Positions 1 through 64,000 of a stretch of 64,000 bases of DNA are shown here, one piece after another (within the stretch, counting starts at the first letter, position 1; each line of letters starts with the position of its first letter). This DNA comes from a bacterium (lineage in GTDB: Bacteria > Auribacterota > UBA3054): contig JAFZXZ010000022.1 in NCBI GenBank assembly GCA_017616555.1, positions 16 through 64,015 on the forward strand. Reading direction: 5' to 3'. Both the position numbers and the translations under genes were made by a program. The notes beneath the pieces were generated by a model. That model had not been told where the DNA came from. It made no database searches and saw only the letters and a program-made list of their open reading frames with translations.

Positions 1-936
1 GGCGCCGGTATCGGCGCAGCCGGCGGCGGCGTCGGCGTTGCGATCGGCGCGGGAGCCGGCGCAGGAGCGGGACTCTTGACCGGTGCGATCGCCGGCGAAG
101 CCTACGAGATACACCGCGCCCGCATGCTGGAAGACTACGCCGACGTTGACCGCTACAGCGGCGAAGCCAAAGTCTCCACCAAAGTTGTCGCCAAGTATGA
201 AAAACAGCTGGCCAAGATGGAAGCCAGGACCAAGATGATGGCCGCCAGATACGAAGAGATCGTGGCCAAGAGCTATGTTCTGGCCAACAATATCCAGGCT
301 GACGGACGCTACGTCCAGGTTGAGACAACCAAGGAAGGCACGACTCAGATCACCATGCTCTCGGAAGTCCTTTTCGACGAAGGCCACGCCCAGCTTCGTG
401 AAGCCGTCTACCCCGTGCTTGAGGAAGTCGGCCGTGTCGTCAACACTGAGTATCCCGGCTTCTTGGTGGCCATTGAAGGACATACCGACAGCAACGAATT
501 GCCGGAAGGCTCCAACTACATGTCCAACTGGGAACTCTCCGCAGCCAGAAGTCTGGCTGTCCTGCACTTCTTGGAAAAGCAGGGCGGCGTTGATCCGAAA
601 CGCATGGCCATTTCCGGCTATTCCGCCAACAGGCCGGTCGCAAGCAACGCCACAGCTGACGGCCAGCGCCTGAACCGCCGCGTCGTCATAACGCTTATCC
701 CCACCGACTTCGGAACTCCGCTTTCGCAGGATGAGCAGCTGAACAACAAGGTGAACAACATCATGGAATCGACCATGCCTACGCTGCCCCAGAGCGGCAC
801 CGTCCCCGTTCCTGATTACGGACGAGGCGGCTCCACCGGCCTTGACATCGCCCCGGACGGCACGCTGCCCGGCGCGGCTCCGCAAAGCGAAGCCGAAATG
901 TTAAACAACCTTCCCGCCTTCCCAACCATTGACTAG
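1..936 (+). CDS. OmpA/MotB-like peptidoglycan-binding protein, 5' partial (Gly-zipper, coiled coil, OmpA_C-like domain, Pro-rich tail)
   Basis: Frame 1 is open from base 1 (GAGIGAAGGGVGVAIGAGAGAG), so the TTG at 76 is probably internal. OmpA C-terminal signature: GHTDSNE...SNWELSAARSLAVLHFL...NRRVVITL. Confidence 0.75.
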   Translation, partial: GAGIGAAGGGVGVAIGAGAGAGAGLLTGAIAGEAYEIHRARMLEDYADVDRYSGEAKVSTKVVAKYEKQLAKMEARTKMMAARYEEIVAKSYVLANNIQADGRYVQVETTKEGTTQITMLSEVLFDEGHAQLREAVYPVLEEVGRVVNTEYPGFLVAIEGHTDSNELPEGSNYMSNWELSAARSLAVLHFLEKQGGVDPKRMAISGYSANRPVASNATADGQRLNRRVVITLIPTDFGTPLSQDEQLNNKVNNIMESTMPTLPQSGTVPVPDYGRGGSTGLDIAPDGTLPGAAPQSEAEMLNNLPAFPTID

Positions 937-950
937 TAAGGAGACACCAT

Positions 951-1616
951 ATGCGTAAGATTGCTTTACTATCCGTACTTTCCGCTCTTACTTTCCTGAT
1001 GTTTGGCTGTGCGACCAGCGAGGTGACGTACCCTCAGCCGCTGGCCCTGAACAACGGCTCCTTCGAGGGCAAGACGATGTGCATCATGGCCTACGGCGAG
1101 CCGACTGACAACTACGAGCAACTCTCCGAGACCTACCACCGCTGGTGGCTCCCCCGCTTCATTTACGGCAGCGGCGAAGTGACCGTTCTCGATCACCCGT
1201 ACGTCAACGACGACGGCCAGGTCTTCCAGGACAACACCAATGAAGCTTTCGCCGAAGCCATTTTCAACCGCCTGAGAGGATACTCCATCTTCAAGCGCGT
1301 GGTCACGGTGAAAGACAGAACTGAAGCAGACGAGTTCAACTACGATTACCTTCTGGTCTTCCATATCAACGAGTGCTACGCCAAAGGCCTCGGCGCCAAC
1401 GCCAACTTCGTCGAATGGTCCACCATCGAAGGCAACGTCAACGTTTCCGTCTTCGTCTACGACCTGAAGGCTAACCAGAGGATCAGCGAGCAGAACATCC
1501 AGTCCACCGCGACCTCCACCTACGCCTGGGCGACGCCCGACGTCAGGGAATATCTGAGAAGAAAGCTTCTGAAGGGAACGACCTTCCACAACGCTGTCTC
1601 ACAGATAACCTTCTAG
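951..1616 (+). CDS. lipoprotein of unknown function
   Basis: AAGGAG lies 7 nt upstream of the ATG. Signal peptide with a lipobox (MRKIALLSVLSALTFLMFG|C). A terminator hairpin follows. No family recognised. Confidence 0.7.
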   Translation: MRKIALLSVLSALTFLMFGCATSEVTYPQPLALNNGSFEGKTMCIMAYGEPTDNYEQLSETYHRWWLPRFIYGSGEVTVLDHPYVNDDGQVFQDNTNEAFAEAIFNRLRGYSIFKRVVTVKDRTEADEFNYDYLLVFHINECYAKGLGANANFVEWSTIEGNVNVSVFVYDLKANQRISEQNIQSTATSTYAWATPDVREYLRRKLLKGTTFHNAVSQITF

Positions 1617-1624
1617 AAAAAGAA

Positions 1625-1648
1625 AGCCCCTCCTGAAGGGGCTTTTTT
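1625..1648 (+). terminator. rho-independent terminator after the lipoprotein gene
   Basis: 7-bp stem agcccct/aggggct, 5-nt loop, then a T6 run. It ends 2 nt before the next ATG. Confidence 0.7.
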
Positions 1649-1650
1649 CT

Positions 1651-2727
1651 ATGCGCGTCGTCCACGTCGGCAAATACTACTGGCCCTACCAGAGGGGCAT
1701 CGAAACTTACCTCAAGACTCTTGCGGAAGGGCTCAATCCTTTGTGCGATCTGACAGTCATTGTCAGCAACGACAAATGCGAGACCGTGGAGGAGAACGTC
1801 TGTGGCGTGCACGTCATAAGATTAGCAAGATGCTTTCATCTCAACAGCACGGATTTCCTTTTCGGGCTCCCGAAAAAACTTAAAGAACTTAAGCCCGACA
1901 TAGTGCACATCCATCTCCCCAATCCCTGGGCGGAGACAGCCTGGAAGCTGGCAGGGCGCCCCGGCAGGCTCTTCATTTCCTATCATTCAGATATTATCAG
2001 ACAGAAATTTCTTCTGAAACTGTATGCGCCTTTTCACAGGGCCACTTTGGAAAGCGCTGAAAAAATAATCGTCGCCACTCCCAACCATATCAAGTATTCA
2101 CCTTTCCTTTCCAAGCTCGGGGAAGACAAAACGGCCGTCGTGCACTACGGGCTTCCTAAGATCGATTTCCCCGCCCCCCGAAGCTTGGCGCGTCCCTTTA
2201 TCCTCTCGGTCGGCCAACTGGTTTACTACAAGGGCTTCGACGTTCTTATCAAAGCCGTCGCCGACATTCCAGACCTGGATCTGGTAATCGTGGGCTGCGG
2301 ACCGCTGGAAAAAAAGCTAATTAAGCTTACGGAAGATTTGGGAATAAAAGAACGCGTGAAACTCCCGGGCCATGTTTCCCGCGAAGAGCTGCTTAAGTAT
2401 TACGCCGACTGCGAATTCTTCGTCCTGAGTTCGACATTCCGCAGCGAGGCCTTCGGCATAGTTCAGCTGGAAGCCTTCCAGGCCGGGAAACCGGTCATAA
2501 GCACCGATCTGCCCTCCGGCGTCCCCTACGTCAATCAGAACGGCAAAACAGGGATAGTTGTACCCCCCGGCGACGTTAGGGCCCTAAACGAGGCCATGAA
2601 GGCCCTCCACGGCGATCCTGAAGCGAGGCAGCGTTTCGGAAGCGCCGCCAGGGAAAGGGCTCTCTCCGATTTCTCCGCTGAAGAGATGGTAAAGCGAACT
2701 TTCGCGCTCTACTCTCCCAAGGCCTGA
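1651..2727 (+). CDS. GT4-family (GT-B fold) glycosyltransferase
   Basis: N-terminus MRVVHVGKYYWPY. C-terminal GT1/GT4 motif: EAFGIVQLEAFQAGKPVISTDLPSGVPYVNQNGKTGIVVPPGD. Confidence 0.85.
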   Translation: MRVVHVGKYYWPYQRGIETYLKTLAEGLNPLCDLTVIVSNDKCETVEENVCGVHVIRLARCFHLNSTDFLFGLPKKLKELKPDIVHIHLPNPWAETAWKLAGRPGRLFISYHSDIIRQKFLLKLYAPFHRATLESAEKIIVATPNHIKYSPFLSKLGEDKTAVVHYGLPKIDFPAPRSLARPFILSVGQLVYYKGFDVLIKAVADIPDLDLVIVGCGPLEKKLIKLTEDLGIKERVKLPGHVSREELLKYYADCEFFVLSSTFRSEAFGIVQLEAFQAGKPVISTDLPSGVPYVNQNGKTGIVVPPGDVRALNEAMKALHGDPEARQRFGSAARERALSDFSAEEMVKRTFALYSPKA

Positions 2728-4241
2728 TCGATCTCCTTCAAAGCCTCATCGACGAGGCGCTTCACTTCCGGCAGCCTGCTCTTCAGTTTTTTCGCGGTCA
2801 GAAGTTCTTCTTTCGCGCCCTTAAGATCCCCCATCCCCGCCAGACAGCAGGCCAGGTTGTAATGGGCTTCCACGGTCCGGGGCCGCAATTCTATGGCTTT
2901 TTTAAGGTACGGCAGCGCGGATACGTACTGCTCTTTATTGAGGAGCGCTTCCCCTACGTTGGCGTTCACCCGGAAGTTCTCCGGGGAATATTTGAGATTG
3001 TCCCGCCAGATAAGCTCCGTGTCGCACCAATAGAAATTGCGCTGGAAAGAGGCGTAAGAGAAAAGCAGTATGATGACGGAAAGAAAAGCCGCGTTGAAAA
3101 TATTCTTCCTGGCGAAAAACGTGAAAACGACGGCGATCAGGATCCCGGGGAGCGCGCAGTAAAGCCTGTGCTCGTAAAGTCCGTTTGGAATAAGCGTGGC
3201 AGCAGGGGCAAGAGCAAGCGCAAAGAATCCGAGCCCGAAGGCAAAGTAGGGATATTTTTTCCGATTTATCCAGGCGAAGGCAGCCAATGCGATCCAGAAT
3301 ACGATCGATAGGATCACCCATACGGAAGAAAAGCCCTCAAGCGGAACGTCGTACTCCAGCCTTAATCCGAAGGGCCAGAAGCACAGCCTCAGATAGATGA
3401 TCCAGACTTTAATTTGCGTGGCGAAGTAAGCCCAAACGTCAGGTGTGTCTTCGTAAAGCCTACTGAGCGGAGAAAAATCAAAGCTCGTCCCCTTCCAGAC
3501 TCCGGCGAAGCGAAGGACCAGAAGACAAAGAAGAACAAAGGCAGCTGCAGAAATAACAATATATTTTTTGTTCTCTTTAAAAAAAGATTTCAGATCAGCT
3601 GAAGCGAAGATGAAATACCCCAGGATCGCGACAAGCGGCGCCACCGCCATGTTCTCCTTGCAGAAAAGCCCGGCAATGAGCGTCAATATCGCCGGCGCAA
3701 GAAAGATCTTCTTTTTCAAAGATAAAAGCAAAAAGATCAGGTGCATGAGGAAAAAAGTGAAGCACATCAGCTCCAGCCGCTGGACGATGTAGGTCACAGC
3801 CTGCGTATTGACGGGATGGACCAAAAAAAGCGCCGCACACAAAAATGCCGGAAAACGTTTTTCTTCTGCTTTCCCGGCCGCCTCCTGCAAAAGCAAAAGA
3901 AAATAATAAAAGAGAAAACCGTTCAGGATATGGATAGCAAGGTTGACAAAGTGATACCAGAAAGTATCCAGCGCGCATAATTTGTAATTGCCCCAGAAAG
4001 TCAGGAACGCCAAAAAACGTCCGGGCGAGAAATGCCAGACGTCAATCAATTGCCCCCTCAAAGAACTGTTGTCAACTATGCATCTGAAATCATCAAACTG
4101 CCACGTCCCCTTAAACGAGGAAACGTAAGCTGCAACGGCCAGAAGTAAAAGCAAAAGAAGGTCTAAGATCCAGCCTTTATTCTTCACTATCCCGCTTCTC
4201 CCCCAGTTCATAGACGGCGAGACCGTCAAAATCGCTGACAA
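2709..4241 (-). CDS. TMTC-like GT-C membrane glycosyltransferase (DUF1736/PMT_2-like) with C-terminal TPR
   Basis: First-loop acidic motif WQFDDF. The FLVHPVNTQAVTYIVQRLELM block is typical of TMTC/DUF1736 proteins. About 10 TM segments, then C-terminal TPRs (EAHYNLACCLAGMGDLKGAKEEL). Start is uncertain: ATG 4241, ATG 4211 or GTG 4187. Confidence 0.7.
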   Translation of the reverse strand: MSAILTVSPSMNWGRSGIVKNKGWILDLLLLLLLAVAAYVSSFKGTWQFDDFRCIVDNSSLRGQLIDVWHFSPGRFLAFLTFWGNYKLCALDTFWYHFVNLAIHILNGFLFYYFLLLLQEAAGKAEEKRFPAFLCAALFLVHPVNTQAVTYIVQRLELMCFTFFLMHLIFLLLSLKKKIFLAPAILTLIAGLFCKENMAVAPLVAILGYFIFASADLKSFFKENKKYIVISAAAFVLLCLLVLRFAGVWKGTSFDFSPLSRLYEDTPDVWAYFATQIKVWIIYLRLCFWPFGLRLEYDVPLEGFSSVWVILSIVFWIALAAFAWINRKKYPYFAFGLGFFALALAPAATLIPNGLYEHRLYCALPGILIAVVFTFFARKNIFNAAFLSVIILLFSYASFQRNFYWCDTELIWRDNLKYSPENFRVNANVGEALLNKEQYVSALPYLKKAIELRPRTVEAHYNLACCLAGMGDLKGAKEELLTAKKLKSRLPEVKRLVDEALKEIDQALGE

Positions 4242-5622
4242 GATGGAAAGGCACGCCCTGTTCTTCGCACCAGCCCTTCACGGATGGCGAGATGAAGAAA
4301 TTCCTTTTCCCAGGTACGATCTCATCTTTCACGGCAACATTTTTAGCAACAAGTTTCGGAAGAGTGGCGAGATGATAACGGTAATACTCCCCGTCGCTGT
4401 AAACATCCTCCGAAACTATGACACTACCGTAAGGAATGGCCCCGAAAGCCTGGGCAAGCTTTGCGGCCTCAAAAGAACTTCTTCTAGTGGGAGCGTTGGC
4501 CACGCTGTGGCCTAGAAGAACCAGGATGCCGATAAAAAGCAGCGGGCAAAGCACAAGGCGCATCTCCTTCGACTTGGAAATATAAAAGAAGGCGCAGGCA
4601 AGAAAAACCGCCAGATACGCCGTGAGGAGCCAATACCACTGTGCGGGATAGAAATGGTAGCTTGGAACAAGGAAAAGCAAAGTCGCAAGGAGTGCGGCGA
4701 AGACCGTCGTATTCTCGATCGTCGCAATTTTTTCCGCCTTTCGGAAGAAAAGTCCCAAAAGAAGGATCGGAAAGACGAAAAGACTGAGCGCAGAAAAAGC
4801 ACAAAAACTGCTGCAAAAAACAAGGAAACTAGATCCGTATTCTGAAAGCGGCAGGACGAAATAATTGCTCCAGAACTGGCCGTTTAGAACGGCGCAGAAA
4901 AGACTTTTACAAAAGTCCTCGCGCCTCAAATACTCGCAGCTCTCTCCTTTGCTGAATAAAAAGCAAGTGTAAAGGTAAGGCAAAAGCCCGACAACAAGCG
5001 CCAAAGCTAAGCCTGCGAGGAAAGCCTTTCCCTTCCCGGCTTTGAAAAGCATTAAGGCGGCGAAAGGCAAAATAAGCGCAAAGAACCAGAGCGCCAGCGG
5101 ATCATGGAAAGCCAATATACCGCAGGGAACGAATTTCAAAGGCAGCGGAACCTTTTCGTTCGCGATCACGGCGTAGGCGAAAAAGAAAAGGCAAAAAGAC
5201 AACGATACAGGCGTCACTTCCGTGGCGGCCGTCACGATGTAAGGCAGGAAACTTACCGCCAGAACAGCAAAGAAAGTGAAAAAGCGGTCCTTGAAGCGCC
5301 GGCTCAGGGCATCCCACAGGAAAACCATCCCCAGGGAAACGCACAGCGCGGACAGAAGCGCCAGATTAGCCCCGGGCTCGCTGATGAATTTCAGATGCGA
5401 AAAGGCGCGCAGCAAAATCGTGTACAAAGGGAAGAGCGGCGTATGGGGAGAGCCGCCCTCTATTGCGATGCGGACGAACTTCGCGCTATCCGCACCGGCA
5501 AGCGCCCCGCCCGGACCGTACTGAAGACGGCACACGAACTGGACGAGGACAAGAAGGAAAAGCGCTGCGCCCGCAGAAAGCGGGCGCAGGACGTCCAAAC
5601 GATCTGTTAGCTTAGTAGACAA
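4177..5622 (-). CDS. polytopic membrane protein, DUF2723/TMEM260-like putative GT-C glycosyltransferase
   Basis: The N-terminal block GADSAKFVRIAIEGGSPHTPLFPLYTILLRAF resembles the DUF2723 signature (GDSGE...G.AHPPGYPLY.LL) as I recall it. More than 10 TM segments and a soluble C-terminal domain. Confidence 0.5.
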   Translation of the reverse strand: MSTKLTDRLDVLRPLSAGAALFLLVLVQFVCRLQYGPGGALAGADSAKFVRIAIEGGSPHTPLFPLYTILLRAFSHLKFISEPGANLALLSALCVSLGMVFLWDALSRRFKDRFFTFFAVLAVSFLPYIVTAATEVTPVSLSFCLFFFAYAVIANEKVPLPLKFVPCGILAFHDPLALWFFALILPFAALMLFKAGKGKAFLAGLALALVVGLLPYLYTCFLFSKGESCEYLRREDFCKSLFCAVLNGQFWSNYFVLPLSEYGSSFLVFCSSFCAFSALSLFVFPILLLGLFFRKAEKIATIENTTVFAALLATLLFLVPSYHFYPAQWYWLLTAYLAVFLACAFFYISKSKEMRLVLCPLLFIGILVLLGHSVANAPTRRSSFEAAKLAQAFGAIPYGSVIVSEDVYSDGEYYRYHLATLPKLVAKNVAVKDEIVPGKRNFFISPSVKGWCEEQGVPFHLVSDFDGLAVYELGEKRDSEE

Positions 5623-6007
5623 ACTCGGTCGTAACTTCGATACTGGGATTAAGACTGTTCTTCACAGGGCAGGCTTTGGCCGCGCCTTCCAGCCTTTTCT
5701 TCATGGAATCTTCCAAAGCGATCTTGGGGAAAGTAACTTTCACTTTGAAAGTCTTAACGGAAGCGGGAGACTGCTGCATCTCTTTGTCGACTTCCACCAA
5801 AAGGCCGGTCATGTCCAAATTTTGCGAAGCTGCCACAAAACCTATCATGCTGGCGGTGCAGGTCGCAAGAGCGGCGGAGAGGACGTCCGTCGGGGAAAAG
5901 ACGCCGGGAGTCCCTTTGGCGTCGGTAGCGATGGAGGTTTCGGAACCGGCCAGTTTGGCGGTGCATTTCAGGTCGCCCTGATAAGTAGCTGTTGCTGAGA
6001 GAGCCAT
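5612..6007 (-). CDS. OsmC/Ohr-family peroxiredoxin-like protein
   Basis: 131 aa with the typical OsmC layout and two Cys (ALATCTASM...AAKACPV). Confidence 0.8.
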   Translation of the reverse strand: MALSATATYQGDLKCTAKLAGSETSIATDAKGTPGVFSPTDVLSAALATCTASMIGFVAASQNLDMTGLLVEVDKEMQQSPASVKTFKVKVTFPKIALEDSMKKRLEGAAKACPVKNSLNPSIEVTTEFVY

Positions 6008-6024
6008 ATTTTAGTTCCTTAAAG

Positions 6025-9000
6025 TTATGAGTTACGGCGTTTCGCAAAAAGCGCAGCCAAGATCAAGAGAGCAAAGAGAGAAGGCTCCGGCGTCAGAACG
6101 AAATCCTTGTAGCAGGAGCCTTCCGGCGTAAAGGAATAGTTCTGGTTGTCGTAGTTTACCGGCCTGACGCGCAGGCTGGTCCTCTGCTGCGGGCCGAGAT
6201 GGATAGTGTAGAACGGCAGGCCGCTCATATTGTAACGCTGCACTATGTTCTGGGTCTTTTCGGAAACGACCTGGATCTGAGCGTTGGTCACGATCTCGTT
6301 GCCAGTTCCGTAGAGAAAGCCCATGATGTAGGGAGAATATCCGTCGAGATAGACGGGGTAAGTGGGCGTGCCGGTCGAGACCACGATGTTCGTGACATAC
6401 TGCTTGCGCCCTTCGCCCCTCACGGTCAGGATATGCTCGCCGTACTGCAGCGTCAAAGCCGTGGTGCGGCCCTGCTCGGTAACGTTAGCCAAAGTGTTCG
6501 CGACTCTTGCCTCGGCTCCCACCACCGGGAAGAAGGACGAAGAGTCGGAGACCTTGGCGTAAACGAAGCCCTTGGACTCGTTGGCCTCGCAGGGAATGAC
6601 CACGCTCTTCGAGCCGTCCGTCAGATCGACTTCCAGCGCCCTTCCCTCGTAACCGTCCTTGTAAACGGAAAGATAAACTTTCCCGGCCGGCACGGCGTCG
6701 AAGACAAAAATGCCGTCCGTAGTGTTGGAGACTGCAAAGGCAAAATCCTCGCCCACCGCCCTTACAAGAGCGTCGCCCAAAAAGCCGTTGCCGAAGAAAG
6801 TGTTCGTCGTCAGAACGCCGCCTATTGCGTAGGTGGTGTTCTGCGCCGAATCGTCTTTTGTAACGTTAAGCTTCAGGATCTGGGGCGCGGAAACAGCCGT
6901 GTCGTTCGCGGCGTAGGCCGCGAAATAGTACGTGCCGGCGTACTGCGGGCGGCAGGTCACTTCCGTGCCTTCGCTGCCTGAGAGCGAAACAGGACCGCCG
7001 AAACCTGGCAGTTTGCGCCACAAGACTTTTTTGCCAAGGAAGAAATCGGCCTTCATCACGACTTCCTTGCCGGCAGCCACGGTGTATTCCTTCTGGGAAT
7101 CCGCAAAAGAAGCCTTGACATCAAGCGTGTTGGCGGGATCGAAGAAAATGGCCGTGTCGTTAATGTTGCCGGCGGAATCCCTGACCTGGCACTGGACATA
7201 GTAAGTCCTGTCTCCCGGGAAGGTGTGCGAAACGCCAACTACATCCTGCCAGACGGTCCAGCCGGAATCGTTGTCCCAGTTGAACCTGACCTGGGCTTCG
7301 TCGCCCACTGGCTGGACGACATAGGGCGTATAGACGACCGTATTGTTCCCGCGGTTTTCGGCCTCCAGATAAACGGCGGGATAAGTGTCCCTGACAAATA
7401 GGTTCGTCTCGGCTGAGGAAAGCACCACGCCGTTGGCTTTCTCAACGTTGAGCGTCAGCGTGTATTCGCCGGGCGTCACGTCGGCGAGAAATTCTCCCAT
7501 AAAGCTGTCGGAAGGCCCCGAGATCTCAAGTCCGTCGAGCAGCCAGCGGTATTTGTAACCGCCCATCGTGCCGCTGCCGTCAAGATAGACCGGGAAGCCC
7601 TGCTCCGCCGCGTAAGGTCCGTTGATGTTGACATACGGCACTTCGACCTTCGGAACTTTCACCAAAACGTTGTTGGTGACGGAATCCACGATGACGGAGA
7701 TGTTGTAATTCTTCTCCAAGCCTCCGGTCTTCAGAGGATTGACTTCCACTATGACAGGAACGCAGCCGTCCGCTCCAGGATTTATCGTTCCGGAGCTTGG
7801 GGAGATCGTCAGAGATTCGAAAATGTTGACCGTACTGAAATCGCAGCTGACCGAACCGGGGTTCGTGAGGAGCAGCACGGCGCTGCGGCCGTTCTCAAGC
7901 GTTACGGTGTCCGGAACATGCGGCCTGGCCTCCGCACCGTCTATGACGTGTTCGATAACGGTTTCTGTCACGGCGCCGTAGTTGTCCCTGACCTGGCAGG
8001 CGACGTTGAAGGTGCCGGCTGAGGTGAAAGTGTGGCTTGCGAAGTAAAAGTTCGTCCAGTCCGAATATCCCGTGCCGTCGCCGAAATTCCAGCGGATATC
8101 GAGGGAATCATGGATGCCGGGGTCTGTGGGAGCGGCGCTGAAGATCTGCGGCAGGTTGACCATCCTGGTCTCCGCTTCGCTCCAGATGTCGACGTGCGGA
8201 TAGGCGTTGGTGACGTGCAGAACAGTGTAGTTGGTGCAGATGACCGTCCTGAACGCCCTGTCCGTCACTCTCATTTCCACGTTGTAATCGCCGGGCCAGT
8301 AGATTTGGTCGTCCTTGTAGTCGTAGTAGTAGAAGTTGGTACTAAAAAGCGTCATGTCGTGGCCGACGATCCATCTGACGGTCGGCATGTAGCCCTTAGA
8401 GCCCTCGGCTGAAAGATGCGCCGGCTGGCCCTGGCCGATCGTATATTCGCCGTTGCATTCCGCGCTGACGTCGGGAATGCCCCTGACGGCTTTGCGGGGC
8501 TCGGGAGTCGGGAAATCGCCGGTCAGCCAGTAGTAGTAAGTCTGGCCAAGCGTCGCAGCGGAATCGTCGTAAGCCTGGAAGGTGCTGTCCCCTTCCCTCA
8601 GTTTCTCAGCGGTGGCGAAGTCTTCCACGGTATTGCGCCACAAAGTGACGTTGCCTTTCGTGGTGTTGCGCCAGCGGAGTCTGATCTTGTCGTCGCCGTT
8701 CATGCTGACAAAGCCGTAAGGCACGGCCCTGTTTTTGACGGAGTCGAAGGTGTAGCCCAGGCAGAATTCGTCGAAGGTTCCCTTGAAGCCCGGAGGAGCG
8801 TAAAGATACAAACTGGAGAAGTTGTAGCCCCAGTAAGAGTAGCCGTATTTGTGGAAGACCGCGTCGCTCACGTTGGGTTCGCTGCTCATATCCGGGTTGA
8901 CCCACATATAGATGTCAGTGTAGGCGTAGCCCGCGTCGTTGGTCGTTATCGTGCAGTGAGCGAGATAATGGGCGGGCGTGCCGAATTCGTGCTTGTACCC

Positions 9001-10680
9001 AGTGCCGAAGTCAAACACGTTCACCTCACCGTCCCTGTAGAAAGAGAAGCATTCATAGGAACCGCCGAGCTTGAAACCACCGTAGCCGTAACTGTCGGAC
9101 GATTCGTCCATGTCGGCCCAGACTGATAGCCAGATATCCTGCCCAGCGAGCGTAGTAAGTGAGGCGGGGCTATATTTCATCCAGTTGATGAAACGCCTGG
9201 TGGTGGCCGTTTCATTGCCTTCGTTGCAGATCCTCAAGCTTCCGCCTTCGTGCATGGCGGAGTCGTCGCCCAAGTCTCTGTCCTGAATGTAGAAAATGTT
9301 GGAAAGGCAGGCGTACCAGGGGGAAGCGAAACCGCAGCCTCCTTCCGCGAACATCAAGCCACTGCCTATAGGATAATTGAAGCTCTCATGCAAAAGCATG
9401 TCGCCGGCCGCGTGGTAAGGCACGGAGCGGTAGCGCGCGGCGTAGCGGCGCGTCTTCTCCCAGGTCAGGGCCACCTGGCATTTCAGGTTGGTGGAGATGG
9501 GAACGCCGTCGTAGTAAATATTTGTGGAGCTGTAATAGTTGAAAATGCCGTTGGATCTGGCCATGATGGAGCCGTACTCCATGGGCGCCCCGGGAGGCGT
9601 GTTGTGGCAGCCGTGGCTGTGGCCGAAGAGGCCGCCGCCGCTGGTTCCGGTCTCATCATAGTGCTGGCCGCCCATATTGTGGCCGTCCTCGTGGATCCAG
9701 CCGGTGGTGTTGACGAAGTTCACGTCCATGCAGTTGTTGGCGGAACTTTCGCTGCCGCTGACGCCGCCTGACACGTAGGCAAGACCGGTGTAGGTCGGCA
9801 TCAGAACGGCGATGGAGCACATGTCGGCGCCGTAGCGGGCTCTCAGCTGCTCGATCTGTTCAAGGCCGTTCCTGGAGTTGCACAGGCTGCTTAAGGCCAA
9901 ACTGGAATTGCAGATCTCGCCGACAGGATTGTAATAATCGACGAGCTGGGAATGCACGAGGTTGAAGCAGGACCTCACGTGGCTGTTGCTAAGTACCAGC
10001 GTTCCCAGAACGATGCCCTGGGCCAAGACGTTGTTGATGCCGCCTCTGGACTTCGCTTCTTCCAAAGCTTCCTTGGTGTAAACGATCATGTAGTTCTGCG
10101 TCACATACTCGTCGCACTGCCAGTCGTTGGTGTAGTATTGTTCAGCCTCGACCTTGCTCATTATCTGCTGCACGCCGTCGCGGGCGATAATGTCGTCGAT
10201 TGGACCGTCGCAGCCGCCGCAGGTGAAGTTTTTGGTGTTCGGTTCCAGAGCCGTAAGCTTCTTGGTCTTGTCGTTGTAAAGTATGGCGTATTCATGGTTC
10301 AGGTAAGTGTAGTCCACCTGTCCCAGCATCTGGTCCTGGTCGGAAGTGAAACGCCAGATCTCGTTATAGCCGTTGTTGCGGGGCTGGAAATAGCCCGCCC
10401 TGACTTCCACCAAGTTGATGTCGCGGTAAGCCACCGTGCACTTGCCGGTAAAGACGCCGTCCGGGGAATTGAAGAAGATGGTATCCCCAACTTCCAGCGC
10501 TTTGATCTGCTCAGGCAAGTCGGAGTCCTGAAGCTTGGTGATGTCCCTTTCATAGCCGCCTGTTATGGTGGGCGGCTCCTGACAAGTCAGGTCAACGGTC
10601 AGAATGTCCTTCGGCGGAGTCGCGAAAGATATTGCGGCGAAAACCGCCAGCAGGGAGCTGAACCAGAGTGCTTTTTTCAT
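6025..10680 (-). CDS. giant secreted PEP-CTERM-anchored metzincin-type Zn metalloprotease with LamG-like, PKD and CarboxypepD_reg-like beta-sandwich domains (paralog 1, 1551 aa)
   Basis: Signal peptide. HEDGHNMGGQH at 9661-9693, followed by a Met-turn (EYGSIMA). PKD signature WNFGDGTGYSDW...VRDNYGAVT. C-terminal PEP-CTERM: LTPEPSLFALLILAALFAKRRNS. Confidence 0.85.
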   Translation of the reverse strand: MKKALWFSSLLAVFAAISFATPPKDILTVDLTCQEPPTITGGYERDITKLQDSDLPEQIKALEVGDTIFFNSPDGVFTGKCTVAYRDINLVEVRAGYFQPRNNGYNEIWRFTSDQDQMLGQVDYTYLNHEYAILYNDKTKKLTALEPNTKNFTCGGCDGPIDDIIARDGVQQIMSKVEAEQYYTNDWQCDEYVTQNYMIVYTKEALEEAKSRGGINNVLAQGIVLGTLVLSNSHVRSCFNLVHSQLVDYYNPVGEICNSSLALSSLCNSRNGLEQIEQLRARYGADMCSIAVLMPTYTGLAYVSGGVSGSESSANNCMDVNFVNTTGWIHEDGHNMGGQHYDETGTSGGGLFGHSHGCHNTPPGAPMEYGSIMARSNGIFNYYSSTNIYYDGVPISTNLKCQVALTWEKTRRYAARYRSVPYHAAGDMLLHESFNYPIGSGLMFAEGGCGFASPWYACLSNIFYIQDRDLGDDSAMHEGGSLRICNEGNETATTRRFINWMKYSPASLTTLAGQDIWLSVWADMDESSDSYGYGGFKLGGSYECFSFYRDGEVNVFDFGTGYKHEFGTPAHYLAHCTITTNDAGYAYTDIYMWVNPDMSSEPNVSDAVFHKYGYSYWGYNFSSLYLYAPPGFKGTFDEFCLGYTFDSVKNRAVPYGFVSMNGDDKIRLRWRNTTKGNVTLWRNTVEDFATAEKLREGDSTFQAYDDSAATLGQTYYYWLTGDFPTPEPRKAVRGIPDVSAECNGEYTIGQGQPAHLSAEGSKGYMPTVRWIVGHDMTLFSTNFYYYDYKDDQIYWPGDYNVEMRVTDRAFRTVICTNYTVLHVTNAYPHVDIWSEAETRMVNLPQIFSAAPTDPGIHDSLDIRWNFGDGTGYSDWTNFYFASHTFTSAGTFNVACQVRDNYGAVTETVIEHVIDGAEARPHVPDTVTLENGRSAVLLLTNPGSVSCDFSTVNIFESLTISPSSGTINPGADGCVPVIVEVNPLKTGGLEKNYNISVIVDSVTNNVLVKVPKVEVPYVNINGPYAAEQGFPVYLDGSGTMGGYKYRWLLDGLEISGPSDSFMGEFLADVTPGEYTLTLNVEKANGVVLSSAETNLFVRDTYPAVYLEAENRGNNTVVYTPYVVQPVGDEAQVRFNWDNDSGWTVWQDVVGVSHTFPGDRTYYVQCQVRDSAGNINDTAIFFDPANTLDVKASFADSQKEYTVAAGKEVVMKADFFLGKKVLWRKLPGFGGPVSLSGSEGTEVTCRPQYAGTYYFAAYAANDTAVSAPQILKLNVTKDDSAQNTTYAIGGVLTTNTFFGNGFLGDALVRAVGEDFAFAVSNTTDGIFVFDAVPAGKVYLSVYKDGYEGRALEVDLTDGSKSVVIPCEANESKGFVYAKVSDSSSFFPVVGAEARVANTLANVTEQGRTTALTLQYGEHILTVRGEGRKQYVTNIVVSTGTPTYPVYLDGYSPYIMGFLYGTGNEIVTNAQIQVVSEKTQNIVQRYNMSGLPFYTIHLGPQQRTSLRVRPVNYDNQNYSFTPEGSCYKDFVLTPEPSLFALLILAALFAKRRNS

Positions 10681-10700
10681 AATTTATCCTGTATTGTTAT

Positions 10701-11864
10701 TTATTTAATTTTATCATTCTTAAGTTTTTCGGCTATCATTTCCCTGACTTCCAAACTCTCTTTGCCGACCGGCATGAGGATCCAGGCGTGCATGACGCTT
10801 TTGCCGATGAAGAGCGTGGCGTCTATCCCTTTGCGTTTAGCCAGTTCGTAAAAACGCGTGGCATGCGAGGAGAAGACCTCCTTGCTTCCGGTGAAGATGT
10901 CCATTGGCGGGAAGCCTTCCAGATCCCCGTGATAAGGGTCGCACTCGTTGTGTGTGGCAGCGTTCCCAGGGCGCAGGAAAACGTTGAGATTATAGATGAG
11001 CTGCAAAGGTATGAGGATGTCGTCCGGCGCCAGGATCGCCATTTCCTCTTTGCAGTTTTCCTCGCTGACATCAATGTGCGCCGGGGAAAAGAGGAAGAGA
11101 CGGCTAGGCAGCGGCAATTTGTTGTCCCTGGCCCTGAAGCAGACGGTCAGACATAGGGCGCAGCCGGCGGATTCGCCGAAGAAGGCAATGTCTTCCGGCT
11201 TGTAAACCTTCAGCATCTCCTTGTAGGCTTCGAAGCAGGTCGTGGTGGAACGGTACATGTCCGTATCCGGCAGCAAGGGATAATCCGGGAACCAAATATC
11301 CCTCTCCCCTTTCTGAAGGAAGTAAAGGGCCAGATCCCAGTGCTGCAGCATAGGCGGCAATATCATACCGCCGCCGTGACAGTAGAGCAGTGCCTTGCCG
11401 TTTCCCTTCTTCTGCCTTATGATCTCACAGTGCCGTCCGTCAGAAAGAGGCAGAGATTCCACGTCCTTTACGACTTTCAGCCACTTGGGAGCGTAGGTCT
11501 CCTTCCAGCTCGTCTTCTTGTCCAGCTTGCTCTTCAATTTATCCGCCGGCTTGGCGAAAAGTTTCTTGGGTCCGAAAGTCTTGGCCGCCAGCGCCTGCAT
11601 ACGGTAGAGTATGCTGGGCTTGACCGTGGCGTTGATGTTCGTGATCTCGGCGAAATGCGCGGCCACCGCCTGCTTGTATTCAGGCGAGAAATCGAAAGCG
11701 TGCCGCGCTTTCATGACGTCCATCGCCTCGTAAAAGGCGTTGGTGGAACCTTTCGACTTAAAGTAATTCTCCACCTCGCCGTAGGTGGCGAGGCCGTCAG
11801 TCTCGCCGCCGAAAAGCAGCGAAGTGGCAAGAAAGAAAAATATGAAAAGGTTTATCTTCGCCAT
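10701..11864 (-). CDS. secreted alpha/beta-hydrolase, HSL-type (family IV) esterase/lipase
   Basis: Signal peptide MAKINLFIFFFLATSLLFG. Oxyanion motif LLYCHGGGM, nucleophile elbow GESAGC, and a C-terminal His (SVMHAW). Confidence 0.8.
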   Translation of the reverse strand: MAKINLFIFFFLATSLLFGGETDGLATYGEVENYFKSKGSTNAFYEAMDVMKARHAFDFSPEYKQAVAAHFAEITNINATVKPSILYRMQALAAKTFGPKKLFAKPADKLKSKLDKKTSWKETYAPKWLKVVKDVESLPLSDGRHCEIIRQKKGNGKALLYCHGGGMILPPMLQHWDLALYFLQKGERDIWFPDYPLLPDTDMYRSTTTCFEAYKEMLKVYKPEDIAFFGESAGCALCLTVCFRARDNKLPLPSRLFLFSPAHIDVSEENCKEEMAILAPDDILIPLQLIYNLNVFLRPGNAATHNECDPYHGDLEGFPPMDIFTGSKEVFSSHATRFYELAKRKGIDATLFIGKSVMHAWILMPVGKESLEVREMIAEKLKNDKIK

Positions 11865-14800
11865 TTCAGCGCAAGAAGAAGCGCTATAAGCGCTATGAGA
11901 GCCGGTTCCGGAGTCAAAACAACGTCGTGTTCAACGATAGAATCGGAATTTATGCTGTAGTTCTCGTTGTCGTAACCGTCGAGGCGGTAGCGCAGCGTCA
12001 CGGGGTGTCCCGGCGTAAGGCCGATGAAATAGAAGGGCTCGCCGTTCATACTGTGACGATCCACGATGTTCTTCGTAAGGTCGGACAATACCTGGATGGT
12101 GCCGGCTTTCACGGTCTCGCCGCCGGTGCCGTAGAGGAACCCGTGGACGAAGGGCGAGTATCCTTCGCTTTCGACGTCATAGGTCTTGGCCCTGGCTTCC
12201 GGAGAAACGCTCTCAACGACAATGTCCCTGCCGGGAATCTCGACTGTCATGACATATTCGCCGTAGGGCAGCGTAAGAGCCGTAGAACGGCCCTTGTCGG
12301 TGGTGGTGCCTGTCTTTGACCCTGCGGTGACAACAGCGCCCTTTATGGGCAATTTGGAGCGGTTGTCGGCCAGCTGGGCGTATATTATGCCGCTGCCGGT
12401 GAGATCTTCCGCTTCCAAAGTGACTACCTGAGACTCGTTGGATATCACGGTATCGTAAACAAGTCCGGCGTAACGGTCGCTACTAAGGCAGAGTGAGACG
12501 GGCCCGTACGGCAATCCTTCCAAAATGAAAGTGCCGTCAACTTCGTTGGAAACAGCCAAAGCATAGTTCTTGCCGACAGCCCTGATGATGCATTCGCCAG
12601 TAGTGTCGCAGCCGTAGATGGTGTTGGTCACGACTACGCCGGCAAGGGAACCGCAAAGGTCTATGGCTTCCGTTTCCTTCGTTACGTTGAGGGTAAGAAC
12701 AGCTGGCGCGCTGATGGCCTTGTCGTTCTGGGCGTAGCAAAGGAAGCAATAGGTGCCCGGCTTCTCCGGCATCACTGAGAAGGAGGCGGCGGAAGCGTCT
12801 TCTATGAGGCCGAGCTGAGGATTGGAGAAATTCTCGCGCCAAACGATGTCGCACTCCCCGACTTTTGTCGCGCTTACGGTCACGCTGGCGCCCGAGGAGA
12901 CTGAATATTCTTTTTCGCCGTTCTCAAAAGTTGCTTTGACACTCAGAGGATCTTCCGGACTGAAGCGGGCGGAGGTTGCGTTCTCCTTACCGTAAGCCCT
13001 GATCTGGCACTGGACGAGGTAGGTGCGGTCGGCTTTGAAGGTATGAGTCACTTCGGCTGGTGATTGCCAGATAGTCCAGCCAACGCCCTCGTCCCAGTTG
13101 AAGCGGACTTCCGCCTCTCCGGGAGCGTGCATGATGACTCTGGGAGAATAAGTGACGGTAGTCCCCTCCCTTCCTGTTTCTTCCAGGAAGACCTCGGGAT
13201 CGATAGTCGCGGAGGAAATGATGTTGGTAACGGCCGCCGCTACAGCCTCGTTGGATTTCAGCGCCTCAGTTACAAGTTCGTGCTCGCCTTCCTCCAGTGT
13301 GAGGATCGAGTCAAGAATCAGGCTCTTTTGCGGAGCGCCGATCTCTTCTCCATCCAGGAACCAGCGGAAACTGTAGCCCGGTTGACTGCCAAGGGCGGAG
13401 AAAGTCGTTTCATACTCTCCCAGGATATCGAAGGGGCCCTGGTAAGCCAGCTGGCAGGGAACATAGGGAATGTTTACTCTCACGTCATGAGTCTCGTCGC
13501 CGATCTTGAGCTTTAAGTTAAAGATGCCGGACGTGCCTCCGGTGGCGGCGTGGTCATAAGTCAAAAGCACGGTTTGGTAGCCGCTGACGGTTCCGCTGGC
13601 GGGATAGGCGGAAAGAAGATCGTTCTGGGTGTCGATCTCGTAATCGTAAGGAGAGGAGCCCTTGTTGCCCAGGACTAAGACAACGGAATGGCCGTTGCTC
13701 ATCGTGATCCTGCTCGGGAAGAACGGGACAGGGCTGGAGCCGGAAATAACGATGTTGCCTTCTTCCCTCGTCACAGCCTCGTAGTCGTCCTTGACCTCGC
13801 ACTCCACTTTGAAGCTGCCCGCTTCCGTGAAGGTGTGCGCGAAGTAATAGCTGTTGGTCCAGGGGCTCCATTCCGTCTCGGGAGCGAAGCGCCATCTGAC
13901 GGTCAGGATGTCGTTGGTGCCGGGATCGGTGGGATAGGCGTGGAAGATCAACTGCTTGCCGGCCATCTTTTCCGCCGTCTCGCATTCGAAAGTCACGTGC
14001 GGATAACTGTTGGTGACGTGAAGTACGGTCGTGTCTTCCAGAATGTCGGTCTGAACTTCCTGCTCCGTCACTTCGATCTTGACCGGATAATCGCCGGGCG
14101 TCATGATGATCCTTTCGTTGAAGGCATAGTCGTAGTGGTTGGTAAGGAAGACTGTGTCGAAAGTCCCGACCGTCCAGCGGATCATGGGCAGAAAGCCAGT
14201 TGTGCCCTTGGCGGTGAGATGCGCAATTTGTCCCTGGCCGATAGTGTATTCGCCGTTGGCTTCCACCGTATCCACGGGCGTTCCCGCAACGCCTTTTCTT
14301 ACAAGCGTCGTGAACTCGTGGTCGGTGTAGTTGGCTTTCAGCCAGTAGTAGTACGTGACGCCGGGTGTTACATTGACGTCTTTGAAACTGGCGGTGCCGC
14401 CGCCTAAATTGGATATACTTGTCGCGGACGCGGGATCGTTGACCGTGGATCTGAGAATATCGAAGGATTCGGGCTCGGTGACGTTGCGCCAGACCATCCT
14501 GATGAAGTCATTGGTATAGCCGCCAGGAACGATCCTGAAGCCGGAGGGCCTTTCCGGCGGATTCAGTGAGGCATAAGTGAAGCCGATCCTCAGATCATCC
14601 AGTTCGCCCTTGAAGTCGTTCATGCTGTAAAGCGTCAGATAACGGTAATTGCTGAAGTAACTGACGTTGCTCACATCCACGATAAAATCGGCGCTGGAAG
14701 GATCGGGCTCGCTTATGCCTTCGTAATCTTTCCAAACGCTGACGGTAGTATCAGTTTCCCCCATTTCAAAATGGACCAATACGCTGAAGGGCACGTCATA

Positions 14801-16471
14801 ATCATAAGTAATGGCGGAGATCCCGCCGTTGACCCTGATCTTGTTGTCATTGAAGCGGAGATAGAAATTGCCCAGATAAATGTAGAATATTTTGTCGCTC
14901 TGGATCTTCAGGGTGCTCTTCAGCCAGAAATTCGTTCTGCTGTAATGATAGTCGCCGTTGATGTTGCGACCCCAGAAGATGAAGCGCCTGGCCGATTCGG
15001 AGCCGGCGTTGTCGTTCCTGATCCTCAATACGCCGCCTCTGTGAAAACCTTCCCTCCCAAAAGTGTCGGCAACCGTCTGGAAAATATTGGTGTTGCAGTT
15101 CTCCCAAGGAGTGCAGAAGCCTTCGCCGCCTTCCTGCCACATAAGCCCCATGCCGTCAGGATATTCGAAATCCTCGGCGCAGACGAGCCCGTCCACGTCG
15201 GGAACGACGGGATTGCAGCGGTATCTAGCGGCGTAGCGCCTGATCTTCGTCCAGGTGTCGGCCACGCGGCACTTAGCGTTGGTGCTGATCGGAACGCCGT
15301 CGTAGTAGATGTTGGTGGAGGAATAATAGTTGAAGAGGCCGGCGGAACGGGCCATGACGGAGCCGTATTCCCTGGGCGCCCCGGGAGGCGTATTGTGGCA
15401 GCCGAAGCTGTGGTCGAAAAGGCTGCTCCGGTTGTTTTCAGCATAGGTGTCGATGTAGTGGCGGCCGCCCATGGTGTGGCCGTCCTCGTGGCACCAGCCG
15501 GTGCCGCCCAAAAAGTCGGAGTCCATGCAGTTGAAGGGAATGGATTCGGAGCCAGTCTGGGAGTAGTTGACGTTGGCGAGGCCGGTGTAGGTGGCGTGCT
15601 TGATGCCGATAGACCCCATGTCACATCCGTAGCGGCAGCGCATGTCATAGGCGTCCTCGCAGCCGTTGCGGTAGCCGTTGAAGTCGCCAAGGCTCTTGCC
15701 GGAATTGTGGTTGTCCGGGTAATCGGAAAGCAGCTGCGAGTGACCGAGCCTCAGGCAGGCCTTGATGTTGCTGTTGCTTAAAAGCAAGGTGCCATGGACG
15801 ATGCCGTGGGCCATCAGGTGGTTGATGCCGCCTTTCCTTTTGGAGTATTCGTAGGCGTCCTTGGTGTAGCAGATAAGATAATTCTGCGTCACGTATTCCG
15901 GCACTTCCCAGATGTTGGTGTAGAAAGTGGCCGGCTGCGGAGCGGTAAAGTTGGCATGGATCTCCGATTTTTGTTCCTCGCTGAGTTCGGAAAGAGCCGC
16001 GCCGTCCTCGTTGCCGCAGCGGAAATCCTTCATGCGGCTGTCCTCGCAATAGGCCATGAGTTTACCGCTGGCTTTGGTGTAAAGTATGTTGTATTCCTTG
16101 GCAAGGTAGGTGTATTCCATCCAGCCCACCAGCGCGTCCTGGTCATAGGTAAAATGAAAGATCTCCCTGTAACCGTTGTTCCGCGGCTCAAAATACCCGG
16201 CCCTCACTTCCACCATGTTGACGTCGCGGTAGGCCACGCCCACAGTGCCCGTGAAGACGCCCTCGGCCGTTTTGAAAACGATCTGGTCTTTGTACTTCAG
16301 GGCCCTCACCTGTTCCGGGAAATCGGCGTCCTGAAGTTTGGTGACGTCGGTGCCCATGATCGTTGAAGCGCCGGCGTTCTCAAAGTCCACCACGAGCAAG
16401 CCTTTTTTGGGAGGCGTAGCGAAAAGAGAGGAAGCAATAAAAAGAACTGAGAGCAGTAAGAGTTTTTTCAT
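11852..16471 (-). CDS. giant PEP-CTERM metzincin/PKD protein (paralog 2, 1539 aa)
   Basis: Collinear with paralog 1 and roughly half identical by eye. HEDGHTMGGRH at 15458-15490. PKD motif. C-terminal LTPEPALIALIALLLALKWRR. Confidence 0.85.
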   Translation of the reverse strand: MKKLLLLSVLFIASSLFATPPKKGLLVVDFENAGASTIMGTDVTKLQDADFPEQVRALKYKDQIVFKTAEGVFTGTVGVAYRDVNMVEVRAGYFEPRNNGYREIFHFTYDQDALVGWMEYTYLAKEYNILYTKASGKLMAYCEDSRMKDFRCGNEDGAALSELSEEQKSEIHANFTAPQPATFYTNIWEVPEYVTQNYLICYTKDAYEYSKRKGGINHLMAHGIVHGTLLLSNSNIKACLRLGHSQLLSDYPDNHNSGKSLGDFNGYRNGCEDAYDMRCRYGCDMGSIGIKHATYTGLANVNYSQTGSESIPFNCMDSDFLGGTGWCHEDGHTMGGRHYIDTYAENNRSSLFDHSFGCHNTPPGAPREYGSVMARSAGLFNYYSSTNIYYDGVPISTNAKCRVADTWTKIRRYAARYRCNPVVPDVDGLVCAEDFEYPDGMGLMWQEGGEGFCTPWENCNTNIFQTVADTFGREGFHRGGVLRIRNDNAGSESARRFIFWGRNINGDYHYSRTNFWLKSTLKIQSDKIFYIYLGNFYLRFNDNKIRVNGGISAITYDYDVPFSVLVHFEMGETDTTVSVWKDYEGISEPDPSSADFIVDVSNVSYFSNYRYLTLYSMNDFKGELDDLRIGFTYASLNPPERPSGFRIVPGGYTNDFIRMVWRNVTEPESFDILRSTVNDPASATSISNLGGGTASFKDVNVTPGVTYYYWLKANYTDHEFTTLVRKGVAGTPVDTVEANGEYTIGQGQIAHLTAKGTTGFLPMIRWTVGTFDTVFLTNHYDYAFNERIIMTPGDYPVKIEVTEQEVQTDILEDTTVLHVTNSYPHVTFECETAEKMAGKQLIFHAYPTDPGTNDILTVRWRFAPETEWSPWTNSYYFAHTFTEAGSFKVECEVKDDYEAVTREEGNIVISGSSPVPFFPSRITMSNGHSVVLVLGNKGSSPYDYEIDTQNDLLSAYPASGTVSGYQTVLLTYDHAATGGTSGIFNLKLKIGDETHDVRVNIPYVPCQLAYQGPFDILGEYETTFSALGSQPGYSFRWFLDGEEIGAPQKSLILDSILTLEEGEHELVTEALKSNEAVAAAVTNIISSATIDPEVFLEETGREGTTVTYSPRVIMHAPGEAEVRFNWDEGVGWTIWQSPAEVTHTFKADRTYLVQCQIRAYGKENATSARFSPEDPLSVKATFENGEKEYSVSSGASVTVSATKVGECDIVWRENFSNPQLGLIEDASAASFSVMPEKPGTYCFLCYAQNDKAISAPAVLTLNVTKETEAIDLCGSLAGVVVTNTIYGCDTTGECIIRAVGKNYALAVSNEVDGTFILEGLPYGPVSLCLSSDRYAGLVYDTVISNESQVVTLEAEDLTGSGIIYAQLADNRSKLPIKGAVVTAGSKTGTTTDKGRSTALTLPYGEYVMTVEIPGRDIVVESVSPEARAKTYDVESEGYSPFVHGFLYGTGGETVKAGTIQVLSDLTKNIVDRHSMNGEPFYFIGLTPGHPVTLRYRLDGYDNENYSINSDSIVEHDVVLTPEPALIALIALLLALKWRR

Positions 16472-16481
16472 AGGGTTTCCT

Positions 16482-19400
16482 TTATTCGTGTCTCAAATAA
16501 ATAAGGCCGAGAGCAAAGATGAGAAGCGAAGCAAAAAGCGGTTCCGGCGTCAGCACCACGTCTCTGTGCCCGTTGTTATCAAGCTGTATGTCGAAATTAA
16601 GGTTGTCGTATTCCACCGGGCGGACGCGCAGCGTCGTTGCGGCTTCGCCCAAACCTATATCGTAGAAAGGAACGCCGTCGAGGTTCCAGCGTTTTGCGAT
16701 GTTCATGGTCTCCTTACTAAGCACCTGGATCTGGGCGTTCGTCACGATCTCCAATCCAGTGCCGTAAGCCATGCCGGAAAGCGTAAATTGTCTTCCTTCC
16801 ATCGCGATATTGTAAGTGGCGGGTTTCGAACTTACCGTGACGTTCGTAATGACGCGGTCCATGCCGGGATAATTCAGTTCGGCAAGATATTCGCCGCAGG
16901 GCAGCGCGAAGGCAACGGAGCGTCCCTTGGCGTTCGTAGTACCTTTCTGCCCGGCAATTATTATCACTACGCCTTCCAAGGGAAGATTGGACCTCTCTCC
17001 CGCGCAGTTGAAATAAAGATATCCGGAGGCTTCGCTCTTCTTAAGATCGAACGTGCAGCCGGAATTTTCAATGAGGTTGGTGAAGCAGGGCGCATGATCG
17101 GGATGCGTGATATTCAAAGTTAATCCGCTTCCGCCCTCGAAGGCCGGGAAACTGAAAGCGCCGTAAGCGTTGTTGGTGATCCAGTAGATCTCGCTTCCCG
17201 TGGAAACGGCAATAGAGCAGCCTGCCAATGAACCGGAGCCGAACATGGTGTTGGTGATCACCGTGCCGTTGAGGTCCCAGGAAACGCTTTCTGTTTCGGG
17301 AAGATCAACTTCTACAGTCAGGACCCGGGGCGCAGAAATGGCATCATCGTTTCCTGAGTAATAAACGAAATAATATGTGCCGGCTTTCTCGAAAGGCCCG
17401 CAGGAAGTTTCACTGGCAAGATTATCGGAGAGCAGACCCAGCTGCGGGTTCATGGGATCCTCACGCCAGAAATTTCTGACAGATCCGTCCCCTTGCAGTT
17501 CGATGCTTTCGCCGACGGAAAGAACAATCAACTTACCTTCGCTTCCTATAATTTTGGGCTTGGAAGCGAAAGAGAATTCCGGACGGAAAATTAAGCCGGA
17601 GCCGTTGACGCCGCCTTTCTGACTTATCTCGCACTGGATGTAGTGATCGTCCTTATTGTTGAACTCGTGGGTGAATTCAGAATCATTTGCCAGACTCTGC
17701 CAGGTGGTCCAGCCAGCGTCCTCGCCCCAGTTGAACCTGATGAGCGTTCCCTCTTTGTAAGGCGCCAGGAAGGGCCTTAAGGTTATGCTCTTTTCGCCGT
17801 GCGAAACTTCCTCAAGATAAACTCTCGAGACAAGGGGCATGATAAAAACATTGGTGTCGGAACTGCCGACGAGCTTGTTTTCACTATCGTAGGCTTCGAG
17901 TTTCAGGGCGTGCTCCCCGCTTCCGGATTTTGCAATAACGTCAGCTGTATTTCCGCTTGCAGTCTCAATTCCGTCAACAAGCCATTTATAGGCATAGCCC
18001 GGTGTGGAGCCGAAGTTGTTGAGGTGAAGAACGTCGCCCTCGTTGAGCGTAAAGTTGCCGCTCTGCGCCAGAACGGGATAATTGCCGGAAGTGAAAGTCT
18101 TCACCTTCACTGTTTCGTCTTTCCCGTCGGCGGTAAGCGTGAAACAGTACTCCCCTGCTTTGCCAAGCGCTTCGCTGGAAACTTTTATGAGCAGCGCGCG
18201 GCCGGTCTCATCGACACGGCCAGTTGCAGGCGAGACCGTTAAGGGCTGGTCATCTACTCCGCTGACGCTGTAATCGTAAGGCAGCGTCCCGAGATTCTTC
18301 AGTTCCAGCGCCGTTCTGTCCGAGCCTATGGGAACAGTAATGAGAGTTGGGAAGCTGGGGATGGCCTTGGCTTCGCCCAAAGTGATATCCAAACTCTTTT
18401 CCGTCACCGCTCCGTAATTGTCCCTGACCTGGCACTTCAATTCCTTTCCGCCGGAAGTCTGGTATTTATGCACGAAGAAAAGATCCGAGGTCCATTCAGT
18501 CCAATCCTCTCCCCCTTCGGCGCGCCAGCGCACTTCGAATGTGTCGTTGGTGCCGGGGTCGCTGGGGAAGGCCTGGAAAGTGAGATTCCTTCCCGCCATC
18601 AGGCTTCCGTTGATCAGACTTACGTCCAGTTTCGGATAAGCGTTTGTCACGGTAAGCGTCGTGTAGTTCGTCACCATGCCGTCGTAGGGACGCATTGCGT
18701 CGCGCATGATCAAAGTGACCTCATAAGTCCCCGGGGTATAGGTGTCGGTGTAGGCATAAACCGCGTTATTGGTCTTCATCTGAGACTGCACGCCCCTCAA
18801 TTGCCACCTGAAGGCCGGCATCCAGCCAATTGACGCGGAAGCGTCGAAGTAGTTGGTCTCGCTTTGCCCCACCACATAGGGTCCGCCGGGTTCCGCGGTC
18901 TGGCTGAGTTTTCCAAGCAGCCCGGAGACCGGCATGGTGAAGAGTCTAGGTTCCGTAGCACCCCTTGGGGCCGCCATGTAGTAATAGACTTTGTCCGCTT
19001 CCGCCGAGTCGTCATCAAACTCTACTCTTCCGCCTTCAGTGGAAACGTTGGCGAGCAATTCAAAATCATCGAAATTTTTCGTCCCGCTTCTGTAAACGCC
19101 GTATTCCCCTGCTGCCGCCGCAAAGGAGAACAGCAAAGAATTATCGCGTTCATCGAGCATGGGATCCTGGGGATGCTGGGCGATGAGGACGTCCTCCCAG
19201 CTTTTGCCTAGCCTTATTTCATCCACGATGAACTTAGCGCCTTTCCTGCCTTCAATGACCACTCTGTTGGCAACATCGTAGGTCGCATAGTTGGACACGT
19301 AGGCGTCCGCCGAATCGAGTCTGGGTTCGGTATCCAGCGACGGATCAAGCCAGAAGTAAACTCTGTTCTGTGCGTAGTCGAATTTAACAAGAAAGAGGTT

Positions 19401-21026
19401 GGTGGCAAATGGCTCAAGCTTCACGTCGGTCACGGCGTTGTTAAGGTAGATCGTGTCCGTCCCGGCATTCTTGGAGATCTTTACCCTTGAGCCAAGGCCT
19501 ATGGCGAAATAATTGTCGTCGTTGTTTTGCCGGCTTATGAGGCAGGAGAACCAGAAAGAGGATTTCTCGCCTTTAAGGAAAGGATGGCGCCGCTCGTAGT
19601 CTCCGCCCGCGCGGAAAATGGCGTTGCTGGTCCAGGCGTCCATCAGGACGGCGTTGCCGCTAGAGTGCAGCCCTGGATAGCTAAGTCCGCCGCATATCTG
19701 GTAAACCTTGTTGGAGCAGGTCCACCAGGGCTCGAACCAGCCGGTGCCGCCTTCCTGCCACATAAGGGAATCATCCAGCTTGTAGTTGAAACTTTCTTCA
19801 GCCAGTATCCTGGAACTTTTCGGCTTGGCGTGATAATTGGCGGCGTATTTCCTGATCTTCTTCCAAGTGCGGGCCACGTTCCTTTTTCCGTCCACGCCCA
19901 AAGGCACGCCTTCGATGAAAGCGTTGGTGTCGGAGAAATTGTCCGTCCTGTGTCCGGCGTAGGCCATGATGCTGCCGAATGAGTCGTCGCCGTGCAGAGT
20001 GTAGAAGCTGCCGACAGAATGTCCGAAGAGTCCGCCGTTGGAAGGGCCGGCGCTGTAAGATTGTTCGATGGCGTGCTGGCCGCCCATGTTGTGGCCGATC
20101 TCATGGATCCAGCTGTGCCAAGACATGTAGTCCACGTTGATCATGTGCGCAGGATCGCGGTCGTAGATGCCGGAGGCCGTACTGGCCACATAGGCTAATC
20201 CGCCGTAGTTGCTGTTTTCCGGGACGATTGACCTTATGTCGGCGCCGTAATGGCACTGCAGATATTTCACCTTGTCGAAAGGCGGCCGGTCGTTGCCGAA
20301 AGCGCCAAGGTCGGTGCCGCCGTTGCCAGTGCTGACGTAGTCCACCGCTTCGCTATGCGCCAATACGAGCCTCGTCGGGACGCCGCTGTTTTCAAGGCTG
20401 AGGTTGCCAAGCGCAAGACCCTGCGCGATCAGGTTGTTGATGCCGCCACGCTCCGCGTATTTCTTGCTGGCGTTCTGGGTGTAGATGACCAGGAAGGTCT
20501 GGGTGGTCATGACGGAGTCGTCCCAGATCCTGGGATCGTCCTTCTGATCGACCGCGGAAGCGTGGATCTCGGCGTCGCCCTCGTTGACGCCGCACTTCAG
20601 GGGATACTTCTCCTCGAAAGCGTTGACGTCCATGCAGTCAATGTTCAGGGGATGCCGGCCGAATTTTTTCAAAATATCGTAGCTTTCCGGTTTCATGGAA
20701 TCGTAAACTCTGCCCATCATGGCGTCGTCGTCCCAGGTCATGCGGAAGTGACCCAGCCTGTCGTCCAGGAAGCCGGCCCTGACTTCCACGAAGTTGACGT
20801 CCATATAAGCGTATGAGACAGTGCCGGTCAACGCCTTGTTGGAGGCGGTCTTTATGACTAGCTTGTCCCCCATCTTAAGCGCCTTCACTTCGTCAACGAA
20901 AGTCTGGCTCTGATTGTTTGAGATGTCGCCGTTTATCTCGGGACCTTGCTTAGAAATGTCGATCGTATGTTCGGCGCCAAAAAGCGACATGACCGCAAAC
21001 GTCAAAAGCAAACAGTATTTTTTCAT
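16482..21026 (-). CDS. giant PEP-CTERM metzincin/PKD protein (paralog 3, 1514 aa, most divergent)
   Basis: HEIGHNMGGQH at 20073-20105, with Met-turn SIMAY. PKD-like VRWRAEGGEDWTEW...VRDNYGAVT. C-terminal LTPEPLFASLLIFALGLIYLRHE. Confidence 0.85.
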   Translation of the reverse strand: MKKYCLLLTFAVMSLFGAEHTIDISKQGPEINGDISNNQSQTFVDEVKALKMGDKLVIKTASNKALTGTVSYAYMDVNFVEVRAGFLDDRLGHFRMTWDDDAMMGRVYDSMKPESYDILKKFGRHPLNIDCMDVNAFEEKYPLKCGVNEGDAEIHASAVDQKDDPRIWDDSVMTTQTFLVIYTQNASKKYAERGGINNLIAQGLALGNLSLENSGVPTRLVLAHSEAVDYVSTGNGGTDLGAFGNDRPPFDKVKYLQCHYGADIRSIVPENSNYGGLAYVASTASGIYDRDPAHMINVDYMSWHSWIHEIGHNMGGQHAIEQSYSAGPSNGGLFGHSVGSFYTLHGDDSFGSIMAYAGHRTDNFSDTNAFIEGVPLGVDGKRNVARTWKKIRKYAANYHAKPKSSRILAEESFNYKLDDSLMWQEGGTGWFEPWWTCSNKVYQICGGLSYPGLHSSGNAVLMDAWTSNAIFRAGGDYERRHPFLKGEKSSFWFSCLISRQNNDDNYFAIGLGSRVKISKNAGTDTIYLNNAVTDVKLEPFATNLFLVKFDYAQNRVYFWLDPSLDTEPRLDSADAYVSNYATYDVANRVVIEGRKGAKFIVDEIRLGKSWEDVLIAQHPQDPMLDERDNSLLFSFAAAAGEYGVYRSGTKNFDDFELLANVSTEGGRVEFDDDSAEADKVYYYMAAPRGATEPRLFTMPVSGLLGKLSQTAEPGGPYVVGQSETNYFDASASIGWMPAFRWQLRGVQSQMKTNNAVYAYTDTYTPGTYEVTLIMRDAMRPYDGMVTNYTTLTVTNAYPKLDVSLINGSLMAGRNLTFQAFPSDPGTNDTFEVRWRAEGGEDWTEWTSDLFFVHKYQTSGGKELKCQVRDNYGAVTEKSLDITLGEAKAIPSFPTLITVPIGSDRTALELKNLGTLPYDYSVSGVDDQPLTVSPATGRVDETGRALLIKVSSEALGKAGEYCFTLTADGKDETVKVKTFTSGNYPVLAQSGNFTLNEGDVLHLNNFGSTPGYAYKWLVDGIETASGNTADVIAKSGSGEHALKLEAYDSENKLVGSSDTNVFIMPLVSRVYLEEVSHGEKSITLRPFLAPYKEGTLIRFNWGEDAGWTTWQSLANDSEFTHEFNNKDDHYIQCEISQKGGVNGSGLIFRPEFSFASKPKIIGSEGKLIVLSVGESIELQGDGSVRNFWREDPMNPQLGLLSDNLASETSCGPFEKAGTYYFVYYSGNDDAISAPRVLTVEVDLPETESVSWDLNGTVITNTMFGSGSLAGCSIAVSTGSEIYWITNNAYGAFSFPAFEGGSGLTLNITHPDHAPCFTNLIENSGCTFDLKKSEASGYLYFNCAGERSNLPLEGVVIIIAGQKGTTNAKGRSVAFALPCGEYLAELNYPGMDRVITNVTVSSKPATYNIAMEGRQFTLSGMAYGTGLEIVTNAQIQVLSKETMNIAKRWNLDGVPFYDIGLGEAATTLRVRPVEYDNLNFDIQLDNNGHRDVVLTPEPLFASLLIFALGLIYLRHE

Positions 21027-21077
21027 ATCAGGCTTCCCCGCTATTTACAAATAAAACACACATATTTATATTTTAGC

Positions 21078-21112
21078 AAAAAAACGCCCCGTTCGAACAT
21101 ACGAACGGGGCG
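21078..21112 (-). terminator. rho-independent terminator ending the kds/lpt array
   Basis: Perfect 11-bp stem cgccccgttcg/cgaacggggcg with a 6-nt loop. A T7 run follows on the minus strand, 30 nt after the lptB stop. Confidence 0.8.
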
Positions 21113-21142
21113 TGTGGAAATTTTTTAAAAATTTCAAAAAAA

Positions 21143-21892
21143 TCAGATCTTGAAGTCCTCGCCGAGGTAGATCCTGCGGGCTTCCGGATCGTTGATGAGC
21201 TTGTCCGCCGAACCCTCGATCAGGATCTCGCCCTGGTTGATGAGATAAGCCCTGTCGGTCACGGAGAGCGTCTCCCTGACGTTGTGGTCAGTGATAAGAA
21301 TGGCGAGGTCTCTGTGCTTCAGCTCCCTGATGATCTGCTGGACGTCCGCCACTGCTATGGGGTCAACACCTGAGAAAGGTTCGTCAAGCAGTATAAGAGA
21401 GGGGCTCGTCACCAAAGCGCGGGCGATTTCAAGACGGCGGCGTTCGCCGCCGGAGAGCGTGTAGGCCTTGCTCTTGGCAAGCTTGGAAATGCCGAGCTCT
21501 TCCAGAAGCTCATAGGATCGCTTCTTCATCTCGTCCCTTTTCATCGGGAGCGTTTCCATAATAGCCATGATGTTCTCGAAGCTCGTCATGCGCCTGAAGA
21601 CGGAAGGCTCCTGGGCCAGGTAAGCTATGCCGTGCTGGGCGCGGTCGCACATCGGGTCGTTGGTGATGTCCCTGCCCTGGAAGACCACTCTGCCCTGGTT
21701 GGGGCGGATGATGCCCACGATCATGTAGAAGGTCGTCGTCTTGCCGGCGCCGTTGGGGCCCAGAAGGCCTACGATCTCGCCTTTGTTGACGTGGATGCTG
21801 ACGCCTTTCACGACGTTGCGCTGATTGTAAGTCTTGACCAGCTTCTCAGTATAGAGGACGGCGCCTTCGGGAGGCGTGAAGTCTCCGCTCAT
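21143..21892 (-). CDS. lptB: LPS export ABC transporter ATP-binding protein LptB
   Basis: Walker A GPNGAGKTT, signature LSGGERRR, Walker B ILLDEP. Sits directly downstream of the lptC/lptA genes. Confidence 0.9.
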   Translation of the reverse strand: MSGDFTPPEGAVLYTEKLVKTYNQRNVVKGVSIHVNKGEIVGLLGPNGAGKTTTFYMIVGIIRPNQGRVVFQGRDITNDPMCDRAQHGIAYLAQEPSVFRRMTSFENIMAIMETLPMKRDEMKKRSYELLEELGISKLAKSKAYTLSGGERRRLEIARALVTSPSLILLDEPFSGVDPIAVADVQQIIRELKHRDLAILITDHNVRETLSVTDRAYLINQGEILIEGSADKLINDPEARRIYLGEDFKI

Positions 21893-22404
21893 TTTTCCTC
21901 CTTGATGTTGGGAAGCCTGAGCTTCCCGTCCTGAATGTTCAATGTTATGCGCGCGCCGTCGTCCAGGCTAAGCTTCTTATGGCGGTTGTCCCAGGTTATG
22001 GCCGAGCCGGAAGCCGTGTTGCCCCTCATGTCGCGCATAATGGGCTCCCCGGTCATCCTGAAAGTATCTTTTCCGGCGTCATAGACAAGCTTGTTGCCGG
22101 TGACCGTTCCCTGTGAGGTGCGGATAAGGACTCTTCCAAGGGCTTCGATCTTGCCGATGTCGTGCGTGGACTGATCCTGATAGACGATGGCTTTGTCAGC
22201 CCTGACGGAAACGTTCGTGATACGGTTGGCGGCCGTGCCGAAAGCGTCCACGGACGTTAGCTTGACGTTGCCGGTGAGGACGAAAGTCCCGTTAGTCTCC
22301 ATGGTGGTACTGTCGGCCGTGATCATCACGCGGCCGCTGCCTTCCTCAGCGAAAAGCGAGCCGCAAAGGAGAAGAACCAATATCAGACTGATTTTCTTTA
22401 GCAT
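21889..22404 (-). CDS. lptA: LptA-like periplasmic OstA-fold protein (copy 2)
   Basis: Signal peptide. Repetitive beta-jellyroll pattern (ADSTTMETNGTFVLTGNVKL...ADKAIVY...GNKLVYDAGKDTFRMTG). 4-nt overlap with lptB. Confidence 0.7.
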   Translation of the reverse strand: MLKKISLILVLLLCGSLFAEEGSGRVMITADSTTMETNGTFVLTGNVKLTSVDAFGTAANRITNVSVRADKAIVYQDQSTHDIGKIEALGRVLIRTSQGTVTGNKLVYDAGKDTFRMTGEPIMRDMRGNTASGSAITWDNRHKKLSLDDGARITLNIQDGKLRLPNIKEEK

Positions 22405-22416
22405 GAGCGTTCCCCG

Positions 22417-22950
22417 TTAGAATAAGAATTTTTCCTTGTCTTCGCTGGAAGGCGTAAGAATGATCTCGGGAGATTCGAAATCGCATTTGGCCTTCAGAAG
22501 ATCGACCGTGAGGCGCCGGCAGCGGATGTAGTTTGATCCGTTGCGGACGATAGGCGGCCCGCCGGTCATGACGACTTTGTTCTGGGCTTTCTCCCAGATG
22601 CCGCGGTCGGCTATGACTTCCGTCTTGGTGTTCGTCTGGTCGTTGAAGACTACGTGCACGTTGCCGACAGCCACGACGCGCGAAAAGCCGTCCACGCCTT
22701 TCAGGCCAAGCTCTTCAACGGCCTGGTCGCCGCCCTTCTTGTCGTCCTCGAAATAGACGGTCGCATTGTCGGTCGTAAGCTTGCGTTCGCCGTCGGTCAC
22801 GACCACATGTCCCCTTAAGTAAGCCGTGTTCTCCTCAAAGGAGTACTTCAGCTCATCGGAATTGATGGTGACGTCGCTCTTTCCCTCTTCCTTTGCGAAA
22901 ACGGAAGCGGCGACGCACAAAATTAAGAATATCGACGCTTTGAGCTTCAT
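22417..22950 (-). CDS. LptA/OstA-like periplasmic protein (copy 1)
   Basis: Signal peptide and OstA_N-like pattern (SDELKYSFEENTAYLRGHVVVTDGERKLTTDNATVYF...ADRGIWEKAQNKVVMTG). Confidence 0.6.
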   Translation of the reverse strand: MKLKASIFLILCVAASVFAKEEGKSDVTINSDELKYSFEENTAYLRGHVVVTDGERKLTTDNATVYFEDDKKGGDQAVEELGLKGVDGFSRVVAVGNVHVVFNDQTNTKTEVIADRGIWEKAQNKVVMTGGPPIVRNGSNYIRCRRLTVDLLKAKCDFESPEIILTPSSEDKEKFLF

Positions 22951-22952
22951 TA

Positions 22953-23459
22953 TTATTTCCCCGCTTTGAAAACATCAATACTGTTTTTCTCTATCTTGGC
23001 TTTGATCTCCACGTCGTGGAAAAGTTTGCATTCTTTCTTTTCCTTGCTGTAAATGACGTAAAGGCCGCGTCCTTTTATCAGTCTGTCGCCGTCCAAAAGC
23101 TGCACAGTCTTGTCAGTCTCTATTTCGCCTGTCTCCCTGTTGACGTCCGCGTATTCCGTCAGGAGCTTGACGACCGAGCCGTCCTTCCTGAAAAGCGTGA
23201 CGATGACGTCGAAGAAACGGATCTTGACGCCTTCCGACTGCTTGGCGCTCGATCCTTCCAGGACCCAGCGGCGGTCGCCAGTCTCGTCAACTTCCATCAG
23301 GGTGACGCCGTCCAGCATCTCCATTTCGTCGAGCATCTCGTCGCGGCTGTTGCCGGACTTGACGTTCTGCGTGGCCGCTACCGCCGATTTGGCGGAAGCT
23401 TTCTCCTCCGCTAGAAGAGGAGCTGCCAGAAGCAAAGCTATGACGAGCAGTTTAAGCAT
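22953..23459 (-). CDS. lptC: LptC-like protein
   Basis: N-terminal anchor. Size and position (between kdsC and lptA) match the canonical kdsD-kdsC-lptC-lptA-lptB order. Weak LptC-like beta pattern. Confidence 0.55.
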   Translation of the reverse strand: MLKLLVIALLLAAPLLAEEKASAKSAVAATQNVKSGNSRDEMLDEMEMLDGVTLMEVDETGDRRWVLEGSSAKQSEGVKIRFFDVIVTLFRKDGSVVKLLTEYADVNRETGEIETDKTVQLLDGDRLIKGRGLYVIYSKEKKECKLFHDVEIKAKIEKNSIDVFKAGK

Positions 23460-24003
23460 AATAATCGGCTATGACTTTTTCCCAAAGAAATTGACCTTTC
23501 AAAATATATTCTATCACTTCTCTGACAGCGCCTCTCCCTCCCTCTTTCAGGGTAACGAGATCGGCGGCAGCCTTCGCTTCGTGGGAAGCGTCTCCGACCG
23601 CAACGGCAAGCCCGGCCTCCCTCATCATGGGAATGTCTATGATGTCGTCGCCTATGACGCAGATCTCTTCTTTGGGAACGCCGCAGTCGCTTGAAAAGCG
23701 TTTCAAGACTTCCGCTTTGTCGCCGCATTTCTGATATACGTATCTGAGACCGAAATCCTGGGCGCGTTCGCTGACGGCGACGGATTCCCTGCCCGTTATG
23801 ATGGCGAAGGCGAAGCCCGCTTTCAGCCAGAGCCTGACGCCTAATCCGTCTTTGCAGTCGAAACGCTTCAGCTCCATTCCGGAAGTTCCGTAGATGATGC
23901 CGCCGTCCGTCATGACGCCGTCGATGTCGACCGCGATGGCTTTTATGGAGCGCAGCGTTTTGAGCTGTTCCTCGGTGGGATTTTTGTCTTGCCAGTGAGG
24001 CAT
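23452..24003 (-). CDS. kdsC: 3-deoxy-D-manno-octulosonate 8-phosphate phosphatase
   Basis: HAD motif I (AVDIDGVMTDG), a GDD motif (VIGDDIIDIPM) and a size of 183 aa. Consistent synteny. Confidence 0.85.
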   Translation of the reverse strand: MPHWQDKNPTEEQLKTLRSIKAIAVDIDGVMTDGGIIYGTSGMELKRFDCKDGLGVRLWLKAGFAFAIITGRESVAVSERAQDFGLRYVYQKCGDKAEVLKRFSSDCGVPKEEICVIGDDIIDIPMMREAGLAVAVGDASHEAKAAADLVTLKEGGRGAVREVIEYILKGQFLWEKVIADYYA

Positions 24004-24005
24004 TT

Positions 24006-24962
24006 TTACATTCCTATAAGTTCGTCGTCGTCAAGCAGGCCTAAAAGTTTTCCCTTTTCGTCGACCACGGGCAGCTGGGAGAATTTCTTTTTTGTCCCGC
24101 CCATTATTTCCGCGGCTTCCGAAGCGAGGTAGCCGGGAGTAATGGTGTGGGGTTCCTTTATCATGACAGCGGAAACAGGCTGCATGATAGCCTCTGGGTC
24201 TTTGAGCATAGTGCGGCGGAAATCGCCGTCCGTAAAGAAGCCGCAAAGCTTTCCTTCCTCATCCACTACGCAGGCCGCGCCGTTCTTGGTCTTCGTCATC
24301 AGAACGACAACGTCCCTGACGATGGTGTCGGGGCTGACCTTGCACAGATGCTCGCCGGTCCTCATCAGCTGCTCGACCTTCATCATCTTGCGGCCCAAGG
24401 CGCCGCCCGGGTGCAGCAGCGCGAAATCTTTTTCCGTAAAGTTTCTCTTCTCGACCAAGGCCATGGCGAGCGCGTCGCCCAAAGCCAGCTGCACCGTTGA
24501 CGAGCAGGTCGGCACCATGCCGAAGGAGCAGGCTTCCTTGGGAACGTAAGAGGAAATGAAAACGTCAGCCGCTTTCGCGAGCGTGGAATCTTTTCGTCCG
24601 GTCATGGCGATCAATTTGGCTCCGCGCTGCCTCAGGCAGGGCAGGATCGCCGTCACTTCGGAAGTTTCCCCGCTGTTGCTGAGAGCCAGCACCACGTCGT
24701 CGTTTTTCACCATGCCGAGGTCGCCGTGAAAGGCTTCGCCCGGATGTATGGCGAAAGCGGGAGTTCCCGTGGAGGCCAGGGTAGCAGCGATCTTTCTCGC
24801 GATGTGGAAGCATTTGCCCATGCCGAGGACGATGACGCGCCCCTGGCATGCGTACATCAGCTCAACGGCTTTGGAAAAGGATTCGTCAAGCCTCTCCGAG
24901 ACGTCGTCTATGGCGCGGGCTTCCAGTTTCAGAACATTTCTGGCTACGGAAAGATGATCCAT
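24006..24962 (-). CDS. kdsD: arabinose-5-phosphate isomerase (SIS plus tandem CBS)
   Basis: SIS motif GMGKCFHIARKIAATL...SNSGETSE, and a C-terminal CBS pair. I prefer the start at 24962 (GGAGA 6 nt upstream) over the track's ATG at 24983. Confidence 0.85.
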   Translation of the reverse strand: MDHLSVARNVLKLEARAIDDVSERLDESFSKAVELMYACQGRVIVLGMGKCFHIARKIAATLASTGTPAFAIHPGEAFHGDLGMVKNDDVVLALSNSGETSEVTAILPCLRQRGAKLIAMTGRKDSTLAKAADVFISSYVPKEACSFGMVPTCSSTVQLALGDALAMALVEKRNFTEKDFALLHPGGALGRKMMKVEQLMRTGEHLCKVSPDTIVRDVVVLMTKTKNGAACVVDEEGKLCGFFTDGDFRRTMLKDPEAIMQPVSAVMIKEPHTITPGYLASEAAEIMGGTKKKFSQLPVVDEKGKLLGLLDDDELIGM

Positions 24963-24964
24963 AT

Positions 24965-25843
24965 CTATTCTCCGTTGACGCAAGCGTCAACTTTCATAAG
25001 CATTTCGGTTAGGGCAGAGAATTCGCAGAGCGGCCAGCTGTTGGGGCCGTCGCAGAGCGCCATGTCGGGATCGGGATGGACTTCCATGAAGACGCCGTCC
25101 ACGCCGGCTGCGACCGCGGCTCTGGCCAGCAAAGGCACGAACTTCCTGTCGCCGCCCGAGCAGCTTCCCTGCCCGCTCGGCAGCTGCACGGAGTGCGTCG
25201 CGTCGAAGATGACGGGGACGCCCATCCTGCGCATGATGGAAAGCGAGCGCATGTCGACCACCAGGTTTCCGTAGCCGAAAGTCGCGCCTCTTTCCGTCAG
25301 CATAATTTTCTCATTGCCGGTCGAACTTACTTTCGCAACGGCCTGGGCCATCGTCTCAGGGGCAACGAACTGGCCTTTCTTAATATTTATCACGCGTCCG
25401 CTGCGGCCGGCCTCGACAAGAAGGTCCGTCTGCCTGCAGAGGAAAGCCGGGATCTGGATGACGTCGGCACAAGCGGCCACTTTTTCGACCTGCCAGCTCT
25501 CGTGGACGTCGGTCACTATGGGCAAACCGGTCGCTTTCTTCACTTCTGCAAGTATCTCAAGGCCTTTTTCAAGCCCGGGGCCGCGGAAATTTTTAACGGA
25601 AGTGCGGTTGGCTTTGTCGAAGCTCGACTTGAAGACCAGATTGAAACCTTTGTCTTCCGCGATCTTCTTTAAGGCCTTGGCTTCTTCCAGAACTGCTTCA
25701 AAACTTTCTATGACGCAGGGGCCGGCCATAAAGAAAAGCTTCTCACCGCCGCCCGCAAAAAAGGAAGCGATCGGAACCTTGCGCGTCGCCAATTTTTCCG
25801 GCGCGGCGCTGACACTGATATCGTATTTGTTTTCAGCCATCAA
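24965..25843 (-). CDS. kdsA: 2-dehydro-3-deoxyphosphooctonate aldolase (KDO8P synthase)
   Basis: AGPCVIES...KASFDKANRTS...IQIPAFLCRQTDL...NIKKGQF...DATHSVQLP. Confidence 0.9.
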   Translation of the reverse strand: MMAENKYDISVSAAPEKLATRKVPIASFFAGGGEKLFFMAGPCVIESFEAVLEEAKALKKIAEDKGFNLVFKSSFDKANRTSVKNFRGPGLEKGLEILAEVKKATGLPIVTDVHESWQVEKVAACADVIQIPAFLCRQTDLLVEAGRSGRVINIKKGQFVAPETMAQAVAKVSSTGNEKIMLTERGATFGYGNLVVDMRSLSIMRRMGVPVIFDATHSVQLPSGQGSCSGGDRKFVPLLARAAVAAGVDGVFMEVHPDPDMALCDGPNSWPLCEFSALTEMLMKVDACVNGE

Positions 25844-26580
25844 GATCTCTCCTTTGCTTTCAAGATCTCTTCAGTGGCGGCCAGATCTTCCGGAGTGTCT
25901 ATCCCGGGAGCGGCGCCCTCAACTTTCACGCAAACAATCTTCATGCCGTTCTCGAGCGCCCTGAGCTGCTCAAGTTTCTCGCTCTGCTCCAAAGGAGAAG
26001 CGGGCATTTTGGCAAAATTCAAAAGGGCCTCTCTCTTATAACAGTAGAGCCCTATGTGGGCGAAGTACGAGGTTTTGAAATCGTCCCTGGGGTAAGGGAT
26101 GGGCGCTCTTGAAAAATACAACGCTCTACCAAATTTGTCCAAGACTACCTTGACTTTGTTAGGATTCTGGGCTTCTTCCCTGCTGACGGGATAGACGAGC
26201 GTGGACCAGTCGGCGTCGGAATTTTCCAAAGCGTCTATGGCTTTTTCGACGGCCATTGGGTCGATCAGGGGCTCGTCGCCCTGAATGTTGACGACGATAT
26301 CGGGCTTAACATCAAGTTTTCCCAAAGCCTCGACGATCCTGTCGGTCCCGCAGCAATGGTCGCTTCTGGTCATGATGGGCGTGTGCCCGCAGTTCCTTAC
26401 AGCCTCGGCGATCCTTTCGTCGTCAGTCGCGACGTAAACGCGGGAAAGATTCCTGACTTTGGCGGCCGCCGCGCAGACATGGGCTATCACCGGCAAGCCC
26501 CTTAAGAGTTTGAGGGGTTTGCCGGGGAAGCGCGTAGACGCATAGCGCGCCGGAATTATCCCAACGTTCAGGGACATCAA
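25840..26580 (-). CDS. kdsB: 3-deoxy-manno-octulosonate cytidylyltransferase (CMP-KDO synthetase)
   Basis: IIPARYASTRFPGKPL...VNIQGDEPLI...HIGLYCY. Confidence 0.9.
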   Translation of the reverse strand: MMSLNVGIIPARYASTRFPGKPLKLLRGLPVIAHVCAAAAKVRNLSRVYVATDDERIAEAVRNCGHTPIMTRSDHCCGTDRIVEALGKLDVKPDIVVNIQGDEPLIDPMAVEKAIDALENSDADWSTLVYPVSREEAQNPNKVKVVLDKFGRALYFSRAPIPYPRDDFKTSYFAHIGLYCYKREALLNFAKMPASPLEQSEKLEQLRALENGMKIVCVKVEGAAPGIDTPEDLAATEEILKAKERS

Positions 26581-26583
26581 CTT

Positions 26584-26814
26584 TTACGCCTTCGTTACTT
26601 TGCCGGAGCGGATGCAGCGGGCGCAGACGGTGGCGGTAAGAACGGTGCCGTCTTCGGTTCTGACGCGGACCTTCTGAAGGTTCGGCATGAAACGACGGAC
26701 GGAGATGCCGGTGGTGTGCAGACCGATGCCGCCTTTCTTTTTCGGAATACCGTGACGGATGATCTTTTTGCCGACAGAGGGCTTCTTGCCGCAGATATCG
26801 CATTCTTTAGACAT
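26584..26814 (-). CDS. rpmB: 50S ribosomal protein L28
   Basis: MSKECDICGKKPSVGKKI...RRFMPNLQKVRV. 76 aa, with AAGGAG upstream. Confidence 0.9.
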   Translation of the reverse strand: MSKECDICGKKPSVGKKIIRHGIPKKKGGIGLHTTGISVRRFMPNLQKVRVRTEDGTVLTATVCARCIRSGKVTKA

Positions 26815-26868
26815 ATTTGTCTCCTTATTTTATTTTGTTTATTTTGTTTTGTTATTTGTTTTCAAATT

Positions 26869-27456
26869 TTACCAGCGCTCGACCGCCTGCTCGCAGATAT
26901 GCTGGGCAAGATCGGAGCAAGCCAAAAGGATCGCCTGATGGCGAGTGACGGAGATGTCGTCAGTCGTCAGGAGATCGTATTTGCCCCTCACGTTGTTCCT
27001 GCTCCAGATGGCGACAGGTTCGCCGTCCTGATATTCGTACATAGTGATGTTGGCGAAAACGACCGCACGGAAAGCCGTGGCCACGCCGGCGGCATTGGCA
27101 TCCTGGGTCTTGTCCACGAACTGCGTCGGCCTGAACTTCAGATCGACAAGCTGGACTCTCAGTTCACCGTCAGCCTCTTCCGCGGTAGGCACCACCTCGT
27201 AGGTCTGCTCTTTCGTGAATTCAGAGATGATCTGGTTCGTGACTTCCATGAGAAGGTGCGGCTCGTTGACCTTGTCAGGAACGTAAGAGATGCGCGGGAT
27301 GTGCAGCTTCTTGATATTGTCCTCACGCTGCGGGGAACCGAGCGTATAGCCCAGGATGCTGATCGGCGTGTCGGCGGAATGATCCCTCTCGCAGCCTGTC
27401 GTGAGGGCGAGAATGATCGCGACAGCAATTAATGGTAATGATTTCATTTTGTTCAC
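26869..27456 (-). CDS. lipoprotein, possibly LptE-like
   Basis: Lipobox ALTTG|C. The LGYTLGS...KLHIPRISYVP..EPHLLMEVTNQIISEF pattern resembles LptE. Context is next to the BamD-like and kds/lpt genes. Confidence 0.45.
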   Translation of the reverse strand: MNKMKSLPLIAVAIILALTTGCERDHSADTPISILGYTLGSPQREDNIKKLHIPRISYVPDKVNEPHLLMEVTNQIISEFTKEQTYEVVPTAEEADGELRVQLVDLKFRPTQFVDKTQDANAAGVATAFRAVVFANITMYEYQDGEPVAIWSRNNVRGKYDLLTTDDISVTRHQAILLACSDLAQHICEQAVERW

Positions 27457-27459
27457 CTT

Positions 27460-30192
27460 TTAGTCTATGCGGTGAAGTTCCTCGCGGCACTTCTGGATAC
27501 GGGTATCCAGAACGTCCATGTGGCGCCAGTTAGCCGGAGCCTGGGCCTTCAGGGCAGTGAAGGCATCAAGCGCCTGGCCGTAGTAGAAGCGGGCGTTGAC
27601 CGTGTCGTTCTGGCTCTGGTAAGCTTCCGCTTTCTGCACCAGCGTGTAGGCCTTCTTATAGGAATTGATAAGCGTCGTCTCGCTGGAATAGTCCTTCACG
27701 TTCTTGTCTTCGACCGTCCTCTGGTACTGTTCCTGGCTGATGGCGGTTGAGACGCGGCCGGCCTCGGGCATGGTGCGGATCACAGTGCCTTCGGGCGCTT
27801 TGACGATAGCGTCTTTGTTGTCAGGTTCGTTTTTCTCTTCGGTAAGGCCCTTGGGAAGGACGGAAACAAGCTCTTCGTCGGTTATGGTGACGCCGGTCGT
27901 TTCCTTGACGGGCTTCTCTTCATCGAAAGACGGCTTCGTCACTTCCCTGGTCACGCGGAGACCGCTGTTGGTGGTGACGCTTATCGTAAGGGGCTGTTCC
28001 TTAGGTTCGGTGCTCTGGGGAATTATGCTGTTCACCAGTTCGTCGGCAGGGTTTTCTTTCACTTCCGCTGTAACTTCAGCGGTGGAAAGCTGGGCTCTGG
28101 GCTGCTCTGGCGTCACGATTTCGAAGCTCGGCTTGCTGACCTGCGCGGTCACTTTAACCGTGGGCTCGCTGACGGGAGCGCTCGTTTCGACCTGGAAGGA
28201 AGGAGCGGACGCAGTAGTCGGAGCTGAAAAAGACGGCTGAGTGGGAGCGGGCGTAGAAACGACAGGTTTGGTCTCTATAACGGTCGTCGTTCCGGAAACG
28301 TTGCCGGAGACATCTTTGAAGACCGGAGCAGAGCCGCTGTAACTGTAAGTGGCTTTGGGAGGTTCAGAAACAACGACGGAACTGTTGGCATTGTAGCCGG
28401 ACATTTCGGACGAGGAGACCGTACTGTATTTGGGAGGATCGCTGGTCACAACTTCATCGAAATTCTCAGCCTGGGAGAGCGTCTGCCAATTGGAAGACTG
28501 GATGCGGCTCGTAGGCTGCGTCATGGAAGGCTTCGGAGCTTCCGGAGCAGGAGCGGTAAAAGTCGGTTCCTGCGTCTTGGGCTGTTCGACAACAGCCACC
28601 GTCTTGACTTCTACGGTTTGGGGCTGCGTCTTCACTTCCGTGCCGGGGACGGGCGCCCAAACGTTTTCTATCTTCTGGACCGGCTTGGTCTCGAATTCTT
28701 CCTGCCTGATCTCGGTGACCACAGTCTCGCTCAGAGGCTTCTCCTCTCTCTTGACCTGCTCCTTGACATAGCTGGCGGCCGAGACTTTGCTAACGGGAGG
28801 AGGAACCGCGTCAGGGTTGCTCTGCTGATAAAGTTTCAGCAGCGCGTCGCTGGCCTGCTGGGCTTCGGCTTCCTTCTCGTACTCGTTTTTCATGAAGGAA
28901 GTCAATTCCTGCTTCTTGTTGGGATCCTGGAGATATTCGTTCATGACCTGGCGGGACTGGTTCTGACGCCAGTCGTCACCGGTAGCGGCCATCGTGGAGC
29001 TTGAGCCGCTAAGGGCAGCCGTCCTTTCCACACGCTGGTCTTCCGTTTTGGCGGGATCCTTCTTCAGAGGATAGTTGGAGTTGTCAACGGTGTCGAATGC
29101 ACTGCCGTTATTGGTGATTTCCGGGGTCGTGCCGGAAGCGGTCACAGGGCGCGTCTCGTCAAAGGGAGCGCTTCCTGCTTTGGGTGTTCCGAAAGCGTCG
29201 CTGTCATTGCTCTTGAAAGATCTGACCGCTTCGTCCTGCTCTTTCTGGGAGCTGACGGCGCCGGCATCCGGAGTCGAATCGACGTAGGTCACCTTGTCTT
29301 TCGGCATACCCTGTACGGGTTCGCCCTTCAGGGCGGCCAGGCGCATTTTCGCTTTGTCGGCACAGTCGGTGTCGGGATACTCGGAGACGAGCAGCTCATA
29401 GTGCATAATGGCGGACTTTGCGTGGCCGGAATAGTCGTAATAGTAGGCCTGGTCATAGAGGGACTGGGCCTTGCGGTCTCTGAGCGCGCGGATGTGCTGC
29501 TGAGCGTCGCCCACGTGCTCCGCGGTCGGAAATTCCCTGATGTAGTTGCGGAAACTGGCGATGGCGCGGTCTGTAGAGGTCTGGTCGTAATCTGCCGCCA
29601 CGGCCGCCGCGGAATCGACTATGCCGAGCATGAAAGCGGAATCATCGACCAGCTGTGAAGTCGGGAAATTCTGGCAGACAGCCTCGAATGATTCCCTGGC
29701 CGGACCGTATTTCTTCAGGTTGTACTGGGCCATGCCCAAAGAATACTGAGCGGCCGGAGCGGCTTCGCTGTACGGAGCGTTCTCAAGGATCTTGGAAAAA
29801 ATCTTCTCAGCCACGGAATAGCGCTTGTACTCCATGTAGTGGTTGCCGATCCTCATCTGGTTGCGGGTGATGACCTGCATCTTGGAGAATTCCTTGTGAT
29901 TGTCCCAGATCTGCTGGTAAGCCTCGAAGGCCGCGTACGGGTCGCCGAGCTTGTTCTCGCAAAGCGCGATGTACTCCCAGCCTCTAACAGCTCTGGAGGA
30001 ACGGGGGAAGTCTTCCTGCATCTTGCGGAAAAGTTTAAGAGCGCCGGAATAATCGCCGGTCTCATAAGCCGTGACACCCTGCTGGAAAAGGGACGAGGCT
30101 GTTTGGGCCGCGTTTTCAGCCGCGGCAGATGACAGGCAGACGACCGTTAGAAGGGCGATAAGGCAAACGGTGCGCAAAAATAGAGATTTCAT
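27460..30192 (-). CDS. BamD/YfiO-like TPR protein with a roughly 500-aa low-complexity P/T/S/E/V-rich region and a C-terminal TPR-like cap (910 aa)
   Basis: Signal peptide. The N-terminal ~290 aa have BamD-like TPR repeats (FQQGVTAYETGDYSGALKLFRKMQEDFP...AQYSLGMAQYNLKKYGPARESFEAVCQNFP...). A long disordered middle follows. Confidence 0.6.
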   Translation of the reverse strand: MKSLFLRTVCLIALLTVVCLSSAAAENAAQTASSLFQQGVTAYETGDYSGALKLFRKMQEDFPRSSRAVRGWEYIALCENKLGDPYAAFEAYQQIWDNHKEFSKMQVITRNQMRIGNHYMEYKRYSVAEKIFSKILENAPYSEAAPAAQYSLGMAQYNLKKYGPARESFEAVCQNFPTSQLVDDSAFMLGIVDSAAAVAADYDQTSTDRAIASFRNYIREFPTAEHVGDAQQHIRALRDRKAQSLYDQAYYYDYSGHAKSAIMHYELLVSEYPDTDCADKAKMRLAALKGEPVQGMPKDKVTYVDSTPDAGAVSSQKEQDEAVRSFKSNDSDAFGTPKAGSAPFDETRPVTASGTTPEITNNGSAFDTVDNSNYPLKKDPAKTEDQRVERTAALSGSSSTMAATGDDWRQNQSRQVMNEYLQDPNKKQELTSFMKNEYEKEAEAQQASDALLKLYQQSNPDAVPPPVSKVSAASYVKEQVKREEKPLSETVVTEIRQEEFETKPVQKIENVWAPVPGTEVKTQPQTVEVKTVAVVEQPKTQEPTFTAPAPEAPKPSMTQPTSRIQSSNWQTLSQAENFDEVVTSDPPKYSTVSSSEMSGYNANSSVVVSEPPKATYSYSGSAPVFKDVSGNVSGTTTVIETKPVVSTPAPTQPSFSAPTTASAPSFQVETSAPVSEPTVKVTAQVSKPSFEIVTPEQPRAQLSTAEVTAEVKENPADELVNSIIPQSTEPKEQPLTISVTTNSGLRVTREVTKPSFDEEKPVKETTGVTITDEELVSVLPKGLTEEKNEPDNKDAIVKAPEGTVIRTMPEAGRVSTAISQEQYQRTVEDKNVKDYSSETTLINSYKKAYTLVQKAEAYQSQNDTVNARFYYGQALDAFTALKAQAPANWRHMDVLDTRIQKCREELHRID

Positions 30193-30232
30193 ATGCGTCT
30201 CCTTGCGGAAAAATTTATCGGTCTTTCAAATA

Positions 30233-30907
30233 TTATTTTTCGCTTTCAGCTTCAGAACCGGCTTCCTCGGCGGCTTCTTCGGGATAATTCCCGTTTTTGC
30301 GCCAGATGGAAGCGGTGACATCCTCAAGAAGCGGAGAATCCTTGAGATCCTCGAGTTCCTTGGCTACGGCAAGGGCTTCGTCGTCCTTACCCTGCAGGAC
30401 GTAGATCTTGAAGAGCAGATATTTGGCGTTCTGGGCGTGGGGACCCTTCATCAGTTTTTCATTGAGCACGTTCACAGCCTGGTCGTATTCGCCCTCGCCC
30501 ATGTAGCAGCGGGCCACGCAGAGCCAGGCGGCGTCAGCGTACTCGTCATTGGGATATTCTTTGGCGACTCTCGTGTAGTAATCCCTGGCGAGCGTGTAAT
30601 TCGTCGAGGAGGTCGCATCGGCAGCCAGCCTCAGAAGAGCGCTCTTGGCGCCATGGGTCCCGGGATATTTGCTGGGGATCTCAGCGAGAGCTATGGTATT
30701 TGTTCCGGCATTGGCCAAATTGTTCTCGGCGTTGGCCTTTTTCGTGTTCTTATTATTGATGATCTGATAGACTGCCACACAGACGACGAGCAGTATCAAA
30801 ATGCCTAAAAGAATGGAATTGCGTTTTTTGACCACAGTGACCGTGATCTTCTCGAGTTCTTCATGCACCGCGTCGTGACGCAGTTCCTTTTTTGTTAAAC
30901 CAGCCAT
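30233..30907 (-). CDS. membrane-anchored TPR protein (YfgM-like)
   Basis: Single N-terminal TM (ILLGILILLVVCVAVY), then TPRs (ARDYYTRVAKEYPNDEYADAAWLCVARCYMGEGEYDQA) and an acidic tail. Confidence 0.5.
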   Translation of the reverse strand: MAGLTKKELRHDAVHEELEKITVTVVKKRNSILLGILILLVVCVAVYQIINNKNTKKANAENNLANAGTNTIALAEIPSKYPGTHGAKSALLRLAADATSSTNYTLARDYYTRVAKEYPNDEYADAAWLCVARCYMGEGEYDQAVNVLNEKLMKGPHAQNAKYLLFKIYVLQGKDDEALAVAKELEDLKDSPLLEDVTASIWRKNGNYPEEAAEEAGSEAESEK

Positions 30908-30970
30908 ATTGCTCCTAAATGCGGAGGTTGTGTTAATTGATCTTTTCCCGCCCCAGCCTTCCGGGCAGAC

Positions 30971-31044
30971 TATCCTCGGCCGGATTCGAACCGGCGACCT
31001 ACGGTTTAGGAAACCGTCGCTCTATCCTGCTGAGCTACGAGGAC
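30971..31044 (-). tRNA. tRNA-Arg (anticodon CCT)
   Basis: Hand-folded 74-nt cloverleaf: acceptor GTCCTCG/CGAGGAT (G1:U72), D-arm GCTC/GAGC, anticodon arm ACGGT-TTCCTAA-ACCGT, T-arm GCCGG-TTCGAAT-CCGGC. No encoded CCA. Confidence 0.9.
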
Positions 31045-31178
31045 AGTCTATGCCTGAAAACTTTAAGGCAAATTAAATTCTATTCGTTTATGTTACCAAA
31101 AGACCTTTTTATGTTCAAGACTCCTTTCTGGGACGCCCGGCTCTTCGCGAGTTGAAGTCCTTGCGCCGCAAGGTGTGT

Positions 31179-31207
31179 TTGCATTCCACGACCCCTTTTG
31201 ATATAAT
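31179..31207 (+). promoter_or_regulatory. sigma70-type promoter upstream of rpsO
   Basis: TTGCAT, 17-nt spacer, TATAAT. It lies about 120 nt upstream of the rpsO ATG. Confidence 0.55.
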
Positions 31208-31329
31208 CCTTACAATTCAAAAAATTAAGAAGGAATATTTTTGCCCTATCCTCGGTTAACATCTGGTTGTTGGCTTAGAGTGGGGTGTATTGCGTCCCAA
31301 AAGGGGCGCCAACATAAAGGAGGCTATTT

Positions 31330-31599
31330 ATGCCTATCACAGTTGAACGCAAGCAGGAAGTCATGCAGAAATTCGCTCTGCACGACAAGGACACGGGTTC
31401 CTCCGACGTCCAGATCGCTCTCATGACGGAGCGTATCTCCCACATCCAGGAGCACCTCAAACAGTTCCCGAAGGACAACAACTCCAGAAGGGGCCTTTTG
31501 AAACTGGTCGCCAAGCGCAGGAAACTACTCGATTATCTGCGCGCCACGGCGGAAGACCGTTACAAAGCGCTGCTTGAACAGCTCAACATCCGTAAGTAA
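31330..31599 (+). CDS. rpsO: 30S ribosomal protein S15
   Basis: 89 aa with AAGGAGG upstream; [22 protein letters not shown]...[18 protein letters not shown]. Confidence 0.95.
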
Positions 31600-31608
31600 T
31601 TACGGGCA

Positions 31609-31642
31609 ACGCGCGGGCCTGATCTGTTTTAGGTCCGCGCGT
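31609..31642 (+). terminator. rpsO-pnp intergenic hairpin (attenuator/terminator or RNase processing site)
   Basis: 12-bp stem acgcgcgggcct/aggtccgcgcgt (one G:U pair), 10-nt loop, followed by a T/A-rich tract. Confidence 0.5.
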
Positions 31643-31676
31643 TTAAACTTTAATTAATGTTTGGAGTCTTTTTTTT

Positions 31677-33890
31677 ATGGTTTCCCAAGTAGAAACGCAA
31701 TTTTTGGGCAAAACGCTCAAGATCGAGACCGGCCGCATCGCCCGCCAGGCCCACGGCGCCGTTATTTTAAGCTACGATGATCTAGTGCTGCTGGCGACCG
31801 CCGTCTCCCCTTACGAAGTTAAAGAGGATACCGATTTCTTTCCTTTGACAGTCGATTACCGTGAACGCTTCCCGGCCGTCGGAAAATTCCCGGGCGGATA
31901 TATGAAACGCGAGAACCGTCCCACGGACAAAGAGATACTTACCATGCGCTGCATCGACAGGCCCATGCGTCCCCTTTTCCCGGCCGACTATTACAACGAG
32001 GTGCAGATCATGCTCCAGGTCTTAAGCGCCAAGCGCGACGTGGACCCCGACACCATGGCTGTGACCGCCGCCTCCGCGGCTGTCGCCGTTTCCGATATTC
32101 CCTTCGCCTGCACGCTGGCGGCCGTCCGGGTCGTCAAAGTTGACGGCGAACTCATCATAAACCCGAACGACGAGCAGCGCGCCAAGGCGACGCTCGACTT
32201 CGTGGTCGCCGGCTCCGCCACTAAGGTCGTGATGATCGAGGGCGAGGCCAAGCAGGCCCCGGAAGCCGACGTAACGGAAGCGATCGCCTTCGCCTTCAAG
32301 GAGCTCCAGCCCCTCATCAAGGCCCAGGACGAACTGGCCGCCAAAATTGGCGTCGTTAAACGCGAATACACGCACATCAAGGCCGGCGAAAAAGCTATGT
32401 CCGTCTGCGAAACGTACCGCGACCGCATCACGGAAGCCCTGAGGATCCCCGGCAAAGCCGAGCGCAACGATAAGCTCGCCGAATTGAGGAAAGCTTACGT
32501 CGAGGAAGTCCAAGCTCTTGAAGAGTGCGCCGAGGAGAACGTGATCGCCCTGAACGTGGCCTTCGAAGACCTGACCGGCGTCTGCTTGAGGAAGCTCATC
32601 AGGAATGAAGGGCACAGAGTGGACGGCCGCGGCCTCGACGAGATCCGCCCCATCACCTGCGAAACAGGTTTCCTCCCCCGCTGCCACGGCTCCGCCCTCT
32701 TCACCAGAGGCGAAACGCAGGCGCTCGTTACCTTAACGCTCGGCACGGCCGACGACGCCCAGGGCGTCGAGGGCCTGGCCGGCGAAACTCAGAAGAAGTT
32801 CATGCTGCACTACACCTTCCCGCCGTACTCCGTCGGCGAAGCCAGGCCCTTGAGAGGCCCCGGCCGCCGCGAGATCGGCCACGGCAATTTGGCGGAGCGC
32901 AGCCTGAAATTCCTCGTTCCCGAAGATTTTGACTACACCATCCGCATCACCAGCGACATCACGGAATCCAACGGCTCTTCCTCCATGGCTTCCGTCTGCG
33001 GCGGCTGCCTCTCCCTTATGGACGCCGGCGTCCCCATCGACGCTCCGGTGGCAGGCATCTCCGTAGGACTGGTGGCTGATGACGACGAATACACCCTTAT
33101 CACCGACATCGTCGGCGACGAGGACCACTACGGACATATGGACTTCAAGGTGGCCGGCTCCAAGAAAGGCGTGACCGGCGTCCAGGTCGACCTCAAAGTG
33201 GAAGGCCTGCCCGTCGATCTTCTGCCCGCCATCTTCGAAAGAGCCCGCAGCGCCAGGCTTAGGATCCTTGACATCATGGCCAAGGAACTGCCCGCGCCGA
33301 GGCCCGAACTCTCGCCCCTAGCTCCCAAGATCCTGACGATCAAGATCCCGGTCGACAAGATCGGCGCCCTCATAGGCCCCGGCGGCAAGAACGTCCGCGC
33401 CATCCAGGAACAGACCGGCACAACGATCAGTATCGAGGACGACGGCACCGTCCAGATCGCCGGCGACTCCCTTGAGATCGCCCAGAAAGGCAAAGAGATC
33501 GTGGAATCCATGATGGCGACCGCTGAGATCGGGAAGATCTATCACGGCACCGTCACGAGGCTCATGAGCTTCGGCGCCTTCGTGAAGATCCTGCCCGACG
33601 TGGAAGGCATGGTCCATATCAGCGAGATCAGAGACGAGCGCGTCGATAGAATCGAAGACGTCCTGAAAGAAGGCGACGAAGTTGACGTCCGCGTCATCGA
33701 GATCGACGACAAGGGCCGCGTCAACCTCTCCATGAAGCATCTTGACGAGCCCTTCGACCCCACGAAGGTCAAGAGCCGCAATCAGAAGGACAGCGAACGC
33801 CGCGGCCGCTCGGAAGGCGGACGCCCCCGCCGCGAAGACAGGCGCCCCCGCCGCCAGCAGAGAGAGGAGAGCCAGGACGACAATGCCTGA
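31677..33890 (+). CDS. pnp: polynucleotide phosphorylase
   Basis: Two RNase PH domains, KH ([22 protein letters not shown]) and S1 ([18 protein letters not shown]). Adds an Arg-rich C-terminal tail. Confidence 0.95.
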
Positions 33891-34350
33891 TCATTCTGTC
33901 AGCATTCGCTTCCTAAGGCTTCCTGGAACGGAAGACCTGCCTCTCCCCTGCTATCAGACCGAAGGTTCCAGCGGACTGGACGTCTGCGCAGCCAATCATG
34001 AGGACATCGTTCTTGAGCCCGGAGGATTCGCTATGATTCCGACCGGGCTCAAGGCTGCTGTTCCCCTTGGTTACGAGATACAGGTGAGGCCAAGGAGCGG
34101 TTTGGCCGCCAAGCATGGCATCGGCGTCGTCAACGGTCCCGGGACCGTGGATTCCGACTACAGAGGAGAGATCCGCGTCATATTGATCAATTTTGGAAAA
34201 GAACCTTTCACCGTCACCCGCGGCATGCGCATCGCCCAGTTCGTAGTTCAGAAAGTCGAGAGGGCGAATATCCAGCCCTGTTCGAGCGAAGAGGAACTGG
34301 GAGAGACCGCGCGCGGAGCAGGCGGTTTCGGACACACAGGAATATTGTAA
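33883..34350 (+). CDS. dut: dUTP diphosphatase
   Basis: Motifs [30 protein letters not shown] and [10 protein letters not shown]. Start set at ATG 33883, which overlaps the pnp stop by 8 nt, rather than at the track's 33742. Confidence 0.9.
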
Positions 34351-34406
34351 AATAGAATTGAAGACTCCGTTAGGGAAATCATAAATAATCTCGAAGCGAG
34401 GAAATT

Positions 34407-35915
34407 ATGAAAAAAGTCATTGCTCTTACCCTAGTCCTTATCTTCTCAGGCGCGCTTCTCGCCGCCCATGACGAGCCGCCGAAAGTCCTGCAGGTCAAAA
34501 AGACCGTAGGCCAGGTCGAGTCCAGCGGCACCGCCATTACGCTCTACACCCGTCTTTTCGGGCTCGACACGCCCGAAGGCGTGAACGAACATTACAACCG
34601 CTTCAGGCTCTACGACTCCGACACTGTCGCCAACGCTGACAAGAGCCCCATCCCGAAACGCGCCTTAGAATTTACCAAGACAAAAAAATACCGCCAGATG
34701 TACGGCTCCGACCTTACGCTGACCGGCGAGTATTTCATCATCACCGGCCCGAGCTTCAGTATGTCCGTGGTCGAGGATAAACCGAAGCGTTCTTCGAATG
34801 CCGAAAGGCTGCAGATGCTCCTCGACGCCGCGGAATCCAATTACGTTGCCGTGACGGAAAAGCTGATAGTCGGCGAGTTCATGGACTGGTCAGACAATCC
34901 TGCGCGCATTTTTGTGATCCCCAACCAAGCCATGTGGCTGAGATTAAGGGATCCCCAGTCCGCCGAACAAGTCTGCGCCAACTACTGCACAAGCGACGTC
35001 TCCCGCGAGATCGCGATCCTGGACGACGCCAGCTGCTCGGAATACGTTTCCCAGACTCTCTGCTACGCCGTGACGGAACAGATCCTGAAAGAATACGGCC
35101 GCGTGCTTTCCGGCCGTCCTGACTCCAAGCTCCCGCTCTTTTTGATGACCGGCATCGCCGGCTATCTCTCCGGGCTGGAAGTCTGCGTCGCTCCCCCGGC
35201 TTTTATTCCTGTGCAGGTCAGGGAAGTGGTTATAAACGGCAAAGCCAAGAAGATCAAAAGGCCGAAAGTTGGCATCATGCTCCCCTTGCAGGCCAAGCGC
35301 CTCCTGCCCTTCAATGAACTGAAAGACGCCCAGACGCTGCCTCAGCTTCCGGAACAGAAATATTACTTCCTCCGGGAATCCAGGGGCGTTGTTGAGAAAC
35401 TTTGGAAAGAATCTCCCCTGGGCATGCTCAGCCTTATCCGCGCCCTCAGCTCGGGCCGCAGCTTCGACAAGGAATTCAGTCTTTCCTACTGCGAGATGCA
35501 GCGCGGCATCATCGGCACGGAAGTCAAGGAGCAGAAACCTACCACGAACGCTGTTGTCGTCGGTGAAGCCGACCTCAAATATTTGGAGAAAGCCAGCAAC
35601 CGTCTCTTCTACGAAATGACGCAGGAGAAGATGACTGAGGACATCCAAAAGGCCAAGAAGGCCAAGGAAGAGGCCAAGAAGGCTGAAGAAGCCAACGGCG
35701 AAGCCCCTGCCGAAGGCGAAGCGAAACCGGCCGAAGAAACTGAAGGCGCTGAAAAAGCCACCGAAGGAACCGCGGAAGCCGAAGCTAAAACGGAGGAAGC
35801 CGCCGCTCCTGAAAAAGCTCCGGAAACGGCAAAGGAACCCGAACCCGAAGCTACTTCCGAAACTGAAGCTCCCAAAGAGGACGCCAAACCCGAAACTGAA
35901 AGTTCTAACTCTTAA
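34407..35915 (+). CDS. secreted protein of unknown function with an E/K/A-rich tail (paralog a)
   Basis: Signal peptide MKKVIALTLVLIFSGALLA. Collinear weak similarity to the next gene. C-terminal KAKKAKEEAKKAEEANGEAPAEGEAKPAEE low complexity. Confidence 0.7.
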   Translation: MKKVIALTLVLIFSGALLAAHDEPPKVLQVKKTVGQVESSGTAITLYTRLFGLDTPEGVNEHYNRFRLYDSDTVANADKSPIPKRALEFTKTKKYRQMYGSDLTLTGEYFIITGPSFSMSVVEDKPKRSSNAERLQMLLDAAESNYVAVTEKLIVGEFMDWSDNPARIFVIPNQAMWLRLRDPQSAEQVCANYCTSDVSREIAILDDASCSEYVSQTLCYAVTEQILKEYGRVLSGRPDSKLPLFLMTGIAGYLSGLEVCVAPPAFIPVQVREVVINGKAKKIKRPKVGIMLPLQAKRLLPFNELKDAQTLPQLPEQKYYFLRESRGVVEKLWKESPLGMLSLIRALSSGRSFDKEFSLSYCEMQRGIIGTEVKEQKPTTNAVVVGEADLKYLEKASNRLFYEMTQEKMTEDIQKAKKAKEEAKKAEEANGEAPAEGEAKPAEETEGAEKATEGTAEAEAKTEEAAAPEKAPETAKEPEPEATSETEAPKEDAKPETESSNS

Positions 35916-35929
35916 GTGAGGTCACGAAT

Positions 35930-37552
35930 ATGAAAAAAAATCTCCTTTATCTCTTTCTTGTATCCCTCGCCCTGACGACCGCCGTCGCTTTCGCCGACGA
36001 GGAATTTGACGACGAGGACGTCCAGTTTGACGAAGAAGGCAACGCTATTGAGGAAGTCGTGGAAGACGATTCCGAATCCGATGACGCCGCCCCGGCCGTC
36101 CAGTCCAAAGCCGCGGAAGCCGCTTCCGAAGCGCTTGACGAAGAAGCTAAGAAAGAACTGACCGAGAACGCCAAGGAAGGCGCCGGCGCCCTTTCCCAGG
36201 CCGACGCCGACAAAGCCACCGAAGGCCCCCAGTTCACCTGCCCGAAATGGAGCGACTACCTCAGCAGGCTGAACGCCAAGGCCGGCAGCGACCGCGGCGC
36301 CCGCTCTTACTGCAACAAGATCAGCATTACGGATGACAAAGGCATTCAGAGGACCTACACCGCTTTCCGTCAGAACGACGTCAAGATGCTGAAGCTCGGC
36401 GACAGCAACCATGCCTCCAGATTGAAAAGCGCCCTGAAGGGACAGAAACTGGCCGTGGCCGAAAGCACCCGTTTCGTGGCCGTCTATCCCAAGACTTGCA
36501 AAGCCCCCAAGGGCGGCAAAACGACTGAAATTGACACCGCGGAATTCTACGGCATTGACCAGATCCTCTCCGCCGGCGACGCCGCTTTCGACAAAGCGAC
36601 AGAGACGCTCGTCATGACCGATTTCATCAACTGGCTGAACAAACTGAGAGGCAAAGTTTACTTCGTCACGAGAAGCGAAGACTGGACCATGCTGAAAGGC
36701 ACAGGCCTCAGGAACTCCCCGGTTCAGACTGTTTACACCGCCAAGGGCTACAGGGAATTCTATGTTTACCTGACGCCTATCAACAAAGACTGGAACGCGG
36801 AAGCCTTCGCTTACGCCGTGGCTGCGGCCGTCCTCGACGAATTCCTCTCCATCACCAATTCGAAAGGCTCTGTCAACGAATTCCTGACCGTCGGTTTCGC
36901 CGCCTATTGCAGCGATCTTACTTCCGTTATCACGGAAGGCGGACCTGTCCAGCTCAAGACTTTCCAGAATAAGCCTGTCACTTTTGACATGCTCCAGAAG
37001 ATGAAGTCCGGCGCCCTGCCCTTCAAATCGCTGCCGCTCGACAAGACCGCCATCATAAACATCGACCAGTTCGTCAAAAACGGCGCCCCCACAGACAACT
37101 ACAAGCTTTACTACTTCCTGCGTCAGTCCGAGGCAATCTACGAATATCTCTCCATCAGGGACGCTCTGCCTTTGGTTTACCTTATGCGCAAAAGTAGAGA
37201 GCAGAACCGCAACTTTGACAAGGACTACGACAACTACTTCGCCAGTTTGCACCGCGACTCCTTCATGGGCAAGAAGACCGAACCTAAAAAGGATGACAAG
37301 AAAGACAAGAAGGACAAGGATAAAAAGGACAAGAAGGAAGGCGATACCGAGGAAGGCGGAGATGATGCCGAGGCCGAGGACATCGGCAGCAATTACAAAA
37401 CTTTCCGCAACCGCATCCCGTATCTTGTCTTCAACACTCTGACCGCCGACTCCGTCGCCAACGACATCGAGGAACAGAAGAAGGCCAAGGCTCAGAAAGG
37501 CAAAGAGCCCTCAAAAGATCAGAAGAACCAGAAAAAATCTAAAAAAGACTAA
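35930..37552 (+). CDS. secreted protein of unknown function with a D/K-rich tail (paralog b)
   Basis: Signal peptide MKKNLLYLFLVSLALTTAVAFA and an acidic N-terminal stretch. Shared blocks with paralog a (KVYFVTRSEDW vs ARIFVIPNQAMW; YYFLRQSEAIYEYL vs YYFLRESRGVVEKL). KKDDKKDKKDKDKKDKK tail. Confidence 0.7.
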   Translation: MKKNLLYLFLVSLALTTAVAFADEEFDDEDVQFDEEGNAIEEVVEDDSESDDAAPAVQSKAAEAASEALDEEAKKELTENAKEGAGALSQADADKATEGPQFTCPKWSDYLSRLNAKAGSDRGARSYCNKISITDDKGIQRTYTAFRQNDVKMLKLGDSNHASRLKSALKGQKLAVAESTRFVAVYPKTCKAPKGGKTTEIDTAEFYGIDQILSAGDAAFDKATETLVMTDFINWLNKLRGKVYFVTRSEDWTMLKGTGLRNSPVQTVYTAKGYREFYVYLTPINKDWNAEAFAYAVAAAVLDEFLSITNSKGSVNEFLTVGFAAYCSDLTSVITEGGPVQLKTFQNKPVTFDMLQKMKSGALPFKSLPLDKTAIINIDQFVKNGAPTDNYKLYYFLRQSEAIYEYLSIRDALPLVYLMRKSREQNRNFDKDYDNYFASLHRDSFMGKKTEPKKDDKKDKKDKDKKDKKEGDTEEGGDDAEAEDIGSNYKTFRNRIPYLVFNTLTADSVANDIEEQKKAKAQKGKEPSKDQKNQKKSKKD

Positions 37553-37577
37553 GAACTAACTAAGGAAGACGAACGTA

Positions 37578-38675
37578 ATGAAAAAAGTTTTTCTGATAGT
37601 TGTGCTTTTAGGCATCGCCGGCACCGTCGCCATTCTTTTGGCGACCGGGAGGCCCATAGAGGAAAAATTGGCGGAAGCTGAAAAAGCGCTTCAGGAAAAG
37701 CGCTACAGCGACGCTCTTCCCGTCTTTAAGAAGGCCGTTCGCAAATACGACAAGAACCAGGCCTCCAAAGCCGACGCCCTTTACAAACAGGCGCTCTGCG
37801 AGACCGCTCTCGGCAAAAGCAACGAGGACACCTGGAGAAAAGTCCTTGAGAACCACTCCAATCCTGAGATCCAGGCCCGAGCCGAATACGAGCTCATAGC
37901 TTTCGCAAGCGACAAGGAAGCCGCGAAGGCAGCCTTCCTGGAAAAATATCCCAAGAACGATGCTTCCAGAACTTTCCTCGTGGAAGAGCTGAAAGCCGCG
38001 AATACAAAAGGCGACCAGAAGAAGGCCGACTCCACCCGCCAGGCCCTGATCGACGCGTTCCCGGAAAGCGCCGAAGCCAAGCAGGCGGAAGCCTACATCG
38101 GCGACCGCAACCTGGCCGAACTATTCGAGGCAAGGCTTGATTTCATTACGAACCACGTTGTCCATTCCGGCGAAGTCTTGAACGTCATCGCCAGGAAATA
38201 CAAAACGACCTCCGACTCCATTCTCTTCGTCAACAGGATGAATTCAGACCGCATCAGGATCAACCAGAGGCTGAGGATCGACCTTTCGAATTACCTCATC
38301 GACGTTTCGATCCCCGAGTTCAAGATGCGGCTTTACAGGATCTGGAACGGACAGACCAATTTCTTCAAGAGCTATGCCGTCGGCACCGGCAAGAACGACA
38401 ATACGCCCAGGGGCGACTTCATCATCAATTTGAAGCAGAAGGAACCCATCTGGTACAAGGACAATAGTAAGCCCATCCCTTACGGCGATCCCGAAAACGC
38501 CCTGGGCACCCGCTGGATGGCCATCAGCTCCCCGGGCTTCGGCATCCACGGCACCTGGGAGCCCGACACGGTCGGCAAAGCCAGTAGCGCCGGTTGCGTG
38601 AGAATGAAAAACGAAGACGTTGAGGAACTCTACTCCCTCGTCAAAGAAGGCACCGTTGTCCACATCCACGACTGA
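37578..38675 (+). CDS. L,D-transpeptidase (YkuD) with N-terminal helical/TPR-like region and LysM
   Basis: LysM: HVVHSGEVLNVIARKYKTTSDSILFVNRM. YkuD catalytic motif: GIHGTWEPDTVGKASSAGCVRM. Confidence 0.85.
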   Translation: MKKVFLIVVLLGIAGTVAILLATGRPIEEKLAEAEKALQEKRYSDALPVFKKAVRKYDKNQASKADALYKQALCETALGKSNEDTWRKVLENHSNPEIQARAEYELIAFASDKEAAKAAFLEKYPKNDASRTFLVEELKAANTKGDQKKADSTRQALIDAFPESAEAKQAEAYIGDRNLAELFEARLDFITNHVVHSGEVLNVIARKYKTTSDSILFVNRMNSDRIRINQRLRIDLSNYLIDVSIPEFKMRLYRIWNGQTNFFKSYAVGTGKNDNTPRGDFIINLKQKEPIWYKDNSKPIPYGDPENALGTRWMAISSPGFGIHGTWEPDTVGKASSAGCVRMKNEDVEELYSLVKEGTVVHIHD

Positions 38676-38677
38676 TC

Positions 38678-39631
38678 ATGCTCTATTACGATTTTGAAAA
38701 GCCGATAATCGAGCTTGAGAAGAATATCGAGGAGCTGAAGCGCTATTCCCTTGAAGTCAAGGTCGACGCTTCCGCCGAGATCGAAGGCTTGATCAAAAAG
38801 AGAGACGCGCTCTGCTCCGAAGTCTATTCCAAGCTGACGCCTTATGAGATCGTCCAGATCGCCAGGCATCCCCAGCGCCCCTACACGCTGGATTACGTTG
38901 CCCTTGCCTGCGAGGATTTTCAGGAGCTGCACGGCGACAGGCGCTTCAAGGACGACGAGGCTATGGTGGGCGGTTTCGCGACCATGGGCGGCAGGAAGAT
39001 GATGCTTATTGGCCAGCAGAAAGGCCGTTCCGCCAAGGAAAACATCCAGCGCAATTTCGGCATGGCGCATCCCGAGGGCTACCGCAAGGCCATGAGATTG
39101 ATGGAAATGGCGGACCGTTTCGGCCTTCCTATAGTCACTTTGATCGACACGGCCGGCGCTTATCCCGGCATCGGCGCCGAGGAGCGCGGCCAGGCTGAGG
39201 CCATCGCCGAAAACCTCCGCGACATGATGGATCTCTCCGTCCCCATAGTCTCCGTAGTCATAGGCGAAGGCGGCAGCGGCGGCGCCATCGGCATCGGCGT
39301 CTGCAACCGCCTCCTGGCGCTCTCCTACTCTTACTACTCCGTCATTTCCCCGGAAGGCTGCGCAGCCATCCTTTTCCACGACGCCAAGCGCGCCGCTGAC
39401 GCGGCCAGCGCCCTGCGCCTCACCGCCAAAGATCTCAAAAAGCTCGGCATCGCCGACGAAGTGATAGAAGAGCCGGTTGGCGGCGCGCACAGGGACCACA
39501 AGGCTATGGCGGCCTCTTTGAAAGAAGCCGTTTTAAGACATATCGACGAACTCAGCAAACTTTCCCCCGAGGAATTAAAAGAACAGCGCTATCAGAAATT
39601 CCGCCAGGTCGGATGCCTTCAGGAGCTATAA
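38678..39631 (+). CDS. accA: acetyl-CoA carboxylase carboxyltransferase alpha subunit
   Basis: IARHPQRPYTLDY...TLIDTAGAYPGIGAEERGQAEAIA...IGEGGSGGAIGIGV. Confidence 0.9.
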   Translation: MLYYDFEKPIIELEKNIEELKRYSLEVKVDASAEIEGLIKKRDALCSEVYSKLTPYEIVQIARHPQRPYTLDYVALACEDFQELHGDRRFKDDEAMVGGFATMGGRKMMLIGQQKGRSAKENIQRNFGMAHPEGYRKAMRLMEMADRFGLPIVTLIDTAGAYPGIGAEERGQAEAIAENLRDMMDLSVPIVSVVIGEGGSGGAIGIGVCNRLLALSYSYYSVISPEGCAAILFHDAKRAADAASALRLTAKDLKKLGIADEVIEEPVGGAHRDHKAMAASLKEAVLRHIDELSKLSPEELKEQRYQKFRQVGCLQEL

Positions 39632-39634
39632 GAC

Positions 39635-42115
39635 ATGATATCTGTGCGAGGGGCGCGCGAACATAACCTGAGGAATATCAGCGTCGATATACCGCACAAT
39701 TCCCTCACGGTGATCACAGGACTTTCCGGCTCAGGAAAGTCTTCTTTGGCTCTGGACACGCTTTTTGCTGAAGGACAACGGCGTTTCATGGAGAGCTTAT
39801 CCAGCTACGCCAGGCAGTTTCTCGGCATCCTGCAGAAGCCGAAAGTTGACCGCATCATAGGCCTCTCCCCAGCCATCGCCATCCAGCAGAGGATGGGCAA
39901 CACGAGCCTGCGCTCCACCGTCGGCACGGCCACAGAGATCCACGACTACTTAAGAGTGCTTTTTTCGCAGCTGGGCGTCCCCCACTGTCCGAAATGCGGC
40001 GCCGCCATCACTCCCCAGACTCCTGAGGAGATAATAGAGGCGATCCTTTCATTGCCACAGGGCGAGAAGATCGAGATCCTCTCCCCTCTCGTCAGGGGTA
40101 AGAAGGGCGAACACAAGGAACTCTTGGCCAAAGCCAGGAGAGAAGGTTTCCAGAGAGTCAGGATCGACGACGCGGAATATCTTTTGGACGAAGCGCCAGC
40201 TTTGGCGCGCTACAATCTTCACACTATCGAGGTCGTGGTTGACCGCCTGATCGTTCGGCCGGATATCCGGCGCCGCCTTGCGGACTCCGTTGAGACCGCC
40301 CTGAAGCTCGGCGAAAATTCCCTCGTCGTGCACAAACTGAATGGCGGCGACCTTTTCTTCTCAGGAAACTACGCCTGCCCCAATTGCCGCGACGGCGAAG
40401 AGCTTCCCAAAATGGAGCCGAGGCTCTTCTCTTTCAACAGCCCCTACGGCTTCTGTCCGACCTGCTTCGGGCTTGGCGTAATGTATTTCGACATGAACCA
40501 AACCTGCCCGGAATGTCACGGCGAAAGATTGAACGCCTACAGCCGCGCCGTCACTTTGAACGGCAAGACCATCGTTGACATAGGGAAGATGCCTTTGACC
40601 GAAGCCGCCGATTTTTTCAGCGATCTCACTAATTCTTTGAAGGGCGAAAAGAAAGAGATCTCCCGCGACATCCTGAGGGAAGTGAACAACCGCCTCGGTT
40701 TCCTGAAGACGGTGGGCTTAGGCTACCTCAATCTCTCCCGCAACTCCATTACTCTCTCGGGAGGCGAAGCGCAGAGAATAAGACTCTCCTCACAAATCGG
40801 CACGGGCCTTACCGGCGTGATGTACGTTCTGGACGAACCGACGATCGGACTTCACCCGAGGGACAATCAGAAACTCCTGGACGCCCTGAAGCAGCTTAGA
40901 GACCTCAACAATACGGTGGTGGTGGTCGAGCACGACGCGGAGGTCATAAGCAGCGCCGATTACGTTATAGATATGGGGCCCGGCGCCGGCAAATTAGGCG
41001 GCAACGTCATCTTCCAGGGACCTTACAAGAAGCTTCTGAAGTGCAAGGAATCCCTCACCGCCGATTATATGAGCGGAAAGCGGGCGATCGCGACCCCGCA
41101 TTACCGCCCGGTTGGCCCTAAAACGCCCTCTCTTACGCTAAAAGGGGCCTCTCACAACAATCTAAAGAACTTAACCGTGCGCTTCCCCTTAGGCCGCTTA
41201 ATTTGCGTCACAGGCGTTTCCGGCTCGGGCAAATCCTCCCTCATCACCGACACGCTGCTTCCGGCTCTTAGGAAGCACTATCACAAGGCCAACGTCACGC
41301 CCGGCGCCTTCAAGGAAATAGAAGGGCTTAAAAACCTCGACAAAGTCATCCTGGTGGACCAGTCCCCGCTCGGCCGCACGCCCCGCTCGAACCCCGCGAC
41401 CTATACGGAGGCCTTCACCCACATCAGGAATCTCTTCGCCCAGGTCCCGGAAGCTAAGCTCAGAGGCTACAAGCCCGGACGCTTCTCCTTCAACGTCAAA
41501 GGCGGCCGCTGCGAGGAGTGCGAAGGCTCGGGCGTAAAGCGAGTCGAGATGCATTTCCTGCCCGACGTCTTCGTCACGTGTGACAAATGCGAGGGGAAAC
41601 GCTATAATAAAGAAACGCTGGAAATTAAATATCGCGGGAAAAGCATTGCTGACGTACTTGACATGCCCCTTTCCGAAGCGAAGGAGTTCTTCAAGCATCA
41701 CAAGGTGCTCTACCGCATATTGGACACGATTTCCGAAGTAGGCTTGGACTACATCACTCTGGGCCAGCACGCCACCACTTTGTCAGGCGGCGAAGCCCAG
41801 AGGGTGAAGCTTTCCTACGAGCTCGCGAAGATGGACACCGGCAGGACGCTCTACGTCCTCGACGAACCGACGACCGGTCTCCATTTCGCGGACGTCGAGC
41901 GTCTTTTGCAAGTTTTGCAGAAACTTGTCGATGCCGGCAACACCGTCATCGTAATAGAACATAACCTTGATTTTATCAAGTGCGCCGATTACATCATCGA
42001 TCTCGGCCCCGACGGCGGAGCGGCGGGAGGGCAACTCCTCTCCTGCGGAACCCCAACGGAAGTGGCCAACGATCCTATGAGCGTGACCGGCCGCTTTTTG
42101 AGGAGTAAACTATGA
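39635..42115 (+). CDS. uvrA: excinuclease ABC subunit A homologue lacking the insertion domain (826 aa)
   Basis: Two ABC modules (GLSGSGKSSL, GVSGSGKSSL; LSGGEAQRIRL, LSGGEAQRVKL) and Zn modules. The UvrB-binding-region homologue is present (LPQGEKIEILSPLVRGKKGEH...HTIEVVVDRL). About 110 aa are missing between CPTCFGLGV and CPECHGERL. Confidence 0.85.
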   Translation: MISVRGAREHNLRNISVDIPHNSLTVITGLSGSGKSSLALDTLFAEGQRRFMESLSSYARQFLGILQKPKVDRIIGLSPAIAIQQRMGNTSLRSTVGTATEIHDYLRVLFSQLGVPHCPKCGAAITPQTPEEIIEAILSLPQGEKIEILSPLVRGKKGEHKELLAKARREGFQRVRIDDAEYLLDEAPALARYNLHTIEVVVDRLIVRPDIRRRLADSVETALKLGENSLVVHKLNGGDLFFSGNYACPNCRDGEELPKMEPRLFSFNSPYGFCPTCFGLGVMYFDMNQTCPECHGERLNAYSRAVTLNGKTIVDIGKMPLTEAADFFSDLTNSLKGEKKEISRDILREVNNRLGFLKTVGLGYLNLSRNSITLSGGEAQRIRLSSQIGTGLTGVMYVLDEPTIGLHPRDNQKLLDALKQLRDLNNTVVVVEHDAEVISSADYVIDMGPGAGKLGGNVIFQGPYKKLLKCKESLTADYMSGKRAIATPHYRPVGPKTPSLTLKGASHNNLKNLTVRFPLGRLICVTGVSGSGKSSLITDTLLPALRKHYHKANVTPGAFKEIEGLKNLDKVILVDQSPLGRTPRSNPATYTEAFTHIRNLFAQVPEAKLRGYKPGRFSFNVKGGRCEECEGSGVKRVEMHFLPDVFVTCDKCEGKRYNKETLEIKYRGKSIADVLDMPLSEAKEFFKHHKVLYRILDTISEVGLDYITLGQHATTLSGGEAQRVKLSYELAKMDTGRTLYVLDEPTTGLHFADVERLLQVLQKLVDAGNTVIVIEHNLDFIKCADYIIDLGPDGGAAGGQLLSCGTPTEVANDPMSVTGRFLRSKL

Positions 42116-43191
42116 AAAACAGATCCTTCGGTTCCGGAATGCGCGATTCCTTCCTGAACGTCTCTGGTAAATTCCTGGGCGCTCTCGCCTCCGACATCGG
42201 CGTTGACCTCGGCACCGCCAACACGATCGTCTATGTCTCCGGCATGGGCGTCGTGGTCAACGAGCCGACCATCGTGGCCATCAACAACAAGACGGGCGAA
42301 ATAATCGCCATCGGCAAGGAAGCGCAGTGCATGCTCGGCCGCACGCCCGGCATCATCGACACCCTGCGTCCGATGAAAGACGGCGCCGTCGCGAACCCCA
42401 ACGTTACGGAAGAGATGCTCCGCACCTTCATCCGCCGCGCCCACAGCCGCCACTCCGTCGTTCCCCCGAGGATCGTCATCGCAGTCCCCTCCTCCATCAC
42501 GGAGCTTGAACGCCAGGCTGTCAAATCCGCGGCCGAACGCGCCGGCGCCAGGAAAGTCTACTGCATCGAGCAGGCCATGGCGGCCGCCATCGGTTCAGGC
42601 CTTCCGGTGCACGATCCTTCCGGCAACATGATAATCGACATCGGCGGCGGCACGACGGAAGTCGCCATCACCTCTCTTTCCGGCACGGTCTATTCCAAAT
42701 CCCTGAGAGTCGCCGGCAACGAGATGAACGACGCCATCATCCAGTACATGAAGCGCGAATACAATCTATTGATCGGCGAACAGACCGCCGAGGAACTGAA
42801 GATCGCCATCGGCTCCGCCTATCCATTGGGTGAAAACGAAATGAAGAAGGAAGTCCGAGGCCGCGACCTCAACGTCGGCCTGCCGAAGACCATCACCATT
42901 TCAAGTACTGAGATCCGCCAGGCCCTGAAAGACCCCGTTGACGCCATCGTCAACTCCGTAAGGGACGCTCTGGAACAGTGCCCGCCGGAACTCTCCGCCG
43001 ACCTTCTCGACCACGGCCTTATGCTGGCGGGCGGCGGCGCGCTCCTAAGAGGCCTCTACAAACGCATCGAGAACGAGACCGGCCTTTCAGTTTCCATCGC
43101 AGACGAGCCGCTTCTGGCCGTCGCCAAAGGCACGGGCTTCATCGTCGAAAGAGAGGACGTGCTGGAGAAACTGGCTCTCGTCAATCTCTGA
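42112..43191 (+). CDS. mreB: rod shape-determining protein MreB
   Basis: IGVDLGTANTIVYV...DIGGGTTEVA...LAGGGALLRGL. ATGA overlap with the uvrA stop. Confidence 0.9.
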   Translation: MKNRSFGSGMRDSFLNVSGKFLGALASDIGVDLGTANTIVYVSGMGVVVNEPTIVAINNKTGEIIAIGKEAQCMLGRTPGIIDTLRPMKDGAVANPNVTEEMLRTFIRRAHSRHSVVPPRIVIAVPSSITELERQAVKSAAERAGARKVYCIEQAMAAAIGSGLPVHDPSGNMIIDIGGGTTEVAITSLSGTVYSKSLRVAGNEMNDAIIQYMKREYNLLIGEQTAEELKIAIGSAYPLGENEMKKEVRGRDLNVGLPKTITISSTEIRQALKDPVDAIVNSVRDALEQCPPELSADLLDHGLMLAGGGALLRGLYKRIENETGLSVSIADEPLLAVAKGTGFIVEREDVLEKLALVNL

Positions 43192-43202
43192 TAAGCGAAG
43201 CG

Positions 43203-43235
43203 AAAAAAGGCCTCCCAAACGGGAGGCCTTTTTTT
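43203..43235. terminator. bidirectional rho-independent terminator between the convergent mreB and the 960-aa gene
   Basis: A6, ggcctccc, aaac, gggaggcc, T7. Confidence 0.8.
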
Positions 43236-46116
43236 ATTCCTTCTCTTTTGGAAGGAATTGCTCGAGGCAGGAAAGGTCGACCTCCACGTTGATTGAATCA
43301 ACGAAACTCTCGACGCACTCGACATAAGCTTTGTCGTTCGCGGCGCAATACTTCCTAATAACATTGACGGCCTCCAAATATTTTTCCGGAGTGATGGCGT
43401 GCTTTTTACCGCCGTCGGCGACATCCTTCAGGAAAAGATCTATCTCCTCGTTTCGTTTGTTTCTGGCTTTTATGAATCCTCTCAGAAGCCCCGCGGATTT
43501 CTCAAGTTCCCGCACTTTTTCTGACACTTTCGCATATGCTTCCCTGAGCTCGGGTATGTTTCTTTCGCGCAGAACCGCTCTCAGATCCTCCAGCACAGTT
43601 TTGTGATTGGCAATATCCTGCTTGATCTGGCCCAGGATATTCCCATTCTCCAAACTCTCGCGATAATCGTAACTCGCAAGCTCCCTTATTCTCCGCTCGA
43701 ACGCTTCGTTCCTTTGATCGTATCTGTGCCACAGCACTTTCTTCCAATAAGTATTTGTATTTATTATGCAGTTGAGCAAATGTTCGAGCTCACGGATCCT
43801 GTCGTTCATCACCACAAGACAATCTTGATAACTCCTGTCGACGGCGTAAAGGGTGTTTGTGTCTCTGGTGCCGTAATGAAATCCCGGCATGGCGAAAGAC
43901 CCTCTTTCTGGCTTTTCCACCATGACGATGAGCTTGCCGGAGGTCCTCTCCCTTACGATCCTCATAGCAACGTTGCCGACCTTCTCAACGCCATTGCTTG
44001 GGGCAAGTTCAGCGTAAACGATCTTTAACCATCCGTAATCGCTTACCGTTTCATAAAAAAAGCGGTTGGCGACAAACATGGCGATCAAATTGTTCTCAAA
44101 GGGAACGCAGAGGTGCATGCGGGCATAAGCGCGCGCTGAAAAAAGCTCGAGCGCGTTGCGCCCGTCGAGGTCGCCGCAGGCTGTCAAGTGCCTGACGGAC
44201 GGTTCCCAGCGTCCGATAGCGGCGTTGGCGCGCCCCGCTATGAAGTTGTAGTGCGCGTCCCTGCGATAGGCCTGGTAGCATTTTTCCAACCTTTCCACGG
44301 CGAGTCTAATATCGCCCTCCTGGTAGAGACGCGTTCCGCTTTTATAATAGCACTCGTCGATCTGCCCTCTCTCAGCAATCGGCAAGGGCGCCTTAAGCCC
44401 GTCGTAGCGCTCGAAAGTTTCCAGTGCCTCCTCGTAGTCGCCATTGGCGTAATAGGCCTCGAAATTCTCGGTCAGGCAGCGTTCGAGTTTGCCCTTGACA
44501 ACTTCTAGAGCCTCCGGCTTTTCCTTTATGAGCTGCTCAAACTTATCCCTGGCGGACACAAAGTTCCCTTTTGCCATGAATTCGTCCGCTTCATTGCCAA
44601 GCACCCTGACGAGGCATTTCTTCCTGGCTCTTTCCAGGACATCCTCGGCCCTTTTGTAGGCCTTTGTCTCCCCGCAGGCGCTAACTAGCAGCGAGATCTT
44701 GTTGAGCACTTCGACATCGTTGGTCAGCGCCACGTTTTTCATGACGTCAAGTATATAGCGTTCCGCCGTCTTTTCGTCCATCTGATTTTTAAGGCGCTCA
44801 AGTCCGGCGTCGACGGAACCGGCGGCCGGTGTACCGCCGTAGTTTTCTTTTATTTGAAGATACGCGTTGTACGCCTTGACGGAATCGCCCGCGAATTCCA
44901 GTTTCTCAGCCTCGGCTAGAAGCTGAGCGGCGAAGCTGTCCCTTCTTTCGTTGCTGAGTCTGCGGCAGGAGGAGACCTGATCAAAGAAGTCCTCCCGCGC
45001 CATGGCCTCGGGATACTTCCGCACTATCTCTTCCAGCGACTCCTCCGCGGAAAACCAATAGTTTGACTCGACGAAAGCGTTCGCCAGTTTGAGTTCCGCT
45101 TTCGCCAGCTCCAGGGCCAGATCGCCGGCCTTCGCGGCGGCTTCCCGCGCCGCGAGAGTGCCGGGATAATCCGCCGCCACGGCCCTCAGCATCACGAGCG
45201 CCGGATCCTTCTTGCCGTTTTTTAAATAATTTTGGGCGTCGGCGCAAAGGTTGGCCGCGCTGATCTCCAAAAGAGCCTTGGCATTTTCCTTATCCAAAGC
45301 GTTCGCTCTTTCCGCCAGGGAGGAGTCGGGCAGATTGTTTTTCAGATTCTCCAGAATCTTCCGGCAGAGCTCGTGCTCGCCGGCCTTGAATCTTTTCTCC
45401 GCCGCGGAAAGAAGCTTTTCCGAAAGCTTCCTCTCATGGCGCCGGAAGATCGTGCTGCCGCTGCCGGGATCGTCGTTATCGGCGAGCGGATCGCCCTTGA
45501 AGCGCTCCCCTTTCAGATCCTCTGCGACGACAATTCCCTCTTCGCTCACGAAAAAAGTCTTTCTGCCGGTCACGTTGTAGATTTTGGGTACGGCGGTGAT
45601 GGAAAAAGTGTCGGCGCTGACGTTCTCGAAATAGTAGTTGTAGCCTTCCAGCGCGGGGCTGCCGCTCATCTCCCTAGCCTTGAGATCCAGCCCAGGTATC
45701 TCATCGAAACGGTCCGGAGCGACGTATTCGCCGTATCCGTCGCCGTCGGCGTCTTCCAGCAGGGCGTATTTAACGCAGAATTCCGCGCAGGCGGCCTTTT
45801 CCAATCTCACCATGACTCGCGATTCGTTGCGCGAGCACGCTTTGCCGGACAAAAAGTAAAAGGCGCCGAAGCCCAATAGCACGCACCATGCCAGAGAAAC
45901 GATTATGCCTACCCAGGCCATGATCGTTCCCCTAACGGTATTGCGGCGCCGGGAAACGGAAAGGACGCACAGAGCCAGGCCGATCAGTTCGCCTAGGCCC
46001 AGGAAGATCGGGCCCAGCAGCGCAAGGAGAAGCCCCAATACAGCCAGGGTATCAGAAGCGCGGGCCGTCGAGTCGCCGCGGGGGGGCAGCGTATTTGGCG
46101 GGCTTATCAGATCCAT
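43234..46116 (-). CDS. uncharacterised membrane protein, paralog C (960 aa): DUF4190-like TM block, pilin-like module, TPR-like repeats, coiled coil. No FHA-like module.
   Basis: Collinear with the two upstream genes from the TM block onward (SVSRRRNTVRGTIMAWVG; GYNYYFENVSADTFSITAVP; C-terminal LEQFLPKEKE). Confidence 0.8.
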   Translation of the reverse strand: MDLISPPNTLPPRGDSTARASDTLAVLGLLLALLGPIFLGLGELIGLALCVLSVSRRRNTVRGTIMAWVGIIVSLAWCVLLGFGAFYFLSGKACSRNESRVMVRLEKAACAEFCVKYALLEDADGDGYGEYVAPDRFDEIPGLDLKAREMSGSPALEGYNYYFENVSADTFSITAVPKIYNVTGRKTFFVSEEGIVVAEDLKGERFKGDPLADNDDPGSGSTIFRRHERKLSEKLLSAAEKRFKAGEHELCRKILENLKNNLPDSSLAERANALDKENAKALLEISAANLCADAQNYLKNGKKDPALVMLRAVAADYPGTLAAREAAAKAGDLALELAKAELKLANAFVESNYWFSAEESLEEIVRKYPEAMAREDFFDQVSSCRRLSNERRDSFAAQLLAEAEKLEFAGDSVKAYNAYLQIKENYGGTPAAGSVDAGLERLKNQMDEKTAERYILDVMKNVALTNDVEVLNKISLLVSACGETKAYKRAEDVLERARKKCLVRVLGNEADEFMAKGNFVSARDKFEQLIKEKPEALEVVKGKLERCLTENFEAYYANGDYEEALETFERYDGLKAPLPIAERGQIDECYYKSGTRLYQEGDIRLAVERLEKCYQAYRRDAHYNFIAGRANAAIGRWEPSVRHLTACGDLDGRNALELFSARAYARMHLCVPFENNLIAMFVANRFFYETVSDYGWLKIVYAELAPSNGVEKVGNVAMRIVRERTSGKLIVMVEKPERGSFAMPGFHYGTRDTNTLYAVDRSYQDCLVVMNDRIRELEHLLNCIINTNTYWKKVLWHRYDQRNEAFERRIRELASYDYRESLENGNILGQIKQDIANHKTVLEDLRAVLRERNIPELREAYAKVSEKVRELEKSAGLLRGFIKARNKRNEEIDLFLKDVADGGKKHAITPEKYLEAVNVIRKYCAANDKAYVECVESFVDSINVEVDLSCLEQFLPKEKE

Positions 46117-46120
46117 GCGT

Positions 46121-49100
46121 TCACTTTACGTTTTCCGTATTTTCTTTCGGAAGGAATTGTTCGAGGAAGGAAAGGTCGATGTCGATGTTGACGGTCTCCG
46201 CGAATTTCTCGACGCAGTCAGTATAGGTCTTGTCCTCGGTCGTGTAGTAGCTCCTGATCTTCCTCGCCAGATCCCCTACCTGCTCCACGGTCAGCCGCTC
46301 CTTTAGGATCGGTTCCACGTTGTCCCTCAGCATGGTGTGGATCTTTTTATTGCGCGTATCCCTCACGTTGACAAAAGTTCTCAGAAGGGTCCTCACCTTT
46401 CTTAACTTTGCGATCTTCTTCATGGTGTTTACCATCCTTTCGCGCAGTTCGGGATATTCTCTAACGGAAAGAATGTATTTGAGATCCGTAAGGACGGCGT
46501 TGTGATGGATAATGTCACGGTCCAACTGCTTTATGATGTCCTCATTTGCGTCCTTCTCGCGCTTGTCGATGACCTCGAGCTCCCTGATCTTCACGACAAA
46601 AAGATCCATCCTTGTTTCAAGTTGCTGCCTGAATATGAGCTTGCGTCTGCCGTTGGTGTGGACGATCTTGTCCAGAAGATTTTCCATCTCGCGGATCCTA
46701 TCGTTCATGACTTCCAGGGCGCTTTGGTAACTCATGTCTTTGGCGAGCAGAGATTCCTTTGCCCTTTGATAATCGTTGGAATAGAGGAGATCCTTGGAAG
46801 CTTTGACAGAGGAGGCGGGATCCGGCCTGTCCATGGTGACGACGATCTCGCCGGAAGTCTTCTCGCGGTCGATCTTCATGTGAACGTTGCTGACGTTCTC
46901 TATGTCGTTTGTCACGGAAAGGGTGGCGTAATTGATCTTGATCCAGCGGTAATCCTTGGCCGTTTTCTGGAAATCAAGGTTGGCGACGAACATGGCGATC
47001 AGCCTGTTTTCCACCCTGTAGCTGAGATTGACGATGGAATAAGACCTCGCCGCGCTAAGGTCGAACTTGTTGCGCTCGGGAAGATCCCTGCAGGCGATAA
47101 GGTGTCTGGCCGCCGGCTCCCAGTGTTTGATGACAGTGTTGGCCCGTCCGGCGGCAAAGTTGAACTGCTGATCGTTCAGATAAGCGGGATAGCATTTCTC
47201 AAACCTTTCGGCGGCTTTCCGCATTTCGCCCTCTTGATAAAAACGCATGCCGCTCTTGCAGAGGCTCTCGTCAACTTTCGCGGTCTCTATGGCCGGGAAG
47301 GGCGGATTCAATTCCATGTAGCGGTCGTAGGCCTCCAGAGCCTCGTCGAATTCCTCCTTGGAATAATGGTACTCGAAAATTTCGACCAGGCAAAGCTCGT
47401 ATTTTTCCCTGACCTTCGTGAACATTTCCGGCTTTTCCCTCAAGATCTGGTCTATGCGATCCTTGGCCGCCTGGTAATTTTTATCCCGCAGGAACTGGTC
47501 AACTTCCTTTCCGAGAATGCTGACCGTGCAGTCTCTTCTAGCCCTTTCCAGAACGTCCAACGACCGCTCGTAAGCCTTGGTCCCGCCACAGCTGTTCTTT
47601 AGGAGCGAGACCATGTTGACGACCTCGACTTCGTTGCTCATGGCCACGTTTCTCATGATCTCCGCTATGTACTTCTCGGCCGTTTTCTCATCCATCTGAT
47701 TCTTCAGGCGCTCCAGAGCGGAATCTATGTCCTTGGCGGCAGGAGTGTCGCCGTAACTTTCCCTGATCATAAGATAGGTGTTGTAAGAGAGGACGGTGTT
47801 TTCCTCAAACTCGAGTTTCTCCGCCTCGGCAAGCAGCTCCAGCGCGTATTTGTCCCTTCTGTCGTGGCTCTCTTTGCGACAAAGCGAGACCTGATCCTTG
47901 AAGTCGGCCTGAAAGAGCGCCTCGGGATACAGGCGTTCGATCTTCGATAGCGACTCTTCCACGGCGTTCCAATGGTTCGACTCAATATGGGAATTAGCCA
48001 GCTTAAGCTCCGCCGACGCCAATTCCAGGGCCAGTTCGTTCACCCGGGCTTTCACTTCCTGCGCGGTTCTGGTATTGGGATAATCCGCCGCGATAGCTCT
48101 CAGCATCACGAGCGCCGGATCCTTTTTCCCGCTTTTTATGAAATTTTCAGCGTCGGCATACAGTCTTTCAGCCTCGGCCTCGAGGAGGAACGGCGCGTTC
48201 TCCTTTTCCATGGCCGAAAGCCTCGCCAGATAGGAGGAATTCGGGAGCATGTTCCTGAGATTTTCCAGGACCTTCTGGCAGAGGAAGTAATTGCCCGCTT
48301 TAAAGTTTTTTTCCGCCGCGGAAAGCAGCTTTTTGGACAGCGTTTTTTCGTTGCGTTGGAAGATCGTCTGGATCTTTTCGGGGTTCTCCAACTTTGCGAT
48401 GGGATCTTCCTCGAAACGCCCGCCCGCGAGGTCTTCCGAAACGACAATGCCCGCTTCGCTCACCCAGTGGGTCTTTTTGCCTGTCACGCCGTAAACTTGC
48501 GGAACCGCCGTGACGGAAAAAGTGTCGGCGCTCACGTTGTCAAAGTAGTAATTGTAGCCGTCGCGAATAGGGTTTTCAGCAAGCTCTTTGACTTTCGCGT
48601 CCAGTCCCGGAATGGCGGCGAAACGGTCCGGACCGACGAACTCGCCGAAGAGGTCGCCGTCGTCGTCTACGAGGACCGCGTATTTGATATGGAATTCCGC
48701 TAATGCGGTCTTTTCCAGCCTGGCCAAGACTTTTCTCTCGTTGCGGACCTGGACGTCCAGCGTCGTCAGATAGAAGATCCCCGAACCTATGGCGGCGAGC
48801 CACACGAGCGAGATGACGATGCCGAGCCAAGCCATGATCGTTCCCCTAACGGTGTTGCGGCCGCGGGAAATGGAAAGCACGCAAAGGACGAGGCCGATTA
48901 TTTCGCCGATGCCTATGACGATGGGGCCCAGGGCGGCGAATATGAGGCCCAATTTCGCGAGCGTGTCGGAGGTGTGGATGACGAAACTGGTATAGGGATC
49001 GTAAAAAGTCCCGGGAGCGGCGACGCCCCACTGGGTCCCGCCGACGGCGACCTGATTGGCGTTGGCAGACGCCATCGGCGCTCCGGATTGGGCCGCGACG

Positions 49101-49408
49101 GGCGCCGGCGCTCCGGATTGCGTCACCGCAACATCCAGTACGAGAAAGTCTATCCCGGCCAGGGAGAACCTCAGACCGGTCTTCAGTTTCAGGCTGCTTG
49201 CGCTTTCTTCCCCAAACAATATCGGCTTGTCGTCCAGGCTCTCAAAGAGCCAGACGCCGTCAGAATATGTGAGCGAGGCCTGGTAATCGCCGACGCCTTC
49301 GCGCTCGACGATTATCTGGTTGTCCTTGGCGCGGCCTATGGTGGCGCTGACGCCGGTCACCGTAAAGGCCTGCTTCTGGGGCGTGTTTGGGAATATGACT
49401 AATTTCAC
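46121..49408 (-). CDS. uncharacterised membrane protein, paralog B (1095 aa): FHA-like N-terminus, TM block, pilin-like module, TPR-like repeats, coiled coil
   Basis: N-terminus TIGRAKDNQIIVEREGVGDYQASLTYSDGVWLFESL. TM block with SISRGRNTVRGTIMAWLG. Stop lies 4 nt before the start of paralog C. Confidence 0.8.
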   Translation of the reverse strand: MKLVIFPNTPQKQAFTVTGVSATIGRAKDNQIIVEREGVGDYQASLTYSDGVWLFESLDDKPILFGEESASSLKLKTGLRFSLAGIDFLVLDVAVTQSGAPAPVAAQSGAPMASANANQVAVGGTQWGVAAPGTFYDPYTSFVIHTSDTLAKLGLIFAALGPIVIGIGEIIGLVLCVLSISRGRNTVRGTIMAWLGIVISLVWLAAIGSGIFYLTTLDVQVRNERKVLARLEKTALAEFHIKYAVLVDDDGDLFGEFVGPDRFAAIPGLDAKVKELAENPIRDGYNYYFDNVSADTFSVTAVPQVYGVTGKKTHWVSEAGIVVSEDLAGGRFEEDPIAKLENPEKIQTIFQRNEKTLSKKLLSAAEKNFKAGNYFLCQKVLENLRNMLPNSSYLARLSAMEKENAPFLLEAEAERLYADAENFIKSGKKDPALVMLRAIAADYPNTRTAQEVKARVNELALELASAELKLANSHIESNHWNAVEESLSKIERLYPEALFQADFKDQVSLCRKESHDRRDKYALELLAEAEKLEFEENTVLSYNTYLMIRESYGDTPAAKDIDSALERLKNQMDEKTAEKYIAEIMRNVAMSNEVEVVNMVSLLKNSCGGTKAYERSLDVLERARRDCTVSILGKEVDQFLRDKNYQAAKDRIDQILREKPEMFTKVREKYELCLVEIFEYHYSKEEFDEALEAYDRYMELNPPFPAIETAKVDESLCKSGMRFYQEGEMRKAAERFEKCYPAYLNDQQFNFAAGRANTVIKHWEPAARHLIACRDLPERNKFDLSAARSYSIVNLSYRVENRLIAMFVANLDFQKTAKDYRWIKINYATLSVTNDIENVSNVHMKIDREKTSGEIVVTMDRPDPASSVKASKDLLYSNDYQRAKESLLAKDMSYQSALEVMNDRIREMENLLDKIVHTNGRRKLIFRQQLETRMDLFVVKIRELEVIDKREKDANEDIIKQLDRDIIHHNAVLTDLKYILSVREYPELRERMVNTMKKIAKLRKVRTLLRTFVNVRDTRNKKIHTMLRDNVEPILKERLTVEQVGDLARKIRSYYTTEDKTYTDCVEKFAETVNIDIDLSFLEQFLPKENTENVK

Positions 49409-49414
49409 GGCTTA

Positions 49415-52400
49415 TTACTTGGCCGGAGCGGGCGCGGCCGCCTCAGGCTGAGTCTGCGCCTTAGCGGCTTCGGCTTCAGCTTTGGCTTTGTTCGCGTCCG
49501 ATTTATCTTTCGGCAGATATTCCTCTAGGGAGGAAAGGTCGAGATCGATATTGAGGGACTCCGTGAATTTTTGGACGCACTCTATGTAGGTCTTGTCCTC
49601 AGCAGTATAGTAGCCCCTTATCTTGACGGCCGCTTCCGAAAGCTGTTCCGGAGTCAGCGTCTCCTTCTCGGCGGATTCCACGATAGATTTCAAAAAGAGG
49701 TCGATCTTGGCGTTGCGAAGAGTCCTGTCTGAGATGAATTTCTTGAACATCCGGTTGACCTTTTTTAGCTCATCGATCTTTTTCGCGACGCTCATGGCTC
49801 TGTCTTTCAGTTCCGGAATATTGCGCTTTTCAAGGATAGACTTGAGGTCGGCTCTCACGGCGTTGTGGTGGATGATATCGCGCTCAAGCTGCTTGAGGAT
49901 GTCCTCGTTGGCTTTCATCTCGCGCTTGTCTATGATCTCAAGCTCCTTGATCCTCATGTTGAAGCGGTCGATCTTCTTCTTGAAGGATTCCCTGACGATA
50001 TGCTTGCTTCCGCCGTTCGTCCGTATGATGTTGTTTAGGATCGATTCCAGTTCGCGTATCCTGTTGTTGATGACCTCCAGAGAGTTCTGATAGCTTCTCT
50101 CGATGGTGAGAAGGGATTCCTTCGCGTCTTCCTTGTCCCTGTCGTTGAGCGTGTCGGTCTGGTTGGACTTTTGGTCGGCGGGATCGGGACGCTGCAGCGT
50201 GACCACGACCTCGCCGGAAGTTTTCTCGCGGTCGATCTTCATGAGAACGTTGCTGACATTCTCAATGTCGTTCGTGACGGACAGCTTGGCGTAGTTGATC
50301 TTGATCCACTTGTAGTCTTTTATGGTCTGCTGGAAATCGAGATTGGCCACGAACATGGCTATGAGCCTGTTCTCCTGGCGCGTGCAGAGATTGACGATGG
50401 AGTAAGCCCTGGCCGTGCAGAGGTCGAATCTGTAGCGCTCCTCGATGTCTTTGCAAGCGATCAGGTGCCTGGCCGCCGGTTCCCAGTGTTTGATGACGGC
50501 GTTGGCGCGGCCGGCGATGAAATTGTACTGCGTGTCTTTCAGATAAGCGGGGTAGCACTTCTCGAACCTGTCAGCGGCGTCCCGCATGTCGCCCTGCTGG
50601 TAGAGGCGCATGCCGCTCTTGTAGTAGCATTCGTCGACTTTCGCCCTGTCTATGGCCGGCAGGATAGGGTTCATGTCCATGTAGCGGTCGTAGGATTCAA
50701 GAGCCTCGTCGTAGTCCCCTTTCGCGTAATAATTGTCGAAGTTCTTGACCAGGCAAAGCTCAAGCTTGTCCTTGATCTTCATGAAGGATTCGGGCTTCTC
50801 CTTTATGATGTGCTCGAGCCTGTCCTTGGCGGACTGGAAATTTCCCTCCTCCATGAACTTGTCCACTTCCTTGTTGAGGACGCTGACAGTGCAGTTCTTC
50901 CTGATCCTCTCGAGGATCTCCTCGGCCCGCTTGTAGGCCTTGGTCTCGGCGCAGCTGTTCTTTAGAAGCGTGATCATGTTCACGACGACGACCTCGTTGC
51001 TCAAAGCCACATTCTTCATGATGTCGGAGATGTATTTCTCGGCCGTCTTCTCGTTCATCTGCGTGTTGAGGCGCGCCAAGGCCGCGTCGATGTCCTTGGC
51101 GGCCGGCGTATTGCCGTAGCTTTCCCTGATCTGCAAATAGGCGTTGTAGGCCTGGACGTTGTCGCCCGCCAGCTCCAATTTCTCCGCGTTCTTGAGAAGG
51201 TTCATGGCGTACTGGTCCCTCAGATCGTGCGCAAGTTTGCGGCAGGCCGAGACCTGATCCTTGAAATCGCCTTGCACGAAGGCTTCGGGATATTTCTGCT
51301 CGATCTTGCCAAGCGATTCGTCCACTGAGTTCCAGAAGTTCGATTCGATATAAGAATTCGCGAGTTTAAGTTCGGCCGTGGCCAATTCCAACGCCAGGGA
51401 GTTCACCTGCTTTTTGGCTTCCTGCGCTGTACTGGTATTGGGAAAATCCGCCGCGATGTTCCTCAGCGTCTCAAGCGCGGGGTCTTTCCTCCCGCTCTTG
51501 ACGTAATTCATGGCGTCGGAATAGAGCCTGTGCGCCTTGGCTTCCATCAGGAAGGGCGCGTTCTCCTTTTCCACCGCGTTCAGCTTCGCCATAGCGGAAG
51601 AATACGGGAACTTATTCTTCAAATTCTCGATGATCTGCTGGCAGAGGTCGTATTTTTCGTTCTTGAAGTTCTGCTCAGCCGCGAAGAGGATCTTTTCGGA
51701 GAGTTCCTTCTCATAGCGCTGCGGGATGGTCTGGACGTTCTCGACGTCCTCCACCCTGGCCAGGGGATCGTCCTCGAAGCGAGAGCCCTTCAGATCATCC
51801 GAGACGATGATGCCAGATTCGTTCACCCAGTAGGTCTTCCTGCCCGTCACGTTGTAGACCTGTGGCGTGGCGGTGATGGTGAAAGTGTCGGCGGAAACGT
51901 TTTCGAAGTAGTAATTGTAGCCTTCCCTCAGCGGGCTCTCGGCCAATTCCTTGGCCTTGACGTCTATCCCGGCGAGGCCGGCGAAGCGGTCGGGTTCCAC
52001 AAATTCGCCGATCAGATTGCCATCGTCGTCGACTAGCACGGCGTACTTGACGTAATATTCCGCCATGACCGTCTTTTCAAGCCTGGCCACCACTTTCGTC
52101 TCATTGTGTATCTTGGTGTCCTTCGTCATGAAGTAGAAGAGCCCCAGACCAATGATGATAAGCCAGACCAAAGAGAGCACCACGCCGATCCAAGCCATGA
52201 TCGTGCCCCTCACGGTGTTGCGTCGGCGGGAAATGGAGATGACGCAGAGCACAAGGCCTATCAATTCGCCGACACCCAGGACCAGTGGGCCAAGGATGGA
52301 GAAGATCAAGCCCAGTTTGGCTAGCGTGTCGGAGGCCTGAACAACGAAGCCGGCGTAAGGATCTACGAAAGTTCCGGGCGCTGCCATCCCCCACTGTTGG

Positions 52401-52807
52401 CCGCCGACAGCGACCTGATATCCTTGCTGCTGCATGCCGTTCGGCATGACCTGCAGGGCTCCCCCGGGAGGAGGCTGCATCTGCTGGGGCTGTTCCGGTT
52501 CGCTCGGCGCCTTCGCCTCGGTCATGATGACATCGAGGACAAGGAAATCAACGTCGGCAAGAGAGAACTTCAGACCGACTTTCAGTTTCAGGCTGGAAGA
52601 AGCTTCGCTTCCGCACTGTATCTTCTTCTCATCCAGGCTCTCAATCAGCCAGACGCCGTCGGCATAAGTGAGCGACGCCTGATAATCGCTGACATTGGGT
52701 CCTTCCAAATAGATCGGGTTGTCAGGTGAGGAACCGAAAGTGGCGCTGGGGCCGGTCACCGCGAAGACCTGCTTCTGCGGCGTATTGGGGAAAGCAACTA
52801 GTTTCAT
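49415..52807 (-). CDS. uncharacterised membrane protein, paralog A (1130 aa): FHA-like N-terminus, Q/P-rich linker, TM block, pilin-like module, TPR-like repeats, coiled coil, A/E/K tail
   Basis: Same architecture as paralog B. Stop lies 6 nt before the start of paralog B. First gene of the array. Confidence 0.8.
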   Translation of the reverse strand: MKLVAFPNTPQKQVFAVTGPSATFGSSPDNPIYLEGPNVSDYQASLTYADGVWLIESLDEKKIQCGSEASSSLKLKVGLKFSLADVDFLVLDVIMTEAKAPSEPEQPQQMQPPPGGALQVMPNGMQQQGYQVAVGGQQWGMAAPGTFVDPYAGFVVQASDTLAKLGLIFSILGPLVLGVGELIGLVLCVISISRRRNTVRGTIMAWIGVVLSLVWLIIIGLGLFYFMTKDTKIHNETKVVARLEKTVMAEYYVKYAVLVDDDGNLIGEFVEPDRFAGLAGIDVKAKELAESPLREGYNYYFENVSADTFTITATPQVYNVTGRKTYWVNESGIIVSDDLKGSRFEDDPLARVEDVENVQTIPQRYEKELSEKILFAAEQNFKNEKYDLCQQIIENLKNKFPYSSAMAKLNAVEKENAPFLMEAKAHRLYSDAMNYVKSGRKDPALETLRNIAADFPNTSTAQEAKKQVNSLALELATAELKLANSYIESNFWNSVDESLGKIEQKYPEAFVQGDFKDQVSACRKLAHDLRDQYAMNLLKNAEKLELAGDNVQAYNAYLQIRESYGNTPAAKDIDAALARLNTQMNEKTAEKYISDIMKNVALSNEVVVVNMITLLKNSCAETKAYKRAEEILERIRKNCTVSVLNKEVDKFMEEGNFQSAKDRLEHIIKEKPESFMKIKDKLELCLVKNFDNYYAKGDYDEALESYDRYMDMNPILPAIDRAKVDECYYKSGMRLYQQGDMRDAADRFEKCYPAYLKDTQYNFIAGRANAVIKHWEPAARHLIACKDIEERYRFDLCTARAYSIVNLCTRQENRLIAMFVANLDFQQTIKDYKWIKINYAKLSVTNDIENVSNVLMKIDREKTSGEVVVTLQRPDPADQKSNQTDTLNDRDKEDAKESLLTIERSYQNSLEVINNRIRELESILNNIIRTNGGSKHIVRESFKKKIDRFNMRIKELEIIDKREMKANEDILKQLERDIIHHNAVRADLKSILEKRNIPELKDRAMSVAKKIDELKKVNRMFKKFISDRTLRNAKIDLFLKSIVESAEKETLTPEQLSEAAVKIRGYYTAEDKTYIECVQKFTESLNIDLDLSSLEEYLPKDKSDANKAKAEAEAAKAQTQPEAAAPAPAK

Positions 52808-52924
52808 ATAGATTATTCTACCATTTTTAGAAAAATGTTGAAACGGTTTTCACCCTCTGATGTTGAACGCTATCCGTCATTTTGGTAGAATTACCGAAAT
52901 CAAAGCTAAATAAGAAAGAACACT

Positions 52925-54475
52925 ATGGCAGAACAAATTAAAACTCCCAGCGCCCATTGGGGCGACAAAGCCGTCGACCTTCTGCTCCAGCAGAGAGGCA
53001 ACGGACCCTTCCTCATCGCCAGCGGCATCTCTCCCTCCGGACGCATCCACGTCGGCAACTTAAGGGAAGTTTTGACCGCCGACATCATGTACCGCATCCT
53101 AAAGGAGCGCGGACACGAGGCGAAGCTTATCTTCGTGGCGGACGACTACGACGCCTTAAGGAAAGTCTATCCTTTCCTGGACCCCGCGGTCTATGAGAAA
53201 TACGTGGGCTGTCCCCTCTCCGAGATCCCGGCGCCAGACGGCAGCGACATGACTTACGCGGAATACTTCCTGCAGCCGTTCGTCAAATCGCTTAAGAAGC
53301 TGAAAATCGACGCGCACGTCGTCAGGGCCAGCGAGCTCTACCGCGACGGCGTCTTGAAGAAACAGATAATCCAGGCCCTGAACGCCAGGGACGAGATCGC
53401 CGAGATCCTAACGAGAGTAACCGGCAAAGAGATCGGCGAGGACTGGAGCCCCTTCAATCCTCACTGCCGCCTCTGCGGCAACATGAAGACCACGAAACTT
53501 GTGGCGTGGCATCCCGAGACCGAGGAGATCACCTACTACTGCTCACACTGCGACAAGGAACGCACCGTTCCCGTCGTCGGCAACGGCAAGCTGACCTGGC
53601 GCGCCGACTGGCCGGCCCGATGGGCGGCCCTGGGCGTCGACGTCGAGCCGTTCGGCAAAGACCACGGCGGCAAGGGCGGCAGCTACGATACCGGCAAAGA
53701 GATCGTGAGAAAGATCTACGGCGGCACGGAACCCTTCCCCATCATCTACGAATGGATTAGACTGAAAGGTCTGGGAGACATGAGTTCCTCTAAGGGCAAC
53801 GTCGTTTCCGTTGACGAAGTGCTGGAAGTGGTGCCCCCCGACGTCCTGCGTTACTTTATAACGCGCCCCGCTCCCAAAGCGAGTTTGGCGCTCGACCTCG
53901 TCACGCAGCTCCTTAACCTCGTCGACGAAGTGGACGACGAAAGCAAGAAGCAGCGTGACGCCAGAAGCGTCGAGCTTTCCCAGGCCGGCGGCTTCGTTCC
54001 TTTGCACATCCCCTTCAACCACCTTGTCAACGTCTGGCAGGTGGCCGGCGGCGACTTCGAGAAGGTCAAGAAGATCCTGACAAGGACCGGCTTCAAGTAC
54101 AGCGACGAGGCGGCGCTCCTGGAACGCTGCCATTACGCCGACGAATGGCTGAAGCGCTATGCCACGCCGGAATTCATCTTCCAGCTTCTCGACGAAACGC
54201 CCGCCGAGATCGTTCCTCTCATCTCTGACGAAGAGAAGAAGGCCCTCTCCCTTATCGCGGACGAACTGGAGAAGAACCCTGAAGCGGACGGCAACGCCAT
54301 CCACCAGATCATCTACAATATCGCAAACTCTACCGGCGTCTCGATGGGCAACCTCTGCAAGGCCCTCTACCGCGTGACGCTGGGCAGAGACCGCGGCCCC
54401 AGGGCCGGCTGGTTCGTGGCCATGGCCGGAAACGATCAGATCGCTTCCCGCATCAGGAAATTCCTCGCGAGGTAA
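52925..54475 (+). CDS. lysS: lysine--tRNA ligase, class I type
   Basis: Class I layout: HIGH-like PSGRIHVGNLREV, KMSKS-like LGDMSSSKGN, a Cys cluster (CRLCGN...CSHCDK), 516 aa. Confidence 0.8.
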   Translation: MAEQIKTPSAHWGDKAVDLLLQQRGNGPFLIASGISPSGRIHVGNLREVLTADIMYRILKERGHEAKLIFVADDYDALRKVYPFLDPAVYEKYVGCPLSEIPAPDGSDMTYAEYFLQPFVKSLKKLKIDAHVVRASELYRDGVLKKQIIQALNARDEIAEILTRVTGKEIGEDWSPFNPHCRLCGNMKTTKLVAWHPETEEITYYCSHCDKERTVPVVGNGKLTWRADWPARWAALGVDVEPFGKDHGGKGGSYDTGKEIVRKIYGGTEPFPIIYEWIRLKGLGDMSSSKGNVVSVDEVLEVVPPDVLRYFITRPAPKASLALDLVTQLLNLVDEVDDESKKQRDARSVELSQAGGFVPLHIPFNHLVNVWQVAGGDFEKVKKILTRTGFKYSDEAALLERCHYADEWLKRYATPEFIFQLLDETPAEIVPLISDEEKKALSLIADELEKNPEADGNAIHQIIYNIANSTGVSMGNLCKALYRVTLGRDRGPRAGWFVAMAGNDQIASRIRKFLAR

Positions 54476-54492
54476 GTTGAGTTTCCTTGAGT

Positions 54493-54530
54493 AAAAAAAA
54501 AGACCGGGCTTTTCGCCCGGTCTTTTTTTT
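54493..54530. terminator. bidirectional rho-independent terminator between the convergent lysS and uppP
   Basis: A9, gaccgggc, tttt, cgcccggtc, T8. Confidence 0.8.
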
Positions 54531-54534
54531 ATTC

Positions 54535-55419
54535 TTATGAAGCTATGCAGACAAGCCCTATGATCCAGAGGTAGACCACAAAGGGATGGAAGTCGTATTT
54601 GGAAACTAGCTTCAGAAGGAGCTTGATGGCGATGTAGCCTGATATTGCCGCGACCAGAACACCAATCACCTGGACGAGCGCCGTGCCGTCGCCGTTGTGC
54701 CATGAGACGGCCAGGCGGGATCTGAACTCGGATGAAAGGCAGTCTTTCAGGGCCGCGCCCAGGATGACAGGGATGGACATGAGGAAAGAGAAGCGGGCGG
54801 CCGCTTCGCTTTTCAGTTTGCAAAGAAGCCCGGCGTAGATGGTGCTGCCGCTTCTGGACAGTCCCGGGATGACGGCTACCGCCTGAGCGACGCCGATCCA
54901 GAGCGCGTCCTTCCAGGTCATCTGATCGAGTCCTTTCAGAGTTTTTTCCTGCTCTTCCTTCTCTTCGGGAGGAAGGCTGTTGCGCTCTTTAAGGATCTTG
55001 TTCGCGGGAGTGAGCACCCAGTAGGCGCAGGCGATGAAGGCAAGGCCTATCAGTCTGTAGGGCTCCAGAGGTATTCTGCCGATCTTCAGGCCTTCTTCGC
55101 AGAAGATCCTTTCCAGAACATCGTCCAAGGTGAAGCCAACGATAGCGGCCGGCACCATGGAGATCAGGATAAGAAGCGCGAAATAGAGCGCGTACTTCTC
55201 ACCCTTGCAGAAATCCCTGATGAGGATCCAGATGTCCTTGTAGAGCGCCGCGAAGATCGCCAATACCGTCCCGAAATGAAGAAGGACGATGTAATTGAGA
55301 TCGATGTCGCGGATCGGCACGAAGAACTTCGCTACGGCCAAATGCCCGGAGCTGGAGACCGGAATGAATTCCGTCAGCCCCTGAATGAGGCCCACGAATA
55401 TGGCGTCGAAAGTCGTCAT
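54535..55419 (-). CDS. uppP: undecaprenyl-diphosphate phosphatase (BacA/UppP)
   Basis: GLIQGLTEFIPVSSSGHL...PGLSRSGSTI. Polytopic. Confidence 0.9.
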   Translation of the reverse strand: MTTFDAIFVGLIQGLTEFIPVSSSGHLAVAKFFVPIRDIDLNYIVLLHFGTVLAIFAALYKDIWILIRDFCKGEKYALYFALLILISMVPAAIVGFTLDDVLERIFCEEGLKIGRIPLEPYRLIGLAFIACAYWVLTPANKILKERNSLPPEEKEEQEKTLKGLDQMTWKDALWIGVAQAVAVIPGLSRSGSTIYAGLLCKLKSEAAARFSFLMSIPVILGAALKDCLSSEFRSRLAVSWHNGDGTALVQVIGVLVAAISGYIAIKLLLKLVSKYDFHPFVVYLWIIGLVCIAS

Positions 55420-56873
55420 TATTTGAAGAGCACTCCGGCGCCCTGGGCGGGAGCGAAGAGGTACTGGTTATCGGCGTAGCCGTCAAGATCGTGCGGGAGG
55501 TAGTAAGCCTCGTGGATCTTCTTGATGAATTCCGGACCTTTGCCCTTGGGGATCAGGTGCACCGTGCAGCCGCCGAAGCCGGCGCCTGTCAGCCTGGAGC
55601 CGTAGGAACCGGCCGCTTTGCCGGCTTCCACCAGCGCGTTCAGCTCTTCACAAGAGATCTCGTAATCGTCGCGGCAACTGGCGTGGGATTGATCCATCAA
55701 GAGGCCGAAAGCCTCGGCTTTGTTCTCGGAGTCGCCGTTCAGAAGCGCCATGGAATCTTCCACTCTGCGGGCCTCACTGATGACGTGTCTGGCTCTCTTC
55801 TTGACCTGGAAGCCGCCCTGCGGTTCGGGCATCACTTCGCCGGTCTTGGTGAGGCAGACTTCCTTGGCGGCGTATTCTTCCGAAACGCCCAAAGCGTCCG
55901 CGATCATCTTCACGGTGTAGCCTTCGTCAACCAGAGCGGATTCAATCTTGTTGAGAGCGTCGTCGAAGCCGTCGGTCTCATTGGCGAACCAATCGTAGAG
56001 CATCGTGGGCTCCTTGGCGCCCGCTTTGCCGGCCAGTTTGTGCAGCAGCATGTAAGCGATGCGGCATTCGACCGTGCGCATATTGTAAGCGATCCTGGCG
56101 TTGCCGGCCTTGGCGGCTTTAACGCGGGAGTGGCAGACCAGGATGTCGGCTTCCTTGGGCAGCGTCACGAGCTTCGTCCTGATGGGATAGAAGTCGATCT
56201 TCAGGCATTTGCCGGCCTGGCCCAGAATGGAGATGGACTGGTCCATGCCGCCACTTGCCATTCCGACATAGTGGTCAGATTTAGCCATGACTTCAGCAAG
56301 CACGACCGGGTCGATAGTCCTGCCGTTGATGGCAAGGATCGCTTCGGCGGCCGCGACGGTGAAGGCGGCGGAGGAAGAGAGGCCGCTGGCCAGAGGCACG
56401 TTGCCGTCTATTACCATCTTCAGGCCCTGAAGACCGTCCTCGGTTCCCCAGAAATCAATCAATCCCTGCGTGGCGCTCTTGATGTAGTTGCCCCAGTCGC
56501 CGCCCTGGTAAGGCGGAATGTTGCGTTCGATCGTGAAGGAGCCGCCTTGGAAGGAAGAGACGACGTTGGCGAAGCTGATGACGTTGTCCTTACTGGCGCC
56601 GGCCACGATGAGCATGTCTCTGGAAATGGCCATAGGCATCACGGGGAAGCCGTTGTAGTCGGTGTGCTCGCCGATCAGATTGACGCGGCCCGGAGCGCGG
56701 ACCACTACCACTTCCTCGGAAGCGAAAGTTTTTTCATAAACGGTAATGGCGTTGATAAGTCTTTGTCTGGCTTCTTCCGCCACGTCCTTAGCTTGGGCGT
56801 TGACGTTGAGAAGAACTTCCAAAACGCTTGGATCTTTGGCTTCCAGTTTGGCTTTCAGGGCTGAGCTGTTCAT
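55419..56873 (-). CDS. galK: galactokinase-family GHMP sugar kinase (long, GALK2/GalNAc-kinase-like, 484 aa)
   Basis: Galactokinase signature GRVNLIGEHTDYNGFPVMPMAI. GHMP motif PLASGLSSSAAF. C-terminal GAGFGGC. Confidence 0.75.
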   Translation of the reverse strand: MNSSALKAKLEAKDPSVLEVLLNVNAQAKDVAEEARQRLINAITVYEKTFASEEVVVVRAPGRVNLIGEHTDYNGFPVMPMAISRDMLIVAGASKDNVISFANVVSSFQGGSFTIERNIPPYQGGDWGNYIKSATQGLIDFWGTEDGLQGLKMVIDGNVPLASGLSSSAAFTVAAAEAILAINGRTIDPVVLAEVMAKSDHYVGMASGGMDQSISILGQAGKCLKIDFYPIRTKLVTLPKEADILVCHSRVKAAKAGNARIAYNMRTVECRIAYMLLHKLAGKAGAKEPTMLYDWFANETDGFDDALNKIESALVDEGYTVKMIADALGVSEEYAAKEVCLTKTGEVMPEPQGGFQVKKRARHVISEARRVEDSMALLNGDSENKAEAFGLLMDQSHASCRDDYEISCEELNALVEAGKAAGSYGSRLTGAGFGGCTVHLIPKGKGPEFIKKIHEAYYLPHDLDGYADNQYLFAPAQGAGVLFK

Positions 56874-56905
56874 AATGTTTCTCCTAAATTAGGGTTACAA
56901 AAGTT

Positions 56906-57070
56906 TCAATCTTTCGAGGGGCCGGTTATGGCCTCGGGGGGAATCGTTTCGCCGTCATGCAGCCTTGTGTCCAAAGGCCGGGCGAAGAGGACAAGGGCGA
57001 TGACGGACAAAACCAGCATCAATCCCACAATAACATACCAGGGCAGGGTAACTTTTTTCTGTTCTTCCAT
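56906..57070 (-). CDS. small single-TM protein (54 aa), absent from the ORF track
   Basis: AGGAG lies 5 nt upstream of the ATG, and the start is 7 nt after the upstream gene's stop. Sequence: MEEQKKVTLPWYVIVGLMLVLSVIALVLFARPLDTRLHDGETIPPEAITGPSKD. Confidence 0.45.
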   Translation of the reverse strand: MEEQKKVTLPWYVIVGLMLVLSVIALVLFARPLDTRLHDGETIPPEAITGPSKD

Positions 57071-57077
57071 AATGCTC

Positions 57078-59399
57078 CTATTTCCTGATCGGTCCGAAAA
57101 TGTTTCCGAACTTGTTGAGGTTCAAAGCTTCCGTAAAGGCGCTGATCTTGGTCAGCGTGCTGCAGGGGTCGGTGGTCTCGTCAAGGCAGTCGCCGTCGAG
57201 GACAAGAAGCGGGATGCCGATCTCGGTAAGCGACTGTCTCAAATACTTGATGAAGCTGCTGTCAGCCATGGAGCAGCGTCCGAACATGTGGTTGTAGAGG
57301 ACGGCGCCCGTGATCTTGGCGGTGTTAGCCCTTTGCTTGATCCTGTTGACGCGGACTTCGGGATCGAGGAAGCCGACCGTCAGAAGTTTTCTGGCCAGGC
57401 TCGTGTAGGGATCGTTGGGATCGAGTTCTTCCCAGCCGACGAAGTTCACTTCCTCAAAGGCGACCGGCGCGTGGCAGGTCTGCTCGAGGTAAGTCATGGT
57501 GCGCTGGCTGTAGAAAGGCGGCAGATGCAGCCACAAGAGCCTGTGCGTCTCGTCGATGTGCGTGTGCTTCTCGACTTCTTTCTTGCGCTCCAAGAGTTCT
57601 TCCAAAAAGACCTGCTGAAGATCGACCATCTCCTGTTTGCCCCAGAGCTGCGAGAAGATGTTGGCGTAACTTACGGCTTCCGTGCCAGGGATAAGAGGAG
57701 GGCTGGTGAAACGGATCTGGTTGCACTTGATGGCCAGGTCCCTGGCCTTGTTGGAAAGCACGCAGGCTTCCGCCAGTCTGTCAGGATCCATCTTGATGCC
57801 AAGCGCGTCTTCCATAGCCGCGACGGATTCCTTGAGGCCGTTGGCGATAGTCCTGATGGCGGATTCACCGCCGCGGCCGGGAGTGTGAAGCGTATAGAAG
57901 CGGTCGCTGTAGGAGGAGCAGTTGGATCTGACCAAATCGGCGAAGATCCTTTCCCCCTGCTGGCAGGGCTGGCTGGTCGTCACGGTGAAGTCGGCGTGCG
58001 GAAGATTCTCGTCGCCTTCAAGAACTCTAAGGAAGGAGCAGGTCTCGCCGGAGAAGCCTTTGCAGGCGGCGTGGTCGAAGCACTTCCTAAGGCGTTTCTG
58101 GTTGCGCCCTTTGAGAGCGGCGTAAGTTTCAAGCGTCAGCGAGCGGACGCCCAGCGCGGCCAAAATCTCCGAGGGGAAGAAAAGGTTGCGCCAGACCAAA
58201 GGCTCCTTTCCTTTCGAGAAAAATTCGTGGCGCGTCATCTGCGTGCGCATGGCCGTCGATTTGTTGACGAGCGTGCGGTTCAGAAGCTTGTCGGTGAAAG
58301 CTTCGAGCGTTTTCTTCAGTTCTTCGCTCTTCAAAGTCTCCTTGACCTTGCTGATCTCGGGGAAAGAGAGCCTGCTGCTTCCGTCTTCGGCTTTCACTTT
58401 GACGATATTGTCGAAAACCCGCATGGCTTCCCTTCTGAGGTTCGGGTCCGTGACAGCGTCCACGAAGTCCTTGAATTCCGGGACCGTGATGCCGGTGCGC
58501 TTCGTCTCCACGGTCTTGGGAGGATCAACTTTACCTCGCAAAGATTCGAACTGCCTGGCCAGGACCGCAGCGCCAAGGGCGCCCATGACGGGATGAAACT
58601 CCGGGATGATGATGTTGCAGCCGGTGATCTCTTTCAGATAATAGGCCACGGCCCTGTTGTAGGCCACGCCGCCCTGGAAGATGATGTCGCCGTGATAATT
58701 CAAGAATAGTTCGCCTACGCCTGACATGATCGTCCTGGCCTGGGCGCGGCAGGCCGCCGCGATAACGTCGCCCAGAGGATAGCGGTTCTTGAATTTGTTG
58801 ATAGAGGTGGCGCCCAAGACCGCGCAGACCGAACTGACTTCCAGATCGGAGTCGAAGTTGCACTTCTGGGCCATCTCGGTAATTGGCACGTTCAATTTTG
58901 CGGAAACGGAATCAAGGAAAGCGCCGGTGCCGGCCGCGCAGATGCCGCTCATTTTGGAGGTCCAGATATTCATCTCCGGATTGTAGAGCATGGCCTTACT
59001 GTCCTGGCCGCCGACGTCGAGGATCGCTTTGCAGTCGGGATAATAATGGCGGGCGCCGGAAACGTGCGCCGTCACTTCGGAGACGAAGTAATCGAAATTC
59101 AAGAATCTGTGAAGCTCATCGACGACCTGGCTGCCTGTCACGATCGTGCAGGAGATGTCGGCTTGGCTTTTGCCGACAGAAGCCAAGAAATCCAGAATGG
59201 TCTTGGAGAGTGCGCCCACGTTGCACTGACCGCAGTTGGAGCAGCGGCCCGTGCAGGCAAGTTTCGCGTCTTTTCGGGGAACGGTCCTCTGGTACATCGT
59301 GTGCATGACCTTCCCCTCTTCCGTCAAAAGAACCGCCTTGATGGTAGTGGAGCCGATGTCCACGCCTAAAAACAGTTTTTTCTCCGTTTTCTTTGCCAT
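57078..59399 (-). CDS. fusion of a BcrAD/BadFG-type ATPase (dehydratase activase) with one 2-hydroxyacyl-CoA dehydratase (HGD-D) domain
   Basis: N-terminus LGVDIGSTTIKAV...ICAAGTGAFLD...FQGGVAYNRAV. The C-terminal ~450 aa are HGD-D-like (FFPSEILAALG...CSFLR...VLYNHMFGRC...LVLDGDCLD). Confidence 0.7.
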   Translation of the reverse strand: MAKKTEKKLFLGVDIGSTTIKAVLLTEEGKVMHTMYQRTVPRKDAKLACTGRCSNCGQCNVGALSKTILDFLASVGKSQADISCTIVTGSQVVDELHRFLNFDYFVSEVTAHVSGARHYYPDCKAILDVGGQDSKAMLYNPEMNIWTSKMSGICAAGTGAFLDSVSAKLNVPITEMAQKCNFDSDLEVSSVCAVLGATSINKFKNRYPLGDVIAAACRAQARTIMSGVGELFLNYHGDIIFQGGVAYNRAVAYYLKEITGCNIIIPEFHPVMGALGAAVLARQFESLRGKVDPPKTVETKRTGITVPEFKDFVDAVTDPNLRREAMRVFDNIVKVKAEDGSSRLSFPEISKVKETLKSEELKKTLEAFTDKLLNRTLVNKSTAMRTQMTRHEFFSKGKEPLVWRNLFFPSEILAALGVRSLTLETYAALKGRNQKRLRKCFDHAACKGFSGETCSFLRVLEGDENLPHADFTVTTSQPCQQGERIFADLVRSNCSSYSDRFYTLHTPGRGGESAIRTIANGLKESVAAMEDALGIKMDPDRLAEACVLSNKARDLAIKCNQIRFTSPPLIPGTEAVSYANIFSQLWGKQEMVDLQQVFLEELLERKKEVEKHTHIDETHRLLWLHLPPFYSQRTMTYLEQTCHAPVAFEEVNFVGWEELDPNDPYTSLARKLLTVGFLDPEVRVNRIKQRANTAKITGAVLYNHMFGRCSMADSSFIKYLRQSLTEIGIPLLVLDGDCLDETTDPCSTLTKISAFTEALNLNKFGNIFGPIRK

Positions 59400-59414
59400 A
59401 TATTTTCCTTAATT

Positions 59415-60572
59415 TTAATTCTCTTTTAATAGCTCGTCCACTATTTTTCGCATCTCGTCCTTCTGCTCTTCCATGGATTTGACCATCTTGAACTGCACTC
59501 TGGCGCGGTCCAGGTTGTGGTTTTCCCTTTCCGTCTGGAAATAGACGTCGCCGTTCAGGTGGTCCGCCAGGAAGCGGAGTCCGATCTCGAAGGTGATGAG
59601 GTTGCCGCAGAAATAAAGGAGCTCTTTTTCCCTTTCGGAAAGGATATTCTTGGTCGCGGAGATGTATCCTCTCACGAGCCCTTCGAAAAGGGAAATGTCC
59701 ATATTGATCTTGTCGAGGTCGCGTTCGTCCTCGTCGCCCGTCCTGGTAGTACTTCGCACGCAGTCGCCCACGTCGTACAGGGATGATCCGGGCATTAGCG
59801 TATCGTAATCGATGACGCAGAGCCTCTTTCCGTTGGCGTCCAGAAGCACGTTGTTGATCTTGGTGTCATTGTGCGTCACTCTTTCCGGGATGCTTCCGTC
59901 CGCGATGCCGTCCAATACGCAGCTGATCGTGTCTTTCCTAGCAAAACAGAAATCCATCTCTTCTTTTACGGAAGCGGCTCTGCCGGCGGCGTCGTTTTTA
60001 AAAGCCTCTTCCAATTGCTCGAAACGGAAGACCGTGTCGTGGAACCTGGGAATCGTCACTTCCAAAGGTCCGCCCGGAATGTCGTTCAAGAGGTACTGGA
60101 ATTCGCCGAAAGCCTTGCCGGTCTCGTAGGCCTGCGTCACCGTTTCGGCGTGATCGACGGAGAAACCGCCTTTCACATATTCCATTACGCGCCAAAACTC
60201 GCCGTTGTCGTCGATGAAGAAGTAGCGGCCGTCGCTGGCGGCTCGGAACTGCAACGGGATGATCCTGACCGACTTGTCTTCCCGGACTTTCTTTCTCAGG
60301 TGCTGGCAGACGCGGCCGATATTGCTCATGACTTTGTCGGGCTCGGTGAAGACCTTGGTATTGAGCCTTTGCAGAACAAAGTCGTCGTAGCGCCCGTTCA
60401 TCATCCCGTGGATGTGATAGGTGCTGTTGATATGCCCGCCTTTCAGCCTTGATACCTCCATGACTTTCAGCTCGGGTTCGAACTGCATGGAGACGGAATG
60501 AAGACGCCACTTTAGGAATTCAGATAGTAAAAACATATTGTTCATAATACCAAAAAAGACGCGCATTTGCAA
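59415..60572 (-). CDS. APH-fold kinase, N-acetylhexosamine 1-kinase (NahK)-like
   Basis: GGHINSTYHI, catalytic loop VTHNDTKINNVLLD, and Mg-binding CVIDYDT. Start is uncertain (ATGs at 60572, 60545, 60536 and 60488). Confidence 0.6.
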   Translation of the reverse strand: MQMRVFFGIMNNMFLLSEFLKWRLHSVSMQFEPELKVMEVSRLKGGHINSTYHIHGMMNGRYDDFVLQRLNTKVFTEPDKVMSNIGRVCQHLRKKVREDKSVRIIPLQFRAASDGRYFFIDDNGEFWRVMEYVKGGFSVDHAETVTQAYETGKAFGEFQYLLNDIPGGPLEVTIPRFHDTVFRFEQLEEAFKNDAAGRAASVKEEMDFCFARKDTISCVLDGIADGSIPERVTHNDTKINNVLLDANGKRLCVIDYDTLMPGSSLYDVGDCVRSTTRTGDEDERDLDKINMDISLFEGLVRGYISATKNILSEREKELLYFCGNLITFEIGLRFLADHLNGDVYFQTERENHNLDRARVQFKMVKSMEEQKDEMRKIVDELLKEN

Positions 60573-60606
60573 AGAAAAGGGAGGTCCGCTTTCGCCCTTC
60601 GGCTAT

Positions 60607-60635
60607 TTGACTTAAAAAGGGCCTAAGAGTATAAT
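60607..60635 (+). promoter_or_regulatory. sigma70-type promoter upstream of leuC
   Basis: TTGACT, 17-nt spacer, TATAAT. It lies 36 nt upstream of the leuC ATG. Confidence 0.6.
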
Positions 60636-60671
60636 GTCCAATACTTGTAATTAAAAAACTATCCCTTTTGT

Positions 60672-61970
60672 ATGGGCCTTACAATCACTGAAAAAATCAT
60701 CGCCAAGCACGCCGGCAGAACTTCCGTTACGCCGGGCGAGACCGTTTGGGTCTCCGTTGACCTCGTGATGACCCACGACGTCTGCGGTCCCCCCTCCTTT
60801 GCCATCATGGAAAGGGAGTTCGGCAGCGACGCCCCTGTCTTCGACAAGGAAAAAGTCATCCTTATCCCCGACCACTTCATCTTCACCAAAGATCCCGCAT
60901 CCATTAGGAACGTGGACCTTCTCAGGGGATATGCCAAAAGGAAAGGCATCAAATATTTCTACGATCCCGCCAACGAGACCTACCGCGGCGTCTGCCACGT
61001 CGGCCTCCCCCAGGGCGGCCACTGCCGTCCCGGAGAACTGGCGATCGGCACCGACTCGCACACCTGCACCTACGGCGCTTTCGGCGAGTTCTCTACGGGC
61101 GTCGGCAACACTGACGCGGGCTTTGTATTGGGAACCGGCAAGTTCCTTCTGAAAGTTCCCAAATCCCTCTTGTTCCTCTTCGAGGGCAAGCTCCCGAAGG
61201 GCGTCATGGGGAAAGACATAATTTTGACTTCCATCGGCAGGATCGGCTCGGACGGCGCCACCTACTGCTCGATGGAATTCCGCGGCTCGACCATCAGCGA
61301 CCTCTGTATGGACGAACGCATGACGATCTGCAACATGGCGGTGGAAGCCGGCGCCAAGAACGGCATCATCGCGCCGGACGAAAAGACCAGGGAATACCTG
61401 AAAGGAAGGACGGATGTCCCCTACACGGAATACCAGTCCGATCCGGACGCCAGTTACGCCGCGAAATACGAATTCAAAGCCGAGGAGCTCGTCCCGGTAG
61501 TAGCCAAACCCTACTCCCCCGGCAACGTCTGCCCGGCGAAAGACGTAGCGGGAACAAAAGTCACGCAAGTTTACATCGGCTCCTGCACAGGCGGCAAGAC
61601 CGCCGACTTCAGAGCCGCCGCGGAAGTTTTGAAAGGCAGAAAAGTAAAGATCAGAACCATCATCACTCCCGCCACCAAGGAAGTCGCCGCTTCTCTTGAC
61701 ACTGAGAAAATCGACGGCCAGACTTTGCGCGAGATCTTCGAATCCGCCGGCTGCGATCCCATCCAGCCGCCAAGTTGCGGCGCCTGCATGGGCGGTCCGA
61801 TCGACACCTACGGACGCACCATGGCTGACGAAGTGGTGGTCTCCACGACCAACAGGAACTTCCCGGGCCGTATGGGCTCCATGCAGAGCCAGGTTTACCT
61901 CGCTTCGCCCTACACCGCCGCGGCCACGGCCCTTTTCGGCGTCATAACAGACCCCAGGGAGGTGCTATAA
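60672..61970 (+). CDS. leuC: 3-isopropylmalate (or homoaconitate-type) dehydratase large subunit
   Basis: Aconitase-family Fe-S ligand motifs (GTDSHT, IGSCTGGK, SCGACMGG). 432 aa short form. Confidence 0.8.
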   Translation: MGLTITEKIIAKHAGRTSVTPGETVWVSVDLVMTHDVCGPPSFAIMEREFGSDAPVFDKEKVILIPDHFIFTKDPASIRNVDLLRGYAKRKGIKYFYDPANETYRGVCHVGLPQGGHCRPGELAIGTDSHTCTYGAFGEFSTGVGNTDAGFVLGTGKFLLKVPKSLLFLFEGKLPKGVMGKDIILTSIGRIGSDGATYCSMEFRGSTISDLCMDERMTICNMAVEAGAKNGIIAPDEKTREYLKGRTDVPYTEYQSDPDASYAAKYEFKAEELVPVVAKPYSPGNVCPAKDVAGTKVTQVYIGSCTGGKTADFRAAAEVLKGRKVKIRTIITPATKEVAASLDTEKIDGQTLREIFESAGCDPIQPPSCGACMGGPIDTYGRTMADEVVVSTTNRNFPGRMGSMQSQVYLASPYTAAATALFGVITDPREVL

Positions 61971-62513
61971 ATGGAAAACATCATTAAAGGCAAAGCCTAC
62001 GTTCTGGACGACAAGATCGATACCGACCAGATCCTCCCGGCCTGCTATCTGACTCTTGTCCCGACTATTCCTGAAGAACGCGTCGCCCTTGGCAGCCACG
62101 CGCTTTCCGGCCTTCCCGAACGCTACCCGCGCTTCGTCAAGGAAGGCGAGACGCAGTGCGAATACACTTTCGTCGTGGCCGGCCGCGACTTCGGCTGCGG
62201 TTCCTCAAGGGAACACGCTCCCGTGGCGCTCTCGGCCGCCGGAGTGAAGGCCGTCATCGCCGAATCCTACGCCAGGATCTTCTTCAGGAACTGCATCATG
62301 ACGGGTTCCCTCTATCCGATGGAAACTCCAATCAAACTGAATGAAGTCGTAAAGAACGGCGACGAACTCACCCTTGACCTTACCGACAACACCCTGACGC
62401 TTCAGGACGGCAAATCCATAAAGCTGACTCCTCTGGGCGCCGCAGGGGAAGTCATAGAAGCCGGCGGCATTTTCGAATTCGCCAGAAAGTCCGGCATGTT
62501 ATCAAAACAGTAA
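61971..62513 (+). CDS. leuD: 3-isopropylmalate dehydratase small subunit
   Basis: GRDFGCGSSREHAP...IAESYARIFFRN. Immediately follows leuC. Confidence 0.8.
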   Translation: MENIIKGKAYVLDDKIDTDQILPACYLTLVPTIPEERVALGSHALSGLPERYPRFVKEGETQCEYTFVVAGRDFGCGSSREHAPVALSAAGVKAVIAESYARIFFRNCIMTGSLYPMETPIKLNEVVKNGDELTLDLTDNTLTLQDGKSIKLTPLGAAGEVIEAGGIFEFARKSGMLSKQ

Positions 62514-62548
62514 ATTAATCGTTAAAAACATAAAGAACCGGAGAAAAC

Positions 62549-64000
62549 ATGTTATACCTGTTCCGCAAATCCCAAAGATGGCTCCTGTGGCTGTTGCTCA
62601 TCGTAGTCGTCATCACCTTTGTTTTCTGGGGCTCCAAGCCCTCCAGAATGTTCTCTATCGCCCCGACCACCAAGCTCTCCAGCTATGACGGCCAGAAGAT
62701 CACCTTCGAGGATCTTCAGCGCGCCAAAGGCGCCGCCCGAGTCCATCTCGTCATGTACGGATATCCTCTCAGCGAAATGAACGACGGCATGCTCACTACG
62801 CAGGCTGTCAGCCACATCATCAACTACCGCAAGGCTGAGAAAGCCGGCGTGACCGTTGACAATTCCATGCTGCAGAATACGCTTAGGAATTTCGTTCCCC
62901 CGTCCACTTCCCCCGAAGCTTACGAACGTTACGTTGCCTCAACCTTCGGCGTTACCAACACGCGCGAATTCGAGGAAGACGTCCGCCAGATCCTGGCCAT
63001 CTCTCTATCCGCCGGCGATTCCCAGCTGTCCTTCTTCGAACCGAAGAACGAGAAAGACCTCGATTACGTCAGCTCCAACGTCAAAGCCGACATCAGCTAC
63101 GTCACCTTCGTTTACACTGCGAAACTCGAGGAAGCCGGCAAGCTCGCGACCAGCAACGACGTTCAGACGCTTTACGACAAGGACCCCAGCGCTTTCGCGC
63201 AGCCTGACAAATACCGTTTCCTCTGCGCCAACTTCGAAGCCCAGACCAACAAGGTAACGTACACAGAAAACGACATCAAGGATTATTTCGACCTCTATCA
63301 GGGCGACTTCACCAAGACCAACGAATTCGGCGAAACAGTTGACATGGAGTTTGACGAAGCCAAGAGCCAGGTCATCTCCGCCTTCCTGCTTGAAAGAGCC
63401 AACGAGGAAGTTCAGGAGAGAGCCTACGCCTTCCGCGACAAAGCCGCCACACAGGAAGAACTCTCCACCGAGGAACTCGTGAACAACTTCAAGGAAGCCG
63501 CGAAAGAAGCCGGCGTCCAGGTCCTGGATTCCTTGACCCAACCCGTCGGCAATGTTTCCCCGATGGTTAGACCCAACGGCGCCCAGATCGCCAAGCTCGT
63601 CGAAGAAGAGCCCGTCGGCACGCTTGACGTTTACGAAGCTTCCGACAGCCTCTACCAGGTCTATCTGGTCGTCGCCCGCAGCGAAGCTTATGAACCGACC
63701 TTAGAAGAAGCCGAAAGCGACGTCCGCCAGGCCTGGGTCACCGCCAAAGCCTATGAGCTGACTAAAAACGACGCCGAGGACTTCCTTGCGAAAGTCAAAG
63801 CCGATCCCAAGAACTTCGAAGGCATCGCCACCAATGCCAACCGCAAGGTCAATAAAGTCCCGCAGCCGATCACCCCGCTGCAGAGCATAATCAGGGACAT
63901 CCCGGCCCCCGAGTACAGGACGCTCTTCCGTTATCCCGCGGGAACCCCGCGCCTTCTTAACGGCTTCAACAACGTTTACGTCGCCGTCGTCACCGAGTTC
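62549..64000 (+). CDS. PpiD/SurA-N-like periplasmic chaperone, 3' partial (runs off the window)
   Basis: Not in the ORF track because there is no stop in the window. I read the frame by hand as open from ATG 62549 to 64000. GGAG upstream. N-terminal anchor MLYLFRKSQRWLLWLLLIVVVITFVFWG is typical of PpiD-like proteins. Confidence 0.55.
   Translation, partial: MLYLFRKSQRWLLWLLLIVVVITFVFWGSKPSRMFSIAPTTKLSSYDGQKITFEDLQRAKGAARVHLVMYGYPLSEMNDGMLTTQAVSHIINYRKAEKAGVTVDNSMLQNTLRNFVPPSTSPEAYERYVASTFGVTNTREFEEDVRQILAISLSAGDSQLSFFEPKNEKDLDYVSSNVKADISYVTFVYTAKLEEAGKLATSNDVQTLYDKDPSAFAQPDKYRFLCANFEAQTNKVTYTENDIKDYFDLYQGDFTKTNEFGETVDMEFDEAKSQVISAFLLERANEEVQERAYAFRDKAATQEELSTEELVNNFKEAAKEAGVQVLDSLTQPVGNVSPMVRPNGAQIAKLVEEEPVGTLDVYEASDSLYQVYLVVARSEAYEPTLEEAESDVRQAWVTAKAYELTKNDAEDFLAKVKADPKNFEGIATNANRKVNKVPQPITPLQSIIRDIPAPEYRTLFRYPAGTPRLLNGFNNVYVAVVTEF

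Follow-up and report, generated by a model that had tools for sequence, protein, structure and literature searches.

Two neighbouring minus-strand genes in the window, the 64,000-nt stretch of DNA analysed here, encode GT-C enzymes genuinely related to TMTC and TMEM260 proteins of animals, and the conserved unit at this locus is the gene pair itself. We consider it reasonably probable that the pair is a self-standing cassette, coupled in translation, of two GT-C enzymes that use polyprenyl-phosphate sugars and act on exported proteins.

Gene order and conservation of the pair

The DNA derives from an uncultured rumen bacterium with a genome of 1.66 Mb. Both GT-C ORFs are present as the first-pass annotation described, and they are preceded on the minus strand by three giant PEP-CTERM metzincin/PKD genes and an OsmC gene. 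The features of the locus are:

16482..21026, minus strand: first giant PEP-CTERM metzincin/PKD protein, 1514 aa
11852..16471, minus strand: second giant PEP-CTERM metzincin/PKD protein, 1539 aa
6025..10680, minus strand: third giant PEP-CTERM metzincin/PKD protein, 1551 aa, candidate substrate
5612..6007, minus strand: OsmC-like protein (PF02566, E 1.5e-16), directly upstream of the pair
5565..5589, minus strand: GC-rich hairpin and U-rich tract, candidate leaky terminator or attenuator (scan and folding)
4177..5622, minus strand: TMEM260-like (DUF2723/GT117-like) GT-C glycosyltransferase, 481 aa, TTG start
2709..4211, minus strand: TMTC-like (GT105-like) GT-C glycosyltransferase, 500 aa, ending in a short TPR tail, ATG start at 4211
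1651..2727, plus strand: convergent GT4 (GT-B) glycosyltransferase (Pfam Glycos_transf_1 and Glyco_transf_4)

The TTG at 5622 as the start of the TMEM260-like gene is backed by orthologs starting MSTK..., and from it follows the 11-nt overlap with the end of the OsmC gene that had been proposed. The ATG at 4211 is likewise backed by orthologs, so that the TMTC-like gene overlaps the TMEM260-like gene by 35 nt; the 65 nt given earlier hold only for the maximal TTG ORF at 4241. The 19-nt overlap of the GT4 gene with the 3' end of the TMTC-like gene was found at 2709-2727.

The hairpin lies 23 nt past the OsmC stop, within the first 20 codons of the TMEM260-like gene, and folds with -27.4 kcal/mol (z -5.5). 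Its stem is unchanged or wobble-paired in seven same-genus sequences (the window and six loci), among which the loop and the flanking third positions vary; it is degraded in L011, L012 and L013. From its sequence, the element may attenuate transcription into the pair. The genes abut or overlap, and a single transcription unit had been suggested, but simple co-transcription is not assured, because a conserved hairpin with a U-rich tail follows OsmC. A search for RNA data on the locus returned none.

In all 16 genomes of the order in which the short TMEM260-like enzyme is encoded, representing five families, the two genes are adjacent and co-oriented. Directly behind the short TMEM260-like gene, and on its strand, stands the genome's best-scoring TMTC-like gene in 7/7 genomes of other families and 9/9 of the same genus, and the same pairing occurs on the metagenomic contigs L013, L014 and L016. 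Since all the pair-bearing genomes counted belong to one order, common ancestry could account for part of the pairing. A second TMTC-like paralog in the window's genome is unpaired.

The linkage of these genes with PEP-CTERM/PKD giants across genomes, which the first-pass annotation had proposed to check, was observed within a narrow range. The order giant, OsmC, TMEM260-like, TMTC-like and (in part) GT4 is present in 8/8 related MAG loci and on L013, a metagenomic contig that is more divergent (its TMEM260-like protein is 39% identical) and has no assigned genus. The giant/OsmC linkage is confined to the window's genus and L013, and linkage of the GT4 gene to the window's own lineage. In contrast, four other families of the order keep the pair among unrelated neighbours, with no giants, OsmC or adjacent GT4.

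Family membership and conserved residues of the two enzymes

Neither membrane domain gave a direct match to Pfam or NCBIfam models, and PF08409 (DUF1736) had no match in the locus; the family assignments needed profile methods. By these methods the TMTC and TMEM260 families named earlier were recovered, although the DUF1736 label was not. The positions on which the comparison relies are:

5488..5490, minus strand: Asp45 codon (GADSAKF), first periplasmic loop, equivalent of human TMEM260 D52 (HMMER and independent MAFFT alignments)
5443..5445, minus strand: His60 codon (GGSPHTP), equivalent of H67 (HMMER and MAFFT alignments)
4405..4407, minus strand: Asp406 codon (VSEDVY), aligned to D441 (HMMER, MAFFT and the strand/helix pattern of the model)
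4089..4094, minus strand: DD motif codons (WQFDDF), first periplasmic loop, TMTC motif M1 (aligned to the TMTC DD by hhalign)
2712..3020, minus strand: TPR tail with six helices in about three repeats (Pfam TPR_1/2/8/19 and model)

The TMTC-like protein contains the WQFDDF motif, the HPVNTQAVTYIVQR block and the C-terminal TPR originally noticed. Its membrane-domain family aligned at full length with that of animal TMTC1-4 (GT105; cadherin/protocadherin O-mannosyltransferases with an 11-helix membrane domain) by hhalign, with probability 100 and E 2.3e-44 over 387 columns, and the cross-controls were negative. Most of the TMTC ligand motifs, as defined in PMC7801869, are retained; those shared are M1 DD, M3 Rx(D/E), M4 KE, M5 (D/E)(W/Y) and an M7 ER..Y-like motif, kept here as DD, RxE, KE, (D/E)Y and E(H)RxY, whereas the hhalign alignment lacks M2 (SHKSY) and a portion of the first loop. 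D40 and D41, the two residues of the DD motif, are invariant in the family. The HP.(H/Q)T(E/Q)AV block and a non-cytoplasmic C-terminal TPR are also common to both. The AF2 model (pLDDT 90) places the TPR helices at residues 398-499, and the Pfam TPR matches cover residues 428-496 of the 510-aa ORF. Animal TMTCs are about 740-910 aa long, and their TPR region is much longer than the roughly three repeats of the 500-aa protein.

Full-length prokaryotic TMTC homologs exist (PMC7801869). We obtained 361 homologs of the TMTC-like protein, several of them labelled protein O-mannosyl-transferase by JGI, and it is a clear member of the prokaryotic 'TPR repeat protein / protein O-mannosyl-transferase' family, sharing about 30% identity with these sequences across 90% or more of the membrane domain. 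The pair-type subfamily differs from that family in its short TPR tail and in always following a short TMEM260-like gene.

The TMEM260-like protein is a shortened and divergent GT-C relative of human TMEM260 (GT117; PF11028 TMEM260-like/DUF2723; PDB 9rql/9rqm/9rqn), an ER protein O-mannosyltransferase of IPT domains, and has 481 aa against 707. The DS...G..H.P..PLY signature was recognized correctly and corresponds to GADSAKF...GGSPHTPLFPLY. The family profile matched 9rql over residues 18-417 (E 2.9e-5), and no other solved structure gave a significant sequence match. PF11028 scored 20.1 bits on the window's own protein, under the cut-off of 24.2, whereas pair-type orthologs from sister families exceed the cut-off. 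The protein consists of a transmembrane GT-C core and a small periplasmic alpha/beta 'palm' domain; it contains no TPR and lacks the 'fingers' of human TMEM260. Unlike human TMEM260, it always has a TMTC-like partner encoded beside it.

In human TMEM260, D52 is the donor-site Asp of the first loop (PMC10214176; 2026 structure preprint), H67 is the His of the donor site, and D441 is the catalytic base of the Rossmann-like palm, which deprotonates the hydroxyl of the peptide (2026 structure preprint). The D52, H67 and D441 equivalents are all invariant within the pair-type subfamily. The Asp45 column holds D in 27/28 sequences of the MAFFT alignment, being invariant within the TMEM260-like family, and the His60 column holds H in 28/28. 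Asp406 (the invariant D398 of alignment A1) ends the first strand of the alpha/beta domain, which follows the last helices as in human TMEM260; the residue is present in 14/14 pair-type sequences and is variable among other bacterial PF11028 proteins. An aromatic residue occupies the Y267 position in both proteins. R264 and R355, which contact the donor phosphate, are replaced by N and W (HMMER, MAFFT), so the donor may differ from that of human TMEM260.

The AF2 model of the TMEM260-like protein (pLDDT 81) has a GT-C fold, and its top Foldseek matches were ArnT, ALG12, ALG9, PglB, AftB and Pmt4. ArnT was the best solved structure (E 7e-6, TM-score 0.59). It is a GT83 enzyme that transfers Ara4N from undecaprenyl-phosphate to lipid A, a donor class which by analogy the TMEM260-like enzyme would share; its acceptor is a lipid, and unlike the pair it has neither a palm domain with catalytic Asp nor TPR. 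Yeast and fungal Pmt1-Pmt2 and Pmt4 (GT39) are also GT-C protein O-mannosyltransferases and form obligate dimers of two related subunits. The pair, by comparison, has no MIR domain, and its two members come from different GT-C families whose profiles show no detectable similarity to each other.

Proposed sugar donor and acceptor of the pair

In the proposed cassette, each enzyme would take one sugar from an undecaprenyl-phosphate-sugar (the counterpart of the dolichyl carrier of human TMEM260) at the periplasmic face of the inner membrane, and would place it on Ser/Thr of exported proteins that are still extended after Sec translocation, as with human TMEM260. The upstream enzyme, related to TMEM260 but pared down, has the donor-binding core and the alpha/beta domain carrying the D441-equivalent Asp, and the downstream one, homologous to the TMTCs, ends in three TPR repeats. 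In the window's genus, where the cassette stands behind the giants and OsmC, it would probably be expressed by read-through of the hairpin. A literature search found no glycosylation data of any kind, either on this organism or on bacterial members of the two families.

The convergent GT4 enzyme had been suggested to supply a lipid-linked donor, for which it is of the wrong class. GT4 enzymes are GT-B enzymes of the nucleotide-sugar class, and polyprenyl-phosphate monosaccharides are made by GT2 synthases of the DPM1/ArnC/GtrB type. All NCBIfam equivalog matches of the GT4 protein fell far under cut-off, assigning it to no specific family. An ArnC/PgfS-like GT2 polyprenyl-phosphate glycosyltransferase is encoded elsewhere in the genome, on another contig, and thus such donors can be made.

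Since the lipid A-modifying ArnT is the closest solved fold to both families, being also the closest solved homolog of the TMTCs (PMC7801869), a non-protein envelope acceptor such as lipid A/LPS core, exopolysaccharide or another glycolipid is a candidate, with the TPR tail docking on envelope machinery instead of binding a substrate. The replaced donor-phosphate residues and an LptB gene upstream of the giants are in line with this. We regard it as unlikely, because the D441-equivalent Asp and its strand are invariant in pair-type but not in other bacterial PF11028 proteins, because characterised TMEM260 and TMTC1-4 serve protein O-mannosylation (the transferase activity of the TMTCs being itself inferred), and because a separate, more ArnT-like set (PMT_2 GT-C, ArnC-like GT2 and WecE) is present elsewhere in the genome. 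Glycosylation of type IV pilins or pilin-like proteins instead of PEP-CTERM proteins is suggested by family f2 (G058 = L023) and contig L018, where the pair or its first gene stands directly behind pilB-pilC-pilS-pilR-type genes. Only a single family of the order shows this arrangement; there are no pilus genes beside the pair in the window or the f3-f5 loci, and no pilin gene was identified beside it in any examined locus, which makes such an acceptor most improbable.

The giants bear most directly on the original proposal, that of an O-glycosylation system dedicated to the three adjacent proteases, with one enzyme for each beta-sandwich class and the donor from GT4. All three giants carry a signal peptide, the metzincin motif HExxHxxGxxH, domains of the PKD and CarboxypepD_reg-like types, and a PEP-CTERM end (TPEP, a hydrophobic helix and a basic tail). 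Their Ser/Thr content is somewhat high (14-16% against a median of 10.6%), and this, the overlapping or abutting genes and the gene order conserved in the genus and L013 favour the proposal. Against it, about 62 PEP-CTERM ORFs fill about 10% of the genome, so that adjacency to giants is weak evidence; the pair occurs apart from giants, OsmC and GT4 in the four other families; and the hairpin separates it from OsmC. The GT4 gene does not fit as donor source, and folded beta-sandwich modules as acceptors of TMEM260 are contradicted by the extended, unfolded peptide substrates of the human enzyme (2026 structure preprint). A dedicated system is accordingly quite unlikely. None of the genome's ORFs contains the sequon of human TMEM260, which counts against the cassette reading as well. 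For the self-standing cassette, it is plausible that the giants, or the PEP-CTERM proteins generally, are among the clients.

Gene order and transcription of the locus

The window comes from a MAG of 1.66 Mb (84% complete), whose relatives are ruminant-gut MAGs designated 'Bacterium RGIG...' and UBP3_UBA3054. In minus-strand order its array carries lptB, three giant genes encoding products of 1514, 1539 and 1551 aa, an OsmC-like gene, and two genes for polytopic membrane proteins of 481 aa and 500 aa, the latter with a TPR tail; a gene for an HSL-type esterase lies between giants 2 and 3. The elements considered here are as follows:

16482-21026, minus strand, giant 1
11852-16471, minus strand, giant 2
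6025-10680, minus strand, giant 3
5612-6007, minus strand, OsmC-like gene
5565-5589, minus strand, hairpin with a U-rich tail
4177-5622, minus strand, gene of the 481-aa TMEM260-like protein
2709-4211, minus strand, gene of the 500-aa TMTC-like protein
1651-2727, plus strand, convergent GT4 gene

Each of the giants possesses a signal peptide, an HExxHxxGxxH metzincin motif, and PKD and CarboxypepD_reg-like domains, and all of them terminate in TPEP, a hydrophobic helix and a basic end, which constitute a PEP-CTERM signal. The motifs that the first-pass annotation had cited for the two membrane proteins were all found in the sequences. The 11-nt overlap of the TMEM260-like gene with the OsmC stop is given by a TTG start at 5622, which the orthologs back, and the 19-nt overlap between the convergent GT4 gene and the TMTC-like gene was likewise found. 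The two membrane genes do overlap, by 35 nt from the ATG at 4211 backed by the orthologs, but the 65 nt reported earlier apply to the maximal ORF only.

The hairpin lies 23 nt past the OsmC stop, within codons 12-20 of the TMEM260-like gene. Its stem consists of 10 bp, 9 of which are GC, and is followed by CGCUUUUCCU; the fold is predicted at -27.4 kcal/mol (z = -5.5). In seven sequences of the same genus (the window and six loci) the stem is the same or wobble-compensated and is preserved at synonymous sites, while the loop and the nearby third codon positions vary; where the TMEM260-like allele is divergent, the hairpin is degraded. Judged from these features, it is a candidate attenuator, or a terminator that leaks, overlapping coding sequence, and read-through would result in low expression of both enzymes behind highly expressed structural genes. 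The sequencing runs containing the locus are DNA metagenomes only, with no RNA runs among them.

Family assignment of the two membrane proteins

A single-sequence search with the TMEM260-like protein returned no match in Pfam or PDB, nor did the Pfam and NCBIfam scans. Its close family is small, comprising 20 clusters among 5.8 billion proteins. The family profile matched human TMEM260 (PDB 9rql_A) with an E-value of 2.9e-5 (query 18-417 versus 29-453), and hhalign of the family against a human TMEM260 fragment gave an E-value of 5e-4. From a library of 1.8 billion proteins the profile retrieved 681; ten of these were scanned with PF11028 and all ten passed, with E-values near 1e-14 for the long canonical members. 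Relatives that pass PF11028 include P0145, P0148, P0151 and P0153. For the window protein, the DUF2723 (PF11028) character proposed earlier was borne out in part: it remains under the gathering score (20.1 versus 24.2 bits; E 4e-4, profile positions 1-60 only), but the pair-type orthologs of four sister families pass with 36.6-64 bits. In Foldseek the predicted model (AlphaFold, pLDDT 81) matched ArnT, ALG12, ALG9, PglB, STT3, AftB and Pmt4 with a probability of 1.0; since these are GT-C structures, the protein was placed in the GT-C fold.

The functional residues of human TMEM260, including R264, Y267 and R355 for the donor phosphate and sugar, were taken from PMC10214176 and the preprint 10.64898/2026.03.17.711096 and mapped onto the window protein; HMMER and independent MAFFT alignments concur on the mapping.

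Table. Human TMEM260 residues and the residues aligned to them in the TMEM260-like protein of the window and its family (family alignment A1)
D52 (donor site): Asp45; invariant in the family
H67 (donor site): His60; invariant in the family
R264: Asn; lost, likewise in other aligned bacterial PF11028 proteins
Y267: Phe; F in all aligned bacterial sequences
R355: Trp; lost, likewise in other aligned bacterial PF11028 proteins
D441 (catalytic base, Rossmann-like palm): Asp406 (VSEDVY); D in 14 of 14 pair-type sequences

The C-terminal domain is predicted to be of the alpha/beta type with five strands, and Asp406 is found where the first of these ends; the alignment together with the predicted model, rather than a structural superposition, marks this residue as the putative equivalent of D441 in a luminal-type palm. 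The TPR 'fingers' of human TMEM260 have no counterpart here, as neither a TPR match nor a helical repeat in the model was observed, and the protein stops about 75 residues past the palm Asp. Because the core and the palm Asp are retained while the protein ends without the fingers, we concluded that it is a minimal TMEM260, consisting of the donor-binding core and the palm.

For the TMTC-like protein, Pfam and NCBIfam scans matched the TPR tail only and nothing on the membrane domain; PDB searches with either protein as a single sequence returned TPR proteins or nothing, and the membrane-domain profile yielded nothing credible in the PDB, with no TMTC membrane-domain chain among the matches. 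As reference we used the published membrane-domain alignment of animal TMTC1-4 (12 sequences; supplement of PMC7801869). The alignment of the TMTC-like membrane-domain family (A3) matched it in hhalign with a probability of 100 and an E-value of 2.3e-44 over 387 columns, both profiles being covered end to end, and the homology to TMTC (GT105) spans the complete 11-helix N-terminal GT-C domain. The cross-controls were negative (A1 against TMTC, E 0.23; the TMTC-like family against human TMEM260, E 0.61), and profile-profile comparison detected no similarity between the TMTC-like and TMEM260-like families. D40 and D41 of the DD motif align to the TMTC DD and are invariant or nearly so in alignments of 43 and 16 sequences, and the HP.QTQAVTYIVQR block of the family corresponds to HP.HTEAV..VGR of TMTC.

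Table. State in the TMTC-like protein of motifs M2-M7, from the seven ligand-site motifs defined for TMTC in PMC7801869
M2 (SHKSYRP): only the Arg left, R65; SHKSY part of the first loop absent
M3 (RxD): R145-x-E147; kept
M4 (KE(T/Q)xxT): K185-E186; kept
M5 (DW): E/D-Y287; kept
M6 (PxxP): no clear counterpart in the family
M7 (ERxxY): E347-H-R349-x-Y351; kept

The DUF1736 label given to this protein earlier did not hold: a search of the own genome with PF08409 (DUF1736), relaxed to E <= 10, did not match the locus, hmmscan returned no match either, and among 16 family members one matched, at E 0.48. The loop equivalent to the DUF1736 region is there in the hhalign alignment of A3 with TMTC, but diverged. 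The C-terminal tail matches TPR_1, TPR_2, TPR_8 and TPR_19 (E 1e-7 to 1e-8; about 3 repeats) and forms six helices, residues 398-499, in the predicted model (pLDDT 90 for the whole). Foldseek with this model was swamped by TPR matches and gave no GT-C information, so the GT-C fold of the protein is assigned solely from the TMTC homology. Hundreds of bacterial relatives of the membrane domain exist at about 30% identity, several of them labelled protein O-mannosyl-transferase (JGI) and one phospholipid carrier-dependent glycosyltransferase (NCBI). On sequence grounds, the protein is a true homolog of the TMTCs that has a short TPR tail and stands outside the DUF1736 model. The observation made in the first-pass annotation is confirmed, and its assignment of the two proteins to the TMTC and TMEM260 families is confirmed by the profile methods.

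Conservation of the pair and its genomic setting

The order giant, OsmC, TMEM260-like, TMTC-like is kept at all eight related MAG loci and on a more divergent metagenomic contig (L013), and the convergent GT4-hypothetical-OmpA block is also retained in most of these loci. Among the 79 species genomes of the phylum, the short TMEM260-like gene is confined to the order of the window, where it was found in 9/9 genomes of the genus and 7/9 across four other families. In all seven of the latter the top-scoring TMTC-like gene is directly downstream on the same strand; the nine other-family genomes harbour one to five TMTC-like genes each. No OsmC gene, giant or adjacent GT4 gene is present at the pair loci of the four families, and the flanks there are type IV pilus genes (one family), an HTH_GRAD gene (two) or a helicase-like gene (another; named by sequence inspection only). 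Because the flanking genes are unrelated in the other families, the conserved unit is the pair, without the proteases.

In two genomes of the genus the TMEM260-like gene (L011:3621-5027 and L012:4328-5734) is only 47-49% identical to that of the window, whereas the flanking genes are conserved as in the rest of the genus (OsmC 86-89%, TMTC-like 80-84%, giant 66-75%). Replacement of the allele, or diversifying selection, confined to the TMEM260-like enzyme would account for this pattern, which speaks against an interface in tight co-evolution unless it reflects a change of specificity.

In the family with pilus genes, MshEN/PilB-, PilC-, PilS- and PilR-like genes are located directly upstream of the pair (L023:702-7881 of genome G058; L018:334-7511), and in L018 the gene of a weakly TMTC-like TPR protein of 709 aa separates them from the pair. 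In two other families a gene of 551-555 aa follows the pair immediately (L028:3266-4921 of G060; L024:8618-10285 of G062); the G060 copy is annotated HTH_GRAD, the N-termini of the two products are similar, and the gene may be a third cassette member in these lineages.

A regular-expression count gave about 62 PEP-CTERM ORFs in the genome of the window (G000), most of them 500-1900 aa in length, occupying about 163 kb of 1.66 Mb, roughly 10%, an unusually large investment. With so many such ORFs, it is no rare event that the pair lies two genes from one of them. The linkage of the pair with PEP-CTERM genes or exosortase expected across lineages was not observed, as giants adjoin it only in the lineage of the window. 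Exosortase genes occur in 61 of the 79 phylum genomes and the pair in the order only; apart from shared ancestry, the distribution of exosortase thus does not follow that of the pair. In G000 the exosortase gene is on another contig than the pair.

The only exosortase of G000 is a 686-aa fusion of Exosortase_EpsH and an EpsI-like DUF3485 (G000:C27:2853-4913; L020); open frames of exosortase matches measure 642-776 aa in this order versus about 270-580 aa elsewhere in the phylum. About 1.8 kb from it, in divergent orientation and with pyrF and panE in between, is the gene of a canonical 1080-aa TMEM260-like protein with TPR (G000:C27:6669-9911; L020), which scores 115 bits with PF11028. This arrangement is found in 8/9 genus genomes. 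We rejected it as independent evidence, since the two genes are on different contigs in other families.

Possible function, substrates and donor supply

The pair would probably constitute a self-standing two-enzyme periplasmic glycosylation cassette, most likely O-glycosylating exported proteins that are still in an extended state. Human TMEM260 acts on its substrates while they are extended (10.64898/2026.03.17.711096). Plausible clients are the giants or, more broadly, the whole PEP-CTERM proteome, and the TMTC-like protein is a candidate protein O-mannosyltransferase that would use a polyprenyl-phosphate-mannose donor. No credible match to the IPT-type sequon of human TMEM260 was found in any ORF of the genome.

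The proposal that the pair is a dedicated O-glycosylation system for the adjacent proteases is sound as to genes and families, but its dedicated-substrate part is weakened and now seems unlikely, because the pair is conserved alone, persisting without giants in four other families. A somewhat better, though still small, chance attaches to an acceptor other than protein, which is the situation in ArnT. The gene context in one family points to glycosylation of pilins, which is very improbable as the function of the pair. It is also rather improbable that both proteins act together in a single hetero-oligomeric enzyme, a TMEM260-type machine 'split' over two subunits. In it the TPR-less TMEM260-like subunit would bring the donor site along with the palm and its catalytic base, and the short TPR tail of the TMTC-like subunit, which is obligatorily co-encoded, would serve as the 'fingers' in trans, gripping the acceptor peptide in its extended state; alternatively, a second sugar might be added by the second active site. 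Such a machine, assembled from two different GT-C families, would correspond in bacteria to the Pmt1-Pmt2 dimer, and its targets would be the highly abundant PEP-CTERM surface proteins, glycosylated on leaving the Sec channel. If this were true, the sharply divergent TMEM260-like allele of two genus genomes could mark a switch in sugar or sequon specificity.

Glycosylation of PEP-CTERM proteins has long been suspected, and the pair is a candidate enzyme set for it in a genome with about 10% PEP-CTERM DNA. The fixed, translationally coupled pair offers a compact and testable starting point for studying how bacteria might O-glycosylate proteins without PglL/PglB-type oligosaccharyltransferases and without GT39 PMTs. 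One of its members is a minimal TMEM260 that retains the catalytic base without TPR, and could help to separate the catalytic from the substrate-capture parts of the human disease enzyme. Our literature search revealed no characterised bacterial member of TMEM260 (GT117) or TMTC (GT105), and none with an assigned substrate; publications on both families merely remark on the existence of prokaryotic homologs (PMC7801869 for TMTC).

The convergent GT4 gene had been suggested to supply a lipid-linked donor. Its product is a GT-B enzyme without a specific family match in Pfam and NCBIfam scans and is thus unlikely to be the donor synthase, which we rejected on enzyme class: the donors of GT-C enzymes like these are polyprenyl-phosphate monosaccharides, whose synthases are GT2 enzymes (DPM1/ArnC/GtrB type). 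Polyprenyl-phosphate donors can be made, since an ArnC/PgfS-like GT2 (324 aa) is encoded on another contig of the genome.

An ArnT-like set at G000:C17:314757-322154 (L022:4758-12155) comprises a 788-aa PMT_2-type GT-C, a WecE-like enzyme resembling dTDP-4-amino-4,6-dideoxy-sugar aminotransferases and this 324-aa ArnC/PgfS-like GT2, interrupted by two CstA-like genes; it looks like a separate system. A second TMTC-like gene, unpaired and encoding 602 aa, is located at G000:C7:25152-26960 (L021:8153-9961), and the gene just upstream of it encodes a 747-aa MGH1/trehalase-like glycoside hydrolase.

Follow-up and report, generated by a model that had tools for sequence, protein, structure and literature searches.

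FHA domains couple Ser/Thr-kinase signalling to envelope processes in membrane-linked proteins such as mycobacterial FhaA and FipA/FhaB, Fha/TagH of the T6SS and cyanobacterial FraH. In the T3SS inner-ring protein SctD (YscD/PrgH/EscD), a cytoplasmic N-terminus with the FHA fold lacks the phosphothreonine-binding residues, and a single membrane span leads into a large periplasmic body with ring-building motifs, which forms a bridge towards components of the outer membrane. In type IV pilins and T2SS pseudopilins, a long helix runs from the membrane into a globular head. TPRs of one subtype occur in BamD and YbgF (CpoB), and TPR pilotins for secretins are established. Here we describe a protein family that joins an FHA-fold head, an uncleaved pilin-like head and a TPR/helical arm. 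A full-text literature search found no paper describing this combination.

Results

The window, the whole 64,000-nt stretch of DNA that was analysed, is from an uncultured ruminant-gut (rumen) bacterium of the candidate phylum UBP3, which has no cultured members. The Lpt and Kdo genes it carries indicate that the organism is diderm. Three intact ORFs, A, B and C, lie back to back with intergenic gaps of 6 and 4 nt (Table 1). Their products are collinear over their full length, with pairwise identities of 64% (A/B), 53% (A/C) and 52% (B/C), in agreement with the three tandem minus-strand paralogs described in an earlier note on this DNA; the motifs quoted there were found and are conserved. The promoter-like site of A is located in a 117-nt divergent intergenic region, on the other side of which is a class-I lysyl-tRNA synthetase gene. 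A strong hairpin terminator, common to both genes, separates C from the convergent mreB. No strong terminator was detected inside the array, which fits the predicted expression of A-B-C as a single transcript. The dN/dS values of all copies (0.09-0.26) indicate purifying selection, and thus that no copy is decaying.

Table 1. Positions of the array, its modules and neighbouring features in the window
Feature	Position	Strand	Remarks
mreB	42112-43191	plus	convergent neighbour of array
Bidirectional intrinsic-terminator-like hairpin	43202-43235	both	15-bp stem, flanked by A run and T run
Paralog C, headless copy	43234-46116	minus	960 aa, ATG start
C helical bundle	43237-43908	minus	
Recombinant 3' third of C	43237-44220	minus	residues ~633-960, divergent allele vs L008 gene
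C beta insert	43909-44094	minus	
C TPR array	44095-45489	minus	
C pilin-like head	45490-45846	minus	
C TM block	45847-46059	minus	directly after vestigial MDLISPPNT start
Paralog B	46121-49408	minus	1095 aa, GTG start
B helical bundle and tail	46124-46822	minus	
B beta insert	46823-47008	minus	
B TPR array	47009-48403	minus	
B pilin-like head	48404-48760	minus	
B TM block	48761-48973	minus	
B linker	48974-49123	minus	
B FHA-like module	49124-49408	minus	
Paralog A	49415-52807	minus	1130 aa, ATG start
A helical bundle and tail	49418-50185	minus	
A beta insert	50186-50371	minus	
A TPR array	50372-51766	minus	
A pilin-like head	51767-52123	minus	
A DUF4190-like TM block	52124-52336	minus	
A disordered linker	52337-52522	minus	
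A FHA-like module	52523-52807	minus	
Promoter-like site TCAACA-18-AATAAT	52812-52841	minus	upstream of A; consensus match only
PpiD/SurA_N-like gene	62546-64000	plus	truncated, runs off window end

The N-terminal module was modelled by AF2 as the eleven-stranded beta-sandwich of FHA domains (residues 1-95, pLDDT 72-86, ~80). Foldseek aligned it to the FHA domains of GarA, FhaA, Rv1747 and Ki67 (prob 1.0, E down to 6e-5, target TM 0.6-0.76), and the best structural matches were mycobacterial FHA domains. Positions 10-115 of the family profile also match many unrelated FHA proteins. The scores of A (18.2 bits) and B (14.4 bits) on PF00498 are below the gathering cut-off of 20.7 bits; the short relative P0055 reaches 44.2 bits, and several distant members carry precomputed PF00498 matches. 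The canonical phosphothreonine-binding residues (the Arg of GR, the Ser and His of SxxH and the Asn of NG) are degenerate in A, which has GS, SDYQ and no NG, and in B, which has GR, GDYQ and no NG. Canonical GR, SxxH and (S/T)NGT are retained in more distant members, for example P0038-P0051. The module is thus FHA-like and degenerate, as had been proposed. The loss of these residues suggests that binding by the FHA head is probably phospho-independent in this lineage; the ancestral head probably bound its partner via phosphothreonine. The resemblance in sequence to FhaA, FipA/FhaB, Fha/TagH and FraH ends at the FHA fold, and these proteins also differ from the family in that its binding residues are degenerate and no kinase or phosphatase gene was found nearby. 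The earlier note asked whether Hanks kinases or PP2C phosphatases co-occur with the family; neither gene was found in the window or beside any homologue whose context was examined.

The FHA-fold N-terminus without phosphothreonine-binding residues, the membrane anchor and the large periplasmic body are shared with SctD, and distant family members match PF16697. However, the PF16697 scores of A and B are below the cut-off (B, 12.6 vs 33.2 bits), the periplasmic part consists of pilin-like head, TPR array and helical bundle in place of ring-building motifs, and the anchor is of the DUF4190 type, where SctD has a single span. T3SS genes were not detected in the window. The linker noted earlier between FHA head and anchor is disordered in the AF2 model; in distant relatives it carries a zinc ribbon.

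The hydrophobic block, with its DUF4190-like character and basic loop, was modelled as a hairpin (residues 138-160 and 167-182) followed by a long helix, in line with the earlier reading. Its DUF4190 (PF13828) scores are 15.8 bits in A, 12.7 in C and 33.9 in P0035 against a cut-off of 35, which the short Acidobacteriota proteins L019 (45.5) and P0101 (47.2) pass. These short proteins and DUF2950 proteins share the cassette of TM block and head with the family, including the motifs NE...GY.F...P..YG.TG.RTF.VDE.G, but lack the FHA head, TPR array and helical bundle and are themselves uncharacterised. DUF2950 (PF11453, 274 positions) is matched only at model positions ~207-252 and not over its full length. 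At the pilin-like head, C scores 28.5 bits, above the cut-off of 20.2, B scores 14.7 and A has no match; the partial match to the DUF2950 C-terminus is present in 18 of 21 family heads.

The module after the last membrane helix had been described as pilin-like without a prepilin cleavage motif, and both parts of this description stand. Using hhalign, it was aligned over 111 columns (prob 99.2%, E 1.5e-19) with a 162-aa prepilin (L018 9890-10378) that itself carries PF07963 (E 7e-9), and its alpha-1C helix and antiparallel beta-sheet head are homologous to those of pilin heads. AF2 produced a long helix and then five strands at low confidence (pLDDT 30-45), and the assignment is therefore drawn from the sequence profiles. 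In contrast to type IV pilins and pseudopilins, the PF07963 search detected no class III signal peptide, prepilin peptidase site (Gly-1/Phe+1) or Glu5 (Glu+5) in A, B or C, and the membrane helix, which reads RGTIMAWLGIV with no G-F/M...E motif, is part of the DUF4190 block. A further ~760 residues follow the head, making incorporation into a pilus very unlikely.

A cytoplasmic head and a periplasmic body make up the most coherent predicted topology, as suggested by the pilin homology, the DUF4190 organisation and the basic loop, which has 3-6 K/R and zero acidic residues in this clade. In an inverted topology, the first hydrophobic stretch would be a single span, the basic loop would be outside and the TPR body would be a cytoplasmic scaffold. 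The hydropathy profile, in which this stretch appears as one ~32-residue segment, and the fairly basic residues after the last helix (4 K/R in 15) are consistent with this arrangement, but the homology of the head to extracytoplasmic pilin heads, the AF2 hairpin, the charge of the loop and the periplasmic BamD/YbgF type of the TPRs make it highly improbable.

The TPR-like repeats proposed earlier pass the PF13525 (YfiO) cut-off and match BamD and YbgF models. Their subtype is BamD/YbgF-like, with partial matches to TIGR03302 and TIGR02795 below the NCBIfam cut-offs (TIGR03302, 41-50 vs 81.4 bits); NF008119 scores are 9-20 vs 363 bits. BamD is expected to be a lipoprotein of ~240 aa, whereas the array described here is embedded as a single module in a polytopic inner-membrane protein of ~1100 aa that lacks a lipoprotein signal. 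The conserved insert was confidently modelled as a small beta insert. The C-terminus is helical as predicted, but the predicted coiled coil was modelled instead as an intramolecular three-helix bundle with helices of up to 62 residues (beta insert and bundle, pLDDT 81, pTM 0.77). The C-terminal third had no PDB match. Both the TPR array and the helical bundle are interaction modules of a generic kind, and neither points to a particular partner.

As stated in the earlier note, no characterised family covers the whole protein. Members do already carry the automatic annotation 'FHA domain-containing protein' or 'DUF2950 family protein'. PADLOC anti-phage defence models gave zero matches for A, B and C. 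The family is rare: a search of 1.84 billion representatives yielded 41 clusters at E<1e-30. The ~40 clusters of relatives at 50% identity are from uncultured lineages (UBP3, Kiritimatiellae and environmental MAGs from lakes and digesters). A is the conserved ortholog of a single-copy gene in related genomes; it shares 91-98% identity with its L007-L010 orthologs and 64-71% with the genes that L011-L014 carry as single copies. B also has orthologs in L007-L010, starting with GTG in L007 and L008 and with ATG in L009. The tandem trio, taken earlier as the defining system, is variable: the syntenic site holds one, two or three copies in close relatives. Nor are the genes always in tandem multiples, since each distant homologue whose context was examined appears to stand alone as a single gene, mostly among unrelated housekeeping genes that indicate no partner.

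C lacks the first ~140 residues of A and B. Its opening codons (MDLISPPNT) have kept their match to the A/B start MKLVAFPNT, so the head was lost by in-frame deletion. The headless architecture recurs in P0035, and P0037 and P0052 match the profile only from ~position 140. C has orthologs in P0015, P0016 and L008 (13293-16157). Amino-acid identity to the L008 gene is ~98% up to residue ~633 and 43-63% beyond it, dS rises from 0.019 to 1.47 at the same point, and the blastn alignment stops within the 3' segment. Judged by this comparison, the last third of C is a recombinant allele. The loss of the head and the differing copy number among close relatives could also be explained if B and C were redundant by-products of duplication, without a distinct role and heading for loss. 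We consider this extremely unlikely: each copy is intact and constrained by purifying selection, several assemblies have kept an ortholog of C, and headless forms recur in other members.

A fourth, deeply divergent paralog, X0, is present in related genomes ~20 kb away, outside the window. The PpiD/SurA_N-like gene at the window end (99% identity to L036, 79% to L034/L035) is a synteny bridge to X0 and the gspF/gspK/pseudopilin cluster of these genomes. In L031, L034 and L035, X0 is <2 kb upstream of gspF, gspK and two N_methyl pseudopilin genes. Together with the true homology of the head to prepilin heads, this location raises the possibility of an accessory of a T2SS/T4P-like machine, in which the uncleaved head would serve as an anchor, cap or decoy docked to the assembly platform of the pseudopilus, the TPRs would contact a secretin or pilotin and the FHA domain would take cytoplasmic regulatory input. 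This role is unlikely: a PFK gene intervenes between X0 and gspF, the pseudopilins encoded nearby show no relationship to the family head (hhalign prob 0.3%), the class III signal and Glu5 required for pilus incorporation are missing, and no T2SS/T4P machinery genes were found in the window, beside A-B-C, or beside the homologues in L004, L025, L027, L029 and L030.

X0 follows maf, and the order ROK-maf-X is kept in three deep subclades (L004, L029, L031/34/35), with stop and start codons that overlap or nearly do so. mreB is at the array in all two- and three-copy genomes examined and in some single-copy genomes; it adjoins the array in most UBP3 genomes. These neighbours and the YbgF/CpoB and BamD matches would be consistent with a tether linked to cell shape or division, like a fused TolA/CpoB, that coordinates the cytoskeleton with processes at the peptidoglycan or outer membrane. 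We regard this as quite unlikely, since mreB is convergent with a terminator in between and is missing at the site in L001/L011, the division role of Maf is itself indirect and the TPR matches are below the NCBIfam cut-offs.

Discussion

The explanation that we favour, and hold about as likely to be right as wrong, is a lineage-specific tandem amplification of one standalone gene whose product is an uncharacterised envelope-spanning inner-membrane scaffold or tether. In the architecture shown above, an FHA-fold head, cytoplasmic in the most coherent topology, is followed by a disordered linker and a DUF4190-type hairpin with its basic loop; a long helix then crosses the membrane and continues as the stalk of the type-IV-pilin-like globular head, beyond which extend the BamD/YbgF-like TPR array, the beta insert and the three-helix bundle. 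The FHA head may bind a cytoplasmic partner, and the pilin head, TPR array and bundle may contact partners in the periplasm or outer membrane. Purifying selection maintains all four paralogs, namely A, B, headless C and the distant X0. The paralogs are probably diversified variants or, and this we purely infer, hetero-oligomeric ones, among which C would be without cytoplasmic input.

A more speculative extension, which we consider a long shot, is that A, B, C and the maf-linked X0 co-assemble into a new trans-envelope structure of UBP3/PVC-like bacteria. The uncleaved pilin heads might form a membrane-proximal ring or stub from which the TPR and helical-bundle arms reach the outer membrane. 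If so, this would be a new type of envelope machine that borrows the pilin head without a pilus, and the recombining C-terminus of C would be an exposed, selected interface.

These results delineate a rare but coherent family that combines a cytoplasmic FHA reader with a pilin head that is not cleaved and an extended periplasmic TPR/helical arm, and in which pilin heads are reused as fixed membrane-proximal domains. The family also offers a natural series for the study of scaffold diversification, from canonical through degenerate FHA to headless forms and from one to two to three tandem copies, with a C-terminus that recombines. Should a link to the T2SS or to maf/mreB be real, these proteins would count as a new component of the envelope, in a phylum without cultured members.

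The A-B-C array and its selection

The three minus-strand genes A, B and C were first noticed by a reader of the sequence as a run of tandem paralogs, and this was confirmed here: three collinear open reading frames lie head to tail with gaps of 6 and 4 nt. The encoded proteins are 64% (A/B), 53% (A/C) and 52% (B/C) identical. No strong terminator was found inside the array, which is flanked by the signals listed in the table. Ortholog and paralog comparisons gave dN/dS values of 0.09-0.26, all copies are intact, and all are under purifying selection. That B and C are redundant duplicates is a reading that we consider very improbable.

Positions of the array, its signals and other features in the window
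Feature	Position	Strand	Details
Second trio of large paralogs	6025-21026	-	1551, 1539 and 1514 aa
Alpha/beta-hydrolase gene	10701-11864		between the first two of the second trio
Lpt/Kdo cluster	21143-27456		LptB, two LptA-like, LptC-like, KdsC, KdsD, KdsA, KdsB, weak LptE-like match
BamD/YfiO-like TPR protein	27460-30192		910 aa
TPR protein	30233-30907		224 aa
ORF	34407-35915		502 aa, without Pfam match
Adjoining ORF	35930-37552		540 aa, without Pfam match
Bidirectional terminator	43202-43235		15-bp stem; common to array and convergent mreB
Paralog C	43234-46116	-	960 aa, ATG start
Divergent last third of C	43237-44220	-	identity drop and dS jump against the L008 copy
Paralog B	46121-49408	-	1095 aa, GTG start
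Paralog A	49415-52807	-	1130 aa, ATG start
Promoter-like site	52841-52812	-	precedes A
Lysyl-tRNA synthetase	52925-54475		class I type, PF01921 E 6.5e-115
PpiD/SurA_N-like ORF	62546-64000		truncated at window right end; 99% identical to L036, 79% to L034/L035

Domain architecture

Residues 1-95, previously described as a degenerate FHA-like module, were modelled by AF2 as a beta sandwich (pLDDT 72-86), and Foldseek matched them to the FHA domains of GarA, FhaA, Rv1747 and Ki67 (probability 1.0, E down to 6e-5, target TM 0.6-0.76). The Pfam FHA score of A and B is slightly under the cut-off, and the family profile matches dozens of unrelated FHA proteins over positions ~10-115. By structure prediction, the N-terminus of A and B is an FHA fold. 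The canonical GR / SxxH / NGT residues are kept in distant family members, but A and B carry instead GS or GR / SDYQ or GDYQ / none, suggesting that phosphothreonine reading was probably lost in this clade. The linker that follows is disordered (pLDDT ~30); it contains a CxxC...CxxC zinc ribbon in 16 of 31 aligned family members, none of them in the A/B/C clade. In the AF2 model, the hydrophobic block forms a hairpin from helices 138-160 and 167-182, followed by a basic loop and a long helix (187-238). Against DUF4190, to which the earlier note likened it, the block is sub-threshold in A, B and C; relatives with the same cassette score at or above threshold (protein P0035, 33.9 bits; locus L019, 45.5; protein P0101, 47.2).

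The module after the membrane block had been likened to a pilin domain without a prepilin cleavage motif. A profile of the family head aligned, over the whole head, with a 162-aa Hydrogenedentales prepilin that starts MRTRAG|FTLVELMIV... and matches PF07963 at E 7e-9 (hhalign probability 99.2%, E 1.5e-19), and neither a class III signal nor Glu5 was found in A, B or C using Pfam models and the sequence. Since the AF2 model of the head shows the expected secondary-structure order only at low confidence, its assignment rests on sequence profiles, which indicate genuine homology between the module and pilin heads. Eighteen of 21 heads also match the C-terminal ~45 positions of DUF2950. Sequence searches of the PDB with full-length and head profiles returned only generic TPR/BamD matches and noise; by sequence, this subtype of pilin head has no relative of solved structure. 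The same head module was seen in a plain prepilin of Hydrogenedentales (L018, 9890-10378, 162 aa), behind a zinc ribbon and DUF4190 in a 286-aa protein of Pyrinomonadaceae (L019, 9758-10618) and at the C-terminus of an 803-aa DUF3352 protein (L022, 7766-10177). Its occurrence in several other architectures suggests that this subtype of pilin head, uncharacterised and overlapping with DUF2950, is mobile.

The TPR-like repeats recognised earlier are a BamD/YbgF-like array that scores above the PF13525 cut-off; TIGR03302 and TIGR02795 match only in part, with scores below their cut-offs. The last 326 residues were modelled with confidence (pLDDT 81, pTM 0.77) and comprise helices, a beta insert of four strands and three long helices (24, 62 and 44 residues) bundled together, followed by short terminal helices. 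The earlier note had proposed a conserved insert and a coiled coil here; the insert and the long helices were recovered, but the helices are modelled as a three-helix bundle. Foldseek found no similar structure in the PDB (best E 0.13, TM ~0.2), and this C-terminal third is the least conserved region family-wide. Kinship to ClyA/Hbl/MakE-type helical toxins was rejected because the similarity (E >= 0.13, TM ~0.2) is generic to long helices and because the beta insert lacks hydrophobic character.

Distribution, copy number and the history of paralog C

A word-indexed search retrieved 19 relatives, and an exhaustive profile search of 1.84 billion representatives retrieved 41 clusters at E<1e-30, ~30 of them full-length proteins of 1000-1190 aa. 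All full-length close relatives come from ruminant-gut MAGs ('Bacterium isolate RGIG...') or from 'bacterium UBP3_UBA3054', which places the window in candidate phylum UBP3. A few clusters are named 'FHA domain-containing protein' [Kiritimatiellae bacterium] or [bacterium], 'DUF2950 family protein [bacterium]' or 'TPR repeat protein'. Module content varies: P0035 is a headless variant of 910 aa, P0037 and P0052 align to the family profile from about position 140 onwards only, P0055 combines FHA domain, membrane block and pilin head but lacks TPR, and P0101 and L019 have the DUF4190 block and pilin head only.

The earlier note had asked whether homologues always occur in tandem multiples, and they do not. 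At the lysyl-tRNA synthetase (LysRS) site, one A-type gene is present in L001/L011, L012-L014 and L036/L037, an A-B pair in L007, L009 and L010 (the last cut by the contig end), and A-B-C in the window and L008; no second copy was found within the flanking DNA examined around distant homologues. The tandem trio thus reflects amplification at this locus and does not define the family. In a neighbour-joining tree, B and C fall outside the clade of A and the single-copy genes, which may reflect ancient duplication followed by loss, or accelerated evolution.

C retains the first nine ancestral codons (MDLISPPNT versus MKLVAFPNT) and then continues directly with the pre-membrane segment. This vestigial start indicates that C arose when FHA domain and linker were deleted in frame. 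Residues 1-632 of C are ~98% identical to the C gene of L008 (dS 0.019), and residues 633-960 are 43-63% identical (dS 1.47). The break at residue ~632 identifies the 3' third of C as a recombinant, divergent allele, derived from neither A nor B.

Gene context and the fourth paralog

A fourth paralog, X0 (P0023/P0173/P0182, 1062 aa), has the same architecture and is ~27% identical to A. X0 and A loci lie ~20 kb apart in related genomes and are joined via the PpiD/SurA_N-like gene, and one 54,845-nt contig bears X0 (P0182) together with an A-type gene (P0010). The gene order would be ValRS, ROK, maf, X0, (SuhB), PFK, gspF, gspK, two pseudopilins, thioredoxin/TPR and, further along, SDH, PpiD-like, aconitase, APH, HGD, GalK, BacA, LysRS, divergent A(-B-C) and convergent mreB. 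From this synteny, the X0 of the window's genome is predicted ~10 kb past position 64000.

In L031, L034 and L035, X0 directly follows ROK-maf, and less than 2 kb downstream of it come gspF, gspK and a pair of pseudopilin genes, as might be expected of a T2SS/T4P accessory. We consider such a role unlikely, as the T2SS genes near X0 were seen in one lineage only and the adjacent pseudopilins are unrelated to the pilin head. Three deep subclades (L004; L029; L031/34/35) share the ROK-maf-X order, in which stop and start codons overlap or nearly abut, and mreB adjoins the array in most UBP3 genomes. Both would suit a tether linked to division or shape, which is nevertheless distinctly improbable, mreB being convergent and separately terminated. 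The other gene contexts, in L025, L027 and L030, are unrelated. Overall, the gene context hints at the envelope (division/shape or T2SS) rather than at phospho-signalling cascades. Co-occurrence with Hanks kinases or PP2C phosphatases, raised earlier, was not seen: neither was found in the window, nor were secretion or pilus genes.

The window is chromosomal housekeeping DNA; its neighbours include class-I LysRS (the less common form in bacteria), BacA, galactokinase, mreB, a UvrA-like gene, AccA, YkuD L,D-transpeptidase, PNPase and the Lpt/Kdo cluster, which marks the lineage as having a diderm, LPS-bearing envelope. The two TPR proteins adjoining this cluster are akin to A/B/C in their TPR repeats only. 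All three members of the second trio have PKD and CarboxypepD_reg-like domains and two (1551 and 1514 aa) match reprolysin-like M12 metalloprotease models; the trio probably encodes proteases that are secreted or sit on the cell surface. The adjoining 502- and 540-aa ORFs, uncharacterised, are conserved, and seem to carry signal peptides, in L007, L009 and L036.

A putative envelope-spanning scaffold

Pilin heads are extracytoplasmic, and FHA domains and zinc ribbons are cytoplasmic modules. From these and the strongly basic loop before the last helix, we infer a cytoplasmic FHA head, a membrane-embedded hairpin and a body of ~880 residues in the periplasm of the diderm cell; an inverted topology is very improbable. 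The TPR-body cysteines (C377, C510, C627 and C739) were set aside as evidence of periplasmic disulfides because conservation of three of them is confined to the nearer subclade and does not extend family-wide.

Known superfamilies account for every module. Joined together with an uncleaved pilin head, the modules make up a rare and uncharacterised combination; literature searches on DUF2950, on DUF4190 with FHA and on FHA with pilin-like and TPR modules found nothing relevant. SctD and other membrane-linked FHA proteins follow the same general plan, in which an FHA head is tied through a membrane anchor to a periplasmic scaffold. In A and B, the cytoplasmic FHA part, which C has lost, would serve as an adaptor, phospho-independent in this lineage, and the DUF4190 part as an anchor whose last helix doubles as the pilin stalk. 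The pilin head would sit membrane-proximal, and an arm of TPR array and helical bundle would engage periplasmic or outer-membrane partners, with any hetero-oligomerisation of A, B and C likewise conjectural. The architecture, homologies, copy-number history and selection follow from the observations above; our preferred reading, held with about even confidence, is that this lineage has amplified the gene of an envelope-spanning scaffold or tether.
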